Notes under the pieces: model-generated
What the model saw: only the letters and a program-made list of their open reading frames with translations
What the model was told of the DNA's origin: nothing
Database searches by the model: none
Translations under genes and position numbers: made by a program
Shown: one piece after another, positions 1 to 64,000 of the stretch
How positions within the stretch are numbered: position 1 is the stretch's first letter
Layout: each line of letters begins with the position of its first letter
Origin: an uncultured bacterium
GTDB taxonomy: Bacteria; Patescibacteriota; Minisyncoccia; UBA6257; 2-01-FULL-56-20
Length of the DNA stretch: 64,000 bases
Assembly: GCA_963696395.1 (NCBI GenBank)
Contig: CAVOJZ010000002.1
Location: forward strand, 6,433-70,432
Direction of reading: 5' to 3'

Positions 1-704
<704 letters not shown>

Positions 705-708
<4 letters not shown>

Positions 709-914
709 GCGTCGACGAGGGGCTCGCCGAGCTCGCCGCGGAGATCGACGCGCTCGCCGAGCGCCTGGCGGATCGCTCCTTGGAGCTCCTTCGCACCGCG
801 GTCCGCGAGGGGCCGACCACGGAGGCGGCGCGGCGCGAGAAGCTCGTGACCCGGGCTCGGCGATCCCTCGAGAAGGCCGCGACGCTGCTGCGCGGCCTCG
901 ACGACGAGCGATAG
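705..914 (+). CDS. Small hypothetical helical protein (about 69 aa), GTG start overlapping the upstream stop (GTGA)
   Basis: In-frame segment VSVDEGLAELAAEIDALAERLADRS...GLDDER inside ORF 39..914. High-GC DNA yields long ORFs by chance, so support is weak. Confidence 0.2.
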
Positions 915-918
915 GACG

Positions 919-1810
919 TCAGTACTCGTTGAGCGCGTCGATGAGCGCGCGCAGCCGCGCGTAGCTGAACTTGTCGAAGCGCAGCGCCACCCGCGCGAGG
1001 TCGAGGTGGTCGTGATCGGATCGCTCGGGCGGCAGGGGCTGGGTCGAGCGGATCCTCCCTGACACCGTGATGTCCTTGAACTGCTCGGACAGCTCGAGCA
1101 GCGCCGCGTCGTCGGGGAGCCGTGCGAGGCGCAGCACGAGCAGGTCCCCGACCCATCGGGCGGAGTGGTAGTTGCGGTAGTAGCGCTGGATCTCCGCGCA
1201 CGCCTCGTGCACGCTCGTCGCGATGCGGAAGAACGCGAGGTCGGGCACCGAGACGTAGCCGCGCGCGACGACCTCCTCCTCGACGAAGCGGAGCCAGGCG
1301 TGCCAGAACCCCTCCGCCGGGGGTCTCGACGAGGACGACCGGCGCGGGCTCGGCCTTCCCGGTCTGCAGGAGCGTCAGGAGCTCGAAGCACTCGTCGAGG
1401 GTGCCGAAGCCGCCCGGCAGGACGACGTAGGCGTGAGACTCCTTGATGAGCATCAGCTTGCGCGTGAAGAAGTAGCGCATCTCGACGAGCTTCGGGTCCT
1501 GTGCGATGAACGCGTTCGCGCCCTGCTCGTGGGGGAGGCGGATGTTCACGCCGAAGGAGCGGTCCCGGCCCGCGCCCTCGGTGCCCGCGGCCATGATCCC
1601 GGGGCCCGCGCCGGTCACGATCATCCAGCCGTCCGACGCGAGCTGGCGAGCGAGGTCGCGTGCGAGCACGTAGATCGGGTCCTCGGGTGCGGTGCGCGCC
1701 GAGCCGAACATCGTGACCTTGCGCACGTTGCGCCAGGGACGGAAGACCTCGAAGGCCTCAGCCATCTCCTTCAGCGCGGTGTCGGCGATCTTCAGGTCGA
1801 GGGTGTCGAC
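919..1810 (-). pseudogene. LOG family protein (TIGR00730-type Rossmann fold), frameshifted
   Basis: MFGSARTAPEDP...VTGAGPGIMAAGTEGA...VVLPGGFGTLDECFELLTLLQTGK...VETPGGG is read in the frame of ORF 596..3259 (M at 1711 or 1765). The C-terminal part continues in a different frame (ORF 919..1248), so there is at least one frameshift near 1250-1310. Confidence 0.6.
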
Positions 1811-1899
1811 TGTCCACGCGCGCGAGCTGCACCACGGTCTCGAACATGGACACGACGAGGTCACGCTGCTGTCGGGCAGAGCCCTGCACCTGCGACGAG

Positions 1900-4212
1900 C
1901 TCGTCGACGACGGTCCGGACGCGCTCGTCGGTCGTCATGCCGTCGGGCGTAGAGGGTGGTGCGCTGCACGCAGCGGCCGACCGAGCGGGCGCGACGATGG
2001 CTCGCGAGCTCGTCGACGCCCATGCCCTGCCCGTGCGCCGCGCCCGCGGCGCGCGAGATGTTCTCGTCCATCAGCGTGCCGCCGAGGTCGTTGGCGCCCG
2101 CGACGAGCACCTGGCGCGAGCCCTCGGCGCCGAGCTTCACCCAGGAGACCTGGATGTTGTCGATGGCGCCGGCGTAGCGCGAGCCGCCCGACGGCGTGCA
2201 TGAGGAGCGTCTCGCGGAAGGTCGGGCCGCTTCGCGCGCCATGCCGCGCAGGTAGATCGGCGTCGCCATGTGCACGAACGGGCAGCGGCACGAACTCGGT
2301 GAAGCCGCCCGTGCGCCGCTGGAGCTCCCGCGTGCGCGAGCAGGTGTCGCGCCCAGCGAGCGCGGCTGCTCGACGGCGCCGAACATGATCGTGACGTTCG
2401 AGCGCAGCCCGACCGACGTGGGCGGTCTCGTGCACCTCGAGCCACTGCGTCGGTGTTGATCTTGTCGGGGCACAGGACCTTGCGCGACCTCGTCGTCGAG
2501 GATCTCGGCGGCCGTGCCCGGCAGCGTCTTCAGCCCGGCGTCCTTCAGGCGCGTCAGGTACTCGGCAGCGACACGCCCGAGCGCCGCGCGCCCTCGAAGC
2601 ACCTCGAGCGCGCTGAAGGCGTGAATGTGGATCGTCGGGCGAGCCCTCCCGGACCGCGCGCAGCGACGTCGAGGTAGTAGTCGCCGTCGAAGGACGGGTG
2701 GATCCCGCCCTGCAGGCAGACCTCGGTGCGCCCGCGGTCCTCGGCCTCGCGCGACCCGGCGCGCGACCTCCTCGAGGTCGAGCAGGTACGGGTCGCCGCG
2801 CAGGTTGAGCGAGAGCGGTCCCTTCGAGAACGCGCAGAACCGGCACTTGAAGGTGCAGACGTTCGTGTAGTTGATGTTGCGGTTCACGACGTAGGTGACG
2901 TCCTCGACCATTGACCTCGCGCCGCAGGCGTCGGCGCGCCTCGGAGATCGCGTCGACGTCGCCGCCGCGCGCGCTGAAGAGCGCACGAGCTCGTCCTCGC
3001 CGAGCTCGTGACCCGAGCGCACGCCGGCGAGCACCTCGGCGACCGCGCCGCGGACCGACGAGCGACGCGGCGCCGCACCGGCGGCGGCGGCTCGGCGCCC
3101 CCGAGACCCAGGCGTCGTCGCGGCCGTAGCCGTCGGCGTCGTCGGAGCTGGAGGACCTTGGGCGCAGGGCAGCGTCGAGCCACCGCTCCGGGTCGACGCG
3201 CCACCTCGGGGTAGACCGTGAGCCGCGGGGCGAGCGCGAAGCCCGCGCTCGATCGACACCGTCGCGAGCGTGCTCGAGCTGCGGCCAGGCGCGCTCGGGG
3301 TTCACGTGGTCGAGCGTCACCGGCGAGATGCCCGCCGAGGTCGTCGGTGCCTGCGTCGACGATCGAGTCGGGTCGTCGCACGAGGTTGGGCGGTGCCTGG
3401 ACGTGGACGCGTTGGGCAGGAGCAGGCGCGCGGCCGCGATCGTCCAGAGCAGCTCCTCGAGCGGGGCCGGCGGCCAGTCGGCCATCGGGGTCCTCGGCTT
3501 CGGCAGGAAGTTCTGGACGATCACCTCTTGGACGTGGCCGTGGCGCTCGTGGCGACTCGGCGATCGCCGCCAGCGCGCTCAGACGGTCGGCGCGGTCCTC
3601 GCCGATCCCGACGAGCACGCCCGTGGTGAACGGGATGGCGAGCTCGCCGGCGAGCGCGAGCGTCGCGAGGCGACGCTCGGGCGTCTTGTCAGGGGCCAGG
3701 CGGTGCGCGTCGAGGTCGTCGCGCAGCGACTCGAGCATCATCCCCTGGCTGGCTGCGACCGCGCGCAGCGCGCGAGCTCGTCGCGGTAGAGGGCCCCTGC
3801 GTTCGCGTGGGGGAGCAGGCCCGTCTCGGGGAGCACGGCCGCGCAGGCCGCCGCGAGGTACTCGACGGTCGATCGCGTAGCCGTGCTGCCGCCAGCCACG
3901 ACGCGGCGTCGGCGTAGCGCAGCTCGGGTCGCTCGCCCAAGCGTGAAGAGGGCCTCGGTGCAGCCCGCCGCCGCGCCGCGCGCGCGCGAGGTCGAGGACC
4001 TCGTCGATCGACAGGTAGGGCGCGGCGAGGTGCGCCGGCGCCTTCGCGAAGGTGCAGTAGCCGCAGCGGTCCCGGCACAGCTCGGTCAGCGGGATGAAGA
4101 CCTTCGGCGAGTAGGTGACGGTCCGGCCGAAGAGTCGGTCGCGTCGCTCCCTCGCCACCTCGGCGAGCTCGCCGCTCGGCGCGTCGAGGAGGTCGTCGAG
4201 GACGATCACGGG
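1900..4212 (-). pseudogene. fbiC: FO synthase FbiC (fused CofG + CofH radical-SAM domains), multiply frameshifted
   Basis: CofG motifs (RTVTYSPKVFIPLTELCRDRCGYCTFAKAP; LGERPELRYADAAS; LWTIAAARLLLP) and CofH motifs (DVTYVVNRNINYTNVCTFKCRFCAFSKG; IHIHAFSALEV; NIQVSWVKLG...GANDLGGTLMDENISRAAGA; RTTLY) are scattered over three minus-strand frames (ORFs 2884..4440, 1935..3524, 596..3259). More than 6 frame changes are implied. Confidence 0.7.
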
Positions 4213-4225
4213 CGTCGGGGCCGGC

Positions 4226-5311
4226 TCACGCGACCGCCCGCTTCGAGTCGATCGTGGCGAGCAGCTCAGCGTAGCTGTCGGCGAACGACGCGACGCCCCG
4301 CTGCTCGAGCACCTCGGCGACGTCGTCCATCGAGACACCGGCGGCCTCGATCGCCTCGAGCGTCGCGTGCGCCTCGCCGACCTCGACGTCCACGGTCCTC
4401 GCGACGGTCCCGTGGTCGCGGAACGCCTCGATGGTCTCATCGGGCATCGTGTTCACCGTCGAGGGTCCGATCAGCGTGTCGACGTACAGGAGGTCGGCGT
4501 ACGCGGGGTTCTTCGTCGAGGTCGACGCCCAGAGCGGTCGCTGGGGCCTCGCCCCTGCGGCCGCGAGGGCCGCGAACCGCGCGCCGCCATGGTGCTCGGT
4601 GAACCGCTCGTAGGCGAGCTTCGCCTGCGCGACGGCGGCGCGACCCTTGAGCGAGCTCGGCGCGTGGAGCGCGTCGAGCCGCGCGTCGACCTCGGTGTCG
4701 ACCCTCGAGACGAAGAACGACGCCACCGAGGCGATCCGGTGCAGGTCCCGGCCTGCGGCCGCCGCCTGCTCGAGGCCGCCCATGAAGGCGTCCATCACCG
4801 CGACGTAGCGCTCGAGCCCGAAGATGAGCGTCACGTTGATGCTGATGCCCTCGGCGAGGAGCGCGGTGATCGCGCCGAGCCCCTCGACGGTCGCGGGGAC
4901 CTTCACGAGCAGGTTGTCGAGGGAGAACTTGGCCGACACCGCCCGCGCCGCGGCGATCGTGGCGTCGGTGTCGTGCGCGAGCGTGGGTGCGACCTCGAAG
5001 GAGACGAAGCCATCGGCCCCGTCGGACGACTCGTAGAGCGGCCGAAGCAGCGCCGCGACGTCGGAGATGTCGCGTCCGGCGAGCTCGACGAACGCCTCGT
5101 CGGACTTCGTGTCGCCGAGCGTGGCCACCTGCTCGTCGTAGAGGTCGGTCGCCTCGAGCGCCTTCGCGAAGATCGTCGGGTTGGAGGTGACGCCCCGGAT
5201 GCCCTCGTCGACGAGGGTCGCCATCGTGCCGTCGCGGAGCCAGTCGCGCCGGATGTTGTCGAGCCAGGGGCTCTGGCCACCGTGGTCGAAGAGCGAGGCG
5301 AGCGTGGTCAT
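4226..5311 (-). CDS. tal: Transaldolase
   Basis: Uninterrupted 361-aa ORF with transaldolase motifs (SPWLDNIRRDWL, GVTSNPTIFAKAL, actinobacterial-type length). Its start overlaps the tkt stop. Confidence 0.9.
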   Translation of the reverse strand: MTTLASLFDHGGQSPWLDNIRRDWLRDGTMATLVDEGIRGVTSNPTIFAKALEATDLYDEQVATLGDTKSDEAFVELAGRDISDVAALLRPLYESSDGADGFVSFEVAPTLAHDTDATIAAARAVSAKFSLDNLLVKVPATVEGLGAITALLAEGISINVTLIFGLERYVAVMDAFMGGLEQAAAAGRDLHRIASVASFFVSRVDTEVDARLDALHAPSSLKGRAAVAQAKLAYERFTEHHGGARFAALAAAGARPQRPLWASTSTKNPAYADLLYVDTLIGPSTVNTMPDETIEAFRDHGTVARTVDVEVGEAHATLEAIEAAGVSMDDVAEVLEQRGVASFADSYAELLATIDSKRAVA

Positions 5312-6021
5312 GCGCCGAGCAGCTCCTTCACCGTTGACGCGACGGCGGACGCCGTGAAGCCGAAGAACTCGAGCGCCACGTCACCAGGGGCGCTCACGCC
5401 GAACGTGTCGATGCCGATGGACTCGTCGGCGTAGCGCTCCCAGCCGAGCGTGACCCCCGCCTCGACGGAGAGGACGGGCAGGTCCTCGGGGAAGACGGAC
5501 GCCTGGTACTCGAAGCTCGTCGCGTCGAACCACTCCCAGCACGGCATCGAGACGACCCGGACCGGCATCCCCGCGGCCTCGAGGGGCGCCGCCGCCTCGA
5601 GGCAGAGGTGCACCTCGCTGCCCGTCGCGACGAGCGTCGCCTGGGCGCCGGCCGGGTCCGAGAGCACGTACGCGCCGTCGAGGGGGGTGCCCACGGCGGG
5701 GTGCAGCACCTCGTCGAGCACCGGCAAGGCCTGGCGCGACAGGATCATCGCCGCCGGGCCGTCGACGGCCAGGAACGCGTCGAACACCGCCTCGCACTCG
5801 TTGGCGTCCGCGGGGCGGATCACGTCGAGCCCGGGGATCGCGCGCAGCGAGCACAGCTGGTCGACCGGCTGGTGGGTCGGGCCGTCCTGGCCGAGGCCGA
5901 TCGAGTCGTGGCTGAACAGGTACCGCACGGGCGCCTCGGAGATCGCCGCCACGCGGATCGCAGAGCGCATGTAGTCGGAGAACGCGAAGAACGTCGCGCC
6001 CACCGGGATGATCCCGCCGGA
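5308..6021 (-). CDS. tkt: Transketolase, C-terminal ~237 aa only (5' part absent; truncated at the GC-content junction)
   Basis: GGIIPVGATFFAFSDYMRSAIRVAAISEAPVRYLFSHDSIGLGQDGPTHQPVDQL...RPADANE...VVSMPCWEWF... are transketolase TPP/C-terminal domain motifs. The ORF is continuous into low-GC DNA, which encodes an unrelated protein. Confidence 0.85.
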   Translation of the reverse strand, partial: SGGIIPVGATFFAFSDYMRSAIRVAAISEAPVRYLFSHDSIGLGQDGPTHQPVDQLCSLRAIPGLDVIRPADANECEAVFDAFLAVDGPAAMILSRQALPVLDEVLHPAVGTPLDGAYVLSDPAGAQATLVATGSEVHLCLEAAAPLEAAGMPVRVVSMPCWEWFDATSFEYQASVFPEDLPVLSVEAGVTLGWERYADESIGIDTFGVSAPGDVALEFFGFTASAVASTVKELLGA

Positions 6022-6753
6022 AAGGTTTGCAATAAATATTTTTCCGGAATCCATAATGTCTCGCATATTGATCGTCGAACGTGACTGGCCTAAAATATTC
6101 CGGATGAGCGGATTTGAAACGAACTGCCCGACTTTGTTTTGGATCGCCGCCAATGCTTCGGTTTCCAATTTTTGCGAATAGCGCGCAAACTCATTCTGCC
6201 AGAAAGCCTTGATGATCGGATCTTTCAGGTTATCTACGATATTTTTTCGGTACGGCGGCTCCGAAAACATGCGCAAAACGCCAAGCAACGTTGAGCCGGG
6301 GTATTCGAGAAGGGCAAGCAACGTATTGTTTAAAATGTATTCCATGCGCGCCGACCATGCGTCAACCCAGATTTTCTTGAAAACACCCATGATGCCCGAA
6401 GCGACCAGATGGCGGAACTCGGTCCCGACCTGTTCCATTGGGTTAAACGCAACCGGGTGCTCCATGTCCGAAGGATCGAAATAGATGACGTCATCGAGCC
6501 GATTCTCGGGAATAAAATCCAAAAGCATTTCGGCGGATGAACCGTGCGGATCGATAAAGGCAATTCCTTTCCCCGATTTAATGTCGGCGATCGCCATATT
6601 CTCAAGGAGCGTACTTTTTCCGACCCCTGTTTTTCCCACCACATATACGTGGCGCCGGCGGTCATCAAGTTTGATGCCAAATTTTTGCTCTTTATTGCCC
6701 CTGAAATTATGGAATCCGAGCGGGGTGATGTCTTTGTTTTGGTCGTGTGGCAT
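6022..6753 (-). CDS. Type IV secretion coupling-protein-like ATPase (TraD/VirD4/TraG family), N-terminal ~243 aa, truncated at the junction
   Basis: Walker A VVGKTGVGKSTLL is followed by IAFIDPHGS (a DPKG-type motif of T4SS coupling proteins). Low-GC codon usage. The C-terminus is missing. Confidence 0.6.
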
Positions 6754-6756
6754 TGG

Positions 6757-8073
6757 TTATTGTAATTCCTCTTCTTCAATGACCGGCAGCGATGCCGGTG
6801 GACTACCTTTGCGGGAACCGATCTTTTCAAGTTCGGTGGTGGAAACCGTGCCAAGCGGAAAATGGAAAAGGGTCGCGAGCTCCTCGGTGTTAAAGACAGC
6901 TGTTGGTGATCCGTGGAGAATATTTTTGTAATGTTCGTAGAGAAGTCGCTTCCGCCAGGCGAGACGAGTTTTTTTAAATAATCCTTTCACCGCATAACCC
7001 GCGGTCGTAGTCGACTTCTCCGGTTTTAACTGCTGAAGGTTTTGTGTATTAAACTGGCGCATAAAACCATGGAGTGAGTTGATATAGCCCGAATCGGGCG
7101 ACGCAACATCCCTCTGGGTGATTACTACAAATCGGACCGTCGTATCAAACGAAAGTTTGGCAATTTTCTGCTGGATTGCATCGCCGCGCTCCTTGTCATG
7201 GGGCGAAAGCAAAAGCCGCGGAAACTTGTCCTTTTCCTCTTTTTTCGCAGCCCGTTCACCGGGATGCTGAAACGGTGCCCGCACAACATCTTCGGCGGTG
7301 AAGCCAAGATCGAATCCCGCGAAAACTCCTTTCTTTTTTTCTTCAGTCAGGCCATACATTTTATCGAGCGCAGCCTTTCCCGCCTTAAACGTAGTCTCGC
7401 CAGCCGGACGAACAAGAACCTGATACCAGATTTGTTCGCCCTCTTTCAATTTTGACATGATCTCCATGAGGCCGGCGATTGGATCAAGTCTTTGCTCCTC
7501 GACGCTTTCCTCGAACATTGGATAGGTCCGGATTGGGAAATAAGCTTCGTGGCGCTGGACTTCTTCAAATCCGGAAAGGTCAAAGTTACGGTTCGGGATG
7601 ATCTTCGGCATTTCGTCCAGATAGTCATCCGCTTCGGTGATTTCCGCGTCGGGATACTGACCGTAAATCGCCGACTCAATCATATTCCGATATTCATCCG
7701 GAACGCGTAGGTAAAAATGTGTCTCCCCTACCCGCCCAATCAACTCGAATGACATCCAATATTCATCTCTGCCTTGTATGTATTTTTGAAACCAACTATA
7801 GCCATAGGAATACGGAGCGTGGGCGGCGGCAAAGATCTGCTCCATGGCCTTCGGTGTTTTTAGAATATTTTTAGGAACTTTAAGCTCCAACAACGTCCAG
7901 TGAATATGGTGTACCCACTTGTGATGCAAATAAAGATGCCAGGCTTCCCAAAAAACGATGATCGCAATAAGGGGCGCAGCAAACCACCAGACCGCCTCCC
8001 AGACGGCCCATATACTGCCCAGAATTCCCAGAACGAAAGACGGCAATGTTGGCAATGAAAAGAAATTAGACAT
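6757..8073 (-). CDS. Membrane protein (N-terminal TM segments plus large soluble domain), hypothetical; operonic with the TraD-like ATPase
   Basis: 438-aa ORF with hydrophobic N-terminus (FVLGILGSIWAVWEAVWWFAAPLIAIIVFW). Its stop lies 3 bp from the ATG of the downstream ATPase gene. Confidence 0.6.
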   Translation of the reverse strand: MSNFFSLPTLPSFVLGILGSIWAVWEAVWWFAAPLIAIIVFWEAWHLYLHHKWVHHIHWTLLELKVPKNILKTPKAMEQIFAAAHAPYSYGYSWFQKYIQGRDEYWMSFELIGRVGETHFYLRVPDEYRNMIESAIYGQYPDAEITEADDYLDEMPKIIPNRNFDLSGFEEVQRHEAYFPIRTYPMFEESVEEQRLDPIAGLMEIMSKLKEGEQIWYQVLVRPAGETTFKAGKAALDKMYGLTEEKKKGVFAGFDLGFTAEDVVRAPFQHPGERAAKKEEKDKFPRLLLSPHDKERGDAIQQKIAKLSFDTTVRFVVITQRDVASPDSGYINSLHGFMRQFNTQNLQQLKPEKSTTTAGYAVKGLFKKTRLAWRKRLLYEHYKNILHGSPTAVFNTEELATLFHFPLGTVSTTELEKIGSRKGSPPASLPVIEEEELQ

Positions 8074-8139
8074 AGTACGCTATCTTAAGGATAGCAAAAT
8101 TTTCAAAAGTGCGGAGGGCGGATGCGAACGCAATCAAGC

Positions 8140-9171
8140 CTACGCCTCCCGGACGCGATACCTGCCGTCCGGCATGCGCTCAAAGTAACTCTTATTTTGC
8201 AAATTGATAAGAATGGTGTTCGGCTTGAAAAAACGCTCATGATTTACATGGGTGACGACATCAGTCGGGCGCAACGGTCCGCGGTGCTTCAAAACTTTTG
8301 CGATCACCTGCCGTGCAGTGCCCGGTTCATACCCGTTCTCTTTCAATCCGTACATCCCGCGTCCGACGAGGACAAACCGCTCATCCTTGATAAGTTCGTT
8401 GTGGACGGTCGGAGCAAGAGCTTTCTGATCATCAAAACCAACATTGTTGATATGCTTGGCGATATCCTCAAAATGGAGCGGCTCCGCCTTTTTCTTCAAA
8501 ACCAAATAGATTTTGTCCCGAACGGTTGAAGGGCTTATCTCAGGCCATTCCCGAAGACCAACATCGCCATACGGGTTCTGATGAATCCGCTTTGAAAGTG
8601 AGAGGTAATTTTCGGCGATATTTTTCTGAGCCGATTTCGATTTCAAAAACGACGCGAGCTGAACGTTATACGAATCTGCAAATACCTTATCCTTCCGGTC
8701 TTTCAAAAAATTAACCCAATTATCGACAAAAGTCTGCGCTGTTTTCATGTCTTTCTCGCTCACGTAATAGAAGGGGTGATAGCGCTCGTCTTCGCGGTAC
8801 AAATTAAAAGCTCCCGTTGCTTCGGCAAGGAAATCGAGGTGCTCCTCCCGGACTCCGTTCATTACCGTTGACGCAAACTGGGCAACATCCTCCTTTCGGG
8901 CGACGCCGCCTTTGCTTGCGATAAATTTCTTAATGCGGTCAAGCGCAGTTCCTGCTTCTGGGTTTTGCAGGAGGTTTTTCTTTACGAGCACGATCGCGCC
9001 GTTTTCAATCTGGCGCACCCGCTCACGGGTTACATTCAACCGATCCCCGATTGCAGCCAGAGTTTCGCCTCCGGAGCCCTTTTCCAGCCCAAAACGAGCC
9101 GTTATAACCTCCTTTTGACGGGGGCTTAGGTCGGCCAATGCGCTGGTTACGATTTTAGAGATAGACGACAT
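8140..9171 (-). CDS. DNA-binding protein with N-terminal sigma-70 region-4-like HTH and internal HARE-HTH-like winged-helix domain
   Basis: The N-terminus LSPRQKEVITARFGL...ETLAAIGDRLNVTRERVRQIE matches sigma70_r4. The segment KIYLVLKKKAEPLHFEDIAKHINNVGF...RFVLVGRGMYGLKENGY resembles HARE-HTH (RNAP delta / restriction-enzyme type). Confidence 0.7.
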   Translation of the reverse strand: MSSISKIVTSALADLSPRQKEVITARFGLEKGSGGETLAAIGDRLNVTRERVRQIENGAIVLVKKNLLQNPEAGTALDRIKKFIASKGGVARKEDVAQFASTVMNGVREEHLDFLAEATGAFNLYREDERYHPFYYVSEKDMKTAQTFVDNWVNFLKDRKDKVFADSYNVQLASFLKSKSAQKNIAENYLSLSKRIHQNPYGDVGLREWPEISPSTVRDKIYLVLKKKAEPLHFEDIAKHINNVGFDDQKALAPTVHNELIKDERFVLVGRGMYGLKENGYEPGTARQVIAKVLKHRGPLRPTDVVTHVNHERFFKPNTILINLQNKSYFERMPDGRYRVREA

Positions 9172-9249
9172 GGTTTATTTATTTTCTTGTAATATAACCT
9201 ATACTACACTAAAACGCAAGGCCCTGTCAACAACCCCTTGCCTAAGGAC

Positions 9250-10149
9250 CTAATTAGTGTCTTTCGGGCTAACAAGAACAAGCGCCGGACTCGCAATAAA
9301 GATTGACGAATAAATACCGGTCGTTACTCCAACGAGCAGCGTGAGAACGAAGTATTGCAGGTCGGTCGGGCCGGCAAAATAGAGTGCGAGGAGAACAAGG
9401 ATGAGCGTGAGTGACGTGTTGATTGAACGAGCCAAGGTCTGGTTCACGCTGTCATTGATAATTTTTTGGAACGGAACTTTTCCTCGTTGCGAAAGAAGAT
9501 TTTCACGAATCCGGTCAAATACCACAATTGTGTCATGAACCGAGAAGCCCATCACAACCAGCAACGCAACGATAAAGTTGCTGTCGATTTGCACGTTTTG
9601 CGTATGGCCAAGAAACGCAAGCAAGCCGGCCGGAATAGCGACATCGTGGAAAAGAGTTAAAAGCGTAATCCAGCCGTATTTCCATGAGCTGATTGGACGC
9701 GATGCCTTCCTGAAGGCATAAGCTATGTAAAGTGAAATTCCCACAAGAACAAGGATGATTGCAATAATGGCGTTCGTCTTGAGTCCGGCTCCAATCGAAG
9801 GGCTGATAGATTCAAAATTCAATTCCTGGAACGATGGCCACGTACTTTGGAGAATCTTCAAATCCTGCTGGTGGGTTGCTTCATCGAGTGTGTCGAATCG
9901 TGCCAGAAATTCCTGGTTGCCAGGGTCGTAGCTAATGATTGCGCCCTGAAGGTGAAGGGTGCTTACAAACAAGTTCTGAACCTCCGCAAGCGACGGCTGA
10001 TTTGTGGGTATCTTAAATTCCCACAACGATCCGCCTTTAAACTCTGCGCTTTCCTGGAAGCCGAAGGTGAGCATAGCGATGACCGCGAGTCCGACAAGGA
10101 TCGCCGAAAATGCAAACCATATTTTTTTATGTCCTACGATATTTAACAT
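9250..10149 (-). CDS. secF: Protein translocase subunit SecF
   Basis: 299-aa multi-TM protein, SecF-like, immediately downstream of secD. Confidence 0.9.
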   Translation of the reverse strand: MLNIVGHKKIWFAFSAILVGLAVIAMLTFGFQESAEFKGGSLWEFKIPTNQPSLAEVQNLFVSTLHLQGAIISYDPGNQEFLARFDTLDEATHQQDLKILQSTWPSFQELNFESISPSIGAGLKTNAIIAIILVLVGISLYIAYAFRKASRPISSWKYGWITLLTLFHDVAIPAGLLAFLGHTQNVQIDSNFIVALLVVMGFSVHDTIVVFDRIRENLLSQRGKVPFQKIINDSVNQTLARSINTSLTLILVLLALYFAGPTDLQYFVLTLLVGVTTGIYSSIFIASPALVLVSPKDTN

Positions 10150-10151
10150 GG

Positions 10152-11408
10152 TTATGCTTTTGTCGATGTTGGTTTGAGCGACGTCTTATCTTTCAAAAAA
10201 ACGCGGAGGAAAAGCCTGGTCGTCGTAATGGCGCTGAACAAGCTCAACACAACACCGATAAGAAGCGTGAGCGCAAAGCCTCGTACAAAGCTTGAGGTGA
10301 AGAAATAGAGAATGAAAGCGGTGATGATGGTTGAGAAGTTGGAATCGCGAATTGACGGCCACGCCCGGCGGAATCCCTCTTCCAGCGCCGCAGCTTTGGA
10401 CAATCCCCGCTTCAGCTCTTCTTTGATGCGCTCGAAAATGAGAATGTTTGCGTCAACCGCCATACCAATCGTGAGAATGAAGCCCGCAAGGCCGGCAAGC
10501 GTCATCGTTACGCTAAAAATCTTGAAAATGCCGAGTGTAAGCGCGATATAGATGATGAGAGCCATTGCCGCGAAAAGCCCAAGAAGGCGGTAGTAAAAAA
10601 GCATAAAAAGAATGACGAGTATCGTGCCGATAATGCCCGCAAGGATCACTTTCTTTAATGAATCGGTTCCAAGGCTTGCACTGACTGTCTGCTGATTTAT
10701 CAGCTTGATCGGCGCCGGTAATGCTCCCGCATTAAATCGTCCGACAAGCTGCTGAGCGTCGGCAACCGTGAAACTCCCGCTGATAACCGCCGACCCGCCG
10801 GTGATGGCACTCTGAACCGTTGGGGCCTCGATCAATTGGTTGTCCAAAAATATCGCGAGCGGTTTGCCGACATTGGCGGCCGTAATTTCACCAAAGATTT
10901 TTGCGCCGTCAGTATTAAAATTGATCTGCACCTGCGGTTGACCGGTCGTCTGATCGAAAATAAGAGACGCTCCAGTGATGTATTGCCCGGTGAGATTTGT
11001 GTAGGTGTATTGCGTACCTGACGCAGTCTGGGCAACTTCGCGGAAATCAAGCAGTGGCGTTTGTCCTATTTGGTTAATTGCGTCACTCAAATTGCTTACG
11101 CCGGCAAGGTCAACATACAGTTGGGCCTGGTCCCCCGATTGCGAAGTATAAATATCTGGCTCGCTCACTCCGTATAAGTTAATGCGTTTTTCAATGACGT
11201 CCCGCATGCCCGAAACAACCGAACTCTGATCGGTTGACGAAACATTCGAGAGATCAATTTGATAGACCAAGTGGCTTCCGCCGACAAGATCAAGGCCGAG
11301 TTTCCATGGCATATAGCGCGCGCCGATCCATTTCGGATAAACAAAGAATCCCGCCGCGATTGCAACGAGAACGATAATGCATAAAAATAGGCCTGGGTGG
11401 CGCCTCAT
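10152..11408 (-). CDS. secD: Protein translocase subunit SecD
   Basis: 418-aa protein with N-terminal TM, periplasmic domain and C-terminal 6-TM bundle (FKIFSVTMTLAGLAGFILTIGMAVDANILIFERIKEE). Confidence 0.9.
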   Translation of the reverse strand: MRRHPGLFLCIIVLVAIAAGFFVYPKWIGARYMPWKLGLDLVGGSHLVYQIDLSNVSSTDQSSVVSGMRDVIEKRINLYGVSEPDIYTSQSGDQAQLYVDLAGVSNLSDAINQIGQTPLLDFREVAQTASGTQYTYTNLTGQYITGASLIFDQTTGQPQVQINFNTDGAKIFGEITAANVGKPLAIFLDNQLIEAPTVQSAITGGSAVISGSFTVADAQQLVGRFNAGALPAPIKLINQQTVSASLGTDSLKKVILAGIIGTILVILFMLFYYRLLGLFAAMALIIYIALTLGIFKIFSVTMTLAGLAGFILTIGMAVDANILIFERIKEELKRGLSKAAALEEGFRRAWPSIRDSNFSTIITAFILYFFTSSFVRGFALTLLIGVVLSLFSAITTTRLFLRVFLKDKTSLKPTSTKA

Positions 11409-11486
11409 TGGGAATTATGATAACAAATTGCCAGAAAAAAAGAAAGGGCTTACCATCGTAGTAGAAACCCGCCACCAAGGAGGCGT

Positions 11487-11735
11487 ATGCAAATCGTAGG
11501 AAACGGCATCAACCTGAAGAGAAGCATCGAACTTGCGTGGCCGGATAAGGGAAAAATCAAAATCGCCTGCCTCGCTGAATTGAGTAGCCAATTGACATTT
11601 CCGACGTCTCAATGCGACGAACGGTGCCATAGCCCTGCACTTCGGAGGCAATATAAGGAACATGTGGAATTCGCAATCGACACGGCAACTTCGCCAGTCG
11701 ATCTTTGCGATAAGCTCTTCCAGATCCGCATTTAA
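11487..11735 (+). CDS. Small hypothetical protein (82 aa)
   Basis: AAGGAGG sits 3 nt upstream of the ATG. The ORF is followed by a stem-loop plus T-run at 11739-11779. It lies in an otherwise 520-bp intergenic gap. Confidence 0.3.
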   Translation: MQIVGNGINLKRSIELAWPDKGKIKIACLAELSSQLTFPTSQCDERCHSPALRRQYKEHVEFAIDTATSPVDLCDKLFQIRI

Positions 11736-11738
11736 ACA

Positions 11739-11779
11739 AACGCCGCGACTTCACAACGAAGCAGCGGCGTTTTCTTTGT
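11739..11779 (+). terminator. Putative intrinsic terminator
   Basis: AACGCCGC...GCGGCGTT 8-bp stem (inner CTTC/GAAG pairing) followed by TTTTCTTTG. Confidence 0.4.
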
Positions 11780-11927
11780 GCAGGACAGGAAGCAGTGAGA
11801 TTCCTGCCAAAAGGCAAGGGCAATTCTTTTCTCCAAAAAAGGGTATGCCGGACGCGCGTAGGCGCGGAGGCGTAGGCCGTTTTCTGTAGAAAACGAGCCG
11901 ACCCTCTTTTGAAGAAAAGAATAACTT

Positions 11928-12012
11928 GGTGCGTCGGGCAGGATTCGAACCTGCGTAGCCCGTAGGCGACAGATTTACAGTCTGTTGCGATTGACCACTC
12001 CGCCACCGACGC
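11928..12012 (-). tRNA. tRNA-Tyr (anticodon GTA), long variable arm, CCA encoded
   Basis: Reverse complement GCGTCGG...cagaCTGTAAAtctg...GCAGGTTCGAATCCTGCCCGACGCACCA. The acceptor stem pairs, a T-loop GTTCGAATC is present, and the variable arm is 14 nt. Confidence 0.9.
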
Positions 12013-12055
12013 AAGAAACTATATTGTTATACAACGTTTTCCCAATTTTCGGAAG

Positions 12056-12454
12056 CTAAAGCGCTGCTCCGCCATCGTTCTGATCGGTTGCCCGTCGTCC
12101 AAACCTGCGGCGGTCATCACTGCGCCGCTCCGCGCCATCATCGGCTATTTCTTTAAAATTAATCGCAGACTTTCGCTCGTGCTCGTCTTCTTTGGCTTTC
12201 ATTTTTTGAATATGCGTACCGAGATTGTTGTCAATTTTTAAAATGGCAATTTTTATCTTCCTTAAAAATTTAAACAGGAAGCCGTTAAATGCTATATCGA
12301 TTTTTTCCGGAATCTCAGAGTGTGCCCAACGATCGAGAAGGCTGCGAGATTCATCAGCCGGCTCTTCGACGATCCGCGGCAACGCACGAACCATAAGATA
12401 GAGCACTGCGAGAAGGCAGAACATTAAAACCGTCACGAAAACAAATTCGATCAT
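12056..12454 (-). CDS. Hypothetical membrane protein
   Basis: 132-aa ORF with N-terminal TM helix (FVFVTVLMFCLLAVLYLMV). Confidence 0.45.
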   Translation of the reverse strand: MIEFVFVTVLMFCLLAVLYLMVRALPRIVEEPADESRSLLDRWAHSEIPEKIDIAFNGFLFKFLRKIKIAILKIDNNLGTHIQKMKAKEDEHERKSAINFKEIADDGAERRSDDRRRFGRRATDQNDGGAAL

Positions 12455-12461
12455 CCTACTA

Positions 12462-12917
12462 TTATACCTCGATCCGGTAGAATTGGTTCACGGTCACGTT
12501 CTCCCCAACTTTTGCGATGACTTCGTTTACAAGATCCTTGACGGTCTTGGATTCGTCTTTGATATAAGGCTGTACCAAAAGTTCTTCCATGCTTTTTGGA
12601 TCCATCGCGGAAATTTGCATCGCAATTTCATGGGCAAGTTTTTGAAACGGCTCCGAGCGGACCACGAAATCGGTCTCGGCGCGAAGTTCGATCATTACAC
12701 CGATTCGATCGTTGTGAACATACGAATGGACAAGTCCGGCGCCAGTCTCTCGGCCGGCCCGTTTTTCCACTTTTGCAATCCCCTTTTCCTGGATAATTTT
12801 TGCCGCAGCATCAATATCGCCGCCGGCCTCTATGAGAGCCTTACGGCAGTCCATAACTCCTGCGCCGGTCAATTCACGCAATTTTTGAACCGCTTCCGCG
12901 GAAATATCTTTTGCCAT
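12462..12917 (-). CDS. tsf: Elongation factor Ts (short form)
   Basis: MAKDISAEAVQKLRELTGAGVMDCRKAL is the EF-Ts UBA-like N-terminus. The ATG is at 12917. Confidence 0.85.
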   Translation of the reverse strand: MAKDISAEAVQKLRELTGAGVMDCRKALIEAGGDIDAAAKIIQEKGIAKVEKRAGRETGAGLVHSYVHNDRIGVMIELRAETDFVVRSEPFQKLAHEIAMQISAMDPKSMEELLVQPYIKDESKTVKDLVNEVIAKVGENVTVNQFYRIEV

Positions 12918-12921
12918 AATG

Positions 12922-13725
12922 TTATTTTTGCTGGGCCGGTGCCTCCGGCTTCGCGGCTTGTGCAGCCTCGGCGGCACGCGCGGCTTCTGACGCTTTCAGT
13001 TTTAATCCTGCTGCCATGGCGGATTCAACTTTGCTCAAAAACCACTCGATGCTCTTCTTCGATTTGTCGTTGCCGGGGACCAGATAATCAACTTCGTCCG
13101 GATCCGCGTCAACGTTCGCGAAAGCGACGATTGGAATTTTCTTAACGTGGGCTTCGCGGACCGCGGTTACGTGAAGCACCGGGTCAATCACCACCATGAC
13201 ATCCGGTTCGCGAACCATATTTTCCAGACCACCCATGAGTTCTTCAAGACGATGCATTTCACGCTCCATCTCGAGGCGTTCCTTCTTTGTATATTTTTCG
13301 AGCGCACCCGATGCAAAATCGGCGCGAAGCTTCTTCAAGTGGTCCACCCGCTTTCCGATAATCTTGAAATTGGTGATTGCTCCTCCGACCCAGCGGAACG
13401 ATACGTAGGGCGCGTTAAATTTTTTGGCAAGTTCCACAACCCCTCCTTCAGCTGCCGGCATTGTACCGACAAGAAGGATGAGTCCCCCGGTTCGCACTTT
13501 TTCAGTGATGAACGCAGTAGCAATATCGAGCATTTCCGATGTCTTTTGGAGATTCACAATCTCAATTCCCCCTCGATTCGCAAGGACAAATTGGCGCATC
13601 TTTGGATTCGTTTTGCTTTTCTTGCGGCCATAAAAAACTCCCGCATCCATCATCTCGCGGGATCCTTCGGCCGGATACGTGGCGTCTTGCGCATTCGCGC
13701 TTGGGACAATTACATCGTTTGACAT
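12922..13725 (-). CDS. rpsB: 30S ribosomal protein S2 (start uncertain; may be further downstream)
   Basis: MMDAGVFYGRKKSKTNPKMRQFV...GIEIVNLQKT matches the S2 N-terminal region. Classic rpsB-tsf order. Confidence 0.9.
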   Translation of the reverse strand: MSNDVIVPSANAQDATYPAEGSREMMDAGVFYGRKKSKTNPKMRQFVLANRGGIEIVNLQKTSEMLDIATAFITEKVRTGGLILLVGTMPAAEGGVVELAKKFNAPYVSFRWVGGAITNFKIIGKRVDHLKKLRADFASGALEKYTKKERLEMEREMHRLEELMGGLENMVREPDVMVVIDPVLHVTAVREAHVKKIPIVAFANVDADPDEVDYLVPGNDKSKKSIEWFLSKVESAMAAGLKLKASEAARAAEAAQAAKPEAPAQQK

Positions 13726-13803
13726 AGGTTTGATACGAGAAGAAGTATAGCAAACCCCTTGAAAGCTTTCAAGGGGGCGCAGCCGGGCGGCGAAACGCCC
13801 GTT

Positions 13804-14853
13804 TTAAAATGTTCTCGAGAGGAAAAAGATGACGAGCCCGAGCGCACAAAAGATTGCCGAAATGATCCAAAAACGCATGGTAACCTGTGATTCGGGCCAA
13901 CCCAACGCCTCGAAATGATGGTGTATCGGCGTTGAGCGGAATATTTTTTTCCCGTGCCGAAGCTTCTTTGAGATAACCTGAATAATCACCGATAACGATT
14001 CAACGACGAGAATAAACGCGAAAAATGGCAATATGAGCGTTGTGTTTGTGAGCATGGCAATGACCCCGATCGTGACGCCAAGCGACATGGCTCCGGTATC
14101 CCCCATGAAAAATTTCGCCGGATAGATGTTGTACCACAGGAACGCGAGCAAAGCCCCGATCATCGCCCCGCCGAATGCGGCGAGGTTATAACGGTGCAGG
14201 ACAAACGCGACTGTTGTGAGCGCGACGAAAGCAAAAAGCGAAACGCCGCCGAGCAGGCCATCGAGGCCGTCGGTTTCGTTCGCCGAAAACGCGCTCGCAA
14301 AAATAATGAAAATGAAGATTGGGATATACCACCAGCCGATCGTCACGTTGCCTACGAATGGAATATTAAGCACATCCCATTGCAAGCGGAAATAAAACCA
14401 CCAGGCTCCGACGGCGGCCATAATAAAATATAAAACTGACTTTTGGCGTATCTTGAGTCCTCCGCCATTCGCACCGCCGAGCTTCAAAACGCCCAACCAG
14501 TCATCCACGAAACCGAGTATCGCCGCGCCGGCGAGGGCCACAAGCGGCAGATACGTTTCCGCGCGGTCAACAAAATTGAAATAATGCCACATTCCGGCAA
14601 AGAGATGATTCAGGATGTCGAAAACGATGGCCATGCCCAATACGGTGGACCAGATGATAATGCCGCCACCGGTCGGCGTGCCGATTTTATTCTTATGCAA
14701 ATTATGAAAAACCGGTGTCACCGAATCGTCGCGGAGCTGTTTGCCGAAATTATGTTTTTTGAGGAACCTGAACCAAAACGGCGTCACAAAGAGAGCGACC
14801 AAGAAAGCAACGCTCGCAACAATTGTTACCCGGATGGTTTCGGCGATGAGCAT
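13804..14853 (-). CDS. mraY: Phospho-N-acetylmuramoyl-pentapeptide transferase MraY
   Basis: 349-aa polytopic membrane protein with MraY-type motifs (NLHKNKIGTPTGGGIII, DGLDGL). Confidence 0.9.
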   Translation of the reverse strand: MLIAETIRVTIVASVAFLVALFVTPFWFRFLKKHNFGKQLRDDSVTPVFHNLHKNKIGTPTGGGIIIWSTVLGMAIVFDILNHLFAGMWHYFNFVDRAETYLPLVALAGAAILGFVDDWLGVLKLGGANGGGLKIRQKSVLYFIMAAVGAWWFYFRLQWDVLNIPFVGNVTIGWWYIPIFIFIIFASAFSANETDGLDGLLGGVSLFAFVALTTVAFVLHRYNLAAFGGAMIGALLAFLWYNIYPAKFFMGDTGAMSLGVTIGVIAMLTNTTLILPFFAFILVVESLSVIIQVISKKLRHGKKIFRSTPIHHHFEALGWPESQVTMRFWIISAIFCALGLVIFFLSRTF

Positions 14854-14855
14854 GG

Positions 14856-15896
14856 CTATTTATAGTTTTGCTTTACCCAATTAAAAAGCTTCGTCGAATC
14901 GCCGAAACGATCGTCGGTTCCGAGCACCAGGATAAAAAGCGGATGGCCGGTGTAATTTAACACCGTCAATAAATTTCCACTTGCCTCATCGGTATGCCCC
15001 GTCTTGCCGCCGATGAAATCGGGCGCACCGGAAAAATTATCGATACTATTCACCGGCACTGTTTGATGGTCGGCCAGATTCGTAATAACAACGTGCGGAA
15101 CGCGGGTGATGGCAAAGATCTGTGGGTAATTGTTATAAATTTCCTGAGTGAGGATCAGCAGGTCGTGAGCGGTTGATTCGTTCGCGGACGAAAGTCCGGA
15201 TGGATCGTCATAATAGGTGTTCGACATCCCCCACTGGGCGGCTTTGGCATTCATGAGCGCCAGAAATTGAGTGCGGCCATAGGCCGTTGCAAGCGCCTCT
15301 GCGGCAACATTGCTTGATGGAAGCAATAAAACCCGAAGCAAATCGCTCACGGTATACGTTCCGCCGATTTGGAGACTGAATTCCTGAGGATCCACCGCAA
15401 ACATCTGCGGAGTGATGCTCACGGTTTGGTTCATCGGAAGATTGTCGAAAACGATCGCCGCCGTCATAAGCTTGGTGAGCGATGCCATTGGCCACCGGGC
15501 ATTCATATTAAGCGAGATCAATGGTTCTCCGCTCGTAAGGTCTGCGACAAGCGCGGCGGCATCTGAAAGTTGCGGAGGGTTAGTGTCGGCGGTTTTTGAA
15601 AAATCCTGCGTGGAATCGCTGATGGCGTAGCCAATTGCACCATTTTTAACGACGACTGGGTCGCTCACCACCGGCGACAAAGGATCGGTCTCGGCGGACA
15701 CGGAAGTTTCGGTTGTTGTGGCTATAACGGGAAGAATAAGGATGGGCTGCTGGCCGACGGCTTTTGCCCCGACCGTCTGAGCTTCGTTTGCAGACAGGCT
15801 CGGAAGAATCAAAAAGTTTGGATACGACGCGCGTGAAAAAAGCACGACTCCGATAATCACAAATAAGAAAATAAATTTAAGCGTGCTGTTGCTCAT
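14856..15896 (-). CDS. D-alanyl-D-alanine carboxypeptidase (S11 PBP5-like)
   Basis: Signal/TM N-terminus. SxxK motif MASLTK. LLPSSN (SxN-like). Confidence 0.85.
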   Translation of the reverse strand: MSNSTLKFIFLFVIIGVVLFSRASYPNFLILPSLSANEAQTVGAKAVGQQPILILPVIATTTETSVSAETDPLSPVVSDPVVVKNGAIGYAISDSTQDFSKTADTNPPQLSDAAALVADLTSGEPLISLNMNARWPMASLTKLMTAAIVFDNLPMNQTVSITPQMFAVDPQEFSLQIGGTYTVSDLLRVLLLPSSNVAAEALATAYGRTQFLALMNAKAAQWGMSNTYYDDPSGLSSANESTAHDLLILTQEIYNNYPQIFAITRVPHVVITNLADHQTVPVNSIDNFSGAPDFIGGKTGHTDEASGNLLTVLNYTGHPLFILVLGTDDRFGDSTKLFNWVKQNYK

Positions 15897-16428
15897 CGAA
15901 AACTTTTAATAGCTCCTGGAATTTCTCGAATTCCGGGAGGTCTTTTTTGTCGGTTATCCCGAGGTGCTTCATAAGGTCAAAAGTTGTTTGATATAAAAAT
16001 CCCGAAGGATGAGCCGGATCCGGAAACCGCTCAACCATGCCACGGATCATGAGGCTTCGTAAAATGACGATTGAATTCACGCCGCGAAGATATTCGAGTC
16101 GTGCGCGGGAAATTGGACCGAGGTAAGCGACAATCGAAAGCGCTTCAAGACTGGCGGGCGTCAGGTCCTCGGTGATTTCCTCTTTCACGAAATCTTCCAG
16201 GATCGCGTTGAAATCCGGTTTCGTGGTAAGTTGGGCTTTTTCGCGATCCGCGATGAGCTGCAGTCCACGCCCCGAAGCGGCGAGTGTCCGCTTATATCCT
16301 TCGATAACCTGTTCAAGCTCGTCGGGCGGAATACCAAGCACTGTCCCGATTTTTTTATACGACAACGGCTCTCCATGAATGAAAAGCAACGCTTCAAGAG
16401 ACGCCTGCTTGTTTTCGAGGTTTTCCAT
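15877..16428 (-). CDS. scpB: Segregation and condensation protein B
   Basis: LEALLFIHGEPLSYKKIGTVLGIP is the typical ScpB N-terminal wHTH. Adjacent to scpA. Confidence 0.85.
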   Translation of the reverse strand: MENLENKQASLEALLFIHGEPLSYKKIGTVLGIPPDELEQVIEGYKRTLAASGRGLQLIADREKAQLTTKPDFNAILEDFVKEEITEDLTPASLEALSIVAYLGPISRARLEYLRGVNSIVILRSLMIRGMVERFPDPAHPSGFLYQTTFDLMKHLGITDKKDLPEFEKFQELLKVFDEQQHA

Positions 16429-16429
16429 A

Positions 16430-17191
16430 TTATTCAGAGTTCCGCTTCTTGACCATTATATCAGAAAAATTTTCCATTTGCTCTAGTAAAACGAGCTGTT
16501 CGCGGGCGAGATGAAGGATCGCCAGAAAAATGACTATCATTTCCGATCGGGATTTTTCGCTCGACAAATTTTTGAAATGGGCCTCCCCTTCCTGCTGAAC
16601 CCTGCCCAGAACCTCGCTGATCTTTTCCTCGAGCGTAACGATTTTTTCTTTAATGGTCTCTGTCTCGAGTTCGTATGTTTTTATGGTTTCAAAGATCTGT
16701 CCGAGCGCTTCCGCAAGGCGATCAGCCGAAGTTGTGCTCCCCGGATAAAAAACCGATTGCCCCGGCGCAAGTCCGGAACCTTTTCCCAGAAAATATGGCC
16801 GGCTGAATGCTTTGTGGCTTTCGTGCCACAGATGATTAATATGGCGAAGCGCCGGCTTCAGTTGTTGATAAATTTTGAGATGGCCCTCGAGATCCTTAAT
16901 GCTCGCTTCTTCCTCGTCGGTCAATACGAGACCCGGCAATAGATATTTTGATTTAAGGAAAATGAGCCGACTCGCAACAGAAATGAAATCGGCAAGAACG
17001 CGAAGGTCAATGCGGAACCGTTCTTCGGTTGCAAAACCGCCGTCGTGCTTAAATGCTTCGAGATATTTCAAAAATCCGTCGGTAACCTTGGTAAGGCTCA
17101 CTTCGCTCACGTCAAGCTTTTGTTCCTCGATAAGCTCCAGCAGTTTTTCGAGCGGGCCGTTCCAGGTGCCGACCTGTGTTTGGTATTCCAT
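16430..17191 (-). CDS. scpA: Segregation and condensation protein A
   Basis: 253-aa kleisin-like ORF upstream of scpB. Confidence 0.8.
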   Translation of the reverse strand: MEYQTQVGTWNGPLEKLLELIEEQKLDVSEVSLTKVTDGFLKYLEAFKHDGGFATEERFRIDLRVLADFISVASRLIFLKSKYLLPGLVLTDEEEASIKDLEGHLKIYQQLKPALRHINHLWHESHKAFSRPYFLGKGSGLAPGQSVFYPGSTTSADRLAEALGQIFETIKTYELETETIKEKIVTLEEKISEVLGRVQQEGEAHFKNLSSEKSRSEMIVIFLAILHLAREQLVLLEQMENFSDIMVKKRNSE

Positions 17192-17243
17192 GGGTTATCA
17201 CTATAATACCGCAACGAAAGCGGTTGCGGTATACTTGAGGCAT

Positions 17244-18347
17244 ATGCCCCAGGCACTTTACCGAAAATACCGCCCGAAAAATTTCGCCGAACTTTTGGGG
17301 CAGGAAACGAACGTCGAGATTTTGAAAAATGCCGCGAAATCAGGACGCATCGGACAGGCGTATATTTTTTACGGACCCCGGGGAACGGGAAAAACCACAA
17401 CCGCCCGGCTTATTGCGAAACTGCTCAACTGCGAGAAGCGTCGGACGGATGAGGCTTTTGCAAAGCTTGGGGAACCATGCAATGTATGCAATGAATGCCT
17501 TTCGATCGATGCACAAACCTCGTTCGATGTCATCGAAATCGACGCCGCTTCCAACCGTGGCATCGATGAAATCAGGAACCTGAAAGAAAGCATCCAAACA
17601 TCGCCGACGTCAGCCGCTCACAAGGTTTACATTATTGACGAAGCGCACATGCTCACGGGAGCCGCGTTCAACGCGCTTTTAAAAACCCTCGAAGAGCCGC
17701 CTCGACATGCGGCAATCATCCTTGCCACCACAGAATTCGAAAAGCTTCCGCCAACGATCACTTCCCGCGCGCAGCGCTTCATTTTCAACCGACCCGACAA
17801 GACGACGATCATCGGCAAAATAGCCGACGTGGCAAAAAAGGAAAAAATTAAAATCGACGGACCGGCGCTGGAATTGATCGCCGCCGCAAGCGAAGGCAGT
17901 TTTCGTGACGCCATTTCCCTGCTCGACCAGATTGCGTCACTCACCCAATCAATAACGCTTGCCGATGCGGAGCGTATCACCGGTCGAACCGGAATAAAAA
18001 AAGTTCACGCTCTTGCGAGTCTTATCGTTAAAAAAGACTTGCCAGGAGCACTCGCTTATCTTGCGGAACTAAGCGACGACGGACACAATCTTGTGCAATT
18101 TACCAAAGATCTTATCCACTATCTACGGAAAGTTCTCGCTCTCCGAATCAACCCAACGCTCGAAAAGGTAATGGAAAAAGACCTGACTGCCGAAGAACTT
18201 GCAGGTGCAAAAAAGCTCGGCGCCGACGCCGACCCAAAACTTTTGGTCACCATTTTAAAAGCGCTCATCCGTGCCTATTCGGAAATGCGGTATTCACCGT
18301 TTGCCGCCGTGCCACTCGAGGTCATGCTTATTGAATACTTATCATGA
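17244..18347 (+). CDS. dnaX: DNA polymerase III subunit gamma/tau (short form)
   Basis: LYRKYRPKNFAELLGQE...YIFYGPRGTGKTTTARLIAKLLNCE...IIDEAHML matches the clamp-loader AAA+ module. ATG at 17244. Confidence 0.85.
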   Translation: MPQALYRKYRPKNFAELLGQETNVEILKNAAKSGRIGQAYIFYGPRGTGKTTTARLIAKLLNCEKRRTDEAFAKLGEPCNVCNECLSIDAQTSFDVIEIDAASNRGIDEIRNLKESIQTSPTSAAHKVYIIDEAHMLTGAAFNALLKTLEEPPRHAAIILATTEFEKLPPTITSRAQRFIFNRPDKTTIIGKIADVAKKEKIKIDGPALELIAAASEGSFRDAISLLDQIASLTQSITLADAERITGRTGIKKVHALASLIVKKDLPGALAYLAELSDDGHNLVQFTKDLIHYLRKVLALRINPTLEKVMEKDLTAEELAGAKKLGADADPKLLVTILKALIRAYSEMRYSPFAAVPLEVMLIEYLS

Positions 18348-19342
18348 GATCATTTCTCGCGAAGCATCAATATCTCGTCATCTGGATCGCCAGCATCATT
18401 ATCATTGGCGCTCTCCTGATTCTTGTCGTCCAGTTGAACAGTTCGTTCCTACCGACTATCTCGTCCTTGAGTCAGCCTTCGGCGCCCGCTCAATCAGCTC
18501 CGGCCACTCCACCGCAGCCAAGCGTGACACTTACGATTCAAAAGAATGGAAAACAAAACACGCTCATGATCCAGTGGCAGAACCTGCCAAATGGCACAAC
18601 GGAACTGTATATCTTCCGCGGGAAGGGAAATAACACGAGCACATGGGAACTTTGGAAAACTTTGATGCTCGGAGAAGGACAATTCACAAATGGTAGTGCC
18701 CAATTCACTCTCGGAAGTGGCGATTTAGGCTATGGATATTACGTGCAAGCCGCGGGAGGCTATGAAAACAGCACCGGCACACAAATTCTGTGGCAAAGCG
18801 GATCCGGCGACCCGGGCAGTGGTGATAATGGCGGAGGCAATGGTGGCAACCAGGGTGGAAACGGAAACGAAGGTGGGAACAGTTCTTCCTCGCAAGGAGC
18901 CCCGGGCGGTGATTCCACAAGCACCGGGAGCGGCAATGGCGACGGACAGGGATCCGGCGGAAATGGGAACGGGGGTGGGAGCGGTGGGGGCAATAGTTCC
19001 GGCTCGAATGGAAATCCCTACTACAATCCACAAATACAGATAACGGGCTATGGCACCGCGAACGGAAGCTTCTGGGTTCAGCACGTTAACCAGAGTATCG
19101 AAATAGGATGGCAAGATCTGCCCGAAGGCATCGATACAATCGTCGTTTCCCGCTCCGAGCAGCAGGCCGGGCCATGGGATCAGATCCTTTCGCAAAAAAA
19201 CCCGAGCCAAAGCGGATCGTATTCCCTGCAGCTGGTTGATGGCACGCTCGGCGATCCTTACTATTACGAAATGACAGCACTCGAAGGAACGACAACCATC
19301 GGCACCTACGGACCAATCTATCTTCCGCCCACCGGACAATAA
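18344..19342 (+). CDS. Secreted/membrane-anchored hypothetical protein with Gly/Asn/Ser-rich low-complexity core
   Basis: N-terminal TM (YLVIWIASIIIIGALLILVV). Central GGGNGGNQGGNGNEGGN...GSGGNGNGGGSGGGN tract. Confidence 0.55.
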   Translation: MRSFLAKHQYLVIWIASIIIIGALLILVVQLNSSFLPTISSLSQPSAPAQSAPATPPQPSVTLTIQKNGKQNTLMIQWQNLPNGTTELYIFRGKGNNTSTWELWKTLMLGEGQFTNGSAQFTLGSGDLGYGYYVQAAGGYENSTGTQILWQSGSGDPGSGDNGGGNGGNQGGNGNEGGNSSSSQGAPGGDSTSTGSGNGDGQGSGGNGNGGGSGGGNSSGSNGNPYYNPQIQITGYGTANGSFWVQHVNQSIEIGWQDLPEGIDTIVVSRSEQQAGPWDQILSQKNPSQSGSYSLQLVDGTLGDPYYYEMTALEGTTTIGTYGPIYLPPTGQ

Positions 19343-19792
19343 CTAACGGGTATACGTGATGGTCTTATTCAATTCTGCATTTAGCGCTGATAACGTCACG
19401 CTCCCTGACGCATTTATGATAATCGAATAATCAGTATTGTAATCGGTCGGTGAATTATAATACGAGCTTGTTGCCGATGGATCAAACGGCATGGCGAAAA
19501 GGCCGTCATTTGGGATGAGGCACGGCGCAATATTATAACTGCCGGAGGCACTTCCCATATTTTTCGTGGACGTCGGGATGCCGCCGGAGGCACAGACAAA
19601 CTGACTTGTGCCGCCTTCAAAAATATTTTCCCGGATGCCGAGCATAATGTTTTGGAGATCGACCATACGGCGGCTGTTTCTCGCGGAGGCAAGTTGTCCG
19701 GCCGGGTTTGCAACAAGAAAATAAATACCGACAAGTATCGCAATGAGTGCAACGACAATCACGATCTCGATAAGCGTTAAACCTTTGCGCAT
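19343..19792 (-). CDS. Type IV pilin (prepilin-type N-terminal cleavage/methylation domain)
   Basis: MRKGLTLIEIVIVVALIAIL is a class III signal peptide with G-L-T-L-I-E. Confidence 0.7.
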   Translation of the reverse strand: MRKGLTLIEIVIVVALIAILVGIYFLVANPAGQLASARNSRRMVDLQNIMLGIRENIFEGGTSQFVCASGGIPTSTKNMGSASGSYNIAPCLIPNDGLFAMPFDPSATSSYYNSPTDYNTDYSIIINASGSVTLSALNAELNKTITYTR

Positions 19793-19807
19793 ATGTTTAT
19801 TCTAGCA

Positions 19808-21232
19808 CTACTTCAGTTCCTCCCACGAAAGTTCCGTATATCCGTTTGTGGTCAGCGGAAAGCTCGGCGGCGGGCTATATAAGAGGTTTGCGTCGTAATT
19901 ATAGGTACGCGTCCCGAAACCGCTTGAATTTCCGTTCACCACATAAGCGAACGCGGATCGAAGATTGGTCGCCATAATGCCGAGCGTTGTAAGCGAGTTT
20001 CTGGTGGAGCTGGCTCCGCAGTTGTTGTTGTAGTAGAATCTTCCGATCCAGCCGTTCTGCGCGATGAGTGCCGCGTCAATCACCAAATTGTTGTCGCTCG
20101 CAAGACCGACGTTGATATTGTTTTGGGAAATAAGAGCGATTGTATCGGATCCGTTAAAACTTCCGTACGTGATGCTGTTATTCACGGTGATGTTTGAGTA
20201 CGTCGTCGGGTTCACCGGAAAACGACCGGAGGCAATCGTCACGCGGACGCCATTTACATGCCCTCGAACCCACAGGTTGTCTTCGAAGAACATGTCGCCA
20301 TTTTGTGGGATTGTCCCTGTTGCGTATAGCGACTCATTCTGAATGGTCCATGTCCCCCACCCGGATTGGCTTAAATCGTTCGTACAATTACGCGACGGCG
20401 TGGTTGTTGCCGTCACTTTATAGAGAGTGAATGTCGTCGTTGAAAGCGCCAGATCGTAGCCAAGTGCGCCGGAGCTTGAGGCATAGTATCCCGTAGCCTG
20501 CGCCGATGCCTTTATGGTTGCGAGGTCCTGGGTTATCCCGGCAAAATCAACCGCCGGCACACCGAGCGTGCGACCAGCAGTAAAAACGTCAGGACGCGAC
20601 GGTAGCGCGGTCGGCGGCTGAGGATCGGCGGGCGCATCCTGCGTATATACAGCCCACTCATTGAGGCCGGTGTCAGGGTCTGTATAGGTTGTAAGCGCAC
20701 TTTCAACCAGGTTGTGCGCGACGCCATCGAAATGGATACCGCTATTCGAATAAATGACCCCGTAAACCTGGGCGGTCGTCCCGAATGCAACCGGACTATT
20801 CAAAACCCATGCGTATTGCGCAAACGAAGGAACGCCAAGACGTACTGTCACTATTTTTTGAATTGTTGGGTCGGCAGTCACACCTCCGGTGCTTGTAATG
20901 GTCACGATCGTTGAACCTGTCGGCGGCGCCGTAATATTCAAAGAAAACTGCCCGATCGCTACCCCATTCTTGTTGTAATAGGTGTGCACATATGGACCCG
21001 GCCCGCCGGTTCCATCCGTAAAATCCTGAGAAGCATAGGCGAGGTGCCATTTATAGTATTCGATTCCGGCTTCGGCGATAGCAAAAGCCTGAGCTTCGTT
21101 TTGCGATCGAACCGAAAGATTCAGGAACGAAGCGGCAAGCGAAACAAACCCACCAACAAGCGTGATCACGATGGCCGCCAAAAAAAGCAGTTCCACCGCG
21201 AGTTGTCCTGTTTTATTTTTATAGAGAGCCAT
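19808..21232 (-). CDS. Large pilus-associated protein with pilin-like hydrophobic N-terminus
   Basis: LAVELLFLAAIVITLVGGFV N-terminus. 474 aa. Sits between pilin genes. Confidence 0.5.
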   Translation of the reverse strand: MALYKNKTGQLAVELLFLAAIVITLVGGFVSLAASFLNLSVRSQNEAQAFAIAEAGIEYYKWHLAYASQDFTDGTGGPGPYVHTYYNKNGVAIGQFSLNITAPPTGSTIVTITSTGGVTADPTIQKIVTVRLGVPSFAQYAWVLNSPVAFGTTAQVYGVIYSNSGIHFDGVAHNLVESALTTYTDPDTGLNEWAVYTQDAPADPQPPTALPSRPDVFTAGRTLGVPAVDFAGITQDLATIKASAQATGYYASSSGALGYDLALSTTTFTLYKVTATTTPSRNCTNDLSQSGWGTWTIQNESLYATGTIPQNGDMFFEDNLWVRGHVNGVRVTIASGRFPVNPTTYSNITVNNSITYGSFNGSDTIALISQNNINVGLASDNNLVIDAALIAQNGWIGRFYYNNNCGASSTRNSLTTLGIMATNLRSAFAYVVNGNSSGFGTRTYNYDANLLYSPPPSFPLTTNGYTELSWEELK

Positions 21233-21235
21233 AGT

Positions 21236-21841
21236 TTAATTGCTGTCCAAATTTCTTAAATCAACCAGCGAAGAAAAATATTCGAGTGGCGAACGCTTAA
21301 TCGTGGATGTTTGGTTTGATTGCACTTCGAACGAAATGGCAGCTAATCTGATACTCGCAATCGAAATCGGATATTGCAAAGGAGCTTGCGAACCGGTATA
21401 CGAGCTGTCGTAATAGGAAAAAAGAGGCGTTGCGGAAGAAATAATGACGTTATCAATAAAATCGGTCACCACCTCGCTTGAGGTCGGATAGAGAACCGGC
21501 GTACCCGTCGGCACGATCACTCCTTTATATATCGTTGACGACGAATAAAAATATCTGACGTGCTCCGCGCTACCATTCTTATAGATGTCGCTATAAAAGG
21601 AAAAGGTTGTGGTGCCGACGGTGTCGATCGGATACGCGCCATTCCCGGACGTTTCAGCGGATTGGATCTCTTCTGTCATAATTTGGAGCGACTGGTTAAC
21701 ATCCGATTTCGCCTGTAGCTCCGATGTAACAAGGATGTTAAGTCCGGCAACGTTGTTTCCAAAATTGCTCACAACAATGACGACCGCAGCGGCGATGGCG
21801 ACGACGATTAAGATTTCGACGAGAGAAAATCCTTTGTTCAT
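21236..21841 (-). CDS. Minor pilin (prepilin-type N-terminal cleavage/methylation domain)
   Basis: MNKGFSLVEILIVVAIAAAVV. Confidence 0.7.
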   Translation of the reverse strand: MNKGFSLVEILIVVAIAAAVVIVVSNFGNNVAGLNILVTSELQAKSDVNQSLQIMTEEIQSAETSGNGAYPIDTVGTTTFSFYSDIYKNGSAEHVRYFYSSSTIYKGVIVPTGTPVLYPTSSEVVTDFIDNVIISSATPLFSYYDSSYTGSQAPLQYPISIASIRLAAISFEVQSNQTSTIKRSPLEYFSSLVDLRNLDSN

Positions 21842-23574
21842 TGGTGGATCATGGAAATAGTTGTCGACTGAGTTCCCGCGCCAACAGAAACCGTCCCGGT
21901 TGCATCGTAATAATTTGCCGCCGATGCATCGAACGAATAGGTGCCCTGCGGCAGGCTCGTAAAAAGAACCTGAGCGGGTGGAACGCAGTTTGCCGTAAAG
22001 TCGAATGCGACATTCGTGAGCTGTGGCGTAACCGACGGATCCTGTGTATTCATGAAGACCTCGTAGCGAAAATAGCGATCACCCGATAGCGAAGCCGGAA
22101 GCGTTGTGCTGGCCGTAAAATAAGTTCCCGACGTGCCGTCCGGGCCGATAAAATTCCAGGTGACATTATCGTTATTCGCCGCTACCTGAAATTCCAATGT
22201 CGTGTTTGATGGTTGAACCATCGGACTCCACGTGATGGCATTAAATGTTGAACTCGTTCCTCCAACGTCAAAGGTTTTTGAAACGAGCCAATCGGTTGTT
22301 GATGTCGAATAGCTGGAAGAGGCGTTTGCAAGAAGTTCGATAACTCCCGCCTGCGAAACATCTATGCCACCGTCTTGAGTCGCATATTGCCCCCCGGACC
22401 AGTCCGATTGTGAAAATACGGCATGATCAGTCGTGAGCGTCTGATTTACGCCCGCTTTTGAAATCGCCACGTTTGCGTTCTCTATTCCGGCACCCGATGC
22501 CGAATCAATTACCGTTGCAAGAAGCGATGGATTGGCTGCGGGCTGGATAATAAATTCGAATGCCGCCGTCGAACTTGGATTTATGGTGAGCGGACTGAAC
22601 GGAACGGTTCCGGCCAGATTTTCCGATGCATCGTTCAGCGACAGCGAATAGGTGTCCCATTCAATCGAGGAAAATGTGACGGTGCCACTCGCATTGGTAG
22701 CCGAACTCGTGGCAAATTTATAAACATTCGGGCTTGTGCCGATCAATTTTGATCCCTGCATAAAAAACGGTTCGCTTCCAACGGGTACGCACCGGTTATT
22801 GACGGTCGTAACTGCGAGAGAGCTCACGCGATCGATAGAAAATGTCACATTGCTCACGGTTTGTGATGCAACGGTGATATTCGGGAGCGTAGGATTTGGA
22901 TTGCCCGCTGCGCCCACCGGATACGTCTGTTCGTTGGAATAACCGGATTTCGAAGCGAAAATCTGATATCCCTGCGAACTGGTCGGTACGCCGATCAATT
23001 TAAGCACGCCGCTTGCATTGGTAGTGTCGGTAAGATCAACCGTCGGAGTGACCGAAGCGTTCACGATCCGTATCGTGGCGTTTTCAAGCGGAATGCCATT
23101 CGCATCAATGGCGTAAATGAAAATTGAGCCGTATACGGTCCCCTGCGCGAGCAACGACGGCGCAACGGTCGTTGTGACTTCGACCGGAACAAAATTAGTG
23201 CAAAGCGGACACGACGCTGTAATATCAACCAGTTTGTAATCTGCAACGGGCGTGCTTGAAGGCGACTGGTCATAGGGATCGTCAATATTGAGGACAGTCG
23301 TTTGCAGAATGAAAGAAAAATTGCCGTCGGCAACCGTCTGAGTCTGTGGAATTATTCCCGAAGGGATGCCGTTCACGGTTCCCACGCTCGCATAAGGCAG
23401 ATTCCGGATTGTTTCAATCTCGTTGTTGATCGCAACGGTTGCAGCCGCACGGACGCTGATATTGCCGACCGCCGTTTCAATCGAAAAGAAAACGAGATAT
23501 ACGCCGCCAAACAAGAGAGCGATGATTGCCATGCTCATGACGAGGTCTATAAGGGTGGTGCCATTTCGCGACAT
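21838..23574 (-). CDS. Large pilin-like protein (divergent prepilin N-terminus, beta-rich body)
   Basis: GTTLIDLVMSMAIIALLFGG N-terminus. 578 aa. Overlaps the upstream gene by 4 bp. Confidence 0.55.
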   Translation of the reverse strand: MSRNGTTLIDLVMSMAIIALLFGGVYLVFFSIETAVGNISVRAAATVAINNEIETIRNLPYASVGTVNGIPSGIIPQTQTVADGNFSFILQTTVLNIDDPYDQSPSSTPVADYKLVDITASCPLCTNFVPVEVTTTVAPSLLAQGTVYGSIFIYAIDANGIPLENATIRIVNASVTPTVDLTDTTNASGVLKLIGVPTSSQGYQIFASKSGYSNEQTYPVGAAGNPNPTLPNITVASQTVSNVTFSIDRVSSLAVTTVNNRCVPVGSEPFFMQGSKLIGTSPNVYKFATSSATNASGTVTFSSIEWDTYSLSLNDASENLAGTVPFSPLTINPSSTAAFEFIIQPAANPSLLATVIDSASGAGIENANVAISKAGVNQTLTTDHAVFSQSDWSGGQYATQDGGIDVSQAGVIELLANASSSYSTSTTDWLVSKTFDVGGTSSTFNAITWSPMVQPSNTTLEFQVAANNDNVTWNFIGPDGTSGTYFTASTTLPASLSGDRYFRYEVFMNTQDPSVTPQLTNVAFDFTANCVPPAQVLFTSLPQGTYSFDASAANYYDATGTVSVGAGTQSTTISMIHQ

Positions 23575-24762
23575 TTATTTGATCCCCTGTGAAATCGAAT
23601 AAATCGGTGTGATGATTGAAAGGGCGACAAAGCCGACCAGGAGACCCATCAGCAATAACATCAACGGTTCGATAAGCGACGTAAGCGAATGAAGTTTGTT
23701 ATCCACCTCTTCGTCGTAATACGTCGAAAGGTATTCCAGGTTTTCCTCAAGATTGCCGGTTGTTTCACCAATCAACACCATGCCCGAAACAAGCGGCGGG
23801 AAAAGCTTCTTGTGAGTGCCGATATACGATCCGATCTGTGCTCCGGTTCTGACTTGTTCCCCTGCGGCAAGAATAATTTTTTTATAAACCAGATTGTTGA
23901 AAGTCGCCGCGGTGATATCCAGCGCTTCAACAATTTTCACGCCGCTTTTCAAAAGCAATCCGAAAACCCGTGTAAAATTCACCATGTTTACGCCTATTGA
24001 AAGATCGGAAACTACGGGCACGATCAAAATCAATCGGTCGAGCATGTATCGCACAAATTGCACTCGTGAGGTCACAATTCTCACGGCAATAACGAAAATA
24101 ATGAGGCCGATAAAAACCTGGATCCCGTAACTCTGCAAAAAGTGGAGGGAGTTAAGCATGATGACGGTCGTGAGCGGCAAACTCACATTCATGCTCGCGA
24201 ATACCGGGATAAGCTTTGGAAAAACGTAGAAGGTTAAAAATCCGGCGACGCCGATTGTCATGCATAAGATGACAAGTGGATAAACCATCGCCGATCGTAC
24301 TTTGGTTTCAAGCTGTTTCGAGCGATCCAGCTCTCCGGCAAGGTATAGCAAGTTTTTCGCAAGCGTTCCGCTCGCCTCCCCTACCCGCACGATGTTTACA
24401 AAAAAATCGCCGAAAAGAAATTGATACTTTTGGAGTCCGTCGGCTAAAAATTTGCCGTTATTGACGTCGGCAATCAAACTGTCCAGGACCCTTTTCAGAA
24501 CCTTCGACTCAGTCTGTGATTGGATAATTTTTAATCCTTCATAGATCGGGAGGCCCGCCTTAATGACAAGCGACAAGTGGCGGGCAAAATTGATGCGATC
24601 CTGCACGGTAATGCGGTCGAACCAGTGCGAAAGCGTGCCCGGCTTCCCGATTTTCTTTATCGGCTTCGGCGGCGGTTCGGGCTTGGGTATCACTGCAATT
24701 TTTGAAACTTCGGGTTGTTCCATGATGGTTCTATTCGTGGACGACACGGAGGATTTCTTCAA
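23575..24762 (-). CDS. pilC: Type IV pilus assembly platform protein PilC (GspF family)
   Basis: 395 aa, duplicated GspF-type domains, polytopic. Confidence 0.85.
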   Translation of the reverse strand: MKKSSVSSTNRTIMEQPEVSKIAVIPKPEPPPKPIKKIGKPGTLSHWFDRITVQDRINFARHLSLVIKAGLPIYEGLKIIQSQTESKVLKRVLDSLIADVNNGKFLADGLQKYQFLFGDFFVNIVRVGEASGTLAKNLLYLAGELDRSKQLETKVRSAMVYPLVILCMTIGVAGFLTFYVFPKLIPVFASMNVSLPLTTVIMLNSLHFLQSYGIQVFIGLIIFVIAVRIVTSRVQFVRYMLDRLILIVPVVSDLSIGVNMVNFTRVFGLLLKSGVKIVEALDITAATFNNLVYKKIILAAGEQVRTGAQIGSYIGTHKKLFPPLVSGMVLIGETTGNLEENLEYLSTYYDEEVDNKLHSLTSLIEPLMLLLMGLLVGFVALSIITPIYSISQGIK

Positions 24763-25960
24763 TTGAGGTGAGTCCGAGCGATGCTTTACGCAGCGAGTCC
24801 TCGATCATCGTCGTCATTCCCTCCTTCAACGCCGCTTCTTTAATCTCCTGCGCCGTTGCCCGATTCATAATCAACTGGCGGATACTGTCGGTCACCTCAA
24901 GAACTTCGCGCACGCCGAGACGACCCTGGAACCCGCTGCCGTTGCACTCCGCACATCCCTGCGCCCTGTAAAACTTCATTTCGGGACGCAGCGTGGGAAT
25001 AAGCTCCATCAGACTTTTGAATTCGTCGAGTGAAAGCTTCCGGTCGGCTTTGCACTTTTGGCAAAGCTTTCGAACCAGTCGTTGCCCGATCGCAACATTC
25101 ACGGTTGACGCGACGAGGAATGACGGCACGCCCATATCGAGCAACCGCGGGAACGTTGTCGCCGAATCGTTCGTGTGGAGCGTGGAGAGCACCAGGTGGC
25201 CGGTTAAAGCTGCGTTCACGGCGATGCCAGCCGTTTCTTCGTCGCGGATTTCGCCGACCATCACAATATTAGGATCTTGGCGCAGGATGGAACGCAGTCC
25301 GTTTGCAAAAGTAAATCCGATTTCCGCATTCGTTTGAATCTGGGTAATGCCATCGAGCGAATACTCAATCGGATCTTCGATGGTGATGATCGAAACTTCC
25401 GAACTGTTTAATTGCTTGAGTAACGTATAGAGCGTTGTGGTTTTACCGGAACCCGTGGGACCATTCGCCAGGATCATGCCATACGGCTTCCCGACAGCGC
25501 CGACAACTTTCTTAAGGTCTGCCGGACTGAATCCTAAATCTTTCAACTCATAATTTTGCGTTCCGGCCAATACACGTAGAATGGCATTCTCTCCATAGTA
25601 GGTCGGGATGATCGAAACACGGACGTCAACGTCTCCGAAATCTTTTATTTCGATGCGAAGCCGTCCGTCCTGCGGCAACAAGTGTTCATCGGTGCGGATT
25701 CCCGAAAGCACTTTGATGCGACTGATGATCTCCGGATGTAATTTGATATCAATCTTCTTCGGGAAGACATCGTACAAAAGGCCGTCGATGCGGTACCGAA
25801 CCCGTAATGCGTCTTTGGTTGGTTCGATGTGAATGTCGGATGCGTTCGCAATGTAAGCGTACTCAACGAACAAATCGACGAGGTTAATGATGGAAATACT
25901 CTCAAGCGGTTCCTCGAGTAATTTCTCAATAATAGGAGCAAGCGATTTGATATCGCGCAT
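24731..25960 (-). CDS. pilB: Type IV pilus assembly ATPase (PilB/GspE family)
   Basis: Walker A NGPTGSGKTTTLYTLL, Asp box, His box and a CxxC tetracysteine (CQKC...CAEC). Confidence 0.85.
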   Translation of the reverse strand: MRDIKSLAPIIEKLLEEPLESISIINLVDLFVEYAYIANASDIHIEPTKDALRVRYRIDGLLYDVFPKKIDIKLHPEIISRIKVLSGIRTDEHLLPQDGRLRIEIKDFGDVDVRVSIIPTYYGENAILRVLAGTQNYELKDLGFSPADLKKVVGAVGKPYGMILANGPTGSGKTTTLYTLLKQLNSSEVSIITIEDPIEYSLDGITQIQTNAEIGFTFANGLRSILRQDPNIVMVGEIRDEETAGIAVNAALTGHLVLSTLHTNDSATTFPRLLDMGVPSFLVASTVNVAIGQRLVRKLCQKCKADRKLSLDEFKSLMELIPTLRPEMKFYRAQGCAECNGSGFQGRLGVREVLEVTDSIRQLIMNRATAQEIKEAALKEGMTTMIEDSLRKASLGLTSIEEILRVVHE

Positions 25961-26005
25961 GATTTCATTGTATCATAAGACCGCGCGCGTTCTTCCGTAT
26001 TATTT

Positions 26006-26076
26006 TGCCGGGTCGTCTAATGGTAGGACAACGGACTCTGAATCCGTTTATCTTGGTTCGAATCCAGGCCCGGCAG
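26006..26076 (+). tRNA. tRNA-Gln (anticodon CTG), U1:A72, CCA not encoded
   Basis: TGCCGGG acceptor, D-arm GTCT/GGAC, anticodon stem ACGGA/TCCGT with loop CTCTGAA, T-arm CTTGG-TTCGAAT-CCAGG, 3' CCCGGCA-G. Confidence 0.85.
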
Positions 26077-26464
26077 CAGCAATCTGACTCAAGTCTTTTT
26101 CAGAAAAATTCAGCCGCGCTTCGCGGAGCGAAGCGTATGGTGGGGTGGGGGTAAATTCGATACGGCGGTTTTTGAGAAAGATGTTCGAGCCGAAAATTTG
26201 TTGAAGGGAGGTCTTTTTTGCAATTAGGTCGGTATTGGTTGCCGTTTCGGTAAGCAATACCGCGTTTTTTATCCATTCTCGCGTTGGTTCGAGCCAACTT
26301 CCGGCGTTCTGTTCAAGACGGGCTATTTGCTCCTCGACCGACTTCCTTTCGGAGAGTATCTTGGCACGTTTTTTAAGGTAACTTTCCCGCTCAATATCTT
26401 GCGCAAGATACGTATCGAGCAGTCGGTCGAACTTGCGGGAGAGGTCTTGCGCCTTTCCCCGCAA
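26048..26464 (-). pseudogene. Serine-recombinase-like C-terminal fragment (integrase remnant) abutting/overlapping the tRNA-Gln 3' end
   Basis: DRLLDTYLAQDIERESYLKKRAKILSERKSVEEQIARLEQ resembles the coiled-coil motif of large serine recombinases. There is no catalytic N-terminal domain, and the ORF runs into the tRNA. Confidence 0.4.
26060..26077 (+). repeat. Direct repeat copy 1 (tRNA-Gln 3' end; att-like)
   Basis: GAATCCAGGCCCGGCAGC. Confidence 0.5.
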
Positions 26465-26632
26465 CTCTTGAACGAACGCCGCCGTTTTTCTGGACTCGTC
26501 CAGGACTGGAATCGAACGAGCGGAAGGGGTCGGGGAACCGCGATCGGTTCCCCGTGTAGGAGGGCCGCGTTCTTACGCGACGGTTCGGAACCGAGGGTTC
26601 CGAAAGCGCAGACGCGAAGCGGCGAGCAGTGA

Positions 26633-26650
26633 GATTCCAGGCCCGGCAGC
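26633..26650 (+). repeat. Direct repeat copy 2 (17/18 identical to the tRNA-Gln 3' end; att-like)
   Basis: GATTCCAGGCCCGGCAGC, 573 bp downstream of copy 1. Confidence 0.5.
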
Positions 26651-26716
26651 TAGACAAAATAGCATTATTATGCTATTTTAATTTCGGTTCATTGCAAACA
26701 AAGAATTGGAGGTGTG

Positions 26717-27064
26717 ATGCACGAAATAATTGAAAATGCGACCGTGATGCTTCCCATTCGAGATATCCGCTTTGTAAATGGCGGACCATATCTCACACAA
26801 GAGACGCTCTTGGAACAACTCATTGAACTTGGCTTCCGTTTCGAGGGGGCAATAGATGAAGACGGACGTCAGTCAGCAACGCTACCGAAAGATTGGCTGT
26901 TCGATGGGGACCGGGAATCGACGCACTGGCACATCCACGACGATCGCGGCCGTCATCGAATGACGTACATCAAGAAAATTCCTTGGGGAAATCACGACTT
27001 TGTTCATTTCCTCATGATCGAACCAGCAATCCCCAACGCGAAAAGCATTTCCGACGGGTGGTAA
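26717..27064 (+). CDS. Hypothetical protein (about 115 aa), His-rich segment
   Basis: GGAGG lies 5 nt upstream of the ATG. The product has no family I recognise (HWHIHDDRGRH...H..H). Confidence 0.45.
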   Translation: MHEIIENATVMLPIRDIRFVNGGPYLTQETLLEQLIELGFRFEGAIDEDGRQSATLPKDWLFDGDRESTHWHIHDDRGRHRMTYIKKIPWGNHDFVHFLMIEPAIPNAKSISDGW

Positions 27065-27152
27065 CCAACCGAAAGGCGCACGCCTAGCTCACACTAGAAA
27101 CGGCGCCTATTTCTTTATTTAAAATCGTTCGAACATCGTCCGTTCCGACAGC

Positions 27153-27181
27153 TTGACAGAATATTAATATAATGTTATCAT
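27153..27181 (+). promoter_or_regulatory. Sigma70-like promoter (TTGACA-17-TATCAT) preceded by a repeated motif
   Basis: cagcTTGACAga at 27153-27158. The upstream GTTCGAACATCGTCCGTTCCGAC element is repeated at 28228-28250. Confidence 0.4.
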
Positions 27182-27200
27182 CTCCTCAGCGAAGTGAAGC

Positions 27201-27479
27201 ATGCAAATGATCTTAAAGAGGGATTGGGACGCTATTGACGCAACCGATCCGAAGAACAACACCTACACCACGATTCCTGCTGGAACACACGACGTGGAGA
27301 GAATTCCTTGCCCAACCGGACATGACTGCAATTGGCTCGTACTCAAGGGAACGAAAATCGGAGCAAGCGAAGGATCGTGGCGCCAATGGGCACCCGGTCA
27401 AATCGTTGATGATTCAGATCGCCCAAATTTCGGAAAAGTGATCGACTGGGAAGAAGCCACCGTTGTCATCGTCGATTAA
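27201..27479 (+). CDS. Hypothetical protein (92 aa)
   Basis: ORF downstream of the promoter. Weak SD. Confidence 0.4.
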   Translation: MQMILKRDWDAIDATDPKNNTYTTIPAGTHDVERIPCPTGHDCNWLVLKGTKIGASEGSWRQWAPGQIVDDSDRPNFGKVIDWEEATVVIVD

Positions 27480-27601
27480 TTAACCCGCCAAATGGAAACC
27501 CATTGCTTGGCGGGTTTCTATTTTACGCAAAACTTATTTTCTCCATCTCCAACCCCACCTTCATCCAATCCACGGTTCTAAACGTGACCAGTAGGGGCAG
27601 C

Positions 27602-27630
27602 TTGACAGATAGCAATTTTGGATGTAAAAT
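27602..27630 (+). promoter_or_regulatory. Sigma70-like promoter TTGACA-17-TAAAAT
   Basis: cagcTTGACAgat...TAAAAT. AGGAG and ATG 27649 follow. Confidence 0.45.
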
Positions 27631-27648
27631 ATGCTTAGGAGATTTATC

Positions 27649-27873
27649 ATGCCAAGGAAAATACATTCGGTGGTTTTAGGCGTGGGAGCTATTACGGCTT
27701 TTTCTCTCGCTTTTCTTATGGTGAGAGATATGCGCTCCCAAGCTGGCGTCGGCCTCTTTGAGCCAACCCCCTATGACTCAACGGAAATCACGATAGCTCG
27801 GATCGGATTGGGGTTGATAGTTTTCAGCGTTATCATCTGGCCGTGGCATCGCAAAACAAAAAACAGTCTCTGA
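27649..27873 (+). CDS. Small membrane protein (about 74 aa, two TM helices)
   Basis: AGGAG lies 8 nt upstream. Product MPRKIHSVVLGVGAITAFSLAFLMV...GLGLIVFSVIIWPW. Confidence 0.45.
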   Translation: MPRKIHSVVLGVGAITAFSLAFLMVRDMRSQAGVGLFEPTPYDSTEITIARIGLGLIVFSVIIWPWHRKTKNSL

Positions 27874-27912
27874 CTCAGGTGCCCTATCTGGCACTTCCCT
27901 AGCGGAGGGGTT

Positions 27913-28101
27913 ATGTTCACGCATAAGAAATTGAAAAAGTTAGAAAAACGTGTGAAAAAGCTGCTCGCCGCCATCGGGCGATTCGTTAACCCAAATGATG
28001 CGATTCGGATCGACCGTCCCCTATCCCACGGAGAAACATTCAAAGTTTATCTGTGCCTGAGTTCAAACGAACCCTTCGTCTTAGGCCGCGCAAGGACATA
28101 G
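27913..28101 (+). CDS. Small basic hypothetical protein (62 aa)
   Basis: GGAGGGG lies 4 nt upstream of the ATG. The N-terminus is Lys-rich. Confidence 0.4.
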   Translation: MFTHKKLKKLEKRVKKLLAAIGRFVNPNDAIRIDRPLSHGETFKVYLCLSSNEPFVLGRART

Positions 28102-28117
28102 GTAGCAGCGCTCATCG

Positions 28118-28876
28118 ATGCAATCACAAACGTCCGCACTCGCAAGCGAGATTCAATACCATTCGATAAGATTTACTAAGCCCCGTTGTTTATTGTGGCT
28201 TTTGTTTTATTCAAAACAGTTCGAACATCCCCCAATCCGACCGTTTACTTTTCGGCTCAAATACGCTATAAGAAAACCAGAACTTCACACGAGGTGCTCA
28301 ACGAATATCAAACTGCTCCTGCCGAAAGCGGCCGTTTTCATCGAGCCGCACGATAGAGTTTTCTTTATCGGCGGTCCTGTACTTGGCGGGGGTGACTGGC
28401 AATGCGAAGCCATCCGCCACATTGCGATGCATGCTCCAGGGTCGTATGTAGTTTGCCCCTGTCGCTACGAATCCGACCATCCGCTTTACCGTTTTTCCAT
28501 CCAAGGCGCGGACGAAGCTTGCTGGATATCAAAAGGATTTAAGCCATTCCTCAGCCAAACGCTCTGGGAACGGTTTTATCTTGACGTGGCGAACGAACAA
28601 GGATCGATCATCTTTTGGTTAGGAAAGGAAAGCACGATACATCCCCGGCCGCCGAAGACCGAACCGTACGCGAGGGACACTTATGGCGAGATCGGCGAGT
28701 GGCGGGCGCGGATGTTTTACGACAACGCGCGCGTGGTTGTCGGAGCAAGCCCAGAATTTCCGGGGCTGTCGGTGATCAAAAAGAATTTCGATGCGATGCC
28801 CGGGCCTTCATTCCCTATTCACGAAACTCTCCTTGATACCGTCAAAGCAGCCGTGGCCGTCGCGAACAAGAGATAG
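28118..28876 (+). CDS. Hypothetical protein with Gly-rich Rossmann-like segment (VFFIGGPVLGGGDWQ); start codon uncertain
   Basis: Long ORF. A promoter-like repeat copy lies inside its 5' part (28213-28282), so the true start may be downstream (non-ATG) or the repeat is coding. Confidence 0.4.
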   Translation: MQSQTSALASEIQYHSIRFTKPRCLLWLLFYSKQFEHPPIRPFTFRLKYAIRKPELHTRCSTNIKLLLPKAAVFIEPHDRVFFIGGPVLGGGDWQCEAIRHIAMHAPGSYVVCPCRYESDHPLYRFSIQGADEACWISKGFKPFLSQTLWERFYLDVANEQGSIIFWLGKESTIHPRPPKTEPYARDTYGEIGEWRARMFYDNARVVVGASPEFPGLSVIKKNFDAMPGPSFPIHETLLDTVKAAVAVANKR

Positions 28877-29040
28877 TTACCAAGTATTACGCCGATCCAA
28901 GAGGATCGGCTTTTTATATGAGACTCGCCTTTTCCATCTCCAGTCCGGCACTAGACCGAGGAACACAGCTCTTGACAGAAGCTATATTATTGGTTACTGT
29001 TTATTTAGCACCGAAATTCAAGCTCGTTGGAGAAACCTTT

Positions 29041-29259
29041 ATGAAACGACTCTATTTTTCGATTGACGGCTGCCAATTCGTGTCTGACCCGCTCACTCTT
29101 GAAAAGGCTCGCGAGGTAGAAAGTGTGCTGAAGACATGTGGGATCGTCTGCCGCTCTGCAGATGGCAACCTCACGGTGGTCGTGACAAGCGAAGCGGAAC
29201 GAGCGGCTGTCATGGTCGAAAGCTTCCTCCGGTTGGGGAAAGACAGCATCGGCCAGTAA
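29041..29259 (+). CDS. Small hypothetical protein (72 aa)
   Basis: GGAGA lies 7 nt upstream of the ATG. TTGACA at 28972. A terminator follows. Confidence 0.4.
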   Translation: MKRLYFSIDGCQFVSDPLTLEKAREVESVLKTCGIVCRSADGNLTVVVTSEAERAAVMVESFLRLGKDSIGQ

Positions 29260-29276
29260 GCAATTTACTCCTATAA

Positions 29277-29303
29277 GCCCCGCGTTCTTGCGGGGTTTTT
29301 CTT
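29277..29303 (+). terminator. Intrinsic terminator
   Basis: AGCCCCGC-gttctt-GCGGGG followed by TTTTT. Confidence 0.6.
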
Positions 29304-29368
29304 ATGTTCAGCTTGTGCTTTCTTATATCTTTGTTAGTATTGAGAAAGTTTTTATATGGGGGTGAACT

Positions 29369-30355
29369 TTGTCAAAACGAAAATCCAGCACAGAGCGAGC
29401 CTTCGATTCCATTTTAGAAATCGTTGGTACGTTGCAACCGGAATTTGAAGAAATTTTTCGAACTCTTGTGGTTACGACCCGTTCTTTCATCTCTTTCTGC
29501 AATTCGGAAAGTGATTCGGAGCGAAAACGGCAGATGCAAGATGAAATTGCAGATGTATTTGTAAAAAATGTCAGAATCAGCAAAAAGCTTGAAGATGTCA
29601 TCCGGCCAGGCCTTTTGAGACTCGAGAGCGAGATCCGACGATTTGAAACGCAACGCGATGAATCGCGGCGCGTCACACGTAACCTCGCGAGGAGAAACAG
29701 AAAAATTCGGGCGAAAGGGCGCCAGGATGTTCTCCTGACTAAATTGCTCAACAAAAAAGCTTTTGCCGAGGAATTTCTTTCTTTGCTTGCAGGTCCCCAC
29801 CGCAGAGGCTTTGAACAATCTCTGTCACATGGCTTTTCGGCTTATTGCCTCCTGGATCTGAAAAAGTTCAAACAGATCAACGACCGAACTCGAAGTCATG
29901 AGATTGGAGACAAAGTGCTCAAACACATTGAATCCTGCATGGTGGAGAGCATCCGTACCGAGCACGAGGGCGACATCCTGGGACGGGTGGGAGGAGACGA
30001 ATTTGGCGTTCTCATGCAGGGCCTCTCGGGCCGTGAACCCATTTTCGAAATTCTTCGGCGCTTCCGGCGTGCCGTGAGAGATCATGGTTGGATCGACCGC
30101 CAGAAACTTCCCGTAACCTTGAAAGAAATGGTTGATGTGGACGCCGGCGTCATCTACTGGAAAAATATTGGCTCTTTGCCGGCAAAGCAATCTTCTGCGA
30201 AGCTTCGGACAGAGATCGAATTTTACGGAGATGAAGCAATGTACCGAGCAAAGAATTTTAGTAGTCACGGGGCAGTGATCTGCTGGGAGGGCGTGTTAAA
30301 AAACGGTAAATTTCGCCTTCTGAACAAAGAGACAAGCGGACCTGAATTATTGTGA
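29369..30355 (+). CDS. GGDEF-domain protein (putative diguanylate cyclase) with N-terminal helical/coiled-coil region
   Basis: LLDLKKFKQINDRTRSHEIGDKVLK...GRVGGDEFGVLM...YRAKNFSS are canonical GGDEF-domain blocks. TTG start. No RxxD I-site. Confidence 0.8.
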   Translation: MSKRKSSTERAFDSILEIVGTLQPEFEEIFRTLVVTTRSFISFCNSESDSERKRQMQDEIADVFVKNVRISKKLEDVIRPGLLRLESEIRRFETQRDESRRVTRNLARRNRKIRAKGRQDVLLTKLLNKKAFAEEFLSLLAGPHRRGFEQSLSHGFSAYCLLDLKKFKQINDRTRSHEIGDKVLKHIESCMVESIRTEHEGDILGRVGGDEFGVLMQGLSGREPIFEILRRFRRAVRDHGWIDRQKLPVTLKEMVDVDAGVIYWKNIGSLPAKQSSAKLRTEIEFYGDEAMYRAKNFSSHGAVICWEGVLKNGKFRLLNKETSGPELL

Positions 30356-30382
30356 GCGCGTCGCATGACGCGCTTTTTTTTA
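30355..30382 (+). terminator. Intrinsic terminator
   Basis: AGCGCGTC-gcat-GACGCGCT followed by T8. Confidence 0.65.
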
Positions 30383-30409
30383 TCGGAAAAATGCGCTATA
30401 CTAGGCGAC

Positions 30410-31870
30410 ATGCTCGGCGATAAAGTGATTATCCGCTTTTCCGGAGTCTCGTTCGAATATGGACGGAAGCCAATCCTCCACGAGGCGGATTTTTCTGTGC
30501 GCGAAGGATCGAAGATAACACTCATGGGCCAAAACGGCGCAGGCAAGACAACCATATTCCAATTGATCACGGGCGTGCTGAAGCCGGAGGACGGGGCGAT
30601 CCACATTGACCGTGGGCTTACCATGGCGATAAGCCGGCAAGTGATCCCCCGCGACCAGATGGATCTCACGGTTCAGGAATTTTTTGAAAAAGCTTTCCCG
30701 AAAAAAGTTTACGACATTGCCCCGCGGATCAACAAAATCCTCGAGGTGGTTCACCTCACAGCCGCGCTCGATAAGCCGCTTCGTTCATTTTCCGGTGGCC
30801 AACATGCACGATTGCTGCTTGCGCAAGCGCTCATCCAAAATCCCGACATTCTTCTCCTCGACGAGCCGACCAACAACCTGGACAAACAAGGGATAGCCCA
30901 CCTTACGCAGTTCCTGATCGATTACCCGAAAACGTGTATTGTTATTTCGCACGACGCAGGATTTTTGAACTCCTTCACCCACGGCGTTCTTTATCTCGAT
31001 AGCTTCACAAAAAAAGTTGAGCAGTATACCGGCGATTATTTCGACGTCGTGGAGGAAATCAAGAAACGCCTGGAACGGGAACGCATGAAGAATGTCCGTC
31101 TTGAAAAAGACATCCAGCACCGAAAAGACCAGGCAAACTTTTTCGCACAAAAAGGCGGCCATATGCGCGACGTTGCGCGAAAAATGAACGAGAAGATTGA
31201 GGAGCTCGAAGGCGATATCGTTGAAACTCGCCAGGAAGACAGAACAATTCGGCAATTTGCGATCCCCTGCCAGGCCGACATCAGCGGCCAGATTCTTAAA
31301 CTGGAATCTGTTTCGATTATGAATCTGAAAACGCACAAGCCGACAGTCAAAAAAATTAAGGTGGTGACGCTGAAGAAAAAAGAGCGGCTTTTGTTGTCCG
31401 GTCCGAACGGCATCGGTAAGACGACGCTTCTCGAGAAGCTCGCAACCGGCCACGCAAAAGGTGAGCATATCACACCCGGCATCAAGATCAGTTATTACCG
31501 CCAGGATTTTTCCACGCTCGATTTTGATAAAACCGTATACGACACCCTTGCAGACGCCATGAAAGATGGAACCGACCAAAACCTCCGTTCCACTGCCGCC
31601 GGATTTTTGCTCGATGCAGAGATATTGAAAATGCGGATTGGATCGCTCTCCGAGGGTCAAAAAGGTCTTGTCGCATTCGCCGCAATATCACTTGAGCGGC
31701 CGGGGCTTTTAATCCTCGACGAGCCGACAAATCACATCAATTTTCGCCACATCCCCATAATCGCCAAAGCACTCGATATGTACGAAGGTGCGATGGTGCT
31801 CGTGAGCCACGTTCCCGAATTTGTGAAACAGATTAAAATCGACCAGGTCCTGGATCTCGAAGCTATTTAA
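30410..31870 (+). CDS. ABC-F family ATPase (two ABC cassettes, no TMD)
   Basis: Two Walker A motifs (GQNGAGKTT; GPNGIGKTT), two signature motifs (SGGQ; SEGQ), an inter-domain linker and no membrane domain. Confidence 0.85.
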   Translation: MLGDKVIIRFSGVSFEYGRKPILHEADFSVREGSKITLMGQNGAGKTTIFQLITGVLKPEDGAIHIDRGLTMAISRQVIPRDQMDLTVQEFFEKAFPKKVYDIAPRINKILEVVHLTAALDKPLRSFSGGQHARLLLAQALIQNPDILLLDEPTNNLDKQGIAHLTQFLIDYPKTCIVISHDAGFLNSFTHGVLYLDSFTKKVEQYTGDYFDVVEEIKKRLERERMKNVRLEKDIQHRKDQANFFAQKGGHMRDVARKMNEKIEELEGDIVETRQEDRTIRQFAIPCQADISGQILKLESVSIMNLKTHKPTVKKIKVVTLKKKERLLLSGPNGIGKTTLLEKLATGHAKGEHITPGIKISYYRQDFSTLDFDKTVYDTLADAMKDGTDQNLRSTAAGFLLDAEILKMRIGSLSEGQKGLVAFAAISLERPGLLILDEPTNHINFRHIPIIAKALDMYEGAMVLVSHVPEFVKQIKIDQVLDLEAI

Positions 31871-32885
31871 AGAGACCGGCAAGCCTCGAAAGCAGGTTAT
31901 AATTTGAGGGATATCCCGCAAGTTCCATATAGCCGACGCCGCGCACTTTTTTCCTGCCAATCATCCCCTGCACCTCAATCGGCCCCTCCCAATAATTAAT
32001 AGTTCCAAAAATCATTTCCCCGTCACGGACAAGCGCTGACGTTTTGAGTTTTATTTTTTTTCCGGGAACGGCGATCGTCCACGCGAGCGGATAACTCACA
32101 TTCGTAACTTTGCTTTTCCATGCTTTTTTCCCCTCTTTGAATTGTGCAGTCCGATAATCCGCCGCAGCTCCATGCGCATTAAGCACGTCGATAATGTAAT
32201 CTTTTCCTTTTCCGTCGTCATAGGCAACGCACATCAGGTCGGTGCCGTCATCAAGCTGGATCGAGAACCATGTCCATTTATCCTTTGCATACGGCGTATT
32301 GGCCCACTGATGGTCCATCCACGATTTTCCGGAAACCGAAATCCATTTTTTTCCTATCCTGATTTTCCCGGTTGTCTCGAAATTGGTCAATGAATAATAG
32401 AAACTTTCCCGACGGCGAACCGTGATAAACCCTTTGCCGCCTTCGAGCATGGGTCGTTTCTTCGAAACAAGAACAAGATCGATGCGATCGGTTTTTATAT
32501 GAAATGTTCCGGGTTTAATTTCTGCAATTTCGTACGTCCCTTTTGAAACCGCGACCGGATCTATGTAGCGAGCGTAAAACAGCGCTTTCTTAAAACTGTC
32601 GCGGGAGGCAATAGAAATGTTCTGAATGTCTTTATAATTTTTCCGCCGGCCGATATCCGTGAGTGCGGCGTGGGCGAACGTAACATGGCGGCCTGCCTTG
32701 GCTTGTCCAAAAAAATTCTTCAAATACGGTATTTCGACTTTCGCCAGATCGGCGCGGAAAAGACAATCCATAAATGAATACTGGCGACCCTTCTCGTCGG
32801 TAAGATGACCGTTAAAATACCACCATTCAATGATGGTATCGTGAGGATTGGTATCTTCCGGCAATTGTATCCGACGGCTTTCCAT
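31863..32885 (-). CDS. AttH/CrtC-like lipocalin-fold protein (hydroxyneurosporene synthase-like)
   Basis: NPHDTIIEWWYFNGHLTDEKGRQYSF is the N-terminal signature of the AttH/CrtC family. Confidence 0.65.
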   Translation of the reverse strand: MESRRIQLPEDTNPHDTIIEWWYFNGHLTDEKGRQYSFMDCLFRADLAKVEIPYLKNFFGQAKAGRHVTFAHAALTDIGRRKNYKDIQNISIASRDSFKKALFYARYIDPVAVSKGTYEIAEIKPGTFHIKTDRIDLVLVSKKRPMLEGGKGFITVRRRESFYYSLTNFETTGKIRIGKKWISVSGKSWMDHQWANTPYAKDKWTWFSIQLDDGTDLMCVAYDDGKGKDYIIDVLNAHGAAADYRTAQFKEGKKAWKSKVTNVSYPLAWTIAVPGKKIKLKTSALVRDGEMIFGTINYWEGPIEVQGMIGRKKVRGVGYMELAGYPSNYNLLSRLAGLFK

Positions 32886-32900
32886 GAAATCGCTATAGCG

Positions 32901-34136
32901 CTAACGACGACGACCGGAACGATAAGGAGGTCGCTGGCCCGGCCTACGATAGCCTCGTTGAGGGCGGCGTTGTTCCCGTTCCATCACAGGTGGAGGAAAA
33001 GACGAAGGTGGCGGAGGCGGCAGTACCGGCGTGCGGGTCACTGGCAACGTTGATCGCGTGAGGCGTTCAATGGCCTGGACGTCGCGGCGCTCATCCGGGC
33101 GGGCAAACGAAATGGCGTGGCCCTTGCCTCCGGCGCGGCCGGTACGGCCGATGCGATGAACGTAGTCCTCGGCAACCGTTGGAAGATCGTAATTGATGAC
33201 AAGTTCGATGTTGTGCACGTCAATGCCCCGCGCCGCGATATCGGTTGCAGCAAGCACGCGGTATTTGCCGTTCTTGAATCCATCCAAAGCTTCGCGGCGT
33301 TGGTTAAGCGAGCGGTTCGAATGCATCTCGGCCGCGGTATGTCCAAGAGAACGAAGGTGCGCCGCGATTTTCTTAGCTGCAAATTTTGTCCTCGAAAAAA
33401 TCAGAACCGATCCACGATATTCCTGTAAAATCTTTTCCAGCAATCTCGGCTTTTCCGGCTGAGTTACGATAAAAAGTTCCTGTGTCACGTCTTTGGCTGC
33501 GGTTCCGGGGCGGGCAATTTCCACACGCACCGGAAGCTTTAAAAATGCCCGGGCCATGGAAACGATTGATTCCGGCATCGTTGCCGAAAAAAGCATCGTC
33601 TGCCGCTCGTGAGGCAGCACCGCAAGAATTCGCTTGAGCTGCGGCGCAAAGCCCATGTCGAGCATGCGATCGGCTTCATCGAGAACGACGACACTTACTG
33701 CTTTCAAATTTACGGTTTTCTGTTCCAGATGATCAATAAGCCTTCCGGGCGTTGCGAGGAGAATCTGAGGCTTTCGATCGAGATCTCGCAGTTGCTTTCT
33801 GATCGGCTCACCGCCGATAAGCACTGCGGTTTTGATTCCCAAAAATCCTCCAACACTGCGAAGCGATTCATCAACCTGCACCGCAAGCTCCCGCGTCGGC
33901 AAAAGAACAAGCGCACGACGACGGCTGTCGGCCAAAATACTCTGGATTAAAGGAATCCCGAATGCGAGCGTTTTCCCCGTGCCGGTTTGAGCGATGCCCA
34001 TCATATCTTTCCCTTCGATCGCCTGCGGAATCGATTGCTGTTGAATCGGCGTCGGCTCCGTAAAGTGAAGCTTATCGAGAACCGAAAGAATATTCGGTGC
34101 GATGCCAAGGCCGCGGAAACTTGATTGATTGTTCAT
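32901..34136 (-). CDS. DEAD-box ATP-dependent RNA helicase
   Basis: AQTGTGKT, PTRELA, DEAD, SAT and HRIGRTGRAG motifs. C-terminal RG-rich tail. Confidence 0.9.
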   Translation of the reverse strand: MNNQSSFRGLGIAPNILSVLDKLHFTEPTPIQQQSIPQAIEGKDMMGIAQTGTGKTLAFGIPLIQSILADSRRRALVLLPTRELAVQVDESLRSVGGFLGIKTAVLIGGEPIRKQLRDLDRKPQILLATPGRLIDHLEQKTVNLKAVSVVVLDEADRMLDMGFAPQLKRILAVLPHERQTMLFSATMPESIVSMARAFLKLPVRVEIARPGTAAKDVTQELFIVTQPEKPRLLEKILQEYRGSVLIFSRTKFAAKKIAAHLRSLGHTAAEMHSNRSLNQRREALDGFKNGKYRVLAATDIAARGIDVHNIELVINYDLPTVAEDYVHRIGRTGRAGGKGHAISFARPDERRDVQAIERLTRSTLPVTRTPVLPPPPPSSFPPPVMEREQRRPQRGYRRPGQRPPYRSGRRR

Positions 34137-34546
34137 TCGGATAAATAGGCGTCGAGCGTCTTATGGATATCGCCGACCAGCTTTCGCAAGGACACGCGCC
34201 GCTTCCAAAACGTATTATTTTCGGAAAGGTCGGCTTTGCGAATGAGGCTGAGTTCGCGGATAGCAACAAAACGGTCGTGCCCAAGGTCGTCGGTCGTCCG
34301 GACATCAAGATCTTTGATGCCCTGGTGAATTTGCTTCAAGACCGCATACTTTGGAGAAATTTCTGCGGCGCGGCTCCCCTTTCCCGTGCTATTAAAGAAG
34401 ATGGCAAAGGACGGCGTCGATTCAACGAACTCAACAAAGTGATGTAATGAAACAAAAAACGTGAAGCCCTCCGGAGCTTCACGGACTTTTTTAACTTTTT
34501 GATCGAGGCCCGTTTTTATCTTCTCTGCACTCTGTACTGGCGACAT
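34133..34546 (-). CDS. Hypothetical protein
   Basis: ORF 34133..34660 trimmed to M39 to avoid overlap with cyoE. No recognisable motifs. Confidence 0.35.
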   Translation of the reverse strand: MSPVQSAEKIKTGLDQKVKKVREAPEGFTFFVSLHHFVEFVESTPSFAIFFNSTGKGSRAAEISPKYAVLKQIHQGIKDLDVRTTDDLGHDRFVAIRELSLIRKADLSENNTFWKRRVSLRKLVGDIHKTLDAYLSE

Positions 34547-34578
34547 GCCCCAATGATAACACGAATCAGGGATAATAG

Positions 34579-35472
34579 CTATGCGATTGCCCCAATCGCA
34601 ATCGTTGCAAAAAGTATGACCATCACCGCAAGCGAAAAGAAAAACATTCTCTTTGCCCATTGGGTATTCGCCTGTGGATCATTAACGGTAAAACCGCTCG
34701 CGCTCATGGCAATCCAAGCGAGTCCAAGGACAAGCGTGATACCAAGATAGACTGCACCGGTATAGCCAAAAACAGTGAGAAGTGAGGCGGTAAATACAAA
34801 AGCGACAATATCGAGCAGCGTCGCGATTTTTGTTTTTTGCATTCCCCGCTTTATCGGGAAAACAGGGATTCCCGCGGCATCATAATCACCGACTCTCCGG
34901 ATCGCAATTGCATAGAAATGCGGGAGTTGCCACAACGCAAGCATAAAAAAGAGGATCACGGCCGCATCATCAATGCGACCGCTCACCGCACAATATCCGA
35001 CAACCGGCGGCGTAGCACCGGCAATCGCTCCGATAACAGTCCCGAAAATCGAACGGCGTTTAAACCATAAGCTGTACATGAATACATAAAAGAAAAATCC
35101 GAGTGCCGCCGCGCCCACGGTCGGCAAATTTGTAAAAAGAAAAAGGATGCCGAATCCGGCGATGCCGAGGACAGTGCCGAATGAGAGTGCTCCCGAACCC
35201 GAGACGCGACCCGTGACAATCGCACGATTTCTGGTTCGATCCATATGCGCATCTATGTCGCGGTCAATATAGTTGTTGAATACGCATCCGGACGCCATCA
35301 CGAGGCATATGCCCGCAATGGTTGCGACAAGTAACGGGAGGGCGATCATCGGCTGTAATCCCTGCCTTCCCGCAACAACACCTTCGGCAAGCATAAACCC
35401 GGCAATAACCGTGACGAGATTGCCGAACACCAGTCCGGATTTGGTTAATTCGTAATATGGTTTGATTGCCAT
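34579..35472 (-). CDS. cyoE: Protoheme IX farnesyltransferase (heme O synthase)
   Basis: UbiA-family polytopic protein immediately downstream of cyoABCD. Confidence 0.85.
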   Translation of the reverse strand: MAIKPYYELTKSGLVFGNLVTVIAGFMLAEGVVAGRQGLQPMIALPLLVATIAGICLVMASGCVFNNYIDRDIDAHMDRTRNRAIVTGRVSGSGALSFGTVLGIAGFGILFLFTNLPTVGAAALGFFFYVFMYSLWFKRRSIFGTVIGAIAGATPPVVGYCAVSGRIDDAAVILFFMLALWQLPHFYAIAIRRVGDYDAAGIPVFPIKRGMQKTKIATLLDIVAFVFTASLLTVFGYTGAVYLGITLVLGLAWIAMSASGFTVNDPQANTQWAKRMFFFSLAVMVILFATIAIGAIA

Positions 35473-35473
35473 T

Positions 35474-35839
35474 CTAAAAACCTCCTTGTTGTTGCTGCAT
35501 GTATTGGTCGACTTGGGCCGGCGTCATGTTGTAATTCAGGTGATCCATGATCCAGATGGATCCGATAACAATGATAAGGACGAGCCCTATTGTGGCAAGG
35601 AAAATTCCAAGCTGTGAACGCCCTCCCTCTTTTGCATTAAGATGCAGAAAGAAAATGAGTTGGACGATGAGCTGAATCACGGCAAGCGCAAGAATCGTGG
35701 GGATGAGAACCGCATGGGATATTACCGAGTGCTCGGAACTTACGTGGATTTGCACCACAAGATATGCGGCGAGGGTAAGCAAAATCGAAAGCACATAACC
35801 GACGACGTACGATATGGTGGAATGATTATTGTTTTCCAT
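35474..35839 (-). CDS. cyoD: Cytochrome o quinol oxidase subunit IV
   Basis: 121 aa, 3 TM, position in operon. Confidence 0.7.
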   Translation of the reverse strand: MENNNHSTISYVVGYVLSILLTLAAYLVVQIHVSSEHSVISHAVLIPTILALAVIQLIVQLIFFLHLNAKEGGRSQLGIFLATIGLVLIIVIGSIWIMDHLNYNMTPAQVDQYMQQQQGGF

Positions 35840-35846
35840 GTCAGTG

Positions 35847-36419
35847 TTACAACGCGATGCCCATCAGATACACGATGGTAAATATAAATATCCAGATCAG
35901 ATCCAGGAAATGCCAAAAAATCGCAAGGCGATCCAGTTTTGAGATAGTTGATGGCGTGAGTCCCCGAACTTTGATTTGCACCATGGCGACAAGCATCCAC
36001 AACAGGCCGACCGCAATATGTAAGCCGTGAGTACCAACGAGGGTGAAGAAGGCGGAAAGAAATGCATTCGCCTGCGGGCCATTGCCGCCAGCGACCAATC
36101 GTGAAAATTCATTAAGCTCGAGAACCAGGAATGTAGCCCCAAACGCCATCGTGACGCCGAACCACGCCATCGCCTGATTGATTTTTCCACGATGGACGGC
36201 GATTGTCGCGAGACCGCAGGTAAAACTGCTCGTGAGTAAAATCAGGGTTTCCGTAAGCGCACCGTTCAGACTAAACAATGCATCGCCCGAAGGACCGCCG
36301 AAAGTATTATTCCGCAGGACCGCGTACGCCGCGAAAAGCGCCGCGAAAATAACAAGGTCGGTCATCAAATAGATCCAGAACCCGAAAATATATTTATCGT
36401 TTGTCTCGGGATTTTTCAT
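35847..36419 (-). CDS. cyoC: Cytochrome o quinol oxidase subunit III
   Basis: 190 aa, 5 TM, heme-copper oxidase subunit III-like. Confidence 0.85.
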   Translation of the reverse strand: MKNPETNDKYIFGFWIYLMTDLVIFAALFAAYAVLRNNTFGGPSGDALFSLNGALTETLILLTSSFTCGLATIAVHRGKINQAMAWFGVTMAFGATFLVLELNEFSRLVAGGNGPQANAFLSAFFTLVGTHGLHIAVGLLWMLVAMVQIKVRGLTPSTISKLDRLAIFWHFLDLIWIFIFTIVYLMGIAL

Positions 36420-38407
36420 GAGCGTTGTCGGGCAAGTTCCAATCGTTCGACCTCGGCAGCCGGCAATACATACTCGGTCTCCTCATCGAATGAACGAACG
36501 ATGAGGCACGTAATGGCGCCCACGAGGCCAAGAGCGGCAAGCCAGACGATATGCCAAACCATTGCAAATCCAAACAGAAAGACAAACCCCGAAAGATAAA
36601 TTGCCATTGCGGTATTTTTTGGTAACACAATGTCTTCATACTTCATCGGTGCCGCACGCCCCGCACTTCCTTCGAGTTGCTTTTGTTTTTTCATTTCCCA
36701 AAAAGCCTCGCGGCTGTGAACCTCCGGGATGACCGCAAAATTATAAAATGGCGCGGGCGATGCCGTTGACCATTCGAGCGATCGGCCGTTCCATGGATCG
36801 CCCGTGGTGTCCGTGTTTTCCTTTCGCTCCTTGACGCTCACGATCACCTGTATCACCTGCACAATAAATCCTGCGGCGATGATACAAACTCCGATGGCGG
36901 CGATGATGAAAAACGGCTGGAATCCTGTTGAGGCGTCGTAGTTATCGAGCCGCCGCTGGGCACCCATCGCTCCCAGAATGTAGAGCGGCGTGAATGACGT
37001 GAAGAATCCAACCAGCCACAACCAGAAAGCACGCTTCCCCCATTTCTCGTTAAGCTTGAATCCCATCACCTTGGGGAACCAATACGTAATGCCGGCGAAA
37101 ATGCCGAAAAGCGCGCCGCCAACGATCATCGTGTGGAAGTGCGCAACAAGGAATAGCGTGTTGTGCAGCTGGTAGTCTGCCGCCGGCGAGGCGAGCAAAA
37201 CTCCCGCCATACCGCCGAACGTGAATGTGCTAATAAAACCAATAAACCAATACATCGGTGTTTTAAAGGTGATCCTCCCGCGAAACATGGTGAGAATCCA
37301 GTTAAACATCTGAACACCGGTCGGTATGGCGATAAGCATGGTCGAAATGCCGAAAACAGCATTCACGTCCGCGCCCGAGCCCATGGTGAAAAAATGATGA
37401 AGCCAAACAAGGCATGCGAGGAGCGTGACAGACAACGTTGCACACACCATCGAAACATATCCATAGACACGCTTCTGTGAAAACGTTGCAACGACTTCCG
37501 AGTAGATTCCGAACGCGGGGATGACAAGAATGTAGACCTCCGGATGACCCCACATCCAGATGAGATTCACATACATCATTGGATTGCCGCCGAAGCCCGA
37601 AGTGAAAAAATGCATTCCGAAAAAACGATCGAGCCACAATAGCGTGATGGTCGCCGTGAGCACCGGGAACGTCGCAACAACAAGCGCCATACTTGCAAGC
37701 GTTGTCCAGACGAACATCGGCATCTTCATCAGCGTCATGCCCGGAGCGCGCATTTTTATGATGGTGACAAGAAAATTAATTCCTCCCAAAAGACTCCCAA
37801 GGCCGGAGATCTGCAGACTCCATATCCAATAATCCATTCCGGCACCGGGACTATAAACCAGCTCCGATAGCGGCGGCAGGGAAAGCCAGCCAGCGGCAGC
37901 AAACTGTCCACCCACCGCAAAGAACATATTAATGAGCAAGGCGCCGGCAACGTACAGCCAAAATCCGAGCGAATTGAGAAAAGGATACGCCAGGTCGCGC
38001 GCGCCAATCTGGAGAGGGATAATCAAATTCATAAAGCCGATGAAGAATCCCATCGCGACAAAGAAAACCATGATATCACCGTGCGCGGTAAAGATCTGCT
38101 GGAAATGGCCCGCGTCAAGATAACCGTGCGACGCACCAACCGACATCGCCTGCTGCGCCCAGATCATGGCGGCGTCCAATCCCCCACGGAAAAACATGAC
38201 GGCCGCAACGATGATATACATTACGCCGATTTTTTTCGGGTCGGTCGAGGTAAGCCACTCTTTCCAAAGCCATTTCCATCGCTTGTAATAGGTGACAACC
38301 GAAGCGGCAGCCACCCCCATAAGGAGGATCGTCGCCGTCGCACCAATCGTATACCATGCGTGAGGTATCGCATCCAACGTGAGGTTCCCAAAAATAAAGT
38401 GTTCCAT
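36416..38407 (-). CDS. cyoB: Cytochrome o quinol oxidase subunit I
   Basis: 663 aa with heme-copper oxidase subunit I motifs (WMWGHPEVYILVIPAFG; HHFFTMG). Confidence 0.9.
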   Translation of the reverse strand: MEHFIFGNLTLDAIPHAWYTIGATATILLMGVAAASVVTYYKRWKWLWKEWLTSTDPKKIGVMYIIVAAVMFFRGGLDAAMIWAQQAMSVGASHGYLDAGHFQQIFTAHGDIMVFFVAMGFFIGFMNLIIPLQIGARDLAYPFLNSLGFWLYVAGALLINMFFAVGGQFAAAGWLSLPPLSELVYSPGAGMDYWIWSLQISGLGSLLGGINFLVTIIKMRAPGMTLMKMPMFVWTTLASMALVVATFPVLTATITLLWLDRFFGMHFFTSGFGGNPMMYVNLIWMWGHPEVYILVIPAFGIYSEVVATFSQKRVYGYVSMVCATLSVTLLACLVWLHHFFTMGSGADVNAVFGISTMLIAIPTGVQMFNWILTMFRGRITFKTPMYWFIGFISTFTFGGMAGVLLASPAADYQLHNTLFLVAHFHTMIVGGALFGIFAGITYWFPKVMGFKLNEKWGKRAFWLWLVGFFTSFTPLYILGAMGAQRRLDNYDASTGFQPFFIIAAIGVCIIAAGFIVQVIQVIVSVKERKENTDTTGDPWNGRSLEWSTASPAPFYNFAVIPEVHSREAFWEMKKQKQLEGSAGRAAPMKYEDIVLPKNTAMAIYLSGFVFLFGFAMVWHIVWLAALGLVGAITCLIVRSFDEETEYVLPAAEVERLELARQRS

Positions 38408-38413
38408 TGGTCG

Positions 38414-39247
38414 TTACATATTCATGCCCGGCATCGCGGACATCGAGCTTGCCTGATTGGGTTGGGTTGATGTGGGTGCCATAAACTTCATCATAATACT
38501 ATCAAACAAATCCCCTTCCACCGAAGCAAAAGATGATGACGGATTGTCCTCGCTCGGCGCCGCCAGCTGATTATAAGCAGCTAGGTCAAGCGTGGTTGAC
38601 GCTTGCTTTGTGAGTTGCACCCATGCATCAAAATCTTCCTGCGATGTTGATTGCGCAATGAAATGCATTCCGGCATAACCGTCGCCGTTGATTTCGGTGT
38701 CTTTGCCCACAAACTCACCCATGGTCGTCGCCATGAGGTTGAGCTGGGTTTCCATGGCTGCCATGGCGTAGATTTGGCTGCCGAGCTGCGGGATCCAGAA
38801 TGAACTCATCGGAGCGTCCGCAGTAAGTTCAAAATGGACCGGTACGTTTTCGGGAAAACGAATGTAATTTACGGTCGCGATATTTTGAGCCGGATAGATG
38901 AAAAGCCACTTCCATGGCAACGCAACAACCTGTATGGTGAGCGGCTGCGCTGAGGATTGGATCGCTTGGTAAGGGTCGAGTGCATGTGCGCTTTTCCACG
39001 CAAGCGTCCCCAGGGTTGCGATCAAAGCCGCAGGGATCAACCAAAGCACAATCTCTCGCCATGCGCGATGGTTTCGCTCCGGGTCGTATATTGTATTCGG
39101 ATTTTCGGCCCGATATTTTCGGGCGACGATAAAAAGTGAAACAAAAAGAGGAATGACCACGATGAGCATGAGCAAAACCATATGGACGATCAGGTCTCGC
39201 TCTTGCGCCGCGATCGGACCCTGCGGATTGAAAAGGGCGACGTTCAT
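38414..39247 (-). CDS. cyoA: Cytochrome o quinol oxidase subunit II (no CuA site)
   Basis: SFWIPQLGSQIYAMAAMETQLNLMA matches CyoA. The CuA ligands (Cys-x-x-x-Cys, His) are absent, so this is a quinol oxidase rather than a cytochrome c oxidase. Confidence 0.85.
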   Translation of the reverse strand: MNVALFNPQGPIAAQERDLIVHMVLLMLIVVIPLFVSLFIVARKYRAENPNTIYDPERNHRAWREIVLWLIPAALIATLGTLAWKSAHALDPYQAIQSSAQPLTIQVVALPWKWLFIYPAQNIATVNYIRFPENVPVHFELTADAPMSSFWIPQLGSQIYAMAAMETQLNLMATTMGEFVGKDTEINGDGYAGMHFIAQSTSQEDFDAWVQLTKQASTTLDLAAYNQLAAPSEDNPSSSFASVEGDLFDSIMMKFMAPTSTQPNQASSMSAMPGMNM

Positions 39248-39291
39248 GAAATTATTCTGAGTATTCTTTTTATTATACTATAGGGGAAACC

Positions 39292-39660
39292 ATGCAAACG
39301 AAAACATACCAACGGCTCGCCGATTTGATCATGATCTTCCATTTCTTCTGGACGCTCGTGATCTTTGGCGGCGCCGTTTTTATGGTTCTCGACCCGTCAT
39401 ACGCACTCACCCAAATTGCCGTTCTCTCAATAACGCTTCTCGCGAGCGTCCCATTCGGCGGGCTCTGCCCCGTCACAACACTCGAAAATCGTTTCCGCCA
39501 AAAAGTTGATCCTTCATATGAAAATCACGGATCGTTTATGACCACGTATACCAATAAAATATTCGGAACGCAGTTCCGCGTACGCGATGTAAATATCACA
39601 ATCGCAGTGCTTTACGTTCTCTGCTACAGTTATGCGATTGCCGCCCTGGTACGGAAATAA
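39292..39660 (+). CDS. Hypothetical membrane protein (122 aa)
   Basis: Several TM helices. Divergent from the cyo operon. Confidence 0.5.
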   Translation: MQTKTYQRLADLIMIFHFFWTLVIFGGAVFMVLDPSYALTQIAVLSITLLASVPFGGLCPVTTLENRFRQKVDPSYENHGSFMTTYTNKIFGTQFRVRDVNITIAVLYVLCYSYAIAALVRK

Positions 39661-39721
39661 AAAAAACGCTACAATACCGGCATAGCTCTTTACCATATTC
39701 TTGAAAACAAGGAGGGGTTTC

Positions 39722-40447
39722 GTGATCGAATTAACCGAAGAAGCACTTGCAACCTACAACGCCGAACTCGAACACAAAAGTCCCTCCGAAAAGATTCTGT
39801 GGGGGGCGAAGCATTTCGGCAAAGCTCTTACCATTCTTTGTGGATTTGGACGTGGATCTAGCGTCTTAATTCATGAGACGGTCCGACTTGGCCTTGATGT
39901 CCGTTTTGTATTCGTTGACCCACTCGTACTTGATGAAGCGTCATATGAGTTCGTAAGAATGCGCGAGCAGCGCTATCGCATTACTATCGAGCCGCTTCGA
40001 CCGACAGAGGAAGACCTAGCACTTCTTCCGGGTGAGCCAAGCGTTGCTCTCTTCAAGGGCAATGAAACAGTGAGAAAACAATGTTGCGAATATCGCAAAA
40101 ACCGTCCTCTTAAACGGGGCATGTTCGGACATCCAGCACTGATTAGCAGCTTACGACCGGACTCAACAACCAAAGATCGTATTTCGGTATCCACGCTTGA
40201 AATTGACGCAAGGCACGGTGGATATCTAAAAATTAACGCTTGTTGTGAGTGCTCTAGCGAGTACATCGATCGCTTCATTCAAGACCATAAAGTTCCGATA
40301 CATCCATTCTATGGCCAAGGTTATGGCAGTATCGGTTGCCGTTATCCATGCACCATTCCCGCTCCCGGCCGCAAAGGCAGATGGTTTTGGTTGAAGAATC
40401 GTTTTCAAGCATGCTGCGATCTTTGTGAAACTAGTGAGCAGCCCTGA
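39722..40447 (+). CDS. Phosphoadenosine phosphosulfate (PAPS/APS) reductase family protein
   Basis: AAGGAGG lies 7 nt upstream of GTG 39722. KILWGAKHFGKALTILCGFGRGSSVLIHE is a PP-loop-like block. A C-terminal CC...C...CC cysteine cluster is present. Confidence 0.75.
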   Translation: MIELTEEALATYNAELEHKSPSEKILWGAKHFGKALTILCGFGRGSSVLIHETVRLGLDVRFVFVDPLVLDEASYEFVRMREQRYRITIEPLRPTEEDLALLPGEPSVALFKGNETVRKQCCEYRKNRPLKRGMFGHPALISSLRPDSTTKDRISVSTLEIDARHGGYLKINACCECSSEYIDRFIQDHKVPIHPFYGQGYGSIGCRYPCTIPAPGRKGRWFWLKNRFQACCDLCETSEQP

Positions 40448-40528
40448 TTTTCTGGGCTGCTTTTTTTGTCCTCATGTTATACAACGCTCCACTTGCAAAA
40501 GCTCGCAGTTAAACGTTAAATCAAGGGT

Positions 40529-41686
40529 ATGGTAAAACTCGCCTCGCTCATCACCGCGGTTGCGGCCTTCATCGGCGGGGTATTCAATCAGCCCAGTGTT
40601 ATGCAAAGCGCCCCACCGCAAGCGGCGATGGTGCAAAATATTGTTGCGCCCGTGATTCAGGAACTTGAATCCATTGCCCAGAATATGCTGCCCTCCGTAA
40701 AAGTGAAGCCTATTCCGGTGACGCAAAAAACAGAAACAGCGGTCCAGCCGCTATCCGAAAAAAACCGCCAAATAATTTCCGCTCCGGTTCCGTCTTCAAC
40801 GGTCTCCTTCACCGCGCAATCTTTTTTGGATGCGACAACGCTCACCCAATTTGAGCGCCGCGACGGACCGTTCGAGGCGCGCCTCGAAACGAACCTGGGT
40901 GGCGGTCAAACGAGCGTTTGGGATTTTTCAGAAGCGTCCGTCGGAACGGGCAACAGCTCATCGCCCGTATTTGCCATGTCATATTCGTGCACTCCGGCGC
41001 CGGTCCAGGCAATCACCGGCGCTTCCGATCAGAACCCGACGTTTACCGCACGAACACAATACGCCTGCACCGTATCCCTTACGCCTCAATCGGGCACCGA
41101 TTTGCGCACCCAATCAAAACAATTTTCATTCACAACGCCTGCCGGACAATTAATTGTCACTCCCCCGGCGGCTATAAACACCGTATTAAAAGATACCGAA
41201 AATGACGGCGGGTTGGTTTTTACAAACGAAGACTCAAAGCCAATCACCATAAACCAGATGGCCGTGGATGTATCCTATACCGGCCTCAGTACCGTAAACG
41301 GACCGATCATTCTTCGGATAATCAACCCAGCGACCGGCCAATCAACCGGCGACTACCACCTTGAAAATTTGCCTGCGGATCCGTCACAACAATTCACCTT
41401 TTCGCAGTCCGGCATTTCCTTGCCGGTTTCACTTACTCTGCCGGCCGGGGGAGAAAAATTGCTCCCCATCGAGCTCCTTGGAACTCACACCATGAGCATA
41501 GCGGGCGTAAACCCAACCGTGACGGTTAAGCTCCGCGGGATAACGACCAACCGCGACGACAGCAATATTGTCCTCAATGATGCACAACTTTCCTGGAGTT
41601 GTGTCGTGACATTCCAGGTTTACGATCCGAATGCAACGAGCGGCGCCCTGGTGGCCGGCGATGCGTGTGGCATTGGCGGAAATTAG
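40529..41686 (+). CDS. Secreted hypothetical protein (signal peptide)
   Basis: MVKLASLITAVAAFIGGVF signal-like N-terminus. Ser/Thr/Pro-rich. Confidence 0.55.
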   Translation: MVKLASLITAVAAFIGGVFNQPSVMQSAPPQAAMVQNIVAPVIQELESIAQNMLPSVKVKPIPVTQKTETAVQPLSEKNRQIISAPVPSSTVSFTAQSFLDATTLTQFERRDGPFEARLETNLGGGQTSVWDFSEASVGTGNSSSPVFAMSYSCTPAPVQAITGASDQNPTFTARTQYACTVSLTPQSGTDLRTQSKQFSFTTPAGQLIVTPPAAINTVLKDTENDGGLVFTNEDSKPITINQMAVDVSYTGLSTVNGPIILRIINPATGQSTGDYHLENLPADPSQQFTFSQSGISLPVSLTLPAGGEKLLPIELLGTHTMSIAGVNPTVTVKLRGITTNRDDSNIVLNDAQLSWSCVVTFQVYDPNATSGALVAGDACGIGGN

Positions 41687-41744
41687 AAAAAACCCCCGCA
41701 GGACGGGAGTTTTTTCCAACAATGAGTATACCTACCAAGCTTGC

Positions 41745-43142
41745 TTAGCCACCGAACATCTTTTGCAGATTCTGAAACTCTGTTGTGAGATTGTTCAGCT
41801 CAACCTGGAATGCGCTCAGCATGCTTTCCGCGGTGCCGCTACTGGTTGTTGTTTGGTCAACATCTCCATCGTTGTCGGGGTCCTGAGATCCCACAGTCGT
41901 GCCACTTCCGTTTCCGTTATACCAGAAACGCGGCGGACGCAATCCGAAGATACTATAGTCACGCACGACGCTCGCGTCGATCGTAAGCGGCGTGGACGAA
42001 GTGATGAGACCCGAAACGCCAACCATATCTCCAACGTTTAGCTGCTGGCCCGGACTGGTTGATGTTCCAACCGTATCTTCATTAGAGAAGAACCGCGGCA
42101 TTTGACCATCCCAGTTAACGGTATAGGTTATGCCCCAGATTTGCCCCTGGAACGAATCGCTCGTAACGCTCGTCACCAACATTCCTTTCGCCGTAACATT
42201 TCCATTCGGATTGATGGTGAGCATTGGAGGGATATTAATCGTCGCCACCGGAGTGCTCGACGGTGTGGATGTTGTCGTGCCGCCACCACCACCCCCACCA
42301 CCGCTATTTGTCGCAACGGTAATCGTCGCACTCGAAGACGTAACGGTATCTGTATTTACGACCGTCGGCGATTCACTCACGTTCGCCGTGTTCGTAATAC
42401 TTGTTCCGGCAGTTCCGGAATTCACCGTCGCTTGGATCGTGAGCATCGCATTCGAACCGACCGCAAGATCACCGACATCCCATGCACCGGTCGAACTTGT
42501 ATAGGTTCCTTGCGAGCTGGTAGCGCTCACAAATGTCAGCCCCGACGGAAGCATATCGGTTGCCATCACTCCGGTTGACGTTGCCGGACCAAGAGCAGAA
42601 ATATTAATGGTGTAATTTACCGTTGCACCTTCCTGCGGTGCCGCATTGTCAACACTGTCCGTGATTTGTAACTGGGCATCCGGCAACGATGATGTTGCCG
42701 TGGAGCTCGGTTCCACTGCAACCACCGCAGAACAATTGCCGGTTGCTATCGCGGAAGCGGCGTCAGTCGCCTGGATGCTCGCGTTATAAGTCCCGGACGT
42801 GTTATACGTTGCCGTGATTGATGTCGACGAACTTCCGGCAACGCTCGGGTCGCCCGACCACAAGAATGTGTACGGAGGCGTCCCACCGGTAGCCGATGCC
42901 GTCCACGTAATCATGTTACTCGAAGCACTACCATAACAGCCGACATATATCGGTGCATTGGTCGAGCTTGCGGTATCGGTTGTTGAAGTGGCGGTTGTCG
43001 TTGCCGTTGTCACCGTAGATGTTCCCGTTGTCGATGTCGCCGTGCTCGAAACGCTTTGTGCGTTTGCTGCAGTCGAGATAACGAACACCGCGAGAGAGCA
43101 TGCGGCCACTATTCCGATTATTTTTAATGTTTTCATAACCAA
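41745..43142 (-). CDS. Cell-surface protein with DUF11-like repeat domain; Thr/Ser-rich, poly-Gly linker
   Basis: Signal peptide. DMLPSGLTFVSATSSQGTYTSSTGAWDVGDLAVGSNAMLTIQATV is a DUF11-type conserved repeat. G9 run. Confidence 0.6.
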   Translation of the reverse strand: MVMKTLKIIGIVAACSLAVFVISTAANAQSVSSTATSTTGTSTVTTATTTATSTTDTASSTNAPIYVGCYGSASSNMITWTASATGGTPPYTFLWSGDPSVAGSSSTSITATYNTSGTYNASIQATDAASAIATGNCSAVVAVEPSSTATSSLPDAQLQITDSVDNAAPQEGATVNYTINISALGPATSTGVMATDMLPSGLTFVSATSSQGTYTSSTGAWDVGDLAVGSNAMLTIQATVNSGTAGTSITNTANVSESPTVVNTDTVTSSSATITVATNSGGGGGGGGTTTSTPSSTPVATINIPPMLTINPNGNVTAKGMLVTSVTSDSFQGQIWGITYTVNWDGQMPRFFSNEDTVGTSTSPGQQLNVGDMVGVSGLITSSTPLTIDASVVRDYSIFGLRPPRFWYNGNGSGTTVGSQDPDNDGDVDQTTTSSGTAESMLSAFQVELNNLTTEFQNLQKMFGG

Positions 43143-43348
43143 ATGTTTTATTTTGCGACCTTTTTATCCATCACGGTATGTAAGGTAGTACAGCGCATAA
43201 CTATTTTTACTACGAAAATTCAGGGTTGTTTTCGCCGAAACAATTTCAGCGCTTTCTCGTCTTATTTATCACTAAGCCAACAAAATTGATGAAAGTGGGT
43301 CCAAGCAGAACAGGAACATTTTTGTCGTGGGACGAGTATAATGAAGAT

Positions 43349-44062
43349 ATGGAAATAAAAAACAAAGTCATTATTGTGACGGGTGCGTCGAAGGGCATCG
43401 GTAAAGCGACGGCGATTGCGCTCGCAAAGCATGGCGCAAAAGTGGTTCTCGCAGCCAGATCGGATGAAAAAATCGCGGAACTCGCGCATGAGTTTCCCGG
43501 ATCGCTTGCGGTCCATACCGATATGCGCAACCCCGCAGACATTCAGAATCTTATTGACCGGACGATAGCCGTATACGACCACATAGACATCTTAATTAAC
43601 AACGCCGGACAAGGTATGTATGGTCCAGTGGAAAGCGTTGATATTCAAAAATATAAAGAGATTGTCGATTTGAACGTTTATGGACCCTTAATTGCCATGC
43701 AGGCCGTTATCCCTTTTATGCGCGGCCACGGAGGCGGCATGATTTTAAACGTGAGCTCGCGCGTTTCAAAAAACTATTTCCCGAATCTTGCCGCTTATGC
43801 TTCGACAAAATATGCCCTGAACGCGTTGTCTCTCACCGCACGCGAAGAATTAAAAACCGATAACATCATAGTGAGCGTTATGCATCCGAAAATGACGGCG
43901 ACCAATTTTGGAAAAAATTCGGCGGCGGGCGCCGGCACATCGCCAACACGGCCACGAAATACAACAGCAAATAATCCGGCTATGCAGGTTGACTCTCCCG
44001 AAGCGGTCGCGGAAGCCATCGTTAAGCTTATCGGGAGTGAAGCGCCGGAAGCCGAAATGTAG
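43349..44062 (+). CDS. SDR-family oxidoreductase
   Basis: VIIVTGASKGIGKATA (TGxxxGxG) and a YASTKYA catalytic YxxxK. Confidence 0.85.
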   Translation: MEIKNKVIIVTGASKGIGKATAIALAKHGAKVVLAARSDEKIAELAHEFPGSLAVHTDMRNPADIQNLIDRTIAVYDHIDILINNAGQGMYGPVESVDIQKYKEIVDLNVYGPLIAMQAVIPFMRGHGGGMILNVSSRVSKNYFPNLAAYASTKYALNALSLTAREELKTDNIIVSVMHPKMTATNFGKNSAAGAGTSPTRPRNTTANNPAMQVDSPEAVAEAIVKLIGSEAPEAEM

Positions 44063-44115
44063 CGCTCAAAAAAATGAGCCGCGCATTTTGCCGTGCTCCA
44101 TGGTAGCATATCACC

Positions 44116-45078
44116 ATGCTTATTGATGAAGTTTCAATCAGAATATCGGCCGGCCATGGTGGCAAGGGCTCCGTTGCCTTTAATAAAAATTTAATGTCGC
44201 TTGGACCTGCTGGCGGATCCGGAGGGCTCGGCGGAAGCGTATACGCGATTGGCGTTTCCGACCTGTCCGCGCTTGGCCAATTTCGTTATAAAAAGGAGTT
44301 TTCCGCGGAAAACGGGATGGACGGACGCGGACAATTTCGCGACGGACACACCGGCAGCGACATCACCCTGAAACTTCCAATTGGCACCGTAATCCATAAC
44401 AAGACAACCAAGACCGACCTGGAAATCGAAAAACTTGGCGAAAAAATAATCCTCGCAAAAGGCGGACTTGGCGGCAAGGGCAACTTCCAGTTCAAATCCT
44501 CCCGGAACACGTCACCGACGCAATCCCAGCCGGGACTTCCAGGTGAGACGTTTGACCTGCATTTGGAATTGAAGTTTATCGCCGACATCGGCTTCGTCGG
44601 CTTGCCGAATGTCGGTAAATCAAGCTTGCTCAACAAACTCACGAACGCGCAAAGCAAAGTGGCAAATTATCCGTTTACCACACTTGAGCCAAATCTTGGG
44701 GTATATTACGAGTTGATCCTTGCGGATATTCCGGGCCTCATTGAGGGCTCGTCCGCCGGCCGTGGTCTTGGCATTAAATTCTTGCGTCACATCGAACGGA
44801 CGCGCATTCTTTTCCATTTCATTTCCTCCGAATCGCCCGATCCGATAAAAGATTATAAAACAATTCGTGCCGAGCTTGGCGCCTACAACAAAGAACTCCT
44901 CGAAAAACCCGAGCGTATTTTCCTGACGAAAAGCGATCTTTCCACACCCGCCGAGATCAAGGAAAAAATAAAACTTCTTAAAAAGTTTGATAAAAAGACA
45001 ATTGCAATCTCAACCGAGGATCCGGAAAGTATAAAAGAAGTCCAAAAAATCCTGAACGAGATTAAAGCTAAGAAGTAG
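44116..45078 (+). CDS. obg: GTPase Obg (short form lacking C-terminal domain)
   Basis: Obg-fold Gly-rich N-domain ([10 protein letters not shown]...[10 protein letters not shown]) plus G-domain ([19 protein letters not shown]). Confidence 0.9.
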
Positions 45079-45445
45079 GTTCGAGATCGAGACAAACGGA
45101 GTTTATACAGTACCGCTTGCCGCCTTTGTCGGCCGGACCGTCATCAAAAACGTGCCCGAGATGCGCTCCGCAATTTTTGCACACCACCTCCGTGCGGTTC
45201 ATGCCGTGCGATGAATCAACTCTAAGCTCGACGTTTGCAAGGTTTGCCGGCTCGGTGAAGCTGGGCCAGCCGGTGCCGGAATCAAATTTGGTGTCCGAAG
45301 AAAATAGTTCAGCGTCGCACACCGCGCATTTATACATCCCTTTTTCGTGGTTATCCCAATATTTACCCGTAAATGCCGGTTCGGTGCCTCCTTCGCGGGC
45401 AATGTGATATAAATCTTTCGGTAATTCGTTGTCTTTTTTGATCAT
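45068..45445 (-). CDS. msrB: Peptide-methionine (R)-S-oxide reductase
   Basis: [24 protein letters not shown]...[16 protein letters not shown]. Confidence 0.9.
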
Positions 45446-45446
45446 G

Positions 45447-45995
45447 TTATTTTGAATGTGTTTTTAATAATTCCTGAAATTTTTCCTGCAACTTCTGGAC
45501 TTTGGGTTCGATGATAACCTGACAATACGGCGCTTTTTTGTTATTTTTGAAATAATTCCGGTGATAATCTTCCGCCGGATAAAACATATCGAGCGGCGCA
45601 ATTTCGGTGACAACCGGACTGCCAACATTTTCTGCGCTCAACTTTTTAATAAACTTCCGTGCGTCAATCTCCTGATCCGGAGTTGTATAAAATATGGCCG
45701 AGCGATATTGCGTACCCACGTCATTCCCCTGCCGGTTAAGCGTCGTCGGATCATGGGTCGCAAAAAAAACGGTTAAAAGATCATTAAAGGCGATCTGGGA
45801 CGGGTCGTATTCAATTCGGATCACTTCCGCATGGCCGGTATTGCCGTTGCAAACCTGTTCGTAGGTCGGACTTTTTACGGTTCCTCCCGCATATCCCGGA
45901 AGCACACTCGTCACGCCGCGCAATTCACTGAACACGGCTTCGGTACACCAAAAACATCCCCCTCCGAAAACAGCGATTTCTTTCTTTGTTTGCAT
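45447..45995 (-). CDS. msrA: Peptide-methionine (S)-S-oxide reductase
   Basis: [16 protein letters not shown] (GCFWC active site). Start taken at the internal ATG 45995. Confidence 0.9.
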
Positions 45996-46005
45996 GGTCG
46001 TGCGA

Positions 46006-47247
46006 TTATCCAAATGTAAAGGTAAATGCCTCGAGACCCGGTGAGTCAACGATGAGCTCGAGGGTATGCACCCCCGAACCGTCGTGGTTGCTCACCAGAT
46101 TGTACAGCCGACTTGATGTAATTGTTACTTTTCCGTTCACGACGTCGCTTCCGGCATCAGCCGCTGAAATCGGCACCCCATCCTGCATGACTTCGACGGT
46201 CACCCCGCCCGCAGGTGCGCCCGCACCTGCGCTCGCGACCATATACATTTTTGCAGAATCATAGCTGTAGAGGACCGTAGCGCCTGCCTGAAGATTTGTG
46301 GCATATTCGTCTTCGAAATCCCAGTTGCCTCCCAAGTAGAGTCGATTTACAGTGACGCCAGTGCTTCCCGGCAATACAAGATTCTGCGGGCCGTTCACCA
46401 TCGGATTACCGTTCGCAAGTAAAGCGTTTCGATTTGCGCCGAAATAGGTCTCCGGACTGTTAATGCCCGAAAGATCGGCCGGCGCGATGTTCACCGTTGA
46501 CGTCGACACCGCCGTCGACAATCCGAGCACCGAAGCCCGCTCGGCAAGCAAATTCTGTATTTCCGCTTCGGTTTCATCGTAATCACCCTCGCCAACATGA
46601 TCGTGGACGATATAACCCGCAATATCGATCAGATATTCATGTGGCCAATAGAGATTCCCATACGCATTCCATGTTCCATAGTCGCTGTCGAGGACAATTG
46701 GATACTGAATGTTATATTGCTTTGCAGCAGCCTGCACGTTAACGATATTTTTTTCGAAATCAAATTCCGGCGTATGAATCCCCACGATTTCCAATCCTTC
46801 GTTCTGATATTTCTGATACCACGCCGTGAGATACGGCAACGTCCTGATGCAGTTGACGCAACTATAGGTCCAGAAATCGAGCAAGATCACTTTCTTCCCG
46901 ATCAAACTCCTCAGGGTGAAATTGGATGGTGCGTTTACAAACCCGGTTGGATCGGCGATTTCGATTGCCGGTTTGTAACCGGCTTTCGCATCCGCGGAAG
47001 CGACTGCTTGCAATGAAGTATTCATCGCCACGGTAGTCCCGGCCGGGGCACCGCCGCTCGAAGCGACGTTTCCTGTTGAGGTCGGGATAGACGCTGCGGT
47101 TGAGCTTGCCGCTGCGGGACCGATTGGCGAAACATTAATTGCCTGTCCGTTGCCCGATGTCGAAGGATGAGCCTGGATGCTTTCGAGATACCAGATAGCG
47201 CCTATGATCAGAATCAACACAACGACGAGCCCGATTTTTTTATTCAT
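46006..47247 (-). CDS. Membrane-anchored thioredoxin-fold (TlpA/redoxin-like) protein with extra C-terminal domain
   Basis: N-terminal TM. WTYSCVNCIRTLP is a CxxC thioredoxin-fold motif. Adjacent to ccdA. Confidence 0.7.
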   Translation of the reverse strand: MNKKIGLVVVLILIIGAIWYLESIQAHPSTSGNGQAINVSPIGPAAASSTAASIPTSTGNVASSGGAPAGTTVAMNTSLQAVASADAKAGYKPAIEIADPTGFVNAPSNFTLRSLIGKKVILLDFWTYSCVNCIRTLPYLTAWYQKYQNEGLEIVGIHTPEFDFEKNIVNVQAAAKQYNIQYPIVLDSDYGTWNAYGNLYWPHEYLIDIAGYIVHDHVGEGDYDETEAEIQNLLAERASVLGLSTAVSTSTVNIAPADLSGINSPETYFGANRNALLANGNPMVNGPQNLVLPGSTGVTVNRLYLGGNWDFEDEYATNLQAGATVLYSYDSAKMYMVASAGAGAPAGGVTVEVMQDGVPISAADAGSDVVNGKVTITSSRLYNLVSNHDGSGVHTLELIVDSPGLEAFTFTFG

Positions 47248-47259
47248 AGTTGTTGTAAG

Positions 47260-47979
47260 TTAAAGATTATGCCCGAGTAAAAAATTGTTCACAAAACCAA
47301 AATTCGCAATAAGCGGAAGGCTTTGCGTAAACACGAGAACGCCAAGGACGACCAATATGGCGCCGAAAATCTTTGTTACTATTTCCAATTTGGAAACATA
47401 GCGGTTGATAAAGTCTGCCGTTTGGGCAACGAAAAGGCCAACAACAAGGAAAGGAATGCCAAGTCCTATGGCGTAGGAAAGGAGCAGATAGAAAGCTTCG
47501 CCCGGCGCCGAGGCCGCAAGGCCAAGAATGCCTCCGAGCACGGGGCCGACGCAGGGAGTCCATCCAGCGGCGAAGGCGAAGCCGAATACAAGCGACGTGA
47601 GATATCGTGAACGGAATTTTGTCCGCACGCTCATCTTATGGTCGAATTCAAGAAACGGGATTTTGAAAAAACCCATCAGGTATAACCCGAAAAAAATCAC
47701 GAGCGCTCCCCCGATCCACGAAAGCCATTGCTGAACCGCATAAGCCGCGAATGAAAGCACACTATTCAGAAGCACGCCAAGAAGCGCAAAAACAATCGAA
47801 AATCCCAGCACGAAAAAGAAACTGTTCAGGAAGATGGTGATTCTCGCCGGCTTCTGCCCGCCGGACGATGATTCTCCTGCGAGATACGCAAGAAATCCGG
47901 GAATAATCGGCAAAACGCATGGCGAAAGAAATGAAACTATGCCGGCAAGTAACGCAACTACAATCGGGATGTTTGTCAT
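47260..47979 (-). CDS. ccdA: Cytochrome c-type biogenesis / thiol-disulfide transporter CcdA (DsbD family)
   Basis: LSPCVLPIIPGFLAYLAG and a second conserved Cys (GWTPCVGPVL). Confidence 0.85.
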   Translation of the reverse strand: MTNIPIVVALLAGIVSFLSPCVLPIIPGFLAYLAGESSSGGQKPARITIFLNSFFFVLGFSIVFALLGVLLNSVLSFAAYAVQQWLSWIGGALVIFFGLYLMGFFKIPFLEFDHKMSVRTKFRSRYLTSLVFGFAFAAGWTPCVGPVLGGILGLAASAPGEAFYLLLSYAIGLGIPFLVVGLFVAQTADFINRYVSKLEIVTKIFGAILVVLGVLVFTQSLPLIANFGFVNNFLLGHNL

Positions 47980-47992
47980 TTGATAATTTCCG

Positions 47993-48355
47993 TTATAATT
48001 TTATTTTTCCGTAAATCAATGCTGTGACTTTTGTGAGAATCATGACTGAAAGACCGGCAATCAACCACGGGTCAAGCGCATGCGCCAGCTCCTGAATAAC
48101 AATAGCAATGATAAACGCCGCTGAGCCCGCGAGATAAGCAATTCGATCAGCAAACAGGCGATGAAACTCTTCCCTCTCGTCGCCGCGGCTTTCGTTCCAT
48201 AAAAATATGGCAAATATCCCAAAGAGAACCACAATGCCGATAAGCAGTCCCATGACGACGAATCCGGGCATAAAAACATTCCATGGATTAAAAATAATAA
48301 ACAATAGCACGAGCAACCCGACCCCGATCACAAGCTCTCCTTTTACGTTCTTCAT
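47993..48355 (-). CDS. Small membrane protein paired with an XRE regulator (DUF2178-like arrangement)
   Basis: 120 aa, 4 TM. Overlaps the upstream HTH gene by 4 bp. Confidence 0.5.
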   Translation of the reverse strand: MKNVKGELVIGVGLLVLLFIIFNPWNVFMPGFVVMGLLIGIVVLFGIFAIFLWNESRGDEREEFHRLFADRIAYLAGSAAFIIAIVIQELAHALDPWLIAGLSVMILTKVTALIYGKIKL

Positions 48356-48558
48356 GACGATAAATAAAAAATGTTTTCGACGGGTTTTTTGAAAAACCGG
48401 GAAATTTTAAGGGCGAGCAAAACAGAAGGGATGTAATTCCCCTTTTCAATTGCAATAACCGTTTGCCGGCTCACGCCAATTTTGGCGGCGAGTTCTTCCT
48501 GGGTCAGATGCGCTTCCGTTCTGACGTCATAAACATTATTTACAACCTCTGCTTCCAT
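48352..48558 (-). CDS. XRE-family helix-turn-helix transcriptional regulator
   Basis: LTQEELAAKIGVSRQTVIAIEKG. Confidence 0.75.
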   Translation of the reverse strand: MEAEVVNNVYDVRTEAHLTQEELAAKIGVSRQTVIAIEKGNYIPSVLLALKISRFFKKPVENIFYLSS

Positions 48559-48609
48559 AGAAATAAGAGTAGCAAGACGCCGACAAATGTCAAGCTAGCT
48601 TTACATTTG

Positions 48610-50226
48610 TCATTTCACCTCCGGAATTTTCACGCTGAATACGCTGCCCTTATCCACGCCCGCACTCTCCGCCCAGATAGTACCGCCATGCGCTTCCGCA
48701 ATCTTGCGGGCGATAAACAGTCCAAGTCCGGTGCCAAGAATCTGCTTCTTTACCCGTTCGTCACGAATAAATTCCTCGAAAAGATGCGGTGCGAGATCCG
48801 GCGAGAAACCCACGCCGGAATCCGAAACTGAAACAATGGCAAATCCACCTTCTTCTTTTATCTCGAGATGAACAAATCCGGTTGGAGTATATTTGATTGC
48901 ATTGTCGGTAAGATTCTGGATCACCTGTTTCAATTTTTCGGCGTCCGCATTCACGGGTATCTCATGCCCCGGCGACACGAGCGTGAATTCAAGTTTCTTT
49001 GTCTCCGCAAGCGGCTTCAGCAAATCAACAACCTCGGTCACAATCTTTAAGACGTCCGCGCGAGCCATCTGGTAATCCATCTTCCCCTCTTCAACTTTGC
49101 GCATATCAAGCAGGGTGTTGATGAGACCGATAAGACCATCCGCCGATTTGCTCATTTGCTCAACTTTCGACTTAATCACGTCGGGTACCGGACCATAGGA
49201 ACCGCCGATAATAAGCGTGCCGAAGCCCTTGATCGCCGCAAGCGGCGATCGGATTTGATGAGAAGCCAGGGAAAGAAGCTCCGACTTGAAGTGGGAAAGT
49301 TCGTCGAGCTGGTTATTTTTAACCTGCAATTCTTTATCGAGTTTTTCGAGCTGCTCTCGCTGCTCGACTTCTTTGAGGACGCTTTGAATGAGGAGAATGC
49401 TGAATGAAAGAGTAAGCAAGACGGTTGCAATCCGTAAAAGCAAATCAGGCAGCGATCCTGCATCAAAAACCTGAAACAGTGTTGTTATGCAAAGGAAAAA
49501 CGCAACGATTTCCGTTGAAATCACTTTCACACTAAGCAGATGATGTTTGAAAATTGCGTATGACGTGAAAATAATAAACGGGAAAACAAATACTCCGGTG
49601 AATGGAATGAGGATCACCCAGTCAAAGAAAGCCGGCAAAAAGAAATTGAAGGCGAAAATGAGGAGAATGGTGACGAGGGCTCCCCAGAACACGAACCACA
49701 GTTGCACCTTCTCAAGGCCTTGCGCCCGACGCAATTTCTTTATTAATAGCACCAGTCCGCCGCCGATACAGAAAATTACAACGAGCACAAATAGCAACAT
49801 GCCCGGTCCCTTGTTGACGATGGAAACTTCTCCCGCCGCTGAAAATCTCGAAATAGTCGAAAACGAAAGCGAAGTTAAATTAACTATCGACGAGATCGCT
49901 GCGATTGGAACTAAGGCAAATTTATACCATCGGGGAAATTCCGCCTTCTCGTTCGGGAAAACGTAAAACAACTGGAAAAATGACAAACTGTGCCAAACTC
50001 CGAAAAAAATGACCAAGCGCAACCACAATAACTCAAGCTCAGGCGACAAGCCGCTCTGCGCACTCAGATAGTTGGCGGCTGCCCATACGATAGTGATAAG
50101 CGAAAACGCCAAAAAAGTGACATTGGTAATACTTCGCCGGTTGCTAAAAAACACGCCGAAACCAAGAATGCCAATACCGGCTACCGCAACGCCTAAAACG
50201 AATAATCCGAGGCCAATGCCTAGCAT
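48610..50226 (-). CDS. Sensor histidine kinase with N-terminal polytopic membrane sensor domain
   Basis: About 8 TM segments. HisKA (LSLASHQIRSPLAAI) plus HATPase_c (GTGLGLFIARKIAEAHGG). Confidence 0.85.
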   Translation of the reverse strand: MLGIGLGLFVLGVAVAGIGILGFGVFFSNRRSITNVTFLAFSLITIVWAAANYLSAQSGLSPELELLWLRLVIFFGVWHSLSFFQLFYVFPNEKAEFPRWYKFALVPIAAISSIVNLTSLSFSTISRFSAAGEVSIVNKGPGMLLFVLVVIFCIGGGLVLLIKKLRRAQGLEKVQLWFVFWGALVTILLIFAFNFFLPAFFDWVILIPFTGVFVFPFIIFTSYAIFKHHLLSVKVISTEIVAFFLCITTLFQVFDAGSLPDLLLRIATVLLTLSFSILLIQSVLKEVEQREQLEKLDKELQVKNNQLDELSHFKSELLSLASHQIRSPLAAIKGFGTLIIGGSYGPVPDVIKSKVEQMSKSADGLIGLINTLLDMRKVEEGKMDYQMARADVLKIVTEVVDLLKPLAETKKLEFTLVSPGHEIPVNADAEKLKQVIQNLTDNAIKYTPTGFVHLEIKEEGGFAIVSVSDSGVGFSPDLAPHLFEEFIRDERVKKQILGTGLGLFIARKIAEAHGGTIWAESAGVDKGSVFSVKIPEVK

Positions 50227-50230
50227 GTGA

Positions 50231-51301
50231 TTAGATTAAAAAATGTTCGAGCGGAAAACGTGCCGCGCGGGCACTTGGCTCCCCTCCGCGACCGACTCGG
50301 AAGAGGACAACGACGTATTCATTCTCGGCATGCACTTCAAGCGTGTCGTATACGCTCTCCCGCGCGGCAAGCAGTTCACGCTGCTGCGAAATTGAAAAGC
50401 TGTCCCTGTTTTCCCCTCGAATCCCTTCTGCCAAAAATAATGCTCCGGTTGTCGGTTGGAGGCTTAATCCAAGTTTTGTTGCCGTAAGCCATATATGTTC
50501 AAATATCCTGCCGGCCATGACGAGGTCGAATGGCGTATTATTTTTTGCAACAATGCCGAACATTGCCGATGCCGTATTGTAAATTTTTTCATTATCGTTT
50601 CCGACAACTTTTGACATACCGAGCGCCGACAAAATCCGTGCCGCGAAAGGACTACGCAAAAGCTTAAAGGCCGCAACCTGTGGCGGCTTCAGTTCAAGCG
50701 TGTCGATGTAAAATCCTTTTGGATGCTTTCGATTTTCTTCGTCTGTCCATCGAACATGCGCGAAAAAAAAGTCGTGTACTTTTGGATTTTCGACGAGCAT
50801 CCTCTCGTTGAAGCTCGCGGCTTTTGCAAGCGCAGCGATCTTGTCGCGGCTTTCAACCATGACTACTCTCGCCGGATATTGTTTTATGTGCGGGATGTCG
50901 AGAAGCGCCACACGTTCCGCTTCGGTGAGCGGTGATCCGTCGTATGTCTTTCGGTTGGTCGCCCTCAACGATAATGCATCTTCAAGCGGGCTCCGCTTGG
51001 CATTGTTTTCGTGCAAAGTGATAAGAGCTACGAAATTCGGCAATTCTTTCTCGGGAAAATATTCAACATCCACCCCAAAGCCGAATCCCGCAGCCGCAAT
51101 CGCCATATTTTCAATACATGCTCCATTCGCCACAAACGATCCGGATTGCCGATAATTATAAAGCGACTGGTCGCTGTCGGGATTATTGAAAAGCGAGATG
51201 GTATTTTTGTCCACCTTAAAGAGCCATGGTTGGGCATTCTCGCCCGACGGGGCCAATATTCCAGATTCAAGAATCTTCCTGACAACCTCTTCAGAAATCA
51301 T
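50231..51301 (-). CDS. Double nitroreductase-fold protein (Acg / SagB-type dehydrogenase-like; MoeY C-terminal-domain-like)
   Basis: ILAPSGENAQPWLF is a nitroreductase N-terminal motif. 356 aa suggests a tandem fold. Encoded directly after the ThiF-like gene. Confidence 0.7.
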   Translation of the reverse strand: MISEEVVRKILESGILAPSGENAQPWLFKVDKNTISLFNNPDSDQSLYNYRQSGSFVANGACIENMAIAAAGFGFGVDVEYFPEKELPNFVALITLHENNAKRSPLEDALSLRATNRKTYDGSPLTEAERVALLDIPHIKQYPARVVMVESRDKIAALAKAASFNERMLVENPKVHDFFFAHVRWTDEENRKHPKGFYIDTLELKPPQVAAFKLLRSPFAARILSALGMSKVVGNDNEKIYNTASAMFGIVAKNNTPFDLVMAGRIFEHIWLTATKLGLSLQPTTGALFLAEGIRGENRDSFSISQQRELLAARESVYDTLEVHAENEYVVVLFRVGRGGEPSARAARFPLEHFLI

Positions 51302-51328
51302 CAGTTACAGTATAGCAAACCTGCAGTC

Positions 51329-52528
51329 TTATAAACCGAATATTTTTCTAAAATCGGCTGCGATTTTAGCGCGATGCTTCCGTTCCCGGGGCGTATCATA
51401 GGTTGGGATTAATTTTTCATCCAGAGAGATGAGCGCTCGATTGTGCTCGAGTGACTGGCCGTTCAAAATGCGACGGATACAATATGCTACGGCGGCTCCA
51501 TTAATAAGGGCGGCGCCGCCGAGTTGGGGCCAGGAAACGATCGTTTTCCCCATTTCGAGAAGCGACTGTTGCATGCGCTCAGTAACGTTTTCCGGACCAA
51601 CATGTTTTGTGATCATTTTGCCAATGCCAAACTTATCAAGATGCAACAGTTCTTCATAAGTTACATTTCCCATACGGCCATGAAAGAATGGCGTCTTGGG
51701 GTTCAAATCGTAGCGTTCGACGTCAACCACTGCATTGTCTCCATTATCAGCCGCCATAACAACCGGCACTTTATGCTTCTTCGCCTCCTCGCGAATGAGG
51801 TATTTCACCGCAAGATTATCGAGCTCGTCAATCACAATGTCGAGCTTTGGCGGTCCCGCAAAAAATCTGCCGATATTTTTTGGCGTGAGACCATCAGGAA
51901 AAATTTCAACTTTCACATATGGATTGGTTTCGTAAATCTGCCGGGCAGCCATGACCACTTTCAACAATCCCAGATTTTGGATGCCGGCGCGCACCCGGTT
52001 GGTGTTTGAAAGAGCAAGTTGGTCGAAGTCGGCGAGACGAATGTGCCGTCCACCGCCCTGAAGAGCGACCGCCAGCGCAACACTACTCCCAACGCTCATG
52101 CCCCCTATGCCGATAACCGCGTTGTAAAACTTTTCCTGTTCCTCGCGGGTTATCAAGTTGCGATTACGCGCCGTGCGAACCAATTGGAAATCAGCCTCGG
52201 GCAAGACGTGGACGAGAGTCGCAAGCCATGGATAGTAAATCCAGCGGCCATGTTCAATGAGCGGGGCTTTCGCGGCCAACGATTCGCGGAATTGCGCAAA
52301 TTTTTCCGCAAAATCGGGTTTATACACCCACGAAGGGTTTTTTACCGCAAACATCTCTTTCAGCTGCTCGTCGTAATCATTGGAGACGCTTTGGATCTGC
52401 CGCTGTTTCAGTAGTTTTTTGACCGTATTCTTATCTTTCGTAAGCTTAAGGTTTAAAATAACGGGCTCGAATCCGAGATCTATCTTTGCTTTTTGTGCCA
52501 ATATTCTTCCGAGGTTGTTTTTATTCAT
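51329..52528 (-). CDS. ThiF/MoeB/HesA-family E1-like adenylyltransferase with ~130-aa N-terminal extension
   Basis: VIGIGGMSVGSSVALAVALQGGGRHIRLADFDQLALSNTNR is an E1 nucleotide-binding motif. Followed by ...PVVMAADNGD. Confidence 0.8.
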   Translation of the reverse strand: MNKNNLGRILAQKAKIDLGFEPVILNLKLTKDKNTVKKLLKQRQIQSVSNDYDEQLKEMFAVKNPSWVYKPDFAEKFAQFRESLAAKAPLIEHGRWIYYPWLATLVHVLPEADFQLVRTARNRNLITREEQEKFYNAVIGIGGMSVGSSVALAVALQGGGRHIRLADFDQLALSNTNRVRAGIQNLGLLKVVMAARQIYETNPYVKVEIFPDGLTPKNIGRFFAGPPKLDIVIDELDNLAVKYLIREEAKKHKVPVVMAADNGDNAVVDVERYDLNPKTPFFHGRMGNVTYEELLHLDKFGIGKMITKHVGPENVTERMQQSLLEMGKTIVSWPQLGGAALINGAAVAYCIRRILNGQSLEHNRALISLDEKLIPTYDTPRERKHRAKIAADFRKIFGL

Positions 52529-52534
52529 GGTGAT

Positions 52535-54034
52535 TTATTTTTCTACCCATCGCTGTTTCCCGCCGCCTTTAAAATAACGATGATGTCCGTGTTCCCACAG
52601 TTTGATACGCGGAATCACTTTGTAGGGAATTGAATTGTAATTGTTGCGATATTCGGCGCTCCGCGCGATCAGGCGATCCACGATTAATTTTGTCGCAAGG
52701 ATTTTTATTTTTTTGCGGATTGCGATTCCCGGTTTCAATTCGACGTTCACTTCGAGAAACTGGTTTTGCCTCCGGTCGAACCGGGTCGCCATCGTAAATT
52801 TGCCGGTGACCAACTTGCTGATTTTGGAGCTTTGCAGAGCCTCTTTAATTGGTTCCGGATAGATAATCGCACCATATAATTTCGTCGAAAGATCGCTCCT
52901 TTCGTATACATAGACAAACGGCAACTCCGCGACAACTTCAGCGATGCCAGCCTTTTTTGCTTCGTTTGCAAAGTTTATTTTTGCCCTGGCCAACTCATCA
53001 ACGATTTGCGGAAAATTTAAAACGCCGCCTTTATCGCCGATTGAATAACGTATCAGCGGAATTGTGTTGTCGCCCGTAAGCAAAACATTACTTCCCTGAG
53101 CCTCAAACGTGATGAAAAGTGGGTTGTACTGCGCAAGAGTCGGCGTCCGGTGAATATCGGTGAAAAGCGAGTCGAATACCTTCTTGTTGCCGAGAGCCAT
53201 GCGACGCACAAGAATCGACGCTGGCGTTTCGTATGCCATAGTCCCGATGTCGGCGGTCCCATATACGTTCATCGTATCGCGATACACATTTTGAATACCG
53301 ACGGCCTTCGCTAGATACCCGCGAAAATTTTCGGAAAATGATTCTGCCGCAAAGAGAAGCCGCAAATTTATGCGTTTTAAATTAATGCTCTGGCCAGGCG
53401 CCTCGTCTATGATGTCTTTCATAAACGGCGGATAGCCTGCGAGAATCGTTTCCGAAAACTGCGGAGCGAGATCCTTGAGCGCATGGAAAATTTCTCCTTT
53501 GTTGATGCCCGGAGTGATAATACAGATATTCGCCCCGCGCCTGCTGGCGATTTCGAGCGCTTTATAAGTGATGAGTCCCCCGATCCATGCGCCCATGCCA
53601 AAACCAACGATCACCAAAATCGGACCCTTCCGTTTCCGCGAGCTGTTGTTTAAAAAGAATTCGTGAACAATAGAAGATTCCCAGTCCAGCCTATTTTCAC
53701 GCGGAAAATAAAACGGTACGCCGGTTGATCCCGATGTGGATGTAAAAACAATGGGCTTCTCCAGCGTGCCATCCCAAACCAATTTTTCGAGCGGATACGC
53801 GCGAAGGTAATCTGCCTTGGTTACCGGCGGAACGAATGCAAAATCGTCGAGGGTTTTAATTTTCTCAGGATTAACCCGATGTTTCTTCAGGAAGTCTTTA
53901 TAGGCAGGTACCCTTTTTGCCGCCTTTCGGAATAATGCGAGAGCCCGGACGCGCCGTTCTCGTTCCCAAAATGCTGATTTTTTGGTTTTTAAAAAACCTA
54001 GAATCTGCCGAGCTGAACGATCGTCAGGGTTCAT
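52535..54034 (-). CDS. ANL-superfamily adenylate-forming enzyme (PaaK / coenzyme F390 synthetase / GH3-like)
   Basis: TSTSGSTGVPFYFP is a P-loop-like AMP-binding motif. Size and architecture fit this family. Start trimmed to ATG 54034. Confidence 0.65.
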   Translation of the reverse strand: MNPDDRSARQILGFLKTKKSAFWERERRVRALALFRKAAKRVPAYKDFLKKHRVNPEKIKTLDDFAFVPPVTKADYLRAYPLEKLVWDGTLEKPIVFTSTSGSTGVPFYFPRENRLDWESSIVHEFFLNNSSRKRKGPILVIVGFGMGAWIGGLITYKALEIASRRGANICIITPGINKGEIFHALKDLAPQFSETILAGYPPFMKDIIDEAPGQSINLKRINLRLLFAAESFSENFRGYLAKAVGIQNVYRDTMNVYGTADIGTMAYETPASILVRRMALGNKKVFDSLFTDIHRTPTLAQYNPLFITFEAQGSNVLLTGDNTIPLIRYSIGDKGGVLNFPQIVDELARAKINFANEAKKAGIAEVVAELPFVYVYERSDLSTKLYGAIIYPEPIKEALQSSKISKLVTGKFTMATRFDRRQNQFLEVNVELKPGIAIRKKIKILATKLIVDRLIARSAEYRNNYNSIPYKVIPRIKLWEHGHHRYFKGGGKQRWVEK

Positions 54035-54110
54035 CGCTTTTAATGAGGATTTAATAGAATTATAGCATAAAAAGAGGGAGTCCTTTTGGGACTCCCTTGT
54101 GTTTACTCTT

Positions 54111-54839
54111 TCATGCCCCGACCGCGACCGGTTTGTCAGGCTCCACTTCCACGTCTTCACTGTCGGTTTCGCCGGCAAGCGCCAGCAAAACTTTATGAGT
54201 CACCGCCTCAGTCGAGACGATCGCGGGCGGACGTGGACCACCGTGATGAAACGACGTATCAACCGCGGGTGGAACGATCCGATAAACGTTGATCTCGTTC
54301 TTTAGCACGATCGGGTCGCGGCGCATCTGAAAAATGAGACAATTCATATTCTCGATTGCGCCGATGTGAAAACCGAATGGGAGCTTCGCCAGGATATCAT
54401 CGTCGGCCAGACGCGTGATCTTTGACGAGATGAATACAAAGCTTCCGCCGCGTGAAAGCTTACCTGCGAATTCCTGGAACACGCAGATTGGGCCACGGAC
54501 GTGCATCCGGTTCTCGTTGTCCGAAGTTGCAAGCGGCAGCTCGGAAAGTGGATGCTTCACGGCATCGGGAAATCCGTTCGGCGGACAGTGACCGACCGAA
54601 TAGATGATGCCGTCGTATTCTCCGTCCCATTTGTGGTGAAAAGCCCGAAGCTCTGCCGGCTCGCTCACATCTTCCAAAATGCCAACGGCCGCTCCGTAAG
54701 CAGCCAGCTCTTCACGAACCGGATCCTCGTCGACGTAACGCATGCACGCGACAACTTCATGTCCTTGATTCAACAATGCCCTGACGATCACACTGCCGAT
54801 TGAGCCACGGGCACCAAACACCAGATATCTCTTTTTCAC
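54111..54839 (-). CDS. NAD(P)-binding Rossmann-fold protein (atypical SDR/NmrA-like)
   Basis: YLVFGARGSIGSVIVRALLNQGHEV (GxxGxxG). Confidence 0.65.
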   Translation of the reverse strand: MKKRYLVFGARGSIGSVIVRALLNQGHEVVACMRYVDEDPVREELAAYGAAVGILEDVSEPAELRAFHHKWDGEYDGIIYSVGHCPPNGFPDAVKHPLSELPLATSDNENRMHVRGPICVFQEFAGKLSRGGSFVFISSKITRLADDDILAKLPFGFHIGAIENMNCLIFQMRRDPIVLKNEINVYRIVPPAVDTSFHHGGPRPPAIVSTEAVTHKVLLALAGETDSEDVEVEPDKPVAVGA

Positions 54840-54942
54840 GATCCCTCCTTTTTCAATTATGAAATTTGCGAAGCGAGAGTTATTGAATAACTCAGCAGAG
54901 CTTATCGTATCATATAAAAGATTTTTGTCAAATCAACGACGA

Positions 54943-55869
54943 TCAAAAGGTTTGTCTCACATATGCCAGCCACTTTTTATATTTCGCCACATGTCCGTGA
55001 GTTGCCGCAAAATATCGGTCACGGATTTTTGTGGTGATGGATCCCGCAGTGCCCGTTCCTATCCGACGGCCTTCAATCTTCCCTACCGCACCAATTTCAA
55101 CGGCGGTACCGGCAAAGAAAACTTCATCCGCATCTAAAAGCTCGGCGCGCTTGACGCGCTTCATGACAGTCGGCAAATGAAGGTCGTGCGCGATGGTGAT
55201 AACACTGTCGCGGGTAAAGCCGGGCAGAATCGAGGGAGACTCCGGAACGATCAGGCGGCCACGCTTCACAATGAAAATATTTTCCCCGGGTCCTTCCGCA
55301 ACATAACCTTCATGATCCAGCATCACGCATTCGTTCAATCCCCTTTTGCGTGCCTCAAGGCGCGCCAAAACCGACGTGGCATAAAAACCGGAAATCTTTG
55401 CGCCGGGCGCAATCGAGTCCGGATGAAACCGCAGATACTTTGCAATGCCGACGTTGAGTGCCGGGTGGTCACCCAAATATTTACCCCATGGCCATGCAGC
55501 GATGGCGACCCTTACGGAAGCACCCACCGGATCGAGCTGCATTTTCCCTTCGCCGTAAAAAACTATCGGCCGGACATAACACTCCTTATATTTATTTTTG
55601 GCAACGAGCGTAAGTACGGCACGCCGAACGGTCTCTCGTGAATACGGAATTTTAATTTCGAACGCAGCCGCGGAATGGAAAAGTCGATTAACGTGATCTT
55701 TTAGCCGGAAAGCCGCGGGACCATCCGGGGTTTCATAAACACGAATGCCTTCAAAGACACCGCTTCCATAATGAAGTGCATGACTCAAAACGTGGATACG
55801 CGCGGTGCCGAATGGCACAAATCGTCCATCGAGCCAGATGCTTTTTGGATTCGCCATGTTATTTCTCAA
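54943..55869 (-). CDS. ilvE: Branched-chain amino acid aminotransferase (class IV)
   Basis: 308 aa. GSGVFEGIRVY...(E)GAAANIF-like motifs (ENIFIVKRGRLI). Confidence 0.85.
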   Translation of the reverse strand: MRNNMANPKSIWLDGRFVPFGTARIHVLSHALHYGSGVFEGIRVYETPDGPAAFRLKDHVNRLFHSAAAFEIKIPYSRETVRRAVLTLVAKNKYKECYVRPIVFYGEGKMQLDPVGASVRVAIAAWPWGKYLGDHPALNVGIAKYLRFHPDSIAPGAKISGFYATSVLARLEARKRGLNECVMLDHEGYVAEGPGENIFIVKRGRLIVPESPSILPGFTRDSVITIAHDLHLPTVMKRVKRAELLDADEVFFAGTAVEIGAVGKIEGRRIGTGTAGSITTKIRDRYFAATHGHVAKYKKWLAYVRQTF

Positions 55870-56254
55870 TCAATTCTCCGACCCGTTCCGCAAGCATATC
55901 AACGTCGTCGGTCTTGCTGAGAAACGTTATCGTGCTCAGCTCCCCAAGCAGTTGCCGGCGATTTTTTACCAATTCCGCCCAGGGATCCCGAAGGCTTGTG
56001 AAAAATGCGATGCGGATCTCGCGGGTTTTCGGATTTTGGTGAAGTTCGAATGCGAGTTCCCAGCCATTCGGTCCGGGCGGCATATAAACATCGCTCAATA
56101 CAAGATCGGGCAGAAGCTCTTCGGCTTTTCGAACCGCCTCTTCGGCGTCGTGAGCCATCTGGGTATCGAAACCGTTCGCCTGTAGTTTTACCGACGCGAT
56201 TTCCAAAAAAACTTCTTCGTCGTCAACTAATAACACTAAAGGCTTTTCCCTCAT
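55859..56254 (-). CDS. Stand-alone response-regulator receiver domain protein
   Basis: LLVDDEEVFLEIASVKL...LVLSDVYMP has CheY-like acidic pocket and phospho-acceptor Asp. No output domain. Confidence 0.8.
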   Translation of the reverse strand: MREKPLVLLVDDEEVFLEIASVKLQANGFDTQMAHDAEEAVRKAEELLPDLVLSDVYMPPGPNGWELAFELHQNPKTREIRIAFFTSLRDPWAELVKNRRQLLGELSTITFLSKTDDVDMLAERVGELIEK

Positions 56255-56337
56255 GCATTCAGTATAACAATTCAGACAATCGAGCCGTACTATAATGCCT
56301 CACCTAAAAGGTCGCTAACCATGATTATTTATTCTGC

Positions 56338-56490
56338 ATGCTCGTCACTATAGCCGTCATTTTGCTGGTCTTGTGGGTCCTCGGGCTTGTTACTTCGTAC
56401 ACGCTTGGAGGATTCATTTATGTCCTTCTTGTTGCCGCAATTATCCTATTTCTCATCCGGATCATTCAGGGTGAAAATCCGGTGAAATAA
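56338..56490 (+). CDS. lmo0937-family small membrane protein (50 aa); not in the ORF track (below size cutoff)
   Basis: Manual translation MLVTIAVILLVLWVLGLVTSYTLGGFIYVLLVAAIILFLIRIIQGENPVK* with ATG 56338 and TAA 56488-56490. TATAAT at 56291-56296. Confidence 0.55.
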   Translation: MLVTIAVILLVLWVLGLVTSYTLGGFIYVLLVAAIILFLIRIIQGENPVK

Positions 56491-58299
56491 CTACGTTCGA
56501 TTAGCCCGTTTCCTGTCGTTTTCCGTGAGATATTGCTTTCTGATGCGGACGTTCTGGGGAGTGACCTCAACCAGCTCATCGTCTCCAATATAGTCAAGCG
56601 CATCCTCGAGCGACAACGTGAGCGGCGTCTCAAGCTGATCGGCGAGGCCTTCGTTCTTGGCGCGGAAGTTGGTCAATTGTTTTTCGCGGGCAACATGCAC
56701 GAGCACGTCGCCGTCTTTAGCGTTTGCGCCAACAACCATGCCTTCGTACACCTCAACGCCTGCGCTGATAAACAAAGTCCCGCGACCCTGGGCGGTAACC
56801 AATCCGTAGTTGTTTGATTTTCCGGCCTGCGTCGCAACGATAGAGCCGAACGGAAGCGCAGTAATATCGCCTTTGTACGGTTCGTATCCGAGAAAAATAC
56901 TATTCATAATGCCCGTACCTTTCGTTGCGGTCAGGAATTTATTTCTGATGCCGATCAGCCCACGCGTGGGAATATCAAAATCCATAAAAGCATTCTTCTT
57001 GTCGTCCACGCGCATATTCTTCATCTGTCCAAGCCGCTTGCCCATCATTTCTATAACCGTTCCGGAATAGGCTTCCGGAACCTCAACCGAAACAAGTTCG
57101 ATCGGTTCGGTCTTCTTGCCGTTTTCCTCTTTAAAGATAACCTGCGGTTTTGAAACTTCGAATTCGAATCCCTCGCGCCGCATTTTTTCAATGAGGATAG
57201 CGAGGTGCAATTCGCCACGCCCGGCGACAATCCACTTGTCGGTTGTGTCGGTCGGCGTCACCTTTAAGGCGACATCGGTTTCAAGCTCATGCTCCAATCG
57301 TTCTTTTAAGTTGCGCGAGGTCGTAAATTTCCCCTCACGGCCGCGGAATGGCGAAGTGTTTACGGCAAACGTCATTTTGATTGTCGGTTCGTCGATATGG
57401 ATCGTCGGCAATGGCATTGGATTATCCGGATCGGTGATCGTTTCGCCGATTGTGATATCCGGAATGCCGGCAATCGCAACAATATCCCCCGCCTCGGCCT
57501 GGTCAACGTCCACTCGACCCAAACCGTCAAACAACATCACCGATGTGAGTTGCACTTTCTTGATTTCGCCTGCACGGTCGATGTGCGCGACCGTCGAAGC
57601 CTTTTTCAGGGTGCCGGAATATAAGCGACCGACGGCAATCTTCCCTTTATAATTGTCGTAAGCCAGGTTGACGGTGAGCATCTGCAAAACATCAGTCTCC
57701 GCCTTTTTCGGTGGCGGGATATATTTTACAATCGTTTCAAACACCGGTTCGATATCTTTCATGTCGGCAAGTATCTTGCCGAGCCCGGCTTTTCCTTCGC
57801 GCGCGGCGGCATAAATCACCGGGAACTCAATTTGTTCCTCGGTTGCGTCGAGCTCAAAAAAGAGATCGTACGTGGCATTCAAGGCCCACTCCGGCCGTGC
57901 GTCGGGCTTGTCAATTTTATTTACAACGACAATAACCTTGTGCCCCGCCTGAATCGCTTTTCGTAAAACAAACTTCGTCTGGGGCATCGGGCCCTCTTTG
58001 GCGTCAATAAGAAGCAAAACTCCGTCCACCATGCGCATGATGCGTTCAACTTCTCCGCCAAAGTCCGCGTGTCCAGGGGTATCAACAATGTTGATCTTTG
58101 TACCTTTATATACAACGGATGCGTTTTTCGAAAAAATAGTGATGCCGCGTTCCCGTTCGAGCTCATTCGAGTCCATGATAAGTTCGCTCTGGGCGCCACT
58201 CTTCAAATGAAAACTCACCGACTGTTTGAGCAGCGCGTCAACGAGTGTGGTTTTGCCGTGGTCAACGTGGGCTATAATGGCGATGTTTCGGATATCCAT
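56491..58299 (-). CDS. typA: Translational GTPase TypA/BipA
   Basis: [19 protein letters not shown]...[14 protein letters not shown]...NKIDK, about 600 aa. Start at ATG 58299. Confidence 0.9.
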
Positions 58300-58397
58300 G
58301 ATTAATTCAATAAAATCCGCGCCTCGGGGCACGGTGATCGTTGGATTATTATATGAAATTTTGATTAAAAGAGCAAGAAGCGGTATATAATTAGGTT

Positions 58398-58883
58398 ATG
58401 GAGGAGATCGATATGCAACTCGGTTCCCACGCGCCGGATTTTGTGCTTCCCGACCAGAACGGGAAAATGCATAAACTTTCCGATTATCAAGGACAATGGG
58501 TTCTGCTCTATTTTTATCCAAAGGACGATACGCCGGGGTGCACCAAAGAGGCATGCACGATCCGCGATGCATTCCCCGATTTTGAAAATCTGAATGCAAT
58601 TGTGCTTGGCGTGAGCGTTGATTCTGTTGCGAGCCATAAAAAATTCGCCGAAAAGCACCAGCTGCCGTTCACGCTCCTTGCAGATGAACACAAGAAAGTG
58701 GTGAACCTCTATCACGTGTGGGCACCCAAACAATTTATGGGGCGCGAGTACGATGGTGTACTACGAATGTCATTCCTCATCGACCCCGAGGGCGATATCG
58801 AAAAAATCTACCACAACGTAAAACCCGAAAAGCATGCCGCCGAAGTCTTACACGATCTCCGCGAATCGGATGAATCGGAATGA
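58398..58883 (+). CDS. bcp: Peroxiredoxin Bcp (thiol peroxidase)
   Basis: WVLLYFYPKDDTPGCTKEACTIRD. Confidence 0.85.
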   Translation: MEEIDMQLGSHAPDFVLPDQNGKMHKLSDYQGQWVLLYFYPKDDTPGCTKEACTIRDAFPDFENLNAIVLGVSVDSVASHKKFAEKHQLPFTLLADEHKKVVNLYHVWAPKQFMGREYDGVLRMSFLIDPEGDIEKIYHNVKPEKHAAEVLHDLRESDESE

Positions 58884-59027
58884 ATTCCTGAGTCTTGGTC
58901 AAGGGGCTTGCAATAGTACCGCATAAAGAGAGTATAATACCCTCAGAACATTTCCATATCTTCCGAGCTCTTTGACAGCCCTATATTTTTCGAAAGGCCG
59001 TCATATTGCAGTTATTAACCTAATTTT

Positions 59028-59975
59028 ATGAAAAAACTACTTGTTTTTGCAGTTTTTGCCCTTGCAATACTGAGCTTCGGAACCAATATCGGTTTGGCAC
59101 ACGCGCAAACCGCACAGCCGACGGTCAGTTCCGCAACTCTTTTACAGGAGCTCCAAGTTATGAAAGCTACGCTTGTGAATCTCGAATCCAAAGCGGGCAT
59201 GGTCCCGCAAGGCGATTCGGGATTGCCAAGCGGCACAGCTGGCACAACCGGATCGGCGGTAACCCCGACCACGGGGACGGTTGCAAGCGGACTTTCCGCT
59301 TCGGACCGGGCGGCGCTCTCGAGTTCGCTCGGCGCACTCGTTTCAGTGCTTTCATCGTTTAATGCCACGCTTGCAGCAAATCCGCAGGCGGTCAGCGCCC
59401 ATCAGGCGGCGATCGCGGCGGTCTTGAATGGTATGACGAAAACGATGGTGGCAATGAACAGCGCACTGAATGGCTCGGCGGCAGCGCCTTCCACGGGAAT
59501 TGCCATGTCCCAGCCAAGCGTGCGCGTTACGCCAACCACACCGACCACGCAGGCACCGGCGGCAGCAGCACCGACACCGACGCCGGCACCGGTAGCAGTA
59601 TCCAATCAGCCAGCCCCACAGCCATCAACTGGTTCGCTCGCTCCGACAGCGGCTCCCGCGGGAACGAACAACCAGCAACAGACTGCGCAGGCCTCGAACG
59701 CCTGGGGATTCGTCGTCAATCATTGGCCGACAATCACCATCGTCGTTCTCGTCGCTCTCATACTGCTGATTCTCTTCTGGCCAAGCTCTGGTGATAATCG
59801 CGAGGAACACGGATCTCCGCGTCCTGTGGCAAAACCGCAAGTCCCGAATCGTCCCGTCGCATCAAATGTGACGCAAAGTTCTTCACGCGAAGAAACACGG
59901 ACAGCGACTCCGGTCGCAACCGTCGTATCAGCTCCAGCAGCGAAAGTCACAGTCATCCGACCGCAGAAAGTTTAG
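59028..59975 (+). CDS. Pro/Thr/Ala-rich secreted protein with C-terminal TM anchor
   Basis: Signal peptide MKKLLVFAVFALAILSF, a PTTPTTQAPAAAAPTPTPAP tract, then WPTITIVVLVALILLILFW. Confidence 0.55.
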   Translation: MKKLLVFAVFALAILSFGTNIGLAHAQTAQPTVSSATLLQELQVMKATLVNLESKAGMVPQGDSGLPSGTAGTTGSAVTPTTGTVASGLSASDRAALSSSLGALVSVLSSFNATLAANPQAVSAHQAAIAAVLNGMTKTMVAMNSALNGSAAAPSTGIAMSQPSVRVTPTTPTTQAPAAAAPTPTPAPVAVSNQPAPQPSTGSLAPTAAPAGTNNQQQTAQASNAWGFVVNHWPTITIVVLVALILLILFWPSSGDNREEHGSPRPVAKPQVPNRPVASNVTQSSSREETRTATPVATVVSAPAAKVTVIRPQKV

Positions 59976-59986
59976 CGTGTTAAAAA

Positions 59987-60038
59987 ATACGAGCCGCAAC
60001 GCCCTTAAGAGGGGGCGATGCGGCTCGTATTTTTTTTG
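59987..60038. terminator. Bidirectional intrinsic terminator
   Basis: ATACGAGCCGC...GCGGCTCGTAT 11-bp stem flanked by A6 upstream and T8 downstream. Confidence 0.65.
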
Positions 60039-60257
60039 GCGCAAACCAACGCACCTACTGCGAATCGCCGCATTGCTCGATAAAAATCGGTGTGTGATTA
60101 AATTCCCGATCGGCAAGATATCCGCAACCAAATCCGAACGAGGCAATGAATACAACCACCACACCAAATATAATCTGGCGCTTATGCAACAAAAAAATGC
60201 GGCGTAGCATTTTTCTATACTACCTTTCCCTCATTAAATATTTCTAAAACCCGGCGC

Positions 60258-60998
60258 TCAAAAATTCAGGTACTGCTCCCATTTTTGATACAATTCCCGC
60301 GTCGCTTTCAGGTCGCCGACGTTATATCGGGCGATATCAAGAAACTTTTTTTTCTTGAACAATGGCTGGACATCGTCGCCGCTCACGCCGCCGGACTTGG
60401 GGCTTTCAATGCCGAACGCCCGCGACCACAGGTGGAGACTCCCTTTCCGCCGCGTGGCGCCGTAAAAACTCAACTGATCATAAAGGTCGACGTGCACCGC
60501 ACCGTCGTTCCGGGCTTGCCAGGGATAGCGGGCCTGCATAAGATCTTTCGAGGGTCTGATGCCGTGGATTGCGGAACGAATCATGAGGAATGGCACATCG
60601 AAGCCGCGGCCGTTGAACGTGATAAAAATCTGATATTTTTCCGAAAGCTCCCAGAACTTTACGAGCATATCTTTTTCCGTCATCTGCTTCAGGACAACGC
60701 CATCCTCCTTGGCTTCCGCATTTTTCTGGCCGGGCGCCTGATAGTAGACCGCTCCCTCATTTTTATGCACATCAAGCACGCCGAGAGCGACGATTTCCCC
60801 GGTAAGCGGTGAGAAACCAAGCCCGTTTTTGAGGTCCTGGAGCGCAAGTTTATATTCCTCTTCGTTATTCGAATCTTTCTTGATCCAGCGGGTTAAATTC
60901 TCCTGAGTTGCCTTATCGAGGGCGTCAAAATCCTCGCCAATGGTCTCAATATCGAATACCAGCTTGTTGCTAGGGGTCATGGTTGACAGTACCTGCAT
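60258..60998 (-). CDS. RNase H-fold 3'-5' exonuclease (DnaQ/PolB-exo-like)
   Basis: [10 protein letters not shown] is the Exo I (DxE) motif. [14 protein letters not shown] (Exo II-like). [12 protein letters not shown] (Exo III Y-x3-D). Confidence 0.65.
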
Positions 60999-61021
60999 TC
61001 TACCATAGAATTGACGTTACT

Positions 61022-61300
61022 ATGGCTCATACCAAAGCTATCGGATCCACCAAATTAGGGCGCGATTCTATCGCGAAGCGTTTGGGTGTCAAACTGCAGG
61101 ACGGCCAAAAAGTTATGGTCGGCCAGATTATTATTCGCCAACGGGGCACAAAATATGCTCCGGGACGGAATGTAATTCGAGCCGAAGACGACACATTGTA
61201 CGCCGGCAAAAACGGCATCGTAAAGTTCGCCCAGAAAATGAAAACTCGTTTTGACGGGTCGCGGAAAAAAGCGACGGTGGTATACGTGCAGACTGCATAA
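61022..61300 (+). CDS. rpmA: 50S ribosomal protein L27
   Basis: [24 protein letters not shown]...IIIRQRGTK. Confidence 0.9.
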
Positions 61301-61332
61301 ATAATAAAACCGGCTGATGACAGCCGGTTTTA

Positions 61333-61782
61333 TTATTCCTTTTTCTTCACCACTATTTTTAAATTCGCCGTAATGCCTTTTTTGAGATCTATAGGCACCA
61401 CGTAGTCGCCGACTTTCTTAATCGGGTGATCGAGCAATACTTCAACGCGTTCGTTGCGAAGTATCCCGTGTTCACGAAGTGCTTTTGCGATAGCTTCCTT
61501 ATTGACCGAACCGAATACCGATCCCTGCGCATCCGCCTCGAGTTCAAATTGCAGACCGAGATCATTCATTTCCGTTGCAATTTCATGCAATCGTTTTAAA
61601 AGCTCCTGATCTTCCTTTTCCGACGTTTCCTTCATTTGCTCGAGCTTGGCAAGCGCCGCCGCGGACGCGGGTTCCGCAAGTTTATTCGCGAAAAGGAAAT
61701 TGCGGGCGTAACCGTCGCTCACGTCCTTCACTTCGTGCTTTTTGCCGATATTTCTTACATCCTGCAACAAGATTATTTTCAT
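61333..61782 (-). CDS. rplI: 50S ribosomal protein L9
   Basis: MKIILLQDVRNIGKKHEVKDVSDGYARNFL. Confidence 0.9.
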   Translation of the reverse strand: MKIILLQDVRNIGKKHEVKDVSDGYARNFLFANKLAEPASAAALAKLEQMKETSEKEDQELLKRLHEIATEMNDLGLQFELEADAQGSVFGSVNKEAIAKALREHGILRNERVEVLLDHPIKKVGDYVVPIDLKKGITANLKIVVKKKE

Positions 61783-61793
61783 GGTTTTAATTA

Positions 61794-63056
61794 TTATTTC
61801 GCCGTGCTGCTCGCGATCTCAGCCTGCAAAACCTGTATCGCTTTATCAAGCTGAGGATCCTGACCTTTCGCAGCTTGAGCATCAGTTATTGGCACCACAT
61901 AGTCCGGCTGAAGGCCAACGCCGAAGTTAAGAATGTTGCCGGAGGGAAGTACCCAATGCGCAACGGTGAGTTTAATGGACGAACCATCGGCAAGCGGTTC
62001 GAGCTGCTGCACGGTCCCCTTGCCAAAACTATGTTCACCGATAAGCGGGATGTTGCGATCGTCATGCAAGGCACCTGCAAGAATCTCCGCAGCGGAAGCT
62101 GAGCCATTGTTGATGAGAATGTCAATCGGCATATCGGCGAGCGAACCATTTCCGGTTGCCGTGTAATCCTGCTCAGGCACTGAACGGCCGACCTCCTTCA
62201 CCACGGGCGACCCAGGCTTTAGGAAATACCCCGAAAGGTCGACGGCGACCTCAAGATAACCGCCCGGATTATCGCGCAAATCCAGAACGATTCCCTGCGC
62301 ATTATTATCAACCGCCTTAACGAGCGCTTGGTAAAAAGCCGAATCGGCATCCTGCGTAAACTCGCTGAGGGTGATATGCGCGATGGTCCCCTTCATTTCA
62401 AAACTGACATTCGGAACCTGAATACTGCTTCGTGTGATTTTAAAATCCTGGGGCTTCGTCCATCCTTGCCGCAAGATACTGAGCGTCACCACCGTCCCCA
62501 CATTTCCGCGGATCAAATTAACCGCATCGTCAACATTCATACCCTCGGTTGATGAACCGTTAATGCCAACGATGATATCTTCGGCCTTGAGTCCTGCGCT
62601 CGCCGCGGGCGTTCCTTTAATTGGAGCAATGATGATGATATCGCCCTGTGGATCAGCGCCGAGCTGCGCACCAATACCTCCGAAATCACCGGTGATATCC
62701 TGCTGGAATTGCTGGCTATCGGAAGGCGTGAAAAACTCCGTGTAGGGATCCCCGAGCGAATTCACTAGACCGTTAATTGCCCCGTATACCTTCGTCTGGT
62801 CGGTCGTGCTTGGATTTCTTAGGTAATCGTCGTTAATCATCTGCCACGCCTGCCAAAAGGTGCTGAAATCGGCTGTTGTCGATACCGTGGGATTAATATT
62901 CGAGACACCGGTCACAACGATATTCGTGGGGTATTTTCGTCCGAGAACCCAGCCGAACCAAACGCCCGCGGCAAGCAAAACAATACCTGCAAGTGCCGCT
63001 GTGAGTATTTCGATTATTTTCTTCCTCTGAGGAGCCATATCGGTATATCGTATCAT
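61794..63056 (-). CDS. Carboxyl-terminal processing protease (S41) with PDZ domain
   Basis: N-terminal TM, a PDZ domain (GIGAQLG...EDIIVGINGSS) and an S41 core (LINNGSASAAEILAGAL...GKGTVQ). Confidence 0.85.
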   Translation of the reverse strand: MIRYTDMAPQRKKIIEILTAALAGIVLLAAGVWFGWVLGRKYPTNIVVTGVSNINPTVSTTADFSTFWQAWQMINDDYLRNPSTTDQTKVYGAINGLVNSLGDPYTEFFTPSDSQQFQQDITGDFGGIGAQLGADPQGDIIIIAPIKGTPAASAGLKAEDIIVGINGSSTEGMNVDDAVNLIRGNVGTVVTLSILRQGWTKPQDFKITRSSIQVPNVSFEMKGTIAHITLSEFTQDADSAFYQALVKAVDNNAQGIVLDLRDNPGGYLEVAVDLSGYFLKPGSPVVKEVGRSVPEQDYTATGNGSLADMPIDILINNGSASAAEILAGALHDDRNIPLIGEHSFGKGTVQQLEPLADGSSIKLTVAHWVLPSGNILNFGVGLQPDYVVPITDAQAAKGQDPQLDKAIQVLQAEIASSTAK

Positions 63057-63068
63057 GCTTTTTTATAT

Positions 63069-63359
63069 ATGAAAAATGCATTAAAATGCTGTTATATGCC
63101 ACGGCTAAAAGATCGGTACTTAGAGGAGTTAAAGAAGCGATCAAAGGAATCGCGCGTATATCGAAAGCATCAGCTTACGGGGCTTTTAATCGCTGAGATC
63201 CTGCAGGACGAGAAACATAAAGCTCTCTATATTAAGCTGGCAAAAGCAGACAATGGCGACCGGTTACTCGGGCTCGCAAAAGACGTTGCCGAACGCAAGA
63301 ACATAAAAAACAAAGGTGCCTATTTTATGCGCCTTGTCACCATGGACCATGGCAAATGA
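63069..63359 (+). CDS. Small hypothetical basic protein
   Basis: 96-aa ORF upstream of def with no recognisable motifs. Overlaps the def start by 11 bp. Confidence 0.3.
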   Translation: MKNALKCCYMPRLKDRYLEELKKRSKESRVYRKHQLTGLLIAEILQDEKHKALYIKLAKADNGDRLLGLAKDVAERKNIKNKGAYFMRLVTMDHGK

Positions 63360-63879
63360 GATTTTTCTCATAAGCAATAAACAGGAAGAAAAGATCTTGC
63401 GGAAAAAAACCGCAGACTTTGACTTCAAAAAATACAGCGCGAAAGACATCCGCGAGCTTATCGCCCGCATGCGCCGCATCATGCGGGCGGCTGACGGCAT
63501 TGGCCTTTCCGCGAACCAGATCGGGCTCAATATAAATATGTTTATTGCGGAAATCCCGGACCCGGATGGAGGAACCAAATTTTACGCCGTGTTCAATCCC
63601 GTTATCGAAAAAATGGGCGATGAAAAGAAATTATTTGAAGAAGGGTGCCTGAGTGTTCCGGGAAAATACGGGGACGTTGAACGCGCAACGCGTGTCACCG
63701 TGACGGGGTTTGATAAATACGGCAAACCGACGCGAATCAAGGCATGGGGATTGCTTGCCCACGTGTTTCAACATGAAATCGATCATCTTCACGGTACCGT
63801 TTTCATCGACAAAGCAAAAACGATCCACGAAAACATAGCCGTCGAAACTCTGCCCGAACGGGAAAAGCGACCGGCATGA
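63349..63879 (+). CDS. def: Peptide deformylase
   Basis: GIGLSANQIGL, EGCLSVPG and HEIDHLHG are the three PDF motifs. Confidence 0.9.
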   Translation: MANEIFLISNKQEEKILRKKTADFDFKKYSAKDIRELIARMRRIMRAADGIGLSANQIGLNINMFIAEIPDPDGGTKFYAVFNPVIEKMGDEKKLFEEGCLSVPGKYGDVERATRVTVTGFDKYGKPTRIKAWGLLAHVFQHEIDHLHGTVFIDKAKTIHENIAVETLPEREKRPA

Positions 63880-64000
63880 AATACGTTTTTTTCGGAAGCC
63901 CACGCTTTGCGGAAATAATCCTGGGGCAACTCATCGACGCGGGCATGCCGCCGATCGCGTTAGTCTGCAATCCTGATCGTCCGTTTGGAAGAAAGCAAAT
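63876..64000 (+). CDS. fmt: Methionyl-tRNA formyltransferase (5' part; continues beyond window)
   Basis: MKYVFFGSPRFAEIILGQLIDAGMPPIALVCNPDRPFGRK. ATGA overlap with the def stop. Confidence 0.8.
   Translation, partial: MKYVFFGSPRFAEIILGQLIDAGMPPIALVCNPDRPFGRKQ

Follow-up and report, generated by a model that had tools for sequence, protein, structure and literature searches.

The abrupt change of composition near the start of the window (the whole stretch of 64,000 nucleotides that was analysed) is very probably an assembly artefact inside a public metagenome contig of 913,682 bp, at which a Patescibacteria (CPR) chromosome has been joined to DNA from a member of the Acidimicrobiales. The join lies at 6019|6020 and cuts two unrelated genes in mid-domain: a transketolase gene (tkt) on the high-GC left side, and the gene of a T4SS-coupling-protein-like ATPase on the right. 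Together the two fragments read as a single open reading frame of 481 codons. This fusion ORF is not a biological feature, and the genes on the two sides are not to be read as neighbours.

Several outside sequences serve as points of comparison. L001 and L002 are two separate Logan contigs of run ERR11563597, the first of them 2,685 bp long. L003 is WOOD18-1 scaffold_371, the locus of a full-length relative of the coupling protein (P0122), and L004 is contig_21422 of ENA ERZ25039481, an independent contig of 103,610 bp. The features of the window are collected in Table 1.

Table 1. Features of the window on either side of the junction, with the evidence for each.
Feature	Position	Strand	Basis and remarks
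Acidimicrobiales-derived foreign segment, GC about 0.72	1..6019		Composition; transketolase relatives; alignment to L004
AMP-binding (acyl-CoA synthetase-like) gene, 3′ part, over three frames	1..911	+	Weak AMP-binding match; tblastn frames +2, +3 and +1
LOG/TIGR00730-family gene (Lysine_decarbox, SLOG)	922..2110	-	Domains; frame change near 1311 relative to L004
fbiC (bifunctional FO synthase CofGH), broken across all three minus frames	1920..4209	-	NF006687; GC3 phase; tblastn
Transaldolase, intact, 361 aa	4226..5311	-	TAL_FSA, E 3.9e-76; identical product encoded on L001
Transketolase 3′ fragment, last 236 codons of about 665 aa	5308..6019	-	Pfam; continuation in L001 and L004
Chimeric ORF, artefactual fusion	5308..6753	-	Open for 481 codons; equals public protein P0276
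Junction	6019..6020		Blunt; tkt identity stops at 6019, CPR homology to L003 stops at 6020
T4SS-coupling-protein-like ATPase, 5′ fragment (DUF87/T4SS-DNA_transf/TrwB_AAD_bind)	6020..6753	-	First 244-245 codons of about 653
438-aa CPR gene, ortholog of the L003 DUF8128 protein	6757..8073	-	Gene order in L003; nucleotide homology
343-aa Sigma70_r4 and HARE-HTH protein, first of a conserved three-gene CPR block	8140..9171	-	Domains; synteny with L003
Patescibacteria chromosomal segment, GC about 0.49, intact genes	6020..64000		Composition; domains; ORFs; match to L002

Position and nature of the junction

Base composition changes at a single point. GC content lies between 0.70 and 0.76 in every 1-kb bin of 1-6000 and between 0.46 and 0.57 in every bin of 6001-64000 (overall, about 0.72 to the left and 0.49 to the right of 6019|6020), and in windows of 40 nt it drops from 0.70 at 5980-6019 to 0.30 at 6020-6059. 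A maximum-likelihood fit with one GC change point puts it at 6019/6020 and raises the log-likelihood by 564; the next-best change point, within the right part, gains just 2.9. Oligonucleotide composition breaks at the same place: set against 6-kb chunks of the right part, the left part has tetranucleotide L1 distances of 0.81-0.91, while those chunks differ from one another by 0.19 on average. The original prediction had described an abrupt GC junction in the region of 6021|6022; bins, 40-nt windows, and change point all bear out the junction, as does the tetranucleotide comparison of the two sides, and its exact site proves to lie 1-2 nt further left.

Taxonomy switches at this same point, from Acidimicrobiales relatives of the transketolase to Patescibacteria relatives and a syntenic CPR scaffold. 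Separate homology searches of the two sides thus agree with the earlier view that they stem from very different lineages. Each interrupted gene is also found uninterrupted elsewhere: tkt in L001 and L004, and the coupling-protein gene in relatives that are 85-88% identical.

The two segments meet with zero filler bases and a possible overlap of at most 1 nt, and the cut falls between the second and third bases of codon 245 of the chimeric ORF. The longest k-mer common to both sides is 15 nt and is not located at the junction, for which reason a de Bruijn or repeat-driven mis-join was rejected. There are no terminal inverted repeats and no target duplication at the junction, and no meaningful repeats within 5500-6600. 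No mobile-element signature was found there either, the adjoining genes including no integrase or recombinase and no att site, and the nearest tRNA to the junction is at 11927. The integrase, att or tRNA target, and flanking repeats of an integrated mobile element were accordingly not seen around this join. The window begins inside the foreign segment, so that one end of that segment—and hence one boundary—is visible.

The Acidimicrobiales side

Missing from the transketolase fragment are the TPP-binding domain at the N-terminus and, in the pyrimidine-binding domain, profile positions 1-68. A complete transketolase comprises PF00456 together with complete pyrimidine-binding and C-terminal domains; the window holds only positions 69-173 of Transket_pyr and the C-terminal domain. 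Full-length relatives are 661-676 aa long and carry PF00456, and the named ones belong to the Acidimicrobiales, in keeping with the high-GC, actinobacterial-type transketolase that had been predicted.

Two native copies show how the gene continues. L001 is 99.95% identical to window positions 4046-6019, without a gap, and then carries 711 nt more of native tkt. L004 is collinear with the window over positions 3-6019 (the 3′ part of tkt, tal, fbiC, the LOG gene, and the AMP-binding gene). Beyond that point the two part: in L004 the 5′ half of tkt follows, and after it a 4HBT gene and a cluster of proteasome/Pup genes; in the window, CPR DNA takes over. At the other end of the segment, the AMP-binding gene overruns the start of the window.

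The Patescibacteria side

To the right of the junction lie genes for SecDF, S2, EF-Ts, ScpAB, DnaX, type IV pilus proteins, a haem-copper oxidase operon, Obg, and BipA, among others. For the N-terminal 245 residues of the coupling protein, the best matches share 82-88% identity, and those with a name come from Patescibacteria or Parcubacteria lineages. After the shared sequence ending in ...GKIFIANLS, these homologues continue with KGxMGEDNSALLGA...YVDEFQNF, which includes Walker B, whereas the window continues with GGIIPVGATFF, which is transketolase. The full-length relative P0122 has 653 aa, and its residues 247-653 (407 residues) have no match anywhere in the window. A complete T4SS coupling protein of the VirD4/TraD/TraG kind has both Walker A and Walker B; here, Walker A is present and Walker B absent. 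Intact relatives of the protein carry PF02534, PF10412, and PF12696.

The gene order of a relative shows what has been cut. On L003, a gene for a Sigma70_r4/HARE-HTH protein (343 aa) is followed by those for a DUF8128 protein (449 aa), the coupling protein (653 aa), trmD, and comEC. Read from 9171 down to 6020, the window presents the same first three genes in the same order and orientation, and the coupling-protein part is 74% identical at the nucleotide level and 85% at the protein level. The 438-aa gene in the middle of this block has no Pfam match; L003 positions 8751-9404 align at the nucleotide level to window positions 7990-7334. The third gene of this block in the window, unlike that of L003, ends at codon 244-245, and trmD and comEC are replaced by Acidimicrobiales DNA. 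The nucleotide homology of L003 to the window stops exactly at 6020.

The description of this gene as TraD-like is right at the level of the family (DUF87, T4SS-DNA_transf, and TrwB_AAD_bind); the gene itself, however, sits in a conserved chromosomal CPR block with no visible conjugative element. An uninterrupted coupling-protein gene of this very organism was not found, intact copies being present in the relatives mentioned above. A number of homologues are labelled 'partial', and these were considered as a possible sign of a recurrent assembly break; the idea was rejected, since most are fragments with the source label SRC, which we take to be that of a protein-level soil catalogue, and a full-length member of 653 aa exists.

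The 481-aa open reading frame

The fusion predicted from the sequence, in which the N-terminus of a T4SS coupling protein runs into a transketolase, is seen both in the ORF and in its Pfam matches: a DUF87/HerA N-terminal match is followed by Transket_pyr, from position 69 of 174 in the profile, and then by the transketolase C-terminal domain. Residues 1-245 form the coupling-protein-like part, in which the predicted Walker A (GKTGVGKS, residues 40-47) and DPHG (residues 68-71) motifs are both present, and the ATG start agrees with that of homologues. Residues 246-481 are transketolase, the Pfam match beginning at residue 244; the share had rightly been assigned to the C-terminal part of that enzyme, and it amounts to 236 residues, not 237. 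Comparison with native copies and relatives shows, as had been proposed, that both genes are truncated at one and the same blunt point, each of them in mid-domain.

The ORF is already in the public record as P0276, which a search with native transketolase retrieved, a protein of 481 aa with PF01935 and transketolase domains that is held by NCBI and ENA and is identical to the window ORF at 481 of 481 positions. Two genes cut at random would be expected to meet on the same strand and in the same frame about 1 time in 6, so the in-frame fusion needs nothing beyond chance and is no evidence of selection. With neither Walker B nor the TPP-binding domain, the product would function as neither enzyme.

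Sequence quality on the two sides

The left segment carries many apparent errors, and these are patchily spread. Over positions 3..6019 it is 96.06% identical to L004, with 139 mismatches and 95 gap openings. Differences from the native contigs are almost absent in 750-1750 and 4000-6019 and reach about 7-8%, with many indels, in 1-750 and 1750-4000. In 1-750 the faulty copy is that of the window, because L004 has an intact AMP-binding gene of 475 aa there. In the LOG gene, tblastn with the L004 protein places residues 267-396 in frame -2, at 100% identity, and residues 1-267 in frame -1.

Within fbiC, stretches of NF006687 (profile length 849) fall in alternating frames (profile positions 49-117, 117-193, 190-263, 263-465, and 482-843), and further short excursions bring the total to about seven frame switches within 2.3 kb. 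This mapping used NCBIfam profile coordinates and JGI-listed proteins instead of database homologues, some of which match a single stretch of DNA in two frames and probably contain frameshifts of their own. Flips in GC3 phase, together with tblastn using JGI-listed FO synthases, bear out the frame switching. The fbiC gene is frameshifted in L004 too, at other places than in the window.

To the right of the join, 94% of 6020-64000 falls within greedy ORFs, whose median length is 278 aa, and the long genes there include COX1 (663 aa), BipA (613 aa), and PilB with full-length domains. The one external check of this side, against L002, gives 100% identity. An indel-rich consensus is characteristic of low-depth long-read data, and the contrast in quality across the join may be taken, from error density, as an indirect sign of a step in coverage. 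The clean patch beside the junction starts about where L001 ends (4046), and suggests local polishing or local support by several reads. Since the 2 kb to the left of the junction are clean, some polishing or several reads must cover them, which is a point against the preferred reading.

Both organisms in one sample, and one deposited contig

Acidimicrobiales and CPR bacteria coexisted in one sample, because run ERR11563597 holds both the tkt-tal contig and a CPR contig. The latter, L002, carries SecD and SecF and is identical to the window over 4,140 nt (positions 7819-11958). The Logan assembly of this run, which is independent, keeps the two organisms on separate contigs.

The public record, by comparison, has them on one. 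In NCBI and ENA, the entries for P0276, for the SecF of the right side, and for the transaldolase of the left side each point to a single contig 913,682 bp long. In independent assemblies the join does not recur: exact-pattern scans found a 34-mer spanning the junction in none of the genome, metagenome, and viral contig collections, and the fusion protein is known from one contig only. A 39-mer from the CPR side was likewise absent from the genome and metagenome contig collections in exact-pattern scans, so that the source organism is not represented there. Exact look-ups of the chimeric ORF, the neighbouring 438-aa protein, the tkt fragment, and P0276 gave no entry. No mention of the run and analysis accessions was found in the literature.

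Origin of the junction

The blunt join of two phyla, the mid-domain cuts, the native tkt copies, and the contrast in quality all argue for an assembly chimera, the first half of what the original prediction had called an 'assembly or concatenation chimera'. The second half does not hold for the window, in the sense of two records concatenated when it was built, since the fusion product and genes of both sides each lie on the single 913,682-bp contig.

Most likely, a thinly covered stretch of foreign DNA would have become attached to a well-covered CPR contig through one or very few chimeric long reads, in which two molecules had been ligated while the library was prepared, or else through a mis-join by a long-read assembler. 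Later polishing would have cleaned parts only of the foreign segment, and the 481-aa ORF would be a by-product of two minus-strand genes meeting in frame. From the indel pattern and the blunt join we infer that the contig derives from long reads; the route to the chimera was probably either in vitro ligation or the assembler, with thin read support.

A blunt join of unrelated molecules, no microhomology, and a thinly supported foreign segment are typical of ligation chimeras and of unsplit chimeric long reads, and the window resembles both in its 6019|6020 join and in the patchy read-level error to the left of it. Unsplit (in silico) chimeras usually retain an adapter at the join, however, and no remnant of the adapter sequences looked for was found at 6019|6020.

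Cross-phylum chimeric contigs have been documented in long-read metagenome assemblies, where they are marked by sudden shifts in GC content, coverage, and gene taxonomy (Trigodet et al., bioRxiv 10.1101/2025.04.22.649783). The present contig is like these in joining different phyla, with shifts of GC and taxonomy at 6019/6020. Trigodet and colleagues diagnose such contigs by read clipping; here, the diagnosis comes from native transketolase copies, synteny in a relative, and error density.

Other origins are far less probable. It is very unlikely that the join was made after assembly, by a submitter or by a scaffolding or bin-finishing tool that pasted contigs of one bin together without N spacers. 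Such end-to-end pasting would leave just this pattern (a perfectly blunt join, arbitrary cuts in both genes, and nothing shared between them), and the left segment does look like a low-quality contig. An apparently low-depth contig of 72% GC is, however, unlikely to be binned with a genome of 49% GC, given tetranucleotide distances of 0.8-0.9 as against 0.19. The remaining 58 kb show no other breakpoint or truncated gene, and the public record is that of one contig with one gene called across the join.

Very unlikely, too, is a real junction formed in vivo, in which a Patescibacteria cell took up DNA of an Acidimicrobiales host or neighbour, perhaps by way of its competence and type IV pilus machinery, and inserted it by illegitimate recombination into the coupling-protein gene, either in a rare subpopulation or very recently. 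Means and opportunity can be pointed to: both organisms occur in the same sample, the CPR segment has type IV pilus genes, the relative represented by L003 has ComEC downstream of the locus, and the left DNA shows no amelioration, which would fit a very recent event. The difficulty lies in the junction itself, at which both genes are cut in mid-domain, with no integrase, att site, or direct or inverted repeat found, and beyond which the conserved sequence expected downstream, the remainder of the coupling-protein gene followed by trmD, does not appear. Read-level errors on the left beside clean CPR sequence on the right indicate a depth that is apparently not that of the CPR chromosome, L001, the free-living native locus in ERR11563597, matches the left DNA at 99.95% identity, and the join is absent from the contig collections scanned. 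Quality contrast, mid-domain cuts, and the lack of an integration signature thus uphold the earlier judgement that a cross-phylum insertion is much the less likely reading.

In a consensus, a ligation chimera could not be told from a real but rare molecule. The chance is nonetheless slim indeed that the join records a true molecule, from a CPR cell that had just taken in at least 6 kb of DNA from a co-resident (possibly host) Acidimicrobiales bacterium and was captured in one or a few long reads.

A functional fusion of a coupling-protein ATPase head to a transketolase C-terminal module can practically be dismissed: the frame is open for 481 aa from a start that homologues share, but the join falls inside a codon and inside domains, the TPP-binding N-domain, Walker B, and the remaining ATPase are missing, the halves are 23 GC points apart and of different phyla, an in-frame meeting on one strand is no rare outcome of chance, and searches returned no second protein of such architecture, P0276 being the same sequence.

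Implications

If the junction were, after all, a true one formed in vivo, it would be direct physical evidence of a partnership between a CPR bacterium and an actinobacterium, and of ongoing DNA capture across phyla. With an assembly chimera as the preferred reading, its biological importance is small, and the presence of pentose-phosphate and F420 genes beside CPR secretion genes is an apparent neighbourhood that is not to be interpreted.

No reads are needed to recognise a join of this kind: here it was enough to have native copies of each side, the gene order of relatives, and the local density of indels. At least 6 kb of the deposited 913,682-bp contig, which probably represents the greater part of a Patescibacteria genome, are contaminating DNA from the Acidimicrobiales. 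As a consequence, a spurious DUF87::transketolase protein, P0276, stands in public protein collections, where it may seed false domain architectures as well as false calls of horizontal gene transfer, such as CPR bacteria that encode transketolase, transaldolase, or FbiC.

Frameshifts in the Acidimicrobiales segment and in related database entries

The fbiC gene (CofGH FO synthase) of the Acidimicrobiales segment lies on the minus strand at window positions 1920-4209 and carries about seven frameshifts. In an independent ENA contig, the native Acidimicrobiales locus L004, fbiC (12141-14300) is also frameshifted, at positions that differ from those in the window, and the annotation of that contig calls no gene over the 2-kb fbiC stretch. 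The fbiC stretch is of low quality in both public sequences. The transketolase of L004 (9027-11059) is called as two genes, one of 325 aa containing Transketolase_N and the other of 352 aa; because these calls overlap by 4 nt, a frameshift error is probable here too. A full-length version of 668 aa is represented by P0363, a database protein from JGI data.

Some database proteins designated CofH, of around 640 aa (for example, P0124 and P0126), matched two reading frames of the same high-GC DNA, a pattern of alignment which suggests that such entries are translations through frameshifted long-read contigs. Protein collections appear to be polluted by alternative-frame open reading frames from high-GC DNA.

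Gene content of the Patescibacteria segment

A three-gene block is common to the window (6020-9171, minus strand) and to L003, the corresponding locus of a CPR relative (7574-11962), and comprises a protein with Sigma70_r4 and HARE-HTH domains, a DUF8128 protein, and a type IV secretion system (T4SS) coupling-protein-like ATPase. No further T4SS genes were seen besides this ATPase in the stretches examined. The segment also contains a type IV pilus cluster (19808-25960, minus strand), the members of which are listed in the table below.

Selected genes of the Patescibacteria segment (window coordinates)
Feature	Position	Strand	Remarks
PilB-like T2SSE	24731-25960	-	pilus cluster
PilC-like T2SSF	23575-24762	-	pilus cluster
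578-aa protein	within 19808-25960	-	CarboxypepD_reg domain
Pilin-like protein	21236-21841	-	N_methyl motif
474-aa protein	within 19808-25960	-	no family
GGDEF diguanylate cyclase domain protein	29369-30355	+	
CrtC-like double lipocalin protein	31863-32885	-	
UbiA-family prenyltransferase	34579-35472	-	
COX3	35847-36419	-	
COX1	36416-38407	-	663 aa
Oxidase subunit II	38414-39247	-	COX_ARM motif, typical of quinol oxidases
DUF11 repeat protein	41745-43142	-	465 aa
356-aa protein	within 50231-54178	-	sole match weak, nitroreductase N-terminal
ThiF-family protein	within 50231-54178	-	399 aa
547-aa protein	within 50231-54178	-	no Pfam match

The GGDEF, CrtC-like, and DUF11 genes are unexpected accessory content given the small CPR genome. 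Three further genes stand side by side at 50231-54178 (minus strand), and these may form a small modification or RiPP-like cassette.

A haem-copper oxidase operon occupies 34579-39247 (minus strand), within which the UbiA-family prenyltransferase is a possible haem O synthase. Few CPR genomes encode respiratory oxidases, and for this reason the operon may merit separate attention; its role may be, for example, in O2 detoxification.

Follow-up and report, generated by a model that had tools for sequence, protein, structure and literature searches.

SCCmec elements use the serine recombinases CcrAB to insert at the 3′ end of the rlmH/orfX gene, restoring the gene and leaving direct repeats of 15-18 bp. 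The closest precedent found for the locus described here, and the only close one, is the group of tmRNA-specific islands of Dehalococcoides, the ssrA-specific islands, which encode the large serine recombinase DsiB (McMurdie et al. 2011, PMC3146451). In these islands, a serine recombinase gene of ~540 aa lies on the reverse strand adjoining attL, with the repeat inside its 3′ end; the direct repeat itself comprises ~20 bp from the tRNA-like gene's 3′ end, and the insertion point has been inferred to lie in the T-loop (PMC3146451). The ssrA islands also encode an additional small serine recombinase and have a fixed six-gene module, and decayed or integrase-less examples exist (PMC3146451). The same work cites the concept of cis-mobilisable elements, which keep their att sites after losing the integrase (PMC3146451). 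Classical tRNA-gene islands depend on tyrosine integrases and consist of an intact tRNA gene, the island, and beyond it a displaced 3′ fragment in direct orientation; according to a 2015 paper on such islands, no integrase of the serine family was known to target tRNA genes (PMC4383910).

The locus compared here with these systems lies in the window, meaning the whole 64-kb stretch of DNA that was analysed, and consists of an intact tRNA gene, part of a large serine recombinase (LSR) gene, and two further tRNA-like sequences:

26006-26077, plus strand: intact tRNA-Gln gene, anticodon CTG (ARAGORN; Rfam RF00005 over its full length at 63.1 bits, gathering score 29; sequence reading)
26054-26494, minus strand: pseudogene fragment of an LSR, residues ~350 to the end (tblastn, homologues)
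26060-26077, plus strand: left copy of an 18-nt repeat, GAATCCAGGCCCGGCAGC, corresponding to tRNA-Gln nt 57-74
26075-26232, minus strand: tRNA-side arm of the ~160-nt inverted repeat of intact relatives, comprising the last ~53 recombinase codons and ending at the tRNA tip
26495-26520, plus strand: inverted mimic of the tRNA-Gln 3′ half, in which 26500-26517 matches 26056-26073 of the opposite strand at 15/18 positions
26518-26632, no strand assigned: hairpin-rich spacer (GGGGAACCG..CGGTTCCCC; CGGTTCGGAACC..GGTTCCGAA; fold z = -3.8)
26633-26650, plus strand: right copy of the 18-nt repeat, GATTCCAGGCCCGGCAGC, 17/18 identical (T rather than A at tRNA position 59), and far end of the remnant
26656-26679, plus strand: AT-rich hairpin AAAATAGCA-TTATTA-TGCTATTTT followed by AATTT (sequence reading)

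The tRNA-Gln(CTG) gene has the T-loop TTCGAAT (nt 54-60), the T-stem 3′ strand CCAGG, the acceptor 3′ strand CCCGGCA and the discriminator G, and it does not encode CCA; an Rfam search of 25800-26900 detected this tRNA and no other family. A preliminary description of the window had reported that the 18-nt 3′ end of the gene recurs downstream with a single mismatch, and a repeat search with shuffled controls bore this out. Both copies contain a perfect block of 15 nt, TCCAGGCCCGGCAGC (26063-26077 and 26636-26650), that spans tRNA nt 60, in the T-loop, to nt 74, one base beyond the discriminator. At three or fewer mismatches, the 18-mer has only two direct matches across both strands of the 64-kb window, where shuffles predict 0.05. 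Together with the inverted copy at 26500-26517, which the preliminary description did not mention and which carries T-arm and acceptor sequence, the gene and its direct copy are the only matches in the window at this threshold, and all three fall within 600 nt. As in Islander-type islands, an intact tRNA gene is thus accompanied by a displaced 3′ fragment in direct orientation; the 555 nt between the repeat copies hold the recombinase fragment and the spacer, and no working integrase gene or cargo was found between the repeats in the window.

The tRNA is a host gene at its position next to PilB, because a relative with 59% PilB identity (L083) has tRNA-Gln 59 nt from PilB. That the tRNA could instead be cargo of the element was rejected on two grounds: the gene also stands beside PilB in this relative, and three related elements in one genome each lie next to a different tRNA, with their similarity ending at the tRNA.

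The minus-strand open reading frame between the repeat copies was listed as 26048-26464, encoding 138 aa from a TTG start, with a stop codon (26048-26050) inside the tRNA-Gln gene and a frame open back to ~26569. Pfam searches of this ORF and its neighbours gave only a sub-threshold match to a seryl-tRNA synthetase coiled coil, whereas PHROG 95, annotated 'integrase', matched the fragment (E=1.3e-4). The profile search proposed with the preliminary description thus yielded nothing useful from Pfam, and the fragment was identified as recombinase through homologues and tblastn. There are 40 homologues, several with Recombinase (PF07508) and zinc ribbon (PF13408) domains (P0004, P0009, P0019). 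By tblastn, the fragment is 72% identical to residues 350-496 of one full-length protein (L001) and 47-65% identical to dozens of other full-length members, and the matches of 66 full-length relatives to the window are confined to 26006-26548 in one frame, the range beyond 26054-26494 representing the shared tRNA and a weak upstream stretch.

The fragment is the C-terminal third of an LSR, comprising the coiled-coil region and a conserved C-terminal tail with WLEP, KIFGSN and PYASLREAR motifs, both homologous to bona fide members. The catalytic, recombinase and zinc-ribbon parts are absent: no N-terminal Resolvase catalytic domain with its nucleophilic serine occurs in the window, and the fragment has no Pfam match to PF07508 or PF13408. 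The earlier claim that the ORF is a recombinase C-terminus lacking its catalytic domain is therefore upheld by homologues, full-length relatives and tblastn, although it would be invisible to Pfam alone. The recombinase-derived part, 26054-26494, contains no stop codon over ~147 codons; its frame has no ATG, the first possible start being the TTG at 26464, and no promoter-like site was predicted for it on the minus strand. The window holds a gene fragment, not a recombinase, and the stump cannot recombine by itself, since it lacks a catalytic domain, an ATG and any predicted promoter on its strand.

Homologues of the fragment belong to an LSR family with at least 169 sites, and almost all of the 80 loci that were fetched are in Patescibacteria genomes. 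Intact members have an LSR gene of ~500-560 aa that points at a tRNA, and the full-length proteins carry Resolvase (PF00239), Recombinase and Zn_ribbon_recom domains with the serine motif YxRKSTDVEDKQ; PF07508 and PF13408 are both present in the proteins of L001, L002 and L048, and no companion second recombinase was seen at any of these three loci. Among solved structures, the closest is that of the SPbeta recombinase YokA, to which the L001 protein aligns over residues 6-391 (E = 1.5e-9). The last ~100 residues, which bear the WLEP, KIFGSN and PYASLREAR motifs and make up most of the window fragment, had no detectable match among solved structures. Between elements, the recombinases share only about 45-70% identity, and the cargo of intact members, where looked at, consists of defence-type genes. 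When IMG/VR viral contigs were scanned with the family alignment, none proved related, and nothing therefore indicates that the family is of phage nature.

The family is tied to tRNA genes by a fixed geometry. In 50 of the 80 fetched loci, the LSR gene overlaps at its 3′ end with a tRNA gene encoded on the other strand, with 25 tRNA kinds represented, and the C-terminal peptides read GFEP or GIEP, which is the reverse-complemented T-loop. Of 55 loci measured, 54 have 118-121 nt between the IFGSN motif and the tRNA discriminator; the window, where the LSR reading frame likewise converges on the tRNA and reads into its 3′ end, has 121 nt. Judged from its sequence, the stretch is a decayed tRNA-associated element, because the fragment belongs to this tRNA-abutting family and keeps its spacing; the view of the locus as the remnant of a tRNA-targeted element is confirmed by this register. 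C-terminal-only stumps beside tRNAs also occur elsewhere (L009, L057, L164/L165 and L167), and no T-arm mimic was found at the breaks of L009, L057, L164 or L167.

In 56 relatives, the element contains an inverted duplicate of the LSR gene's final ~160 nt. The two arms have a median identity of 92%, reaching 100%, and in about 50 loci the identity runs into the last 2-5 nt of the tRNA. In one genome, three related copies with LSR genes 90-95% identical are inserted at three different tRNAs, and their sequences diverge exactly at the tRNA tip. Because arm identity ends in the last 2-5 nt and the three copies diverge at the same place, these comparisons point to the tRNA tip as the place of strand exchange; an exchange there would leave no 15-nt duplication. 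Beyond the inner arm, the flank is conserved between unrelated hosts and carries a T-loop-like CGAAC motif at index 18, 4 nt farther out than in the tRNA; conserved DNA continues for ~470 nt past the inner arm in L002, L003 and L006. Because of this conserved DNA, the idea that the arms bound an IS-like unit was rejected. A small protein with a recombinase tail encoded by the inner arm was also discarded, as many copies have a frameshift in common and the upstream ORF is inconsistent. The inverted duplicate could serve inversion or a regulation based on RNA pairing, or it could belong to an attachment site of unusual length.

The window retains the tRNA-side arm, and its partner is absent: there is no second recombinase-like stretch and no such inverted repeat in the window, which is read as loss by deletion. 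Recombinase homology stops at the inverted tRNA-like copy at 26500-26517, where the mimic contains GAC-N6-CGAAC, placed as far from the homology break as in the conserved flank beyond the inner arm of relatives. Specifically, GAC-TGGAAT-CGAACG stands at index 18 from 26495, as in 27 of 32 relatives. The motif is short and the homology boundary uncertain by ~6 nt; 26495-26520 may correspond to the family's inner flank, and it probably marks one end of an internal deletion. The 15/18 match of the mimic to the tRNA is, by contrast, secure.

Long direct repeats of the tRNA end, searched for in relatives at three stringencies, were found in only 1 of 50, the intact L048. Matches at three or fewer mismatches in 14 nt numbered 5 upstream versus 6 on the control strand, and only the one in L048 was exact. 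The preliminary description had read the window's repeat as an attL/attR-like signature; the 18-mer is indeed real and linked to the element, but with a single case among 50 relatives and no enrichment over the control strand, it is not the generic signature of the family. In L048, an exact 14-nt copy of tRNA-Arg nt 60-73 lies at 7.57 kb, next to a neighbouring tRNA-Leu, and starts at the same tRNA position, nt 60, as the block in the window. No tyrosine integrase lies between the L048 repeats. The distance from the inner arm to the tRNA tip in L048 is 2.0 kb, occupied by the recombinase gene and a small HTH gene, and this unit stands at the tRNA end of the 7.6-kb repeat-bounded stretch. Short inverted repeats also occur just inside the direct copies, matching at 8/11 positions in L048 and, with a 4-nt offset, at 7/8 in the window; their spacing disagrees between the two loci, and they are only suggestive.

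The spacer at 26518-26632 resembles none of the fetched loci and matches no Rfam family, and it is probably the leftover inner part of the element's far end. The right repeat copy is followed directly by the AT-rich hairpin and T-run, as expected of the native 3′ flank of a tRNA, and the hairpin is likely to be this flank or a terminator; it is missing from the terminator scan, having too few G-C pairs. A promoter-like match at 26651-26679 overlaps the hairpin ahead of an orphan ORF (26714-27064), for which a database-wide homologue search returned the source genome only. The next five ORFs after the repeat gave no Pfam or PHROG match. The proposal that the remnant marks the start of an adjacent accessory island gained no support, with G+C at 0.49-0.50 on either side and no further copy of the repeat. 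On the other side, the pilus ATPase gene PilB (24731-25960) has a best relative 62% identical in a metagenome scan; among PilB relatives, tRNA-Gln is kept only at L083, where the contig ends 175 nt past the tRNA. Comparison of the flanking ORFs by tblastn with 161 fetched loci showed no synteny, and the search found no empty site or close relative of the locus (PilB at no more than 62%, the first ORF after the repeat an orphan).

Taken together, the locus can with good confidence be described as an intact, chromosomal tRNA-Gln(CTG) gene next to what is left of a small, now dead integrative element from the Patescibacteria LSR family, shortened by internal deletion. The element would have been integrated by this LSR, with the right copy as its far att site. 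A single internal deletion would then have taken out the inverted duplicate, any cargo and the first ~349 residues of the LSR, fusing LSR codon ~350 to the inverted tRNA-like half-site at 26495-26520. What would remain of the far end is ~115 nt of spacer and, at 26633-26650, a copy of tRNA nt 57/60-74; beyond it, the native tRNA flank, with its AT-rich hairpin, would resume.

The main competitor, unlikely but the one that deserves most weight, is a composite history in which an older island, inserted in the tRNA-Gln T-loop by another integrase since lost, made the 15-18-nt repeat, and the LSR element inserted later at the rebuilt tip before both decayed; the repeat would then not be the LSR element's own att site. 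The family boundary in the last 2-5 nt of the tRNA, the lack of enrichment of direct repeats, and the short arm-to-tip unit of L048 at the tRNA end of its longer repeat-bounded stretch all favour such layering. Against it, neither L048 nor the window has a tyrosine integrase or other recombinase between the repeats, only ~115 nt of non-LSR DNA is left in the window, and both cases start at tRNA nt 60, which unrelated integrases would share only by coincidence. Chance repetition beside an unrelated ORF has the shortness of the repeat on its side and nothing else; the shuffle expectation, the clustering of three tRNA-like copies, and the exact register of the fragment with a family of 169 sites refute it, leaving it a negligible probability.

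The open frame raises the improbable case that selection maintains the fragment as a small coiled-coil protein, such as one that regulates or inhibits related recombinases. Its ~147 codons are free of stops and frameshifts, other genomes also have C-terminal-only stumps, broken at points from residue ~303 to ~374, and a copy from another metagenome (L081), 95% identical, differs by 14 synonymous versus 2 non-synonymous codon changes in 109 codons. This signal of purifying selection equally fits recent descent of both copies from working genes, however, and the L081 scaffold looks chimeric; among the other stumps, break points vary and the upstream DNA is unrelated, and a protein made from the window would have to do without an ATG or a promoter-like site on the minus strand, starting no earlier than the TTG at 26464. 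The near-identical piece in L081 also feeds a slightly less probable explanation, that assembly joined two LSR-containing places through shared recombinase sequence and the remnant is not one piece. Of two Logan contigs from the source sample, one stops at 26127 and the other starts at 26129, so that the join inside the fragment lacks independent contig support, and the window also has a probable chimeric join near position 6000. Set against this, the frame and the alignment to full-length relatives cross 26128 without an indel, the source contig is 914 kb long, and the break, inverted copy, spacer, right copy and flank all lie on one independent Logan contig, which covers 26129-30871 at 100% identity.

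By itself, the stump is ordinary genome debris, and its interest lies in the family to which it belongs. A wider proposal, tentative and slightly less likely than not, is that this is an undescribed and widespread Patescibacteria family of LSR elements that uses ordinary tRNA genes of 25 kinds as att sites and carries an inverted ~160-nt duplicate of its tail adjoining a T-arm mimic displaced by 4 nt; the three tRNA-like copies in the window would then be half-sites, with the deletion endpoint at one of them. Serine integrases have a 5-bp offset between attP and attB half-sites, which the 4-nt displacement of the mimic resembles. Patescibacteria are tiny-celled, uncultured bacteria, and in at least 169 places a serine integrase stands against tRNA 3′ ends of these kinds, with defence genes; if confirmed, the family would be a main vehicle of gene flux in their reduced genomes. 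Serine integrases are also the kind used for genome engineering, and a confirmed family would offer a natural set of them with related yet distinct, very short and well-defined genomic targets.

Literature searches that covered serine integrases located at tRNA genes, known from Patescibacteria or bearing terminal inverted repeats turned up no description of the family. The locus shares with the ssrA islands a reverse-strand serine recombinase gene whose 3′ end contains the repeat, a direct repeat of an RNA gene's 3′ end, and the occurrence of decayed forms. The islands differ in targeting a single tmRNA gene rather than ordinary tRNA genes of many kinds, in their companion recombinase and six-gene module, neither of which was seen in the Patescibacteria family, and in that a ~160-nt inverted duplicate of the recombinase tail is not described for them (PMC3146451); DsiB and CcrB were compared with the family by description. 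SCCmec, again compared by description, is alike as a serine-recombinase element in the 3′ end of an essential gene with short direct repeats, but it has a protein-coding target, two recombinases and Firmicutes hosts. The domain order Resolvase, Recombinase, zinc ribbon and coiled coil is common to the family and to SprA/YokA of SPbeta, whereas SprA targets a protein-coding gene and the family's last ~100 residues are unmatched in solved structures. Islander-type islands and the window have in common the intact tRNA gene with its displaced 3′ fragment; here, the recombinase is of the serine family, and the direct repeat is unusual within that recombinase's own family. Finally, the window resembles cis-mobilisable elements in having kept both ends and lost its recombinase, and mobilisation of these candidate ends in trans by a related enzyme is conceivable.

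The tRNA-Gln(CTG) gene gives a full-length match to the Rfam tRNA model (63.1 bits), and in its sequence the T-loop TTCGAAT occupies nt 54-60, the 3′ strands of the T-stem and acceptor stem read CCAGG and CCCGGCA, and the discriminator is G. A direct repeat of the tRNA 3′ end had been claimed in the preliminary description, and this 18-bp repeat is real: at up to 3 mismatches, the window holds just the two direct copies on both strands, against 0.05 expected from shuffles. The perfect block within it is 15 nt long, starting at tRNA nt 60 and ending one base beyond the discriminator. For the overlapping stretch 26056-26073, the same threshold returns three hits, namely the gene, the direct copy, and an inverted copy.

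Features of the tRNA-Gln locus
26006-26077, plus strand: tRNA-Gln(CTG) gene (ARAGORN)
26060-26077, plus strand: 3′ end of the gene, GAATCCAGGCCCGGCAGC
26048-26464, minus strand: ORF, with the frame open back to about 26569
26054-26494, minus strand: recombinase-derived part in tblastn alignments, free of stop codons
26075-26232: counterpart of the tRNA-side arm of intact relatives
26500-26517, minus strand: inverted tRNA-like copy, 15/18 identical to 26056-26073
26633-26650, plus strand: direct (right) copy of the tRNA end, GATTCCAGGCCCGGCAGC
26656-26679: AT-rich hairpin and T-run after the right copy, followed by an orphan ORF

The minus-strand ORF, whose stop codon falls within the tRNA gene, has no significant Pfam match; 40 homologues came from a search of a large protein collection, and several of these carry Recombinase (PF07508) and zinc-ribbon (PF13408) domains. 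Matches of 66 full-length relatives to the window by tblastn are confined to 26006-26548 in one frame, the best showing 72% identity to residues 350-496 of a 526-aa protein from locus L001 (L numbers denote fetched loci or contigs), and the homology ends at about 26494. Full-length relatives combine Resolvase, Recombinase, and Zn_ribbon_recom domains with an N-terminal YxRKSTDVEDKQ motif, and residues 6-391 of the L001 protein align to the SPbeta recombinase YokA. The homology of the fragment and the domain layout of its relatives thus identify the window copy as the last third of a large serine recombinase (LSR) gene. It comprises a conserved tail (WLEP, KIFGSN, PYASLREAR) preceded by the coiled-coil region and includes none of the catalytic and DNA-binding core, and neither an ATG in its frame nor a promoter-like site on its strand was found. 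Homologues and tblastn alike bear out the proposal that the ORF is a recombinase C-terminal piece without a catalytic domain.

One genome per species was scanned, giving 169 sites, and the 80 that were fetched come nearly all from Patescibacteria metagenome-assembled genomes; no relative was found among IMG/VR viral contigs. ARAGORN places an opposite-strand tRNA gene over the 3′ end of the recombinase gene in 50 of the 80 loci, tRNA-like tails are present in several others, and homologue C-termini read GFEP or GIEP, the reverse-complemented tRNA T-loop. The family uses 25 kinds of tRNA, most commonly Thr, Gln, and Asn. Measured from the first base of the IFGSN motif, the tRNA discriminator lies 118-121 nt away in 54 of 55 loci and 121 nt away in the window. 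The tRNA is a host gene, not element cargo. Three contigs of one Falkowbacteria genome, MFD01188.bin.1.43 (L002, L003, and L006), carry LSR genes 90-95% identical at tRNA-Gln(CTG), tRNA-Gln(TTG), and tRNA-Asn(GTT), and their sequences part exactly at the tRNA; the recombinase frame of L003 is disrupted. In L083, from a distant relative of the window's organism, a tRNA-Gln gene likewise neighbours the PilB gene, at a distance there of 59 nt.

Two side observations concern these tRNAs. The WLEP codons (TGGCTCGAACC, 26284-26305) resemble a reverse-complemented T-loop, the motif is invariant, and many loci share a recurrent 9-14-nt match between recombinase gene and target tRNA at WLEP, about 213 nt before the tRNA end; this match could be a coincidence of shared 'EP' codons. 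In L047, a Minisyncoccia genome, the tRNA beside the recombinase (9594-9669) was called 'tRNA-Stop' with anticodon TTA by ARAGORN and is a possible UAA-reading suppressor.

The recombinase gene's final 140-170 nt, which reach up to the tRNA, occur twice in 56 loci, the second (inner) arm lying inverted 1.8-9.8 kb upstream. Identity between the arms of one element is 76-100% (median 92%), compared with ~45-70% for recombinases between elements, and it extends into the final 2-5 nt of the tRNA.

Example arm pairs
L002: 5520-5651 and 10286-10417
L003: 7128-7263 and 10286-10421
L016: 6850-7007 and the recombinase tail

The inner arm is non-coding, since many copies have the same frameshift. The flank past it is kept between unrelated hosts and contains a T-loop-like CGAAC motif at index 18 counted from the arm tip, 4 nt beyond index 14, where the true T-loop lies at the tRNA side. 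In L002, L003, and L006, conserved DNA runs ~470 nt further, up to a palindrome, which places the inner arm within the element and not at its end; a few bases at the arm tips of these elements are swapped between copies, suggesting exchange between the arms. A G+C-rich stretch just inside the inner arm in many loci (L016 ~7010-7050, L023 ~295-340), whose run-on frame reads NTRTGGWGKCY or HAHGWVGQV, is conserved across divergent elements, which suggests a conserved non-coding DNA or RNA element.

After some recombinase genes the conserved flank replaces the tRNA, giving a peptide tail LYxxxRTYFxxN in homologous proteins P0003, P0004, P0009, and P0013 and in L073; P0028 is a further member of this group. 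These genes, together with L069, which has the conserved flank on both sides, and L040, which has a tRNA on the inner-arm side, indicate at least two arrangements, and the form with flank in place of tRNA may reflect inversion, an unintegrated form, or both.

Set against this template, the window retains the tRNA-side arm and has no partner arm. Its inverted tRNA-like copy, with GAC-N6-CGAAC at index 18 from 26495, may share the family geometry of the flank past the inner arm, although the motif is short and the homology boundary uncertain by about 6 nt. A hairpin-rich spacer of ~115 nt (z = -3.8) follows, resembling none of the fetched loci and matching no Rfam family. The simplest reading is an internal deletion with one endpoint at or near the junction of arm tip and flank, which would have taken out the inner arm, any cargo, and recombinase residues 1 to about 349.

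The direct repeat is not the usual mark of the LSR family. Relatives were searched upstream of the recombinase for a copy of the tRNA end at three stringencies, and only L048 has one, an exact 14-mer equal to tRNA-Arg nt 60-73 at a distance of 7.57 kb, with the next tRNA gene (tRNA-Leu) 37 nt from it and no tyrosine integrase between the repeats. At relaxed stringency the relatives show no enrichment, with 5 hits compared with 6 on the control strand. The L048 14-mer and the perfect block of the window begin at the same tRNA position, and one of two readings is that these lineages exchange strands within a 14-15-nt core carried by the element to rebuild the tRNA, as in SCCmec and the Dehalococcoides ssrA islands. 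The other reading, suggested by where the arms end in about 50 loci, is that strands are exchanged at the tRNA tip, in which case the far-end copy would be an element-borne half-site mimic or a relic of an older event. Either way, the remnant ends on its far side at the right copy. The decayed, tRNA-targeted element first proposed stands as the remnant of a tRNA-associated LSR element, and its direct repeat is real but not the generic attL/attR signature of the family.

An 809-nt ENA scaffold from another sample (L081) contains a 331-nt piece (308-638) 95% identical to window 26105-26436. Its flanks, AT-rich DNA on one side and on the other the end of a sigma-factor gene with ~70% G+C, are unrelated to the window, and their contrasting composition indicates that the scaffold is probably chimeric. 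A comparison of 109 codons shows 14 synonymous and 2 non-synonymous changes between the two copies, and their divergence therefore occurred under purifying selection. Since the fragment has neither a start codon nor a promoter, this signal is read as recent descent from working genes and not as a sign that the fragment itself functions. Two Logan contigs from run ERR11563597 (L082 and L163) are 100% identical to the window, one stopping at 26127 and the other beginning at 26129, so the join at 26128 has no independent support; one independent contig holds the break, inverted copy, spacer, right copy, and flank. The short-read break inside the fragment suggests that related recombinase sequences coexist in the source sample.

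In other genomes too, C-terminal-only pieces of this recombinase lie beside tRNA genes (Lys, Val, and Asn).

C-terminal-only LSR pieces beside tRNA genes
L009: 9977-10480
L057: 2415-3056
L164 (= L165): 9923-10600
L167: 364-904

Their breaks fall at residues ~303 to ~374, with the window at ~350, a clustering that may partly reflect the choice of loci, and no common sequence was found at the breaks.

Cargo of the elements looked at is defence-like.

Cargo near family elements
L001 (4303-8883): GmrSD restriction enzyme close by; Swt1-like HEPN protein with DUF5343 inside the element
L002 (1465-4454): MORC-like ATPase
P0032 neighbourhood: AbiEii, relaxase-like protein, coupling-protein-like ATPase

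Gene regions beside or inside elements also include L048 5818-6630, and a PNP_UDP_1 phosphorylase is among the genes beside or inside the L001, L002, L048, or P0032 elements.

The window gives no sign that the remnant starts an adjacent accessory island, as had been supposed, with even G+C and no further copies of the repeat. G+C is 0.49-0.50 on both sides of the locus (0.548 on the left when the 72% G+C block at 1-6000 is counted in), the next five ORFs after the repeat have no Pfam or PHROG match, and the genes further downstream (GGDEF, ABC-F ATPase, DEAD-box helicase, cytochrome oxidase operon) are not of the mobile-element kind. The operon (34579-39247), of quinol-oxidase type with subunits II (COX_ARM), I, III, and IV and a UbiA-family prenyltransferase, sits in an otherwise small-looking Patescibacteria genome (914-kb contig). 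Positions 1-6000 have 70-76% G+C versus 46-52% in the other 58 kb, with a switch within ~100 nt (5950-6050) spanned by a minus-strand ORF (5308-6753) that joins a HerA/DUF87-like N-terminus (low-GC) to transketolase pyrimidine-binding and C-terminal domains (high-GC); this resembles an assembly chimera more than a biological fusion.

The window thus preserves what is left of a tRNA-associated serine-recombinase element, decayed and immobile. As a remnant it is ordinary, and the family it revealed deserves its own study. No published description of a tRNA-abutting LSR family in Patescibacteria was found in open-access text; according to the Islander paper (PMC4383910), no serine-family integrase was known to have tRNA genes as its targets. 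The Dehalococcoides ssrA islands come nearest (PMC3146451): beside attL, their ~540-aa serine recombinase DsiB is encoded on the reverse strand, the end of its gene contains a 20-bp repeat of the tmRNA 3′ end, and insertion was placed by inference in the T-loop. Unlike those islands, the Patescibacteria family uses ordinary tRNA genes of many kinds, has no companion recombinase in the three elements examined, and has an inverted duplicate of its own 3′ end.

Follow-up and report, generated by a model that had tools for sequence, protein, structure and literature searches.

Gene layout and the tRNA-Gln scar

The window (the whole stretch of DNA analysed here, 64 kb in length) contains a run of six genes, g1-g6, which spans positions 26717-29259. 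The initial annotation regarded these as + strand genes with individual promoters, and this description proved accurate: all six ORFs were confirmed at the coordinates it gave, and a promoter-like site was found for each predicted transcription unit. The features of the run and of the region upstream are as follows.

26006..26077, +: tRNA-Gln (CTG), the integration target (ARAGORN; Rfam tRNA, 63 bits)
26048..26464, -: ORF similar to the C-terminal region of large serine integrases (phrog_95 'integrase', weak match at E 3e-4 over profile positions 463-551 of 651)
26633..26650, +: direct repeat of the 3' 18 nt of the tRNA-Gln, at the far end of the 570-bp scar
26656..26679, no strand: 24-nt palindrome AAAATAGCATTATTATGCTATTTT (11/12 pairs), filling the spacer and -10 box of the g1 promoter-like site
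26717..27064, +: g1, 115 aa, small unnamed family
27071..27113, +: terminator-like hairpin 3' of g1, with a T-rich run behind it (fold -16.3 kcal/mol, z -3.5)
27153..27181, +: g2 promoter TTGACA-17-TATCAT, with TG, 11/12 (promoter scan)
27201..27479, +: g2, 92 aa, small conserved all-beta protein, family unnamed (homology, model)
27482..27516, +: terminator hairpin after g2 (-20 kcal/mol, z -4.3)
27602..27630, +: g3-g4 promoter TTGACA-17-TAAAAT, 11/12 (promoter scan)
27649..27873, +: g3, 74 aa, two hydrophobic segments (ORF; singleton cluster)
27913..28101, +: g4, 62 aa, Lys-rich N-terminus (ORF; singleton cluster)
28245..28273, +: g5 promoter TTTACT-17-TATAAG (read from the sequence)
28301..28876, +: g5 core, ~191 aa, nucleoside 2-deoxyribosyltransferase-like, PF15891-related (homology, model)
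28891..28910, +: terminator hairpin after g5 (hairpin scan; z -4.7)
28972..28977, +: -35 box TTGACA 5' of g6, in the context CTTGACAGA (exact-match search of the window)
29041..29259, +: g6, 72 aa (ORF; singleton cluster)
29275..29298, +: terminator hairpin after g6, at the end of the run (hairpin scan, fold)

Longer alternative starts exist for g1 (26714), g3 (27631) and g6 (28918). The GC content is 47-52% across the run and its flanks, i.e. host-like, and a codon model trained on the host favours the annotated frame for g1, g2, g5 and g6 (positive scores; +0.117, coding-like, in the case of g1). The promoter-like site of g1 reads TAGACA-17-TATTTT, with TG. Terminator hairpins follow g1, g2, g5 and g6 (z -3.1 to -4.7); the one after g4 is weak, and g4 is probably co-transcribed with g3. 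These signals point to five transcription units (g1, g2, g3-g4, g5 and g6), of which every one has a promoter of its own and all but g3-g4 end in a clear terminator.

An att-like repeat had been described immediately before the run, and it is indeed present: of the 3' 18 nt of the tRNA-Gln, 17 recur at 26633-26650. The pair 26060-26077 / 26633-26650 represents two matches where 0.06 would be expected, and a search of the 64-kb window at up to 3 mismatches revealed no third copy. The repeats bracket only 570 bp containing the integrase-like fragment, and the six genes begin beyond the distal repeat. The integrase-like ORF, which lies between the repeats, appears to be a remnant of an integrated element; searches of Pfam, PDB and (by tblastn) phages gave it no support. 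Variable regions typically occupy such sites, beside a tRNA gene and an integrase scar, and this counts against the reading that g1-g6 are not one system.

Protein families encoded in the run

According to the initial annotation, none of the six proteins belongs to a family that can be named. This holds only in part. Searches of Pfam, PHROGs, PADLOC and NCBIfam with the six proteins produced no usable matches (in PADLOC, none at E <= 1), but g1 and g2 have homologues and five of 23 g5 family members match PF15891 (best E 8.3e-7).

An exhaustive search recovered 11 relatives of g1 (31-46% identity) besides the query's own entry, which share the conserved pattern LPxGW...DxxGRxR...KxPWG...GW in their alignment. 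For g2, there are 15 homologues of 55-70% identity, with 13 invariant alignment columns. Neither family gave a credible match when its members were scanned one by one against Pfam, or in profile searches of PDB. Judged from these alignments, g1 and g2 are members of two small, unnamed, clearly conserved families; the AlphaFold2 model of g2 is very confident (pLDDT 96.1), and its fold has no significant match in PDB or BFVD. Genes for ribonucleotide reductase or dCMP deaminase adjoin two of the three g2 homologues with mapped neighbours.

The gene g5 was annotated as a 252-aa ORF (28118..28876), the start of which had been suspected of being mis-set. This suspicion was justified. The homologues are 180-205 aa long and align from residue ~62 of the window protein, the codons in 28118-28300 are non-coding by score (-0.185 per codon), and conservation of the promoter that lies inside the ORF extends to two orthologous loci, L059 (TTTACT-17-TATAAC) and L060 (TTTATT-17-TATAAA). 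Comparison with the homologues thus indicates that the annotated 252-aa form wrongly takes in the promoter of g5 and that the true protein is ~191 aa in length, which corrects the gene model to that of a protein with a nucleoside 2-deoxyribosyltransferase (NDT) fold. At 28301, where the orthologues have a GTG or ATG start, the window has ACG, preceded by the Shine-Dalgarno sequence GAGGTG (28291-28296). The locus L001, considered as independent support for this ACG codon, was rejected, its DNA being 100% identical.

The family of g5 comprises 84 relatives in Patescibacteria besides the query's own entry. The window protein itself has no Pfam match at E <= 1, and the family profile matches the sequence of 4mcj at E 0.18. 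Its AF2 model (pLDDT 96.4) has the flavodoxin-like three-layer alpha/beta fold required of the nucleoside 2-deoxyribosyltransferase-like superfamily (PF15891 / PF05014). The top three Foldseek matches in PDB are chains of 4mcj (E 1.7e-4 to 3.1e-4; TM 0.65-0.70 on target), and weak matches include DNPH1, a TIR domain and the retron Ec86 effector complex. Residues D126 and E130, within DTYGELG, are invariant across 69 sequences; they may resemble the Asp/Glu loop, situated behind the fourth strand, that bears the catalytic glutamate (nucleophile) in NDT and DNPH1 enzymes. We infer that this enzyme-like protein would work in salvage, with the N-glycosidic bond of a nucleoside or nucleotide as its target. 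Our literature search on PF15891 or deoxyribosyltransferase in CPR bacteria found nothing relevant. Being widespread in Patescibacteria, the family may bear on nucleotide acquisition or recycling in these organisms.

The remaining ORFs are less clear. With its two hydrophobic segments, g3 looks like a membrane peptide. No relatives of g3, g4 or g6 were found by pattern scans or by tblastn against phages and the fetched loci, all of which are low-sensitivity searches. The pattern scans need exact 8-residue words and so detect close relatives only; when applied to viral and metagenome data with g1, g2, g3, g4 and g6, they returned no relatives, nor did tblastn of g4 and g6 against phages give a match. 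By these searches, g3, g4 and g6 would be lineage-specific ORFs. It could be argued that g3, g4 and possibly g6 are not real genes, and that g5 is a decaying pseudogene which has lost its start codon. The codon scores of g3 (-0.003, ambiguous) and g4 (+0.022, weak), the singleton clusters of all three ORFs and the ACG in g5 agree with this view, which we nevertheless consider unlikely. Both g3 and g4 have a good Shine-Dalgarno sequence at the right distance (in g4, GGAGGGG 3-9 nt 5' of the start), a near-consensus promoter precedes g3, and g6 is coding-like (+0.071). Moreover, g5 retains all of the family-invariant residues in 191 codons without a stop. Its translation could begin at a codon other than AUG or, since the terminator after g4 is weak, at ATG 28118 of transcripts that read through it.

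Shared promoter elements and the 48-nt repeat

Elements shared between promoters lie 5' of g2, g3, g5 and g6.

27107..27154, +: motif copy 1, with GTTCGAAC at 27127-27134, ending at the g2 -35 box (repeat alignment)
27539..27551, +: box TTCTCCATCTCCA 5' of the g3 promoter, with its sole exact partner in the window at 28930 (alignment)
28199..28246, +: motif copy 2, with GTTCGAAC at 28219-28226, ending at the g5 -35 box, within what is annotated as the 5' end of the 252-aa ORF (repeat alignment)
28930..28942, +: box TTTTCCATCTCCA 5' of the g6 -35 box (exact-match search)

Three perfect TTGACA -35 boxes in a shared context had been noted, and all three were found (27153, 27602 and 28972), the third with a poor -10 box (TACTGT, 3/6 by eye; this site is absent from the promoter-scan list). 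The extended box CTTGACAGA has exactly three copies in the 64-kb window (27152, 27601 and 28971), always on the + strand and 5' of g2, g3 and g6. The first two boxes belong to near-consensus 11/12 promoters, TTGACA-17-TATCAT at 27153 and TTGACA-17-TAAAAT at 27602, of a quality that only four sites in the window reach. The single orientation of the six genes, together with the restriction of CTTGACAGA to the run, is a hint of a common history or a common regulator, and as such counts against the reading that the run is not one system.

The repeated motif of about 45 bp reported earlier is real as well, with its second copy ~10 nt away from the coordinates given for it. The two copies are identical, without gaps, at 36 of 48 positions, compared with a maximum of 32/48 in 200 dinucleotide shuffles of 26651-29370. 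The palindrome GTTCGAAC, said to be present in both, was found once in each copy and nowhere else in the window (background 0.013 per kb). The register of the motif to the promoter with a 17-nt spacer is the same at g2 and g5, and the T-rich run behind the g1 hairpin constitutes the first bases of copy 1. As an RNA, copy 1 has no structure of its own (z -0.6), and an Rfam search of 25900-29450 at a permissive threshold returned nothing beyond the tRNA and terminator-like noise. The repeat was also considered as an integron cassette or a MITE; both ideas were rejected, as it has no inverted-repeat structure.

We propose that the 48-nt repeat would represent a paralogous promoter-upstream segment at g2 and g5, consisting, in this order, of a T-rich tract (doubling as the tail of the preceding terminator), the GTTCGAAC box and the bases leading into the -35 box. 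The GTTCGAAC box would be centred ~57 nt 5' of the predicted transcription start, and the repeat, most likely a shared binding site, would couple the expression of g2 and g5. The idea of a shared regulatory site, put forward in the initial annotation, is a reasonable one, because the motif lies upstream of two promoters; in our view the motif is probably either a cis-regulatory site common to both genes or a promoter that was duplicated. With just two copies in the window, neutral local duplication fits equally well.

The latter possibility can be extended to all of the shared elements: the 48-nt repeat and the smaller boxes may be neutral relics of a locally duplicated intergenic terminator-promoter segment and not protein-binding sites. 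The identity is spread along the whole segment from terminator tail to promoter with the register unchanged, the 8-bp palindrome is short for a dimeric regulator, and GTTCGAAC is missing upstream of the closest g5 orthologue (L059). On the other hand, conservation is blocky, with a core, TTTATTYAAAAYNGTTCGAACATC, identical at 21 of 24 positions between diverged flanks. Furthermore, ATCGTTCGAAC and CATCGTCCcaTTCCG were found 5' of the g5 orthologue in L060-L062, and a related ATCGTTCGAAC...CATCGTCC arrangement precedes a g5 orthologue whose protein is just 57% identical. A neutral non-coding stretch would be expected to have been lost at such a distance, so this arrangement counts against a relic, an explanation that we hold possible but do not favour.

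A more specific proposal is that the GTTCGAAC-bearing 48-nt element might be the operator of a Patescibacteria regulator which couples g5, as an NDT-fold nucleoside-salvage enzyme, to g2. This is a speculative idea with rather long odds. Were it true, g5 and g2 would form a small regulon for nucleotide salvage in organisms unable to make nucleotides de novo. In any case, a statistically solid promoter-upstream motif on two otherwise unrelated genes could serve as a starting point for studying transcription regulation in an uncultivated lineage.

Genomic context and comparison with known systems

The co-occurrence of the six genes in other genomes, proposed in the initial annotation as a check, was examined through the relatives of g1, g2 and g5, and no second gene of the run was found near any of them. 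In 48 genome loci with g5 relatives (+/-8-10 kb), tblastn with g1-g4 and g6 found nothing, and the same was true of other run genes near g5 relatives on four shorter contigs (L059-L062), in three loci of g2 relatives and on six short contigs (0.6-1.3 kb) of g1 relatives. As far as the relatives of g1, g2 and g5 show, the component genes lack the recurrence in other genomes that a conserved multi-gene module requires. A conserved pairing may be hidden among g3, g4 and g6. The homologues of g1, g2 and g5 occur among housekeeping genes, in unrelated contexts, where those of g2 and g5 keep the same private promoters (for g2, TTGAC(A/T)-17-TATCAT in L051 and L052). In 49 loci, the genes around g5 relatives have housekeeping functions (UvrA, Mur ligases, FtsI, RsmH and EF-G), and no partner recurs; as far as these gene neighbourhoods show, g5 is a widespread stand-alone gene of CPR genomes. 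A syntenic link of g5 and g2 to ABC-F, PilB and the gene at 32901-34136 was rejected: with about 40 loci, each of 16 kb, and genomes of ~0.9 Mb, chance alone gives ~0.7 co-localisations per gene, and one or two cases are therefore not evidence.

Our preferred reading, to which we assign a probability of about 0.6, is that the g1-g6 run is not one system but consists of five transcription units in the chromosome of an ultra-small Patescibacteria (CPR) bacterium, located just outside the 570-bp remnant of an element formerly integrated at tRNA-Gln. The initial annotation had named two observations that would speak against its candidate system, namely conserved genes in ordinary settings and absence of the motif from orthologous loci. 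The former was made for three of the genes, which belong to conserved families in ordinary chromosomal contexts; the latter was not, since a motif-like sequence is present 5' of one g5 orthologue.

The opposing view, that g1-g6 form one horizontally acquired functional module at a tRNA-Gln hot spot, co-regulated via shared promoter elements, draws on the adjoining tRNA-Gln repeat and integrase-like fragment, on the moron-like provision of each unit with its own promoter (and of four of the five with a clear terminator), on the three copies of CTTGACAGA confined to the run, and on the boxes common to the g2 and g5 promoters and to the g3 and g6 promoters. Moreover, defence systems are known in which NDT-fold domains serve as effectors, and one of the weak fold matches of g5 is the retron Ec86 effector complex. 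Against this, no pair of the genes occurs together in about 60 related loci, g5 relatives have no partner, the g2 and g5 homologues carry their private promoters elsewhere, GC and codon usage show no anomaly, and the genes lie beyond the sole repeat-bounded segment. Profile searches with PADLOC and PHROGs gave no matches for the six proteins, and phage and viral searches were negative save for a single 28.5% match of g5 in a 462-kb uncultured phage. We regard such a module as improbable, and the earlier suggestion of an acquired defence, toxin-antitoxin or moron module did not withstand these comparisons.

The specific categories lead to the same picture. None of the six proteins matches a PADLOC model, at least one such match being the mark of a defence system. 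As regards type II toxin-antitoxin pairs, only g3 and g4 look co-transcribed, and neither matches a Pfam, NCBIfam or PADLOC model. The run fails as a candidate new system, and there is no defence, toxin-antitoxin or moron discovery to report from it. Like phage morons, the g1, g2, g5 and g6 units each lie between a promoter-like site and a terminator hairpin. Unlike morons, they are found with no phage genes or prophage nearby and no phage homologues apart from the above g5 match, and the homologues of g1, g2 and g5 reside among housekeeping genes.

With tRNA-linked genomic islands the region has in common the tRNA-Gln, a direct repeat of 18 nt from its 3' end and a fragment resembling an integrase. 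It differs from such islands in that the repeats enclose 570 bp, with the six genes (which would be the cargo) outside and no further repeat in the window, and in its host-like composition (GC 0.47-0.52; codon model).

The closest comparison is at the level of a single protein. PF15891 (Nuc_deoxyri_tr2) has a solved example in PDB 4mcj (BDI_0649 of Parabacteroides distasonis), from which g5 differs in sequence (16-18% identity) and in being ~40 residues longer, with extra elements (query TM 0.53-0.56). What g5 has in common with this family is the flavodoxin-like alpha/beta fold and, in the HMM alignment, the N-terminal signature fLAGP..GG.DWQ ... Q..WE.

Predicted transcription units and promoter motifs

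The initial annotation placed six plus-strand open reading frames (ORFs; g1 to g6) in this region, and all six are present at the positions it gave. From their sequence signals we inferred five transcription units, namely g1, g2, g3-g4, g5 and g6. The genes and elements concerned are as follows.

26656-26679: 24-nt palindrome AAAATAGCATTATTATGCTATTTT, 11/12 pairs, directly after an att-like repeat
upstream of g1: promoter-like site, TAGACA-17-TATTTT, 9/12
26717-27064, plus strand: g1 (115 aa)
27107-27154: copy 1 of a 48-nt motif, ahead of g2
27153, plus strand: g2 promoter, TTGACA-17-TATCAT, 11/12
27201-27479, plus strand: g2 (92 aa)
27602, plus strand: g3 promoter, TTGACA-17-TAAAAT, 11/12
27649-27873, plus strand: g3 (74 aa)
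27913-28101, plus strand: g4 (62 aa)
28118-28876, plus strand: g5 (annotated as 252 aa)
28199-28246: copy 2 of the 48-nt motif, ahead of g5
29041-29259, plus strand: g6 (72 aa)

A hairpin followed by a T-run stands after g1, g2, g5 and g6 (z -3.1 to -4.7), and only a weak hairpin after g4. Promoter sites of 11/12 quality number only four in the whole window. In 64 kb there are exactly three copies of the extended -35 box CTTGACAGA, one each upstream of g2, g3 and g6; that of g6 is accompanied by a poor -10 sequence. The palindrome AAAATAGCATTATTATGCTATTTT, which fills the spacer and the -10 sequence of the g1 promoter-like site, looks like a candidate operator; no similar palindrome was found upstream of those g1 homologues with readable upstream sequence.

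The two copies of the 48-nt motif are identical at 36 of 48 positions; when the region was dinucleotide-shuffled 200 times, no pair exceeded 32/48. The palindrome GTTCGAAC is found in the window just in these two copies, and RNA folding revealed no structure in either of them. Each runs up to a -35 box that is separated by 17 nt from its -10 sequence (TTGACA/TATCAT for g2, TTTACT/TATAAG for g5), and this common register therefore identifies them as paralogous segments lying upstream of promoters. In both copies the T-rich 5' part is also the tail of the preceding terminator.

Upstream of a g5 orthologue with 57% protein identity (loci L060-L062), ATCGTTCGAAC is followed by about 26 extra bases and then by CATCGTCCCATTCCG, an arrangement that closely echoes copy 1 of the window, ATCGTTCGAAC-ATCGTCCGTTCCG. 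Across the fetched loci GTTCGAAC is rare (9 occurrences in 716 kb), and it is lacking upstream of the closest g5 orthologue (L059) and of all more distant ones. The comparison speaks for an old cis-element in the g5 promoter rather than a neutral recent duplication, with one lineage behind it. The motif shared by the two promoters' upstream regions is real and possibly regulatory.

A smaller box, TTYTCCATCTCCA, has its sole exact occurrences in 64 kb at 27539-27551 and 28930-28942, ahead of the g3 and g6 promoters. A terminator precedes each copy and a CTTGACAGA -35 box follows it, the distance to the -35 box differing (about 50 nt for g3 and 30 nt for g6). A 68-aa XRE-type helix-turn-helix protein (containing LTQEELAAKIGVSRQTVIAIEKGN) is encoded on the minus strand at 48352-48558, about 20 kb from the six-gene run; it is probably the regulator named in the initial annotation, and no link between it and the motifs was found.

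Start and predicted fold of g5

The search with the g5 protein returned its own entry and 84 relatives, almost all of 180-205 aa, which align to the C-terminal ~75% of the query only, starting at window residue ~62 (TNIKLLLPK). The stretch 28118-28300 has a non-coding codon score (-0.185 per codon, versus +0.098 for the g5 core), and the promoter within the supposed 5' coding part is kept in the two closest orthologues (TTTACT-17-TATAAC in L059, TTTATT-17-TATAAA in L060). The start of the 252-aa ORF is therefore mis-set, as had been suspected. The candidates in its place lie within 28291-28315.

28301, plus strand: ACG, aligned with the GTG/ATG start of g5 orthologues, six bases past the GAGG core of the Shine-Dalgarno sequence GAGGTG
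28307, plus strand: ATC
28313, plus strand: CTG

Since the g5 core keeps all family-invariant residues, translation probably begins at a non-AUG codon or, on read-through transcripts, at ATG 28118. The DNA of g5 exists in just one other copy (L001), which is 100% identical and thus provides no independent check of the ACG, so that a sequencing error at 28301 is a possible alternative to a non-AUG start.

The AlphaFold2 model of g5 reached a pLDDT of 96.4 (69 sequences), and its top PDB matches were chains of 4mcj, a putative nucleoside deoxyribosyltransferase, with DNPH1, a TIR domain and the retron Ec86 effector complex lower in the list. In the alignment of the family profile with 4mcj the signature fLAGP..GG.DWQ...WE was matched, and 5 of 23 family members matched Pfam PF15891. 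We describe g5 as a predicted NDT-fold enzyme of a kind common in CPR bacteria. In two Patescibacteria genomes such an NDT-like gene occurs twice per contig (L019/L023 on JBBUAP010000001.1; L020/L033 on JADGRH010000002.1). A distant relative (28.5% identity over 90% of the core, E 1e-10) is encoded at 46091-46522 of the 462-kb uncultured phage LR756500.1, whose record carries no annotation; no phage relatives of the other five proteins were found.

Relatives and their neighbourhoods

We fetched 48 genome loci with g5 relatives, all from Patescibacteria-type MAGs bar a few bins labelled otherwise, and none of them carried relatives of g1-g4 or g6. The neighbour survey covered 49 loci (the 48 plus L059 and L060, minus the truncated L049, removed by the E-value cut) and revealed no recurrent partner; the neighbours were UvrA, Mur ligases, FtsI, RsmH, EF-G and similar genes, and the closest relatives adjoin the ribosomal protein genes S10 and L19. 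The proximity of g5 or g2 relatives to ABC-F, PilB or the 32901-34136 gene, seen occasionally, is at chance level for the number of loci examined and does not count as synteny.

The 15 homologues of g2 (55-70% identity) share a core that is strongly conserved, and two of them (L051 and L052) retain the same private promoter, TTGAC(A/T)-17-TATCAT. On three longer contigs the homologues lie beside ribonucleotide reductase, beside dCMP deaminase and by a Suf cluster, with no other gene of the six nearby. At 783-9560 L052 carries many small genes in succession on one strand, including NTP_transf_6, a methyltransferase, dCMP deaminase and a kinase-like gene (AAA_18/AAA_33), and in L050 the homologue stands immediately upstream of ribonucleotide reductase; these neighbours hint that g2 is connected with nucleotide metabolism.

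An exhaustive search yielded 11 relatives of g1, whose neighbours on their short contigs are either a gene for a tRNA synthetase or the 3' end of a tRNA together with an S1-domain gene. Both g1 and g2 are members of unnamed conserved small-protein families. Clustering at 90% identity left the remaining g3, g4 and g6 as singletons, and low-sensitivity searches, which may have missed existing relatives, found none; they are best described as putative lineage-specific ORFs.

The integration scar and the nature of the region

The features upstream of the six genes are the following.

26006-26077: tRNA-Gln(CTG)
26048-26464, minus strand: ORF between the repeat copies, with weak likeness to the C-terminal part of a large serine integrase
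26633-26650: repeat of the last 18 nt of tRNA-Gln, 17/18 identical

The window scan gave two matches to the tRNA 3' end versus 0.06 expected, and no third copy of the repeat GATTCCAGGCCCGGCAGC in the window. The positions of the two copies therefore define a repeat-bounded scar of 570 bp, and the six genes start beyond its distal repeat. The ORF matched positions 463-551 of 651 in phrog_95 (E 3e-4); the other searches run added no support for an integrase. Within the scar, 26500-26513 is an inverted 14-nt copy of the repeat (86% complementary to 26633-26646; CCAGGACTGGAATC / GATTCCAGGCCCGG), a possible relic of another att site or of a tRNA fragment.

The g1 homologue P0112 (L057 1-130, L058 1-131) lies ~100 nt downstream of an apparent tRNA 3' end (GGGTGTTCGATTCACCC...), and the 10-mer ACAAAATAGC is common to its upstream region and to the window just past the tRNA-Gln repeat (26633-26662 compared). 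The comparison suggests that the tRNA-then-g1 order is an old arrangement, the 570-bp scar having been inserted between the two.

The proposal that the six genes form an uncharacterised system was not borne out: they were not found together in g5- or g2-relative loci, the six proteins gave no PADLOC, PHROG, NCBIfam or Pfam matches, GC (0.47-0.52 over the run and its flanks) and codon usage are host-like, the host-trained codon model preferring the annotated frame for g1, g2, g5 and g6, and no paralogues of the six exist elsewhere in the window. The region is best described as five small, independent transcription units in native DNA of the chromosome, beside an old integration scar. To a specialist it holds nothing surprising; its interest lies in the motif, in the probable non-AUG start of g5 and in the predicted fold of g2, for which no match was found.

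Follow-up and report, generated by a model that had tools for sequence, protein, structure and literature searches.

The stretch of DNA analysed here, which we refer to as the window, is 64,000 nucleotides long and carries, at 29369..30355 on the plus strand, a complete open reading frame (ORF) of 328 aa that encodes a predicted cyclase. Translation of this full-length ORF starts at a TTG that is preceded by GGGGGTGA, a Shine-Dalgarno-like sequence. Public gene callers start the gene at M56 and report a protein of 273 aa (P0001). We favour the longer form because its N-terminal 55 aa can be aligned with P0067, P0122 and P0150, members of the subfamily described below. An exact-sequence look-up of the 328-aa product returned no match, and P0001 is known from one contig only, L001, which is 100% identical to window positions 26129-30871 (4743 nt). 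L001 is an independent assembly of the identical sequence from a second sample (run ERR11563597) and, being 100% identical, holds no comparative information.

Terminator-like hairpins stand on both sides of the gene, as the original prediction for this locus had stated. The upstream hairpin (29275..29298, plus strand) has a 10-bp stem, 6 of whose pairs are GC, and a T-run behind it; it closes the ORF upstream and separates the cyclase transcriptionally from the island to which that ORF belongs. The downstream hairpin (30354..30375, plus strand) has a 9-bp stem followed by T8 and overlaps the cyclase stop codon. The cyclase is a monocistronic unit bounded by these two terminators.

On the far side of the downstream terminator lies a conserved neighbour, an ABC-F family ATPase (30410..31870, plus strand; two Pfam ABC_tran domains), whose likely true start is the ATG at 30410, with relatives aligning from residue 15-16. 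Its best matches are found in Paceibacteria/Minisyncoccia-type MAGs, which agrees with the CPR-like host originally proposed and places the organism in the Patescibacteria (CPR). Upstream, the interval 26006..26650 of the plus strand contains a tRNA-Gln (26006-26077), a 573-bp remnant and a repeat. This 18-nt direct repeat of the tRNA-Gln 3′ end, at 26633-26650, matches at 17 of 18 positions (0.01 expected by chance), and a recombinase-like ORF fragment on the minus strand (26048-26464) has a weak match (3e-4) to the C-terminal region of an integrase family in PHROG. A search of the fragment against the PDB gave coiled-coil noise only, so its identification as a recombinase depends on that one weak PHROG match. 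The mobile-element scar that had been noticed here is thus real. The repeat pair (26060-26077 and 26633-26650) spans just 573 bp, however, and the cyclase lies 2.7 kb beyond it. Allowing up to 3 mismatches, no further att-like copy that could enclose the cyclase was found, and no tRNA-integrated element with an integrase encloses the cyclase between att repeats.

The space between scar and cyclase is filled by lineage-specific orphan ORFs (26714..29259, plus strand) of 116, 92, 80, 62, 252 and 113 aa that have no family matches. Nothing usable came from PDB, Pfam, PADLOC or PHROG searches with these ORFs, and a single-sequence AlphaFold model of the 252-aa neighbour was uninformative (pLDDT 33). 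An uncultured huge phage encodes a homologue of the ORF at 28118-28876 (E 7e-10). Tetranucleotide usage of the 26-31 kb region is no outlier (z<=1.5) and gives no indication of foreign composition. Against PADLOC-DB 2.0 the cyclase gave only coiled-coil matches at E~0.01, the orphan ORFs none and the ABC-F gene generic P-loop matches.

Judged by its sequence, the gene encodes a genuine GGDEF-family protein of unusual divergence, predicted to be a diguanylate cyclase, the type of enzyme responsible for synthesis of the bacterial signal c-di-GMP. The GGDEF domain occupies aa ~118-300 (29720..30268, plus strand) according to Pfam, TIGRFAM and Foldseek. The match to PF00990 (E=2.5e-14) scores 53.8 bits against a cut-off of 23.8, aligning over positions 6-113 of the 161 in the model only, and the match to TIGR00254 (1.9e-17; aa 123-296) scores 63.5 bits against a cut-off of 37.4. 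Direct reading and alignments identify the active-site signature G208-G-D-E-F212 with R206 before it (29990..30004, plus strand), as well as D163-LKKF-K168-QI-N171-D172 (29855..29884, plus strand), which supplies the Asp that binds metal, the catalytic Lys and the Asn of the sugar face. Invariant in an alignment of 50 sequences are D163, K168, N171, D172, D181, R206, G208, G209, E211, F212 and K295, and the same conserved catalytic residues align with solved diguanylate cyclases. The guanine-recognition pair N171 and D181 is present, with a one-residue insertion between the two.

Other hallmarks of the family are altered. N128-K-K130 (29750..29758, plus strand) replaces the near-universal NRR in the alignment to DosC (4zve), and with it the cross-dimer Arg of that motif is lost. 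This Arg is a frequent feature and not an obligatory one, being found at the position in 94% of predicted diguanylate cyclases (PMC6456294). Five residues before GG, where the inhibitory RxxD I-site would be expected, direct reading of the sequence gives H199-E-G-D202 (29963..29974, plus strand), in which the Arg is missing. K295 is present and GRN is replaced by N-F-S-S-H-G, in which its Arg is absent; we take the phosphate-binding Lys and Arg of the C-terminal A-K-x-x-G-R-N motif to be K442 and R446 of PleD. Insertions of 1, 3 and 7 residues also set the domain apart from solved GGDEFs. Given NKK for NRR and the missing GRN Arg, cyclase activity could be weak. The canonical GGDEF domain of the original prediction is therefore upheld by the family scores, by RVGGDEF and by the intact D-x-x-x-F-K-x-I-N-D block, and fails at NRR, at the GRN Arg and at the insertions; the absence of an inhibitory I-site had been called correctly.

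The N-terminal region folds, in the AlphaFold model, into a helical hairpin or stalk (29387..29722, plus strand) made of helices at aa 7-45 and 50-118 (pLDDT 77-96), the second of which continues straight into the GGDEF domain. No sensor family was matched by this region in searches of Pfam/TIGRFAM-type profiles, in keeping with the earlier description of a helical N-terminus lacking a recognisable sensor. The model of the whole protein (pLDDT 86, pTM 0.73) has GGDEF topology after the helices. All 50 listed Foldseek matches in the PDB are GGDEF-domain proteins, nearly all of them diguanylate cyclases, with E values of 1e-7 to 1e-12 to the solved GGDEF domains of diguanylate cyclases and related proteins. 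Behind the best match, SiaD (7e6g), rank the coiled-coil-GGDEF structures of a GCN4-WspR fusion, PadC and DgcB. From the model, the stalk is presumed to be both the dimerisation and the regulatory element. Model and alignment also reveal an extra C-terminal beta-hairpin (aa 302-317; 30272..30319, plus strand) ending in a G-K-F-R-L-L tail.

The identity of the product hinges on Asp181 (29909..29911, plus strand), the Watson-Crick-face selectivity residue, which was located by alignment to PA0861 (5xgb; 'sheigd' versus 'ghaagd') and occupies the position of GacA Ser348 and of the canonical Asp. An Asp here drives GTP specificity, and the S348D mutant of GacA is a pure diguanylate cyclase (PMC6456294). 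On sequence grounds the product should be c-di-GMP, since the selectivity residue is Asp, as in canonical GTP-specific enzymes, where Hypr enzymes have Ser. The suggestion of a non-canonical product thus finds no support at the residue that was to be checked.

Possible partners were sought across 58 kb. A Pfam scan of all ORFs of at least 60 aa between 6 and 64 kb of the window found no EAL, HD/HD-GYP, PilZ or T2SSE_N (MshEN) domain, which confirms the earlier statement on EAL, HD-GYP and PilZ. An ad hoc HMM built from the PilZ proteins of L085 found no divergent PilZ, and Rfam found no c-di-GMP or cGAMP riboswitch in the 58 kb even at E<=5. The PilB of the window (24731-25960) has the T2SSE domain only, without the N-terminal c-di-GMP-binding MshEN/T2SSE_N domain. 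The cyclase is the sole c-di-GMP component within the 58 kb, and with no receptor, phosphodiesterase or riboswitch there a working c-di-GMP circuit would be hypothetical. On the other side, the subfamily member P0122 has three PilZ proteins above the Pfam cut-off within 6 kb, and these neighbours would tie the subfamily to c-di-GMP. The type IV pilus machinery nearby would be the obvious candidate target of the signal.

The subfamily was revealed by exhaustive phmmer, whereas a word-indexed search gave generic GGDEF matches only; a word-indexed search with the subfamily profile had P0216 as its sole addition. Against the whole library of 1.84 billion representatives, 49,405 proteins match at E<=0.001, and none of the homologues exceeds 33% identity except the protein's own shorter gene call P0001; the best non-self match has 33% identity (E 1.4e-18). 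The loose subfamily comprises P0067, P0114, P0122, P0150 and P0169 and possibly P0173 and P0216. The query and the first five are mutually best matches, ahead of canonical GGDEFs added for comparison. Members are 236-320 aa long, combine a helical N-terminus with a GGDEF domain, have lost NRR and are 26-33% identical to the window protein. They have in common a 'D[IV]G[VI]xxW' strand and 'ADxLMYxxK', and a 'G.F.L' tail resembling G-K-F-R-L-L recurs in P0067 and P0150 and more loosely in P0122. Eighteen further top phmmer matches that we read were all ordinary NRR/SxG/GRN GGDEF enzymes and none belongs to the subfamily. P0225 was set aside, being an ordinary GGDEF protein from surroundings that are not CPR. 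In P0150 the signature is disrupted (GG-KR-S-DEF) and Asn stands where the window protein has Asp181; with 76 bits it also scores lowest of the set against the HMM. P0114 lacks the equivalent of Lys168. Since these two have lost catalytic residues, the subfamily may be under relaxed constraint. The contig of P0067 is only 1 kb long, and P0122 comes from a genome of a different kind, with PilZ, ECF sigma and ClpB-like neighbours.

The surroundings of the homologues were compared with the window. In L083/L084, P0150 (~30% identity) directly adjoins the orthologous ABC-F gene, and identities to the window reach 91% for ABC-F, 92% for the DEAD helicase and 77% for CyoB. In L088/L089, P0114 lies ~1 kb from the DEAD helicase and a homologue of the window gene at 40529-41686, and 5.4 kb from tRNA-Gln and pilB (pilB 88% identical); an IS1595 transposase fragment adjoins it. 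The orphan ORFs are absent from the relatives that carry a cyclase homologue. L135 also has a GGDEF gene beside ABC-F, a copy that belongs to the canonical type. L092 is just as close a relative (ABC-F 90%, Obg 92%); there a znuABC-like operon lies upstream of ABC-F and a GGDEF gene is lacking. Just 1 of 160 ABC-F-anchored loci has any GGDEF gene. The cyclase is accessory and rare among relatives. An identity of ~30% would fit orthology and repeated replacement by related cassettes alike.

These comparisons do not support the proposal that the cyclase belongs to the orphan island or to an acquired module: its homologues sit by ABC-F (L083/L084) and near the DEAD helicase, the 40529-41686 homologue, pilB and tRNA-Gln (L088/L089) without the orphan ORFs, composition is native and PADLOC has no match. 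Conserved synteny in relatives, one of two findings that had been named as jointly telling against the proposal, is seen in part, at these two sets of loci. We consider it probable that the product is a diguanylate cyclase that is soluble and stands alone, and that the gene is a resident accessory one, not cargo of the integrase remnant or of the orphan ORFs. Two copies would pair via the stalk, as in SiaD, WspR and DgcB, and stalk pairing would set two GGDEF half-sites face to face for the conversion of 2 GTP to c-di-GMP. Because there is no I-site, product feedback would be absent; output would be set by transcription or by something acting on the stalk register, for example a SiaC-like partner protein. 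The gene appears to come from a loose and rapidly diverging subfamily of stalk-GGDEF proteins, ~240-320 aa in length. Its place downstream of pilB and tRNA-Gln, bordering the ABC-F/DEAD-helicase block, may predate the split from the nearest sampled relatives.

It is unlikely, although several observations point that way, that the protein makes little or no c-di-GMP and is a leftover of a c-di-GMP network lost in genome reduction, now drifting or re-used as a scaffold or binding protein. The lack of partners in the 58 kb, the extreme divergence from the best non-self match, the altered NRR and GRN motifs, the degenerate motif of the positional homologue P0150 with its lowest score, and the absence of the gene from the equally close L092 would all suit a decaying gene. 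However, no first-shell catalytic residue has been lost from the window copy and its GGDEF signature is intact, despite ~70% overall divergence, which argues for purifying selection on catalysis. The ORF is also full length, is preceded by a Shine-Dalgarno-like sequence and has a terminator of its own, and the same sequence was recovered intact over the 4743 nt from a second sample. Lacking RxxD, the protein cannot act as a receptor through the I-site.

We see a small chance that the position is a recombination hotspot, at which stalk-GGDEF genes from a mobile pool have been repeatedly inserted or replaced between tRNA-Gln and ABC-F/DEAD helicase; the homologues would then be xenologues and the function still that of a cyclase. 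GGDEF genes stand beside ABC-F in three lineages and three arrangements, namely same-strand upstream (window), divergent upstream (L083/L084) and convergent downstream (L135), the flanking genes differ in each genome, and GGDEF identity is ~30% where neighbouring genes reach 91-92%. The tRNA-linked att-like repeat and recombinase-like fragment here, and the IS1595 fragment by P0114, also speak of mobility. Yet no mobility gene is intact, no repeat brackets the cyclase, the short att-like pair is well upstream and the composition is native. Low identity alone need not mean replacement, because other genes of the block are also only 31-60% identical (PAPS-reductase-like 31%, UbiA 56%, CyoA 60%).

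The first interpretation of the locus, in which a signalling or defence-type effector module has been acquired and its cyclase produces a cyclic dinucleotide of a non-canonical kind, is very improbable: a lone cyclase in a reduced genome beside a scar and orphan ORFs, a Lys in place of the guanine-biasing cross-dimer Arg and the huge-phage homologue of ORF 28118-28876 lend it some appeal, but the selectivity residue is Asp181 and not Ser, PADLOC models match the cyclase and its neighbours only at the level of noise from coiled coils or P-loops, L083/L084, L088/L089, L090 and L172 show no candidate effector conserved alongside the cyclase, the terminators isolate the cyclase from the orphan ORFs, and phage GGDEF proteins, at 28-32% identity, resemble it no more closely than ordinary bacterial ones do.

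The main result thus corrects the first reading of this locus: the cyclase is best seen as an ordinary signalling gene, resident, accessory and rapidly diverging, that goes with the housekeeping gene next to it and is neither mobile cargo nor a defence module. Should the enzyme prove active, at least one small Patescibacteria lineage would retain c-di-GMP signalling in stripped-down form. One cyclase that looks unregulated, with no receptor recognisable in its vicinity, would then offer a compact system for finding non-canonical c-di-GMP receptors and a route to ask whether the messenger controls the host-attachment pili of these organisms. The mere presence of such cyclases is not new, since a set of MAGs from ultra-small bacteria and archaea, Patescibacteria among them, has already had its diguanylate cyclase genes counted (PMC9938205). 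As a speculation to which we attach only slight probability, a fast-evolving stalk-GGDEF lineage, so far mostly from Patescibacteria, that lacks I-site, NRR and GRN and has gained the Trp strand and C-terminal hairpin may stay beside the ABC-F translation-factor gene as a minimal circuit with an unconventional receptor or product: one cyclase with no PilZ, EAL, HD-GYP or riboswitch, controlling for example type IV pili or translation in an episymbiont.

Several known systems help to place the protein. The Hypr enzymes GacA and Bd0367, which make 3′,3′-cGAMP, resemble it in having the GGDEF fold and a signature that reads GGDEF, not GGEEF, and both they and the window protein have a residue other than Arg at the cross-dimer position. 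The Ser at the Watson-Crick-face position that defines Hypr enzymes is, however, Asp181 in the window protein. With WspR, DgcB and PleD it shares the fold, the GGDEF signature, the metal-binding Asp, the Asn/Asp guanine-recognition pair and, by prediction, dimerisation via a helix N-terminal to the domain. Unlike them, it has no receiver or other input domain, no RxxD I-site and no GRN arginine, reads NKK for NRR and bears the extra C-terminal hairpin; compared with canonical diguanylate cyclases, a Trp strand, D-A-G-V-I-Y-W, takes the place of the usual S-I-G-V-A.

The closest likeness is to SiaD (PDB 7E6G) from Pseudomonas aeruginosa, which heads the structural matches (Foldseek E 7.4e-12, TM 0.52/0.62). 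An inhibitory site is indicated for SiaD, where the window protein has HEGD. The SiaD model NF038266 aligns over aa 84-250 and scores 59 bits, below its equivalog cut-off of 290, and the two proteins are 24% identical, which means that the window protein is not a SiaD orthologue; the Pfam scan of the window found no siaABC-like neighbours near the cyclase. What the two have in common is the architecture, a long N-terminal helical stalk that runs directly into the GGDEF domain with no sensor domain in the polypeptide. By analogy with SiaD, whose stalk mechanism is described in PMC8457831, the cyclase may be activated by a partner protein.

The open reading frame at 29369-30355 (+), located exactly as in the original prediction, encodes a protein that we take, with moderate confidence, to be an active, stalk-dimerised diguanylate cyclase that lacks an I-site, makes c-di-GMP and is encoded by a gene that is accessory yet resident in this Patescibacteria subclade. 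The features predicted for it are borne out: scores for Pfam GGDEF and TIGR00254 exceed the curated cut-offs, the motifs RVGGDEF (206-212) and DLKKFKQIND (163-172) are present, HEGD (199-202) occupies the position of the inhibitory RxxD I-site, and terminator-like hairpins lie on both sides of the gene (29275-29298 and 30354-30375). In public gene calls the protein begins at M56 (P0001, 273 aa), but the 328-aa form is more likely because its first 55 residues align with N-terminal residues of the closest homologues and GGGGGTGA lies upstream of the TTG start. For the downstream ABC-F gene (+, to 31870) the longest ORF opens at 30365, within the terminator hairpin of the cyclase, but the ATG at 30410 is probably the true start, since the alignments with all relatives begin at residue 15-16. 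A TATACT box precedes this ATG by 8 nt.

Two unrelated sequences have been joined in the window: the first ~6000 bases have 71-74% G+C, the remainder ~49%. ORF 5308-6753 (-) spans the junction and is artificial, its N-terminus being TraG/HerA-like and its C-terminus that of a transketolase, and the high-GC part (window 1-6020) encodes transaldolase- and transketolase-like proteins. The cyclase gene sits in the 58-kb low-GC part, to which the context scans refer. The source of this part is a member of the Patescibacteria (CPR), of Paceibacteria/Minisyncoccia type; compared with 80 species-representative MAGs, every one labelled Patescibacteria, Parcubacteria or similar, its ABC-F reaches 76% identity at best. 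A 4743-nt contig from Logan run ERR11563597 (L001) is 100% identical to window 26129-30871, and thus a separate public run yielded the same strain, island and cyclase included.

When 1.84 billion representatives were searched exhaustively with phmmer, 49,405 proteins, presumably of the GGDEF family, matched at E<=0.001; a single one, the shorter call of the cyclase itself, exceeds 50% identity. The next best, P0067, is 33% identical (E 1.4e-18) and belongs with P0114, P0122, P0150, P0169 and, more loosely, P0173 and P0216 to a subfamily of 236-320 aa proteins that are mutual best matches and share features absent from ordinary cyclases (a 'D[IV]G[VI]xxW' strand, 'ADxLMYxxK' and loss of NRR); several members end in a 'G.F.L' tail. 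Some of these relatives appear degenerate: P0150 (L083 8001-8954) has a disrupted signature, R-G-G-K-R-S-D-E-F, with Asn at the Asp181 position, and is probably not an active cyclase, and P0114 lacks the Lys168 equivalent. Such losses would fit a decaying or non-catalytic relic, a reading that we nevertheless consider unlikely for the window protein, in which alignments to solved enzymes and a 50-sequence alignment both find the metal-binding Asp (D163), the catalytic Lys (K168), the guanine-reading Asn/Asp pair (N171, D181), R206, the GGDEF signature and K295 all kept.

The genomic context in relatives decides how the gene is to be interpreted. In two JGI metagenome contigs (L083 and L084) P0150 directly adjoins an ABC-F gene 91% identical to that of the window, together with the DEAD helicase (92%), a 137-aa gene (83%), DUF2784 (71%), UbiA (56%), CyoA (60%) and CyoB (77%). 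The genes of the block follow each other as in the window except for the cyo genes, which lie on the other side, and for the orientation of the cyclase, which is head-to-head with ABC-F there and upstream on the same strand in the window. In L088 and L089, P0114 lies ~1 kb from homologues of 40529-41686 and the DEAD helicase and 5.4 kb from a tRNA-Gln and the pilB/pilC pair (88% and 76% identical). None of the orphan ORFs of the window (26714-29259, +) occurs in the L083/L084 or L088/L089 loci, and they are found only in L001. Thus the cyclase family was at the locus before the orphan genes, and the cyclase belongs to the edge of a conserved block and not to the orphan-gene island at whose end the original prediction had placed it.

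Several further features of this block were observed. The 137-aa gene (34136-34546, -) has no Pfam match, and naive calling by longest ORF would miss it in favour of a longer plus-strand ORF (34163-34447). The stretch 34579-39247 (-) carries a prenyltransferase gene of UbiA/CyoE-like type together with an oxidase operon that is cyoABCD-like (COX1/COX3-type). The operon recurs in L083/L084 and L093; because L092, a relative just as close, lacks it at the equivalent position, it looks like a block that can move. The usual order among relatives is obg, ABC-F, msrB, with ABC-F immediately after obg (L002, L007, L093 and L095-L098, compared with window 30365-45445); in the window, L083/L084 and L092 it has moved beside the DEAD helicase and obg abuts msrB, a shared rearrangement marking a subclade. 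A GGDEF gene directly adjoins ABC-F in three Patescibacteria lineages, in tandem upstream (window 29369-31870), divergent (L083 6472-8954) or convergent downstream (L135 9395-11734); this adjacency may reflect chance, a hotspot or a functional link.

The cyclase gene is plainly dispensable. L092, as close to the window as L083 (ABC-F 90%, DEAD helicase 90.5%, Obg 92%), lacks a GGDEF gene there; upstream of its ABC-F is a znuABC-like operon. An HMM scan of all 160 ABC-F-anchored loci, most of the ~2.2 Mb of sequence, found a GGDEF ORF in one, L135; this ORF, of canonical type, has ABC-F on one side and Obg on the other. We regard it as improbable, more so than decay, that the gene is an exchangeable cassette at a hotspot, a proposal that concerns its origin and not its function: its ~30% identity would fit a fast-diverging orthologue or repeated replacement by related cassettes alike, but other block genes are also just 31-60% identical between these genomes, so low identity by itself is no evidence of replacement.

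The predicted mobile-element scar near the cyclase is present. Beyond a tRNA-Gln(CTG) at 26006-26077 and a 573-bp remnant, the 3' end of the tRNA recurs as a direct repeat matching at 17/18 positions (26633-26650; 0.01 such matches expected by chance). In the remnant a minus-strand ORF (26048-26464) shows weak similarity (3e-4) to the C-terminal portion of an integrase family in PHROG, although a PDB search with it gave coiled-coil noise only. With no further copy of the repeat found, the cyclase lies outside the scar. The tRNA-Gln beside pilB is also conserved in L002 and L088, and tetranucleotide composition across 26-31 kb is unremarkable. The sole tetranucleotide outlier of the contig is at 40-43 kb (z=3.6), probably owing to low-complexity repeats; a Thr/Ser-rich DUF11 surface protein is encoded at 41745-43142 (-). 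The 252-aa orphan at 28118-28876 (+) is not fully orphan, with a 28.5%-identical stretch in a 462-kb uncultured phage (LR756500.1; tblastn, E 7e-10) and a weak tblastn match in a Patescibacteria contig (L093 14482-14889); it obtained no family or fold assignment.

As predicted, EAL, HD-type phosphodiesterase and PilZ domains were all missing when the 58 kb was scanned with Pfam, every ORF of at least 60 aa included; T2SSE_N was missing too, and an ad hoc PilZ HMM had no match there. A type IV pilus/T2SS-like operon at 19343-25960 (-) encodes pseudopilins, PilC and a 409-aa PilB that has the T2SSE domain only, without the N-terminal T2SSE_N/MshEN that is the usual c-di-GMP-binding module of PilB-type ATPases. 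Rfam returned no cyclic-dinucleotide riboswitch at E<=5 and, at gathering score, two tRNAs only. Three stand-alone PilZ proteins lie within 6 kb upstream of P0122 (L085 2262-6077; 27-30 bits against a Pfam cut-off of 22.5), which ties the subfamily to ordinary c-di-GMP signalling. A response regulator also lies in this interval, and the P0122 genome (GCA_051986135.1) does not look like Patescibacteria; this member lies outside the clade of the window.

The cGAMP-making Hypr enzymes are separated from canonical ones, which have Asp, by Ser348 of GacA, and the GacA S348D mutant is a pure diguanylate cyclase (PMC6456294). Unlike Hypr enzymes, the window cyclase has Asp181 at this position, so c-di-GMP is to be expected as the product. 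The acquired module with a non-canonical cyclic dinucleotide first proposed is therefore very improbable, given this residue, a scar that does not enclose the gene and PADLOC models that match neither the cyclase nor the orphan ORFs. In the window protein NKK (128-130) stands in place of NRR, a motif of which one arginine, in 94% of cyclases, stacks against the base from across the dimer (PMC6456294). The Arg of the C-terminal GRN is absent, and compared with solved GGDEF domains the protein carries insertions of 1, 3 and 7 residues. These changes may reduce activity and do not indicate a different substrate.

The AlphaFold model built from the 50-sequence alignment (pLDDT 86, pTM 0.73) consists of a hairpin of two helices (aa 7-45 and 50-118), the second continuing into a normal GGDEF fold (aa ~118-300) that is followed by an extra beta-hairpin (aa 302-317). 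Pfam and TIGRFAM profile searches matched no sensor family at the N-terminus. The best solved structural match is SiaD of P. aeruginosa (7e6g), described in PMC8457831 as dimerising through long stalks, followed by a GCN4-WspR fusion, PadC and DgcB coiled-coil constructs. Diguanylate cyclase genes were already noted in ultra-small bacterial and archaeal MAGs, in a set including Patescibacteria (PMC9938205); what is new here is a divergent member of the GGDEF family.
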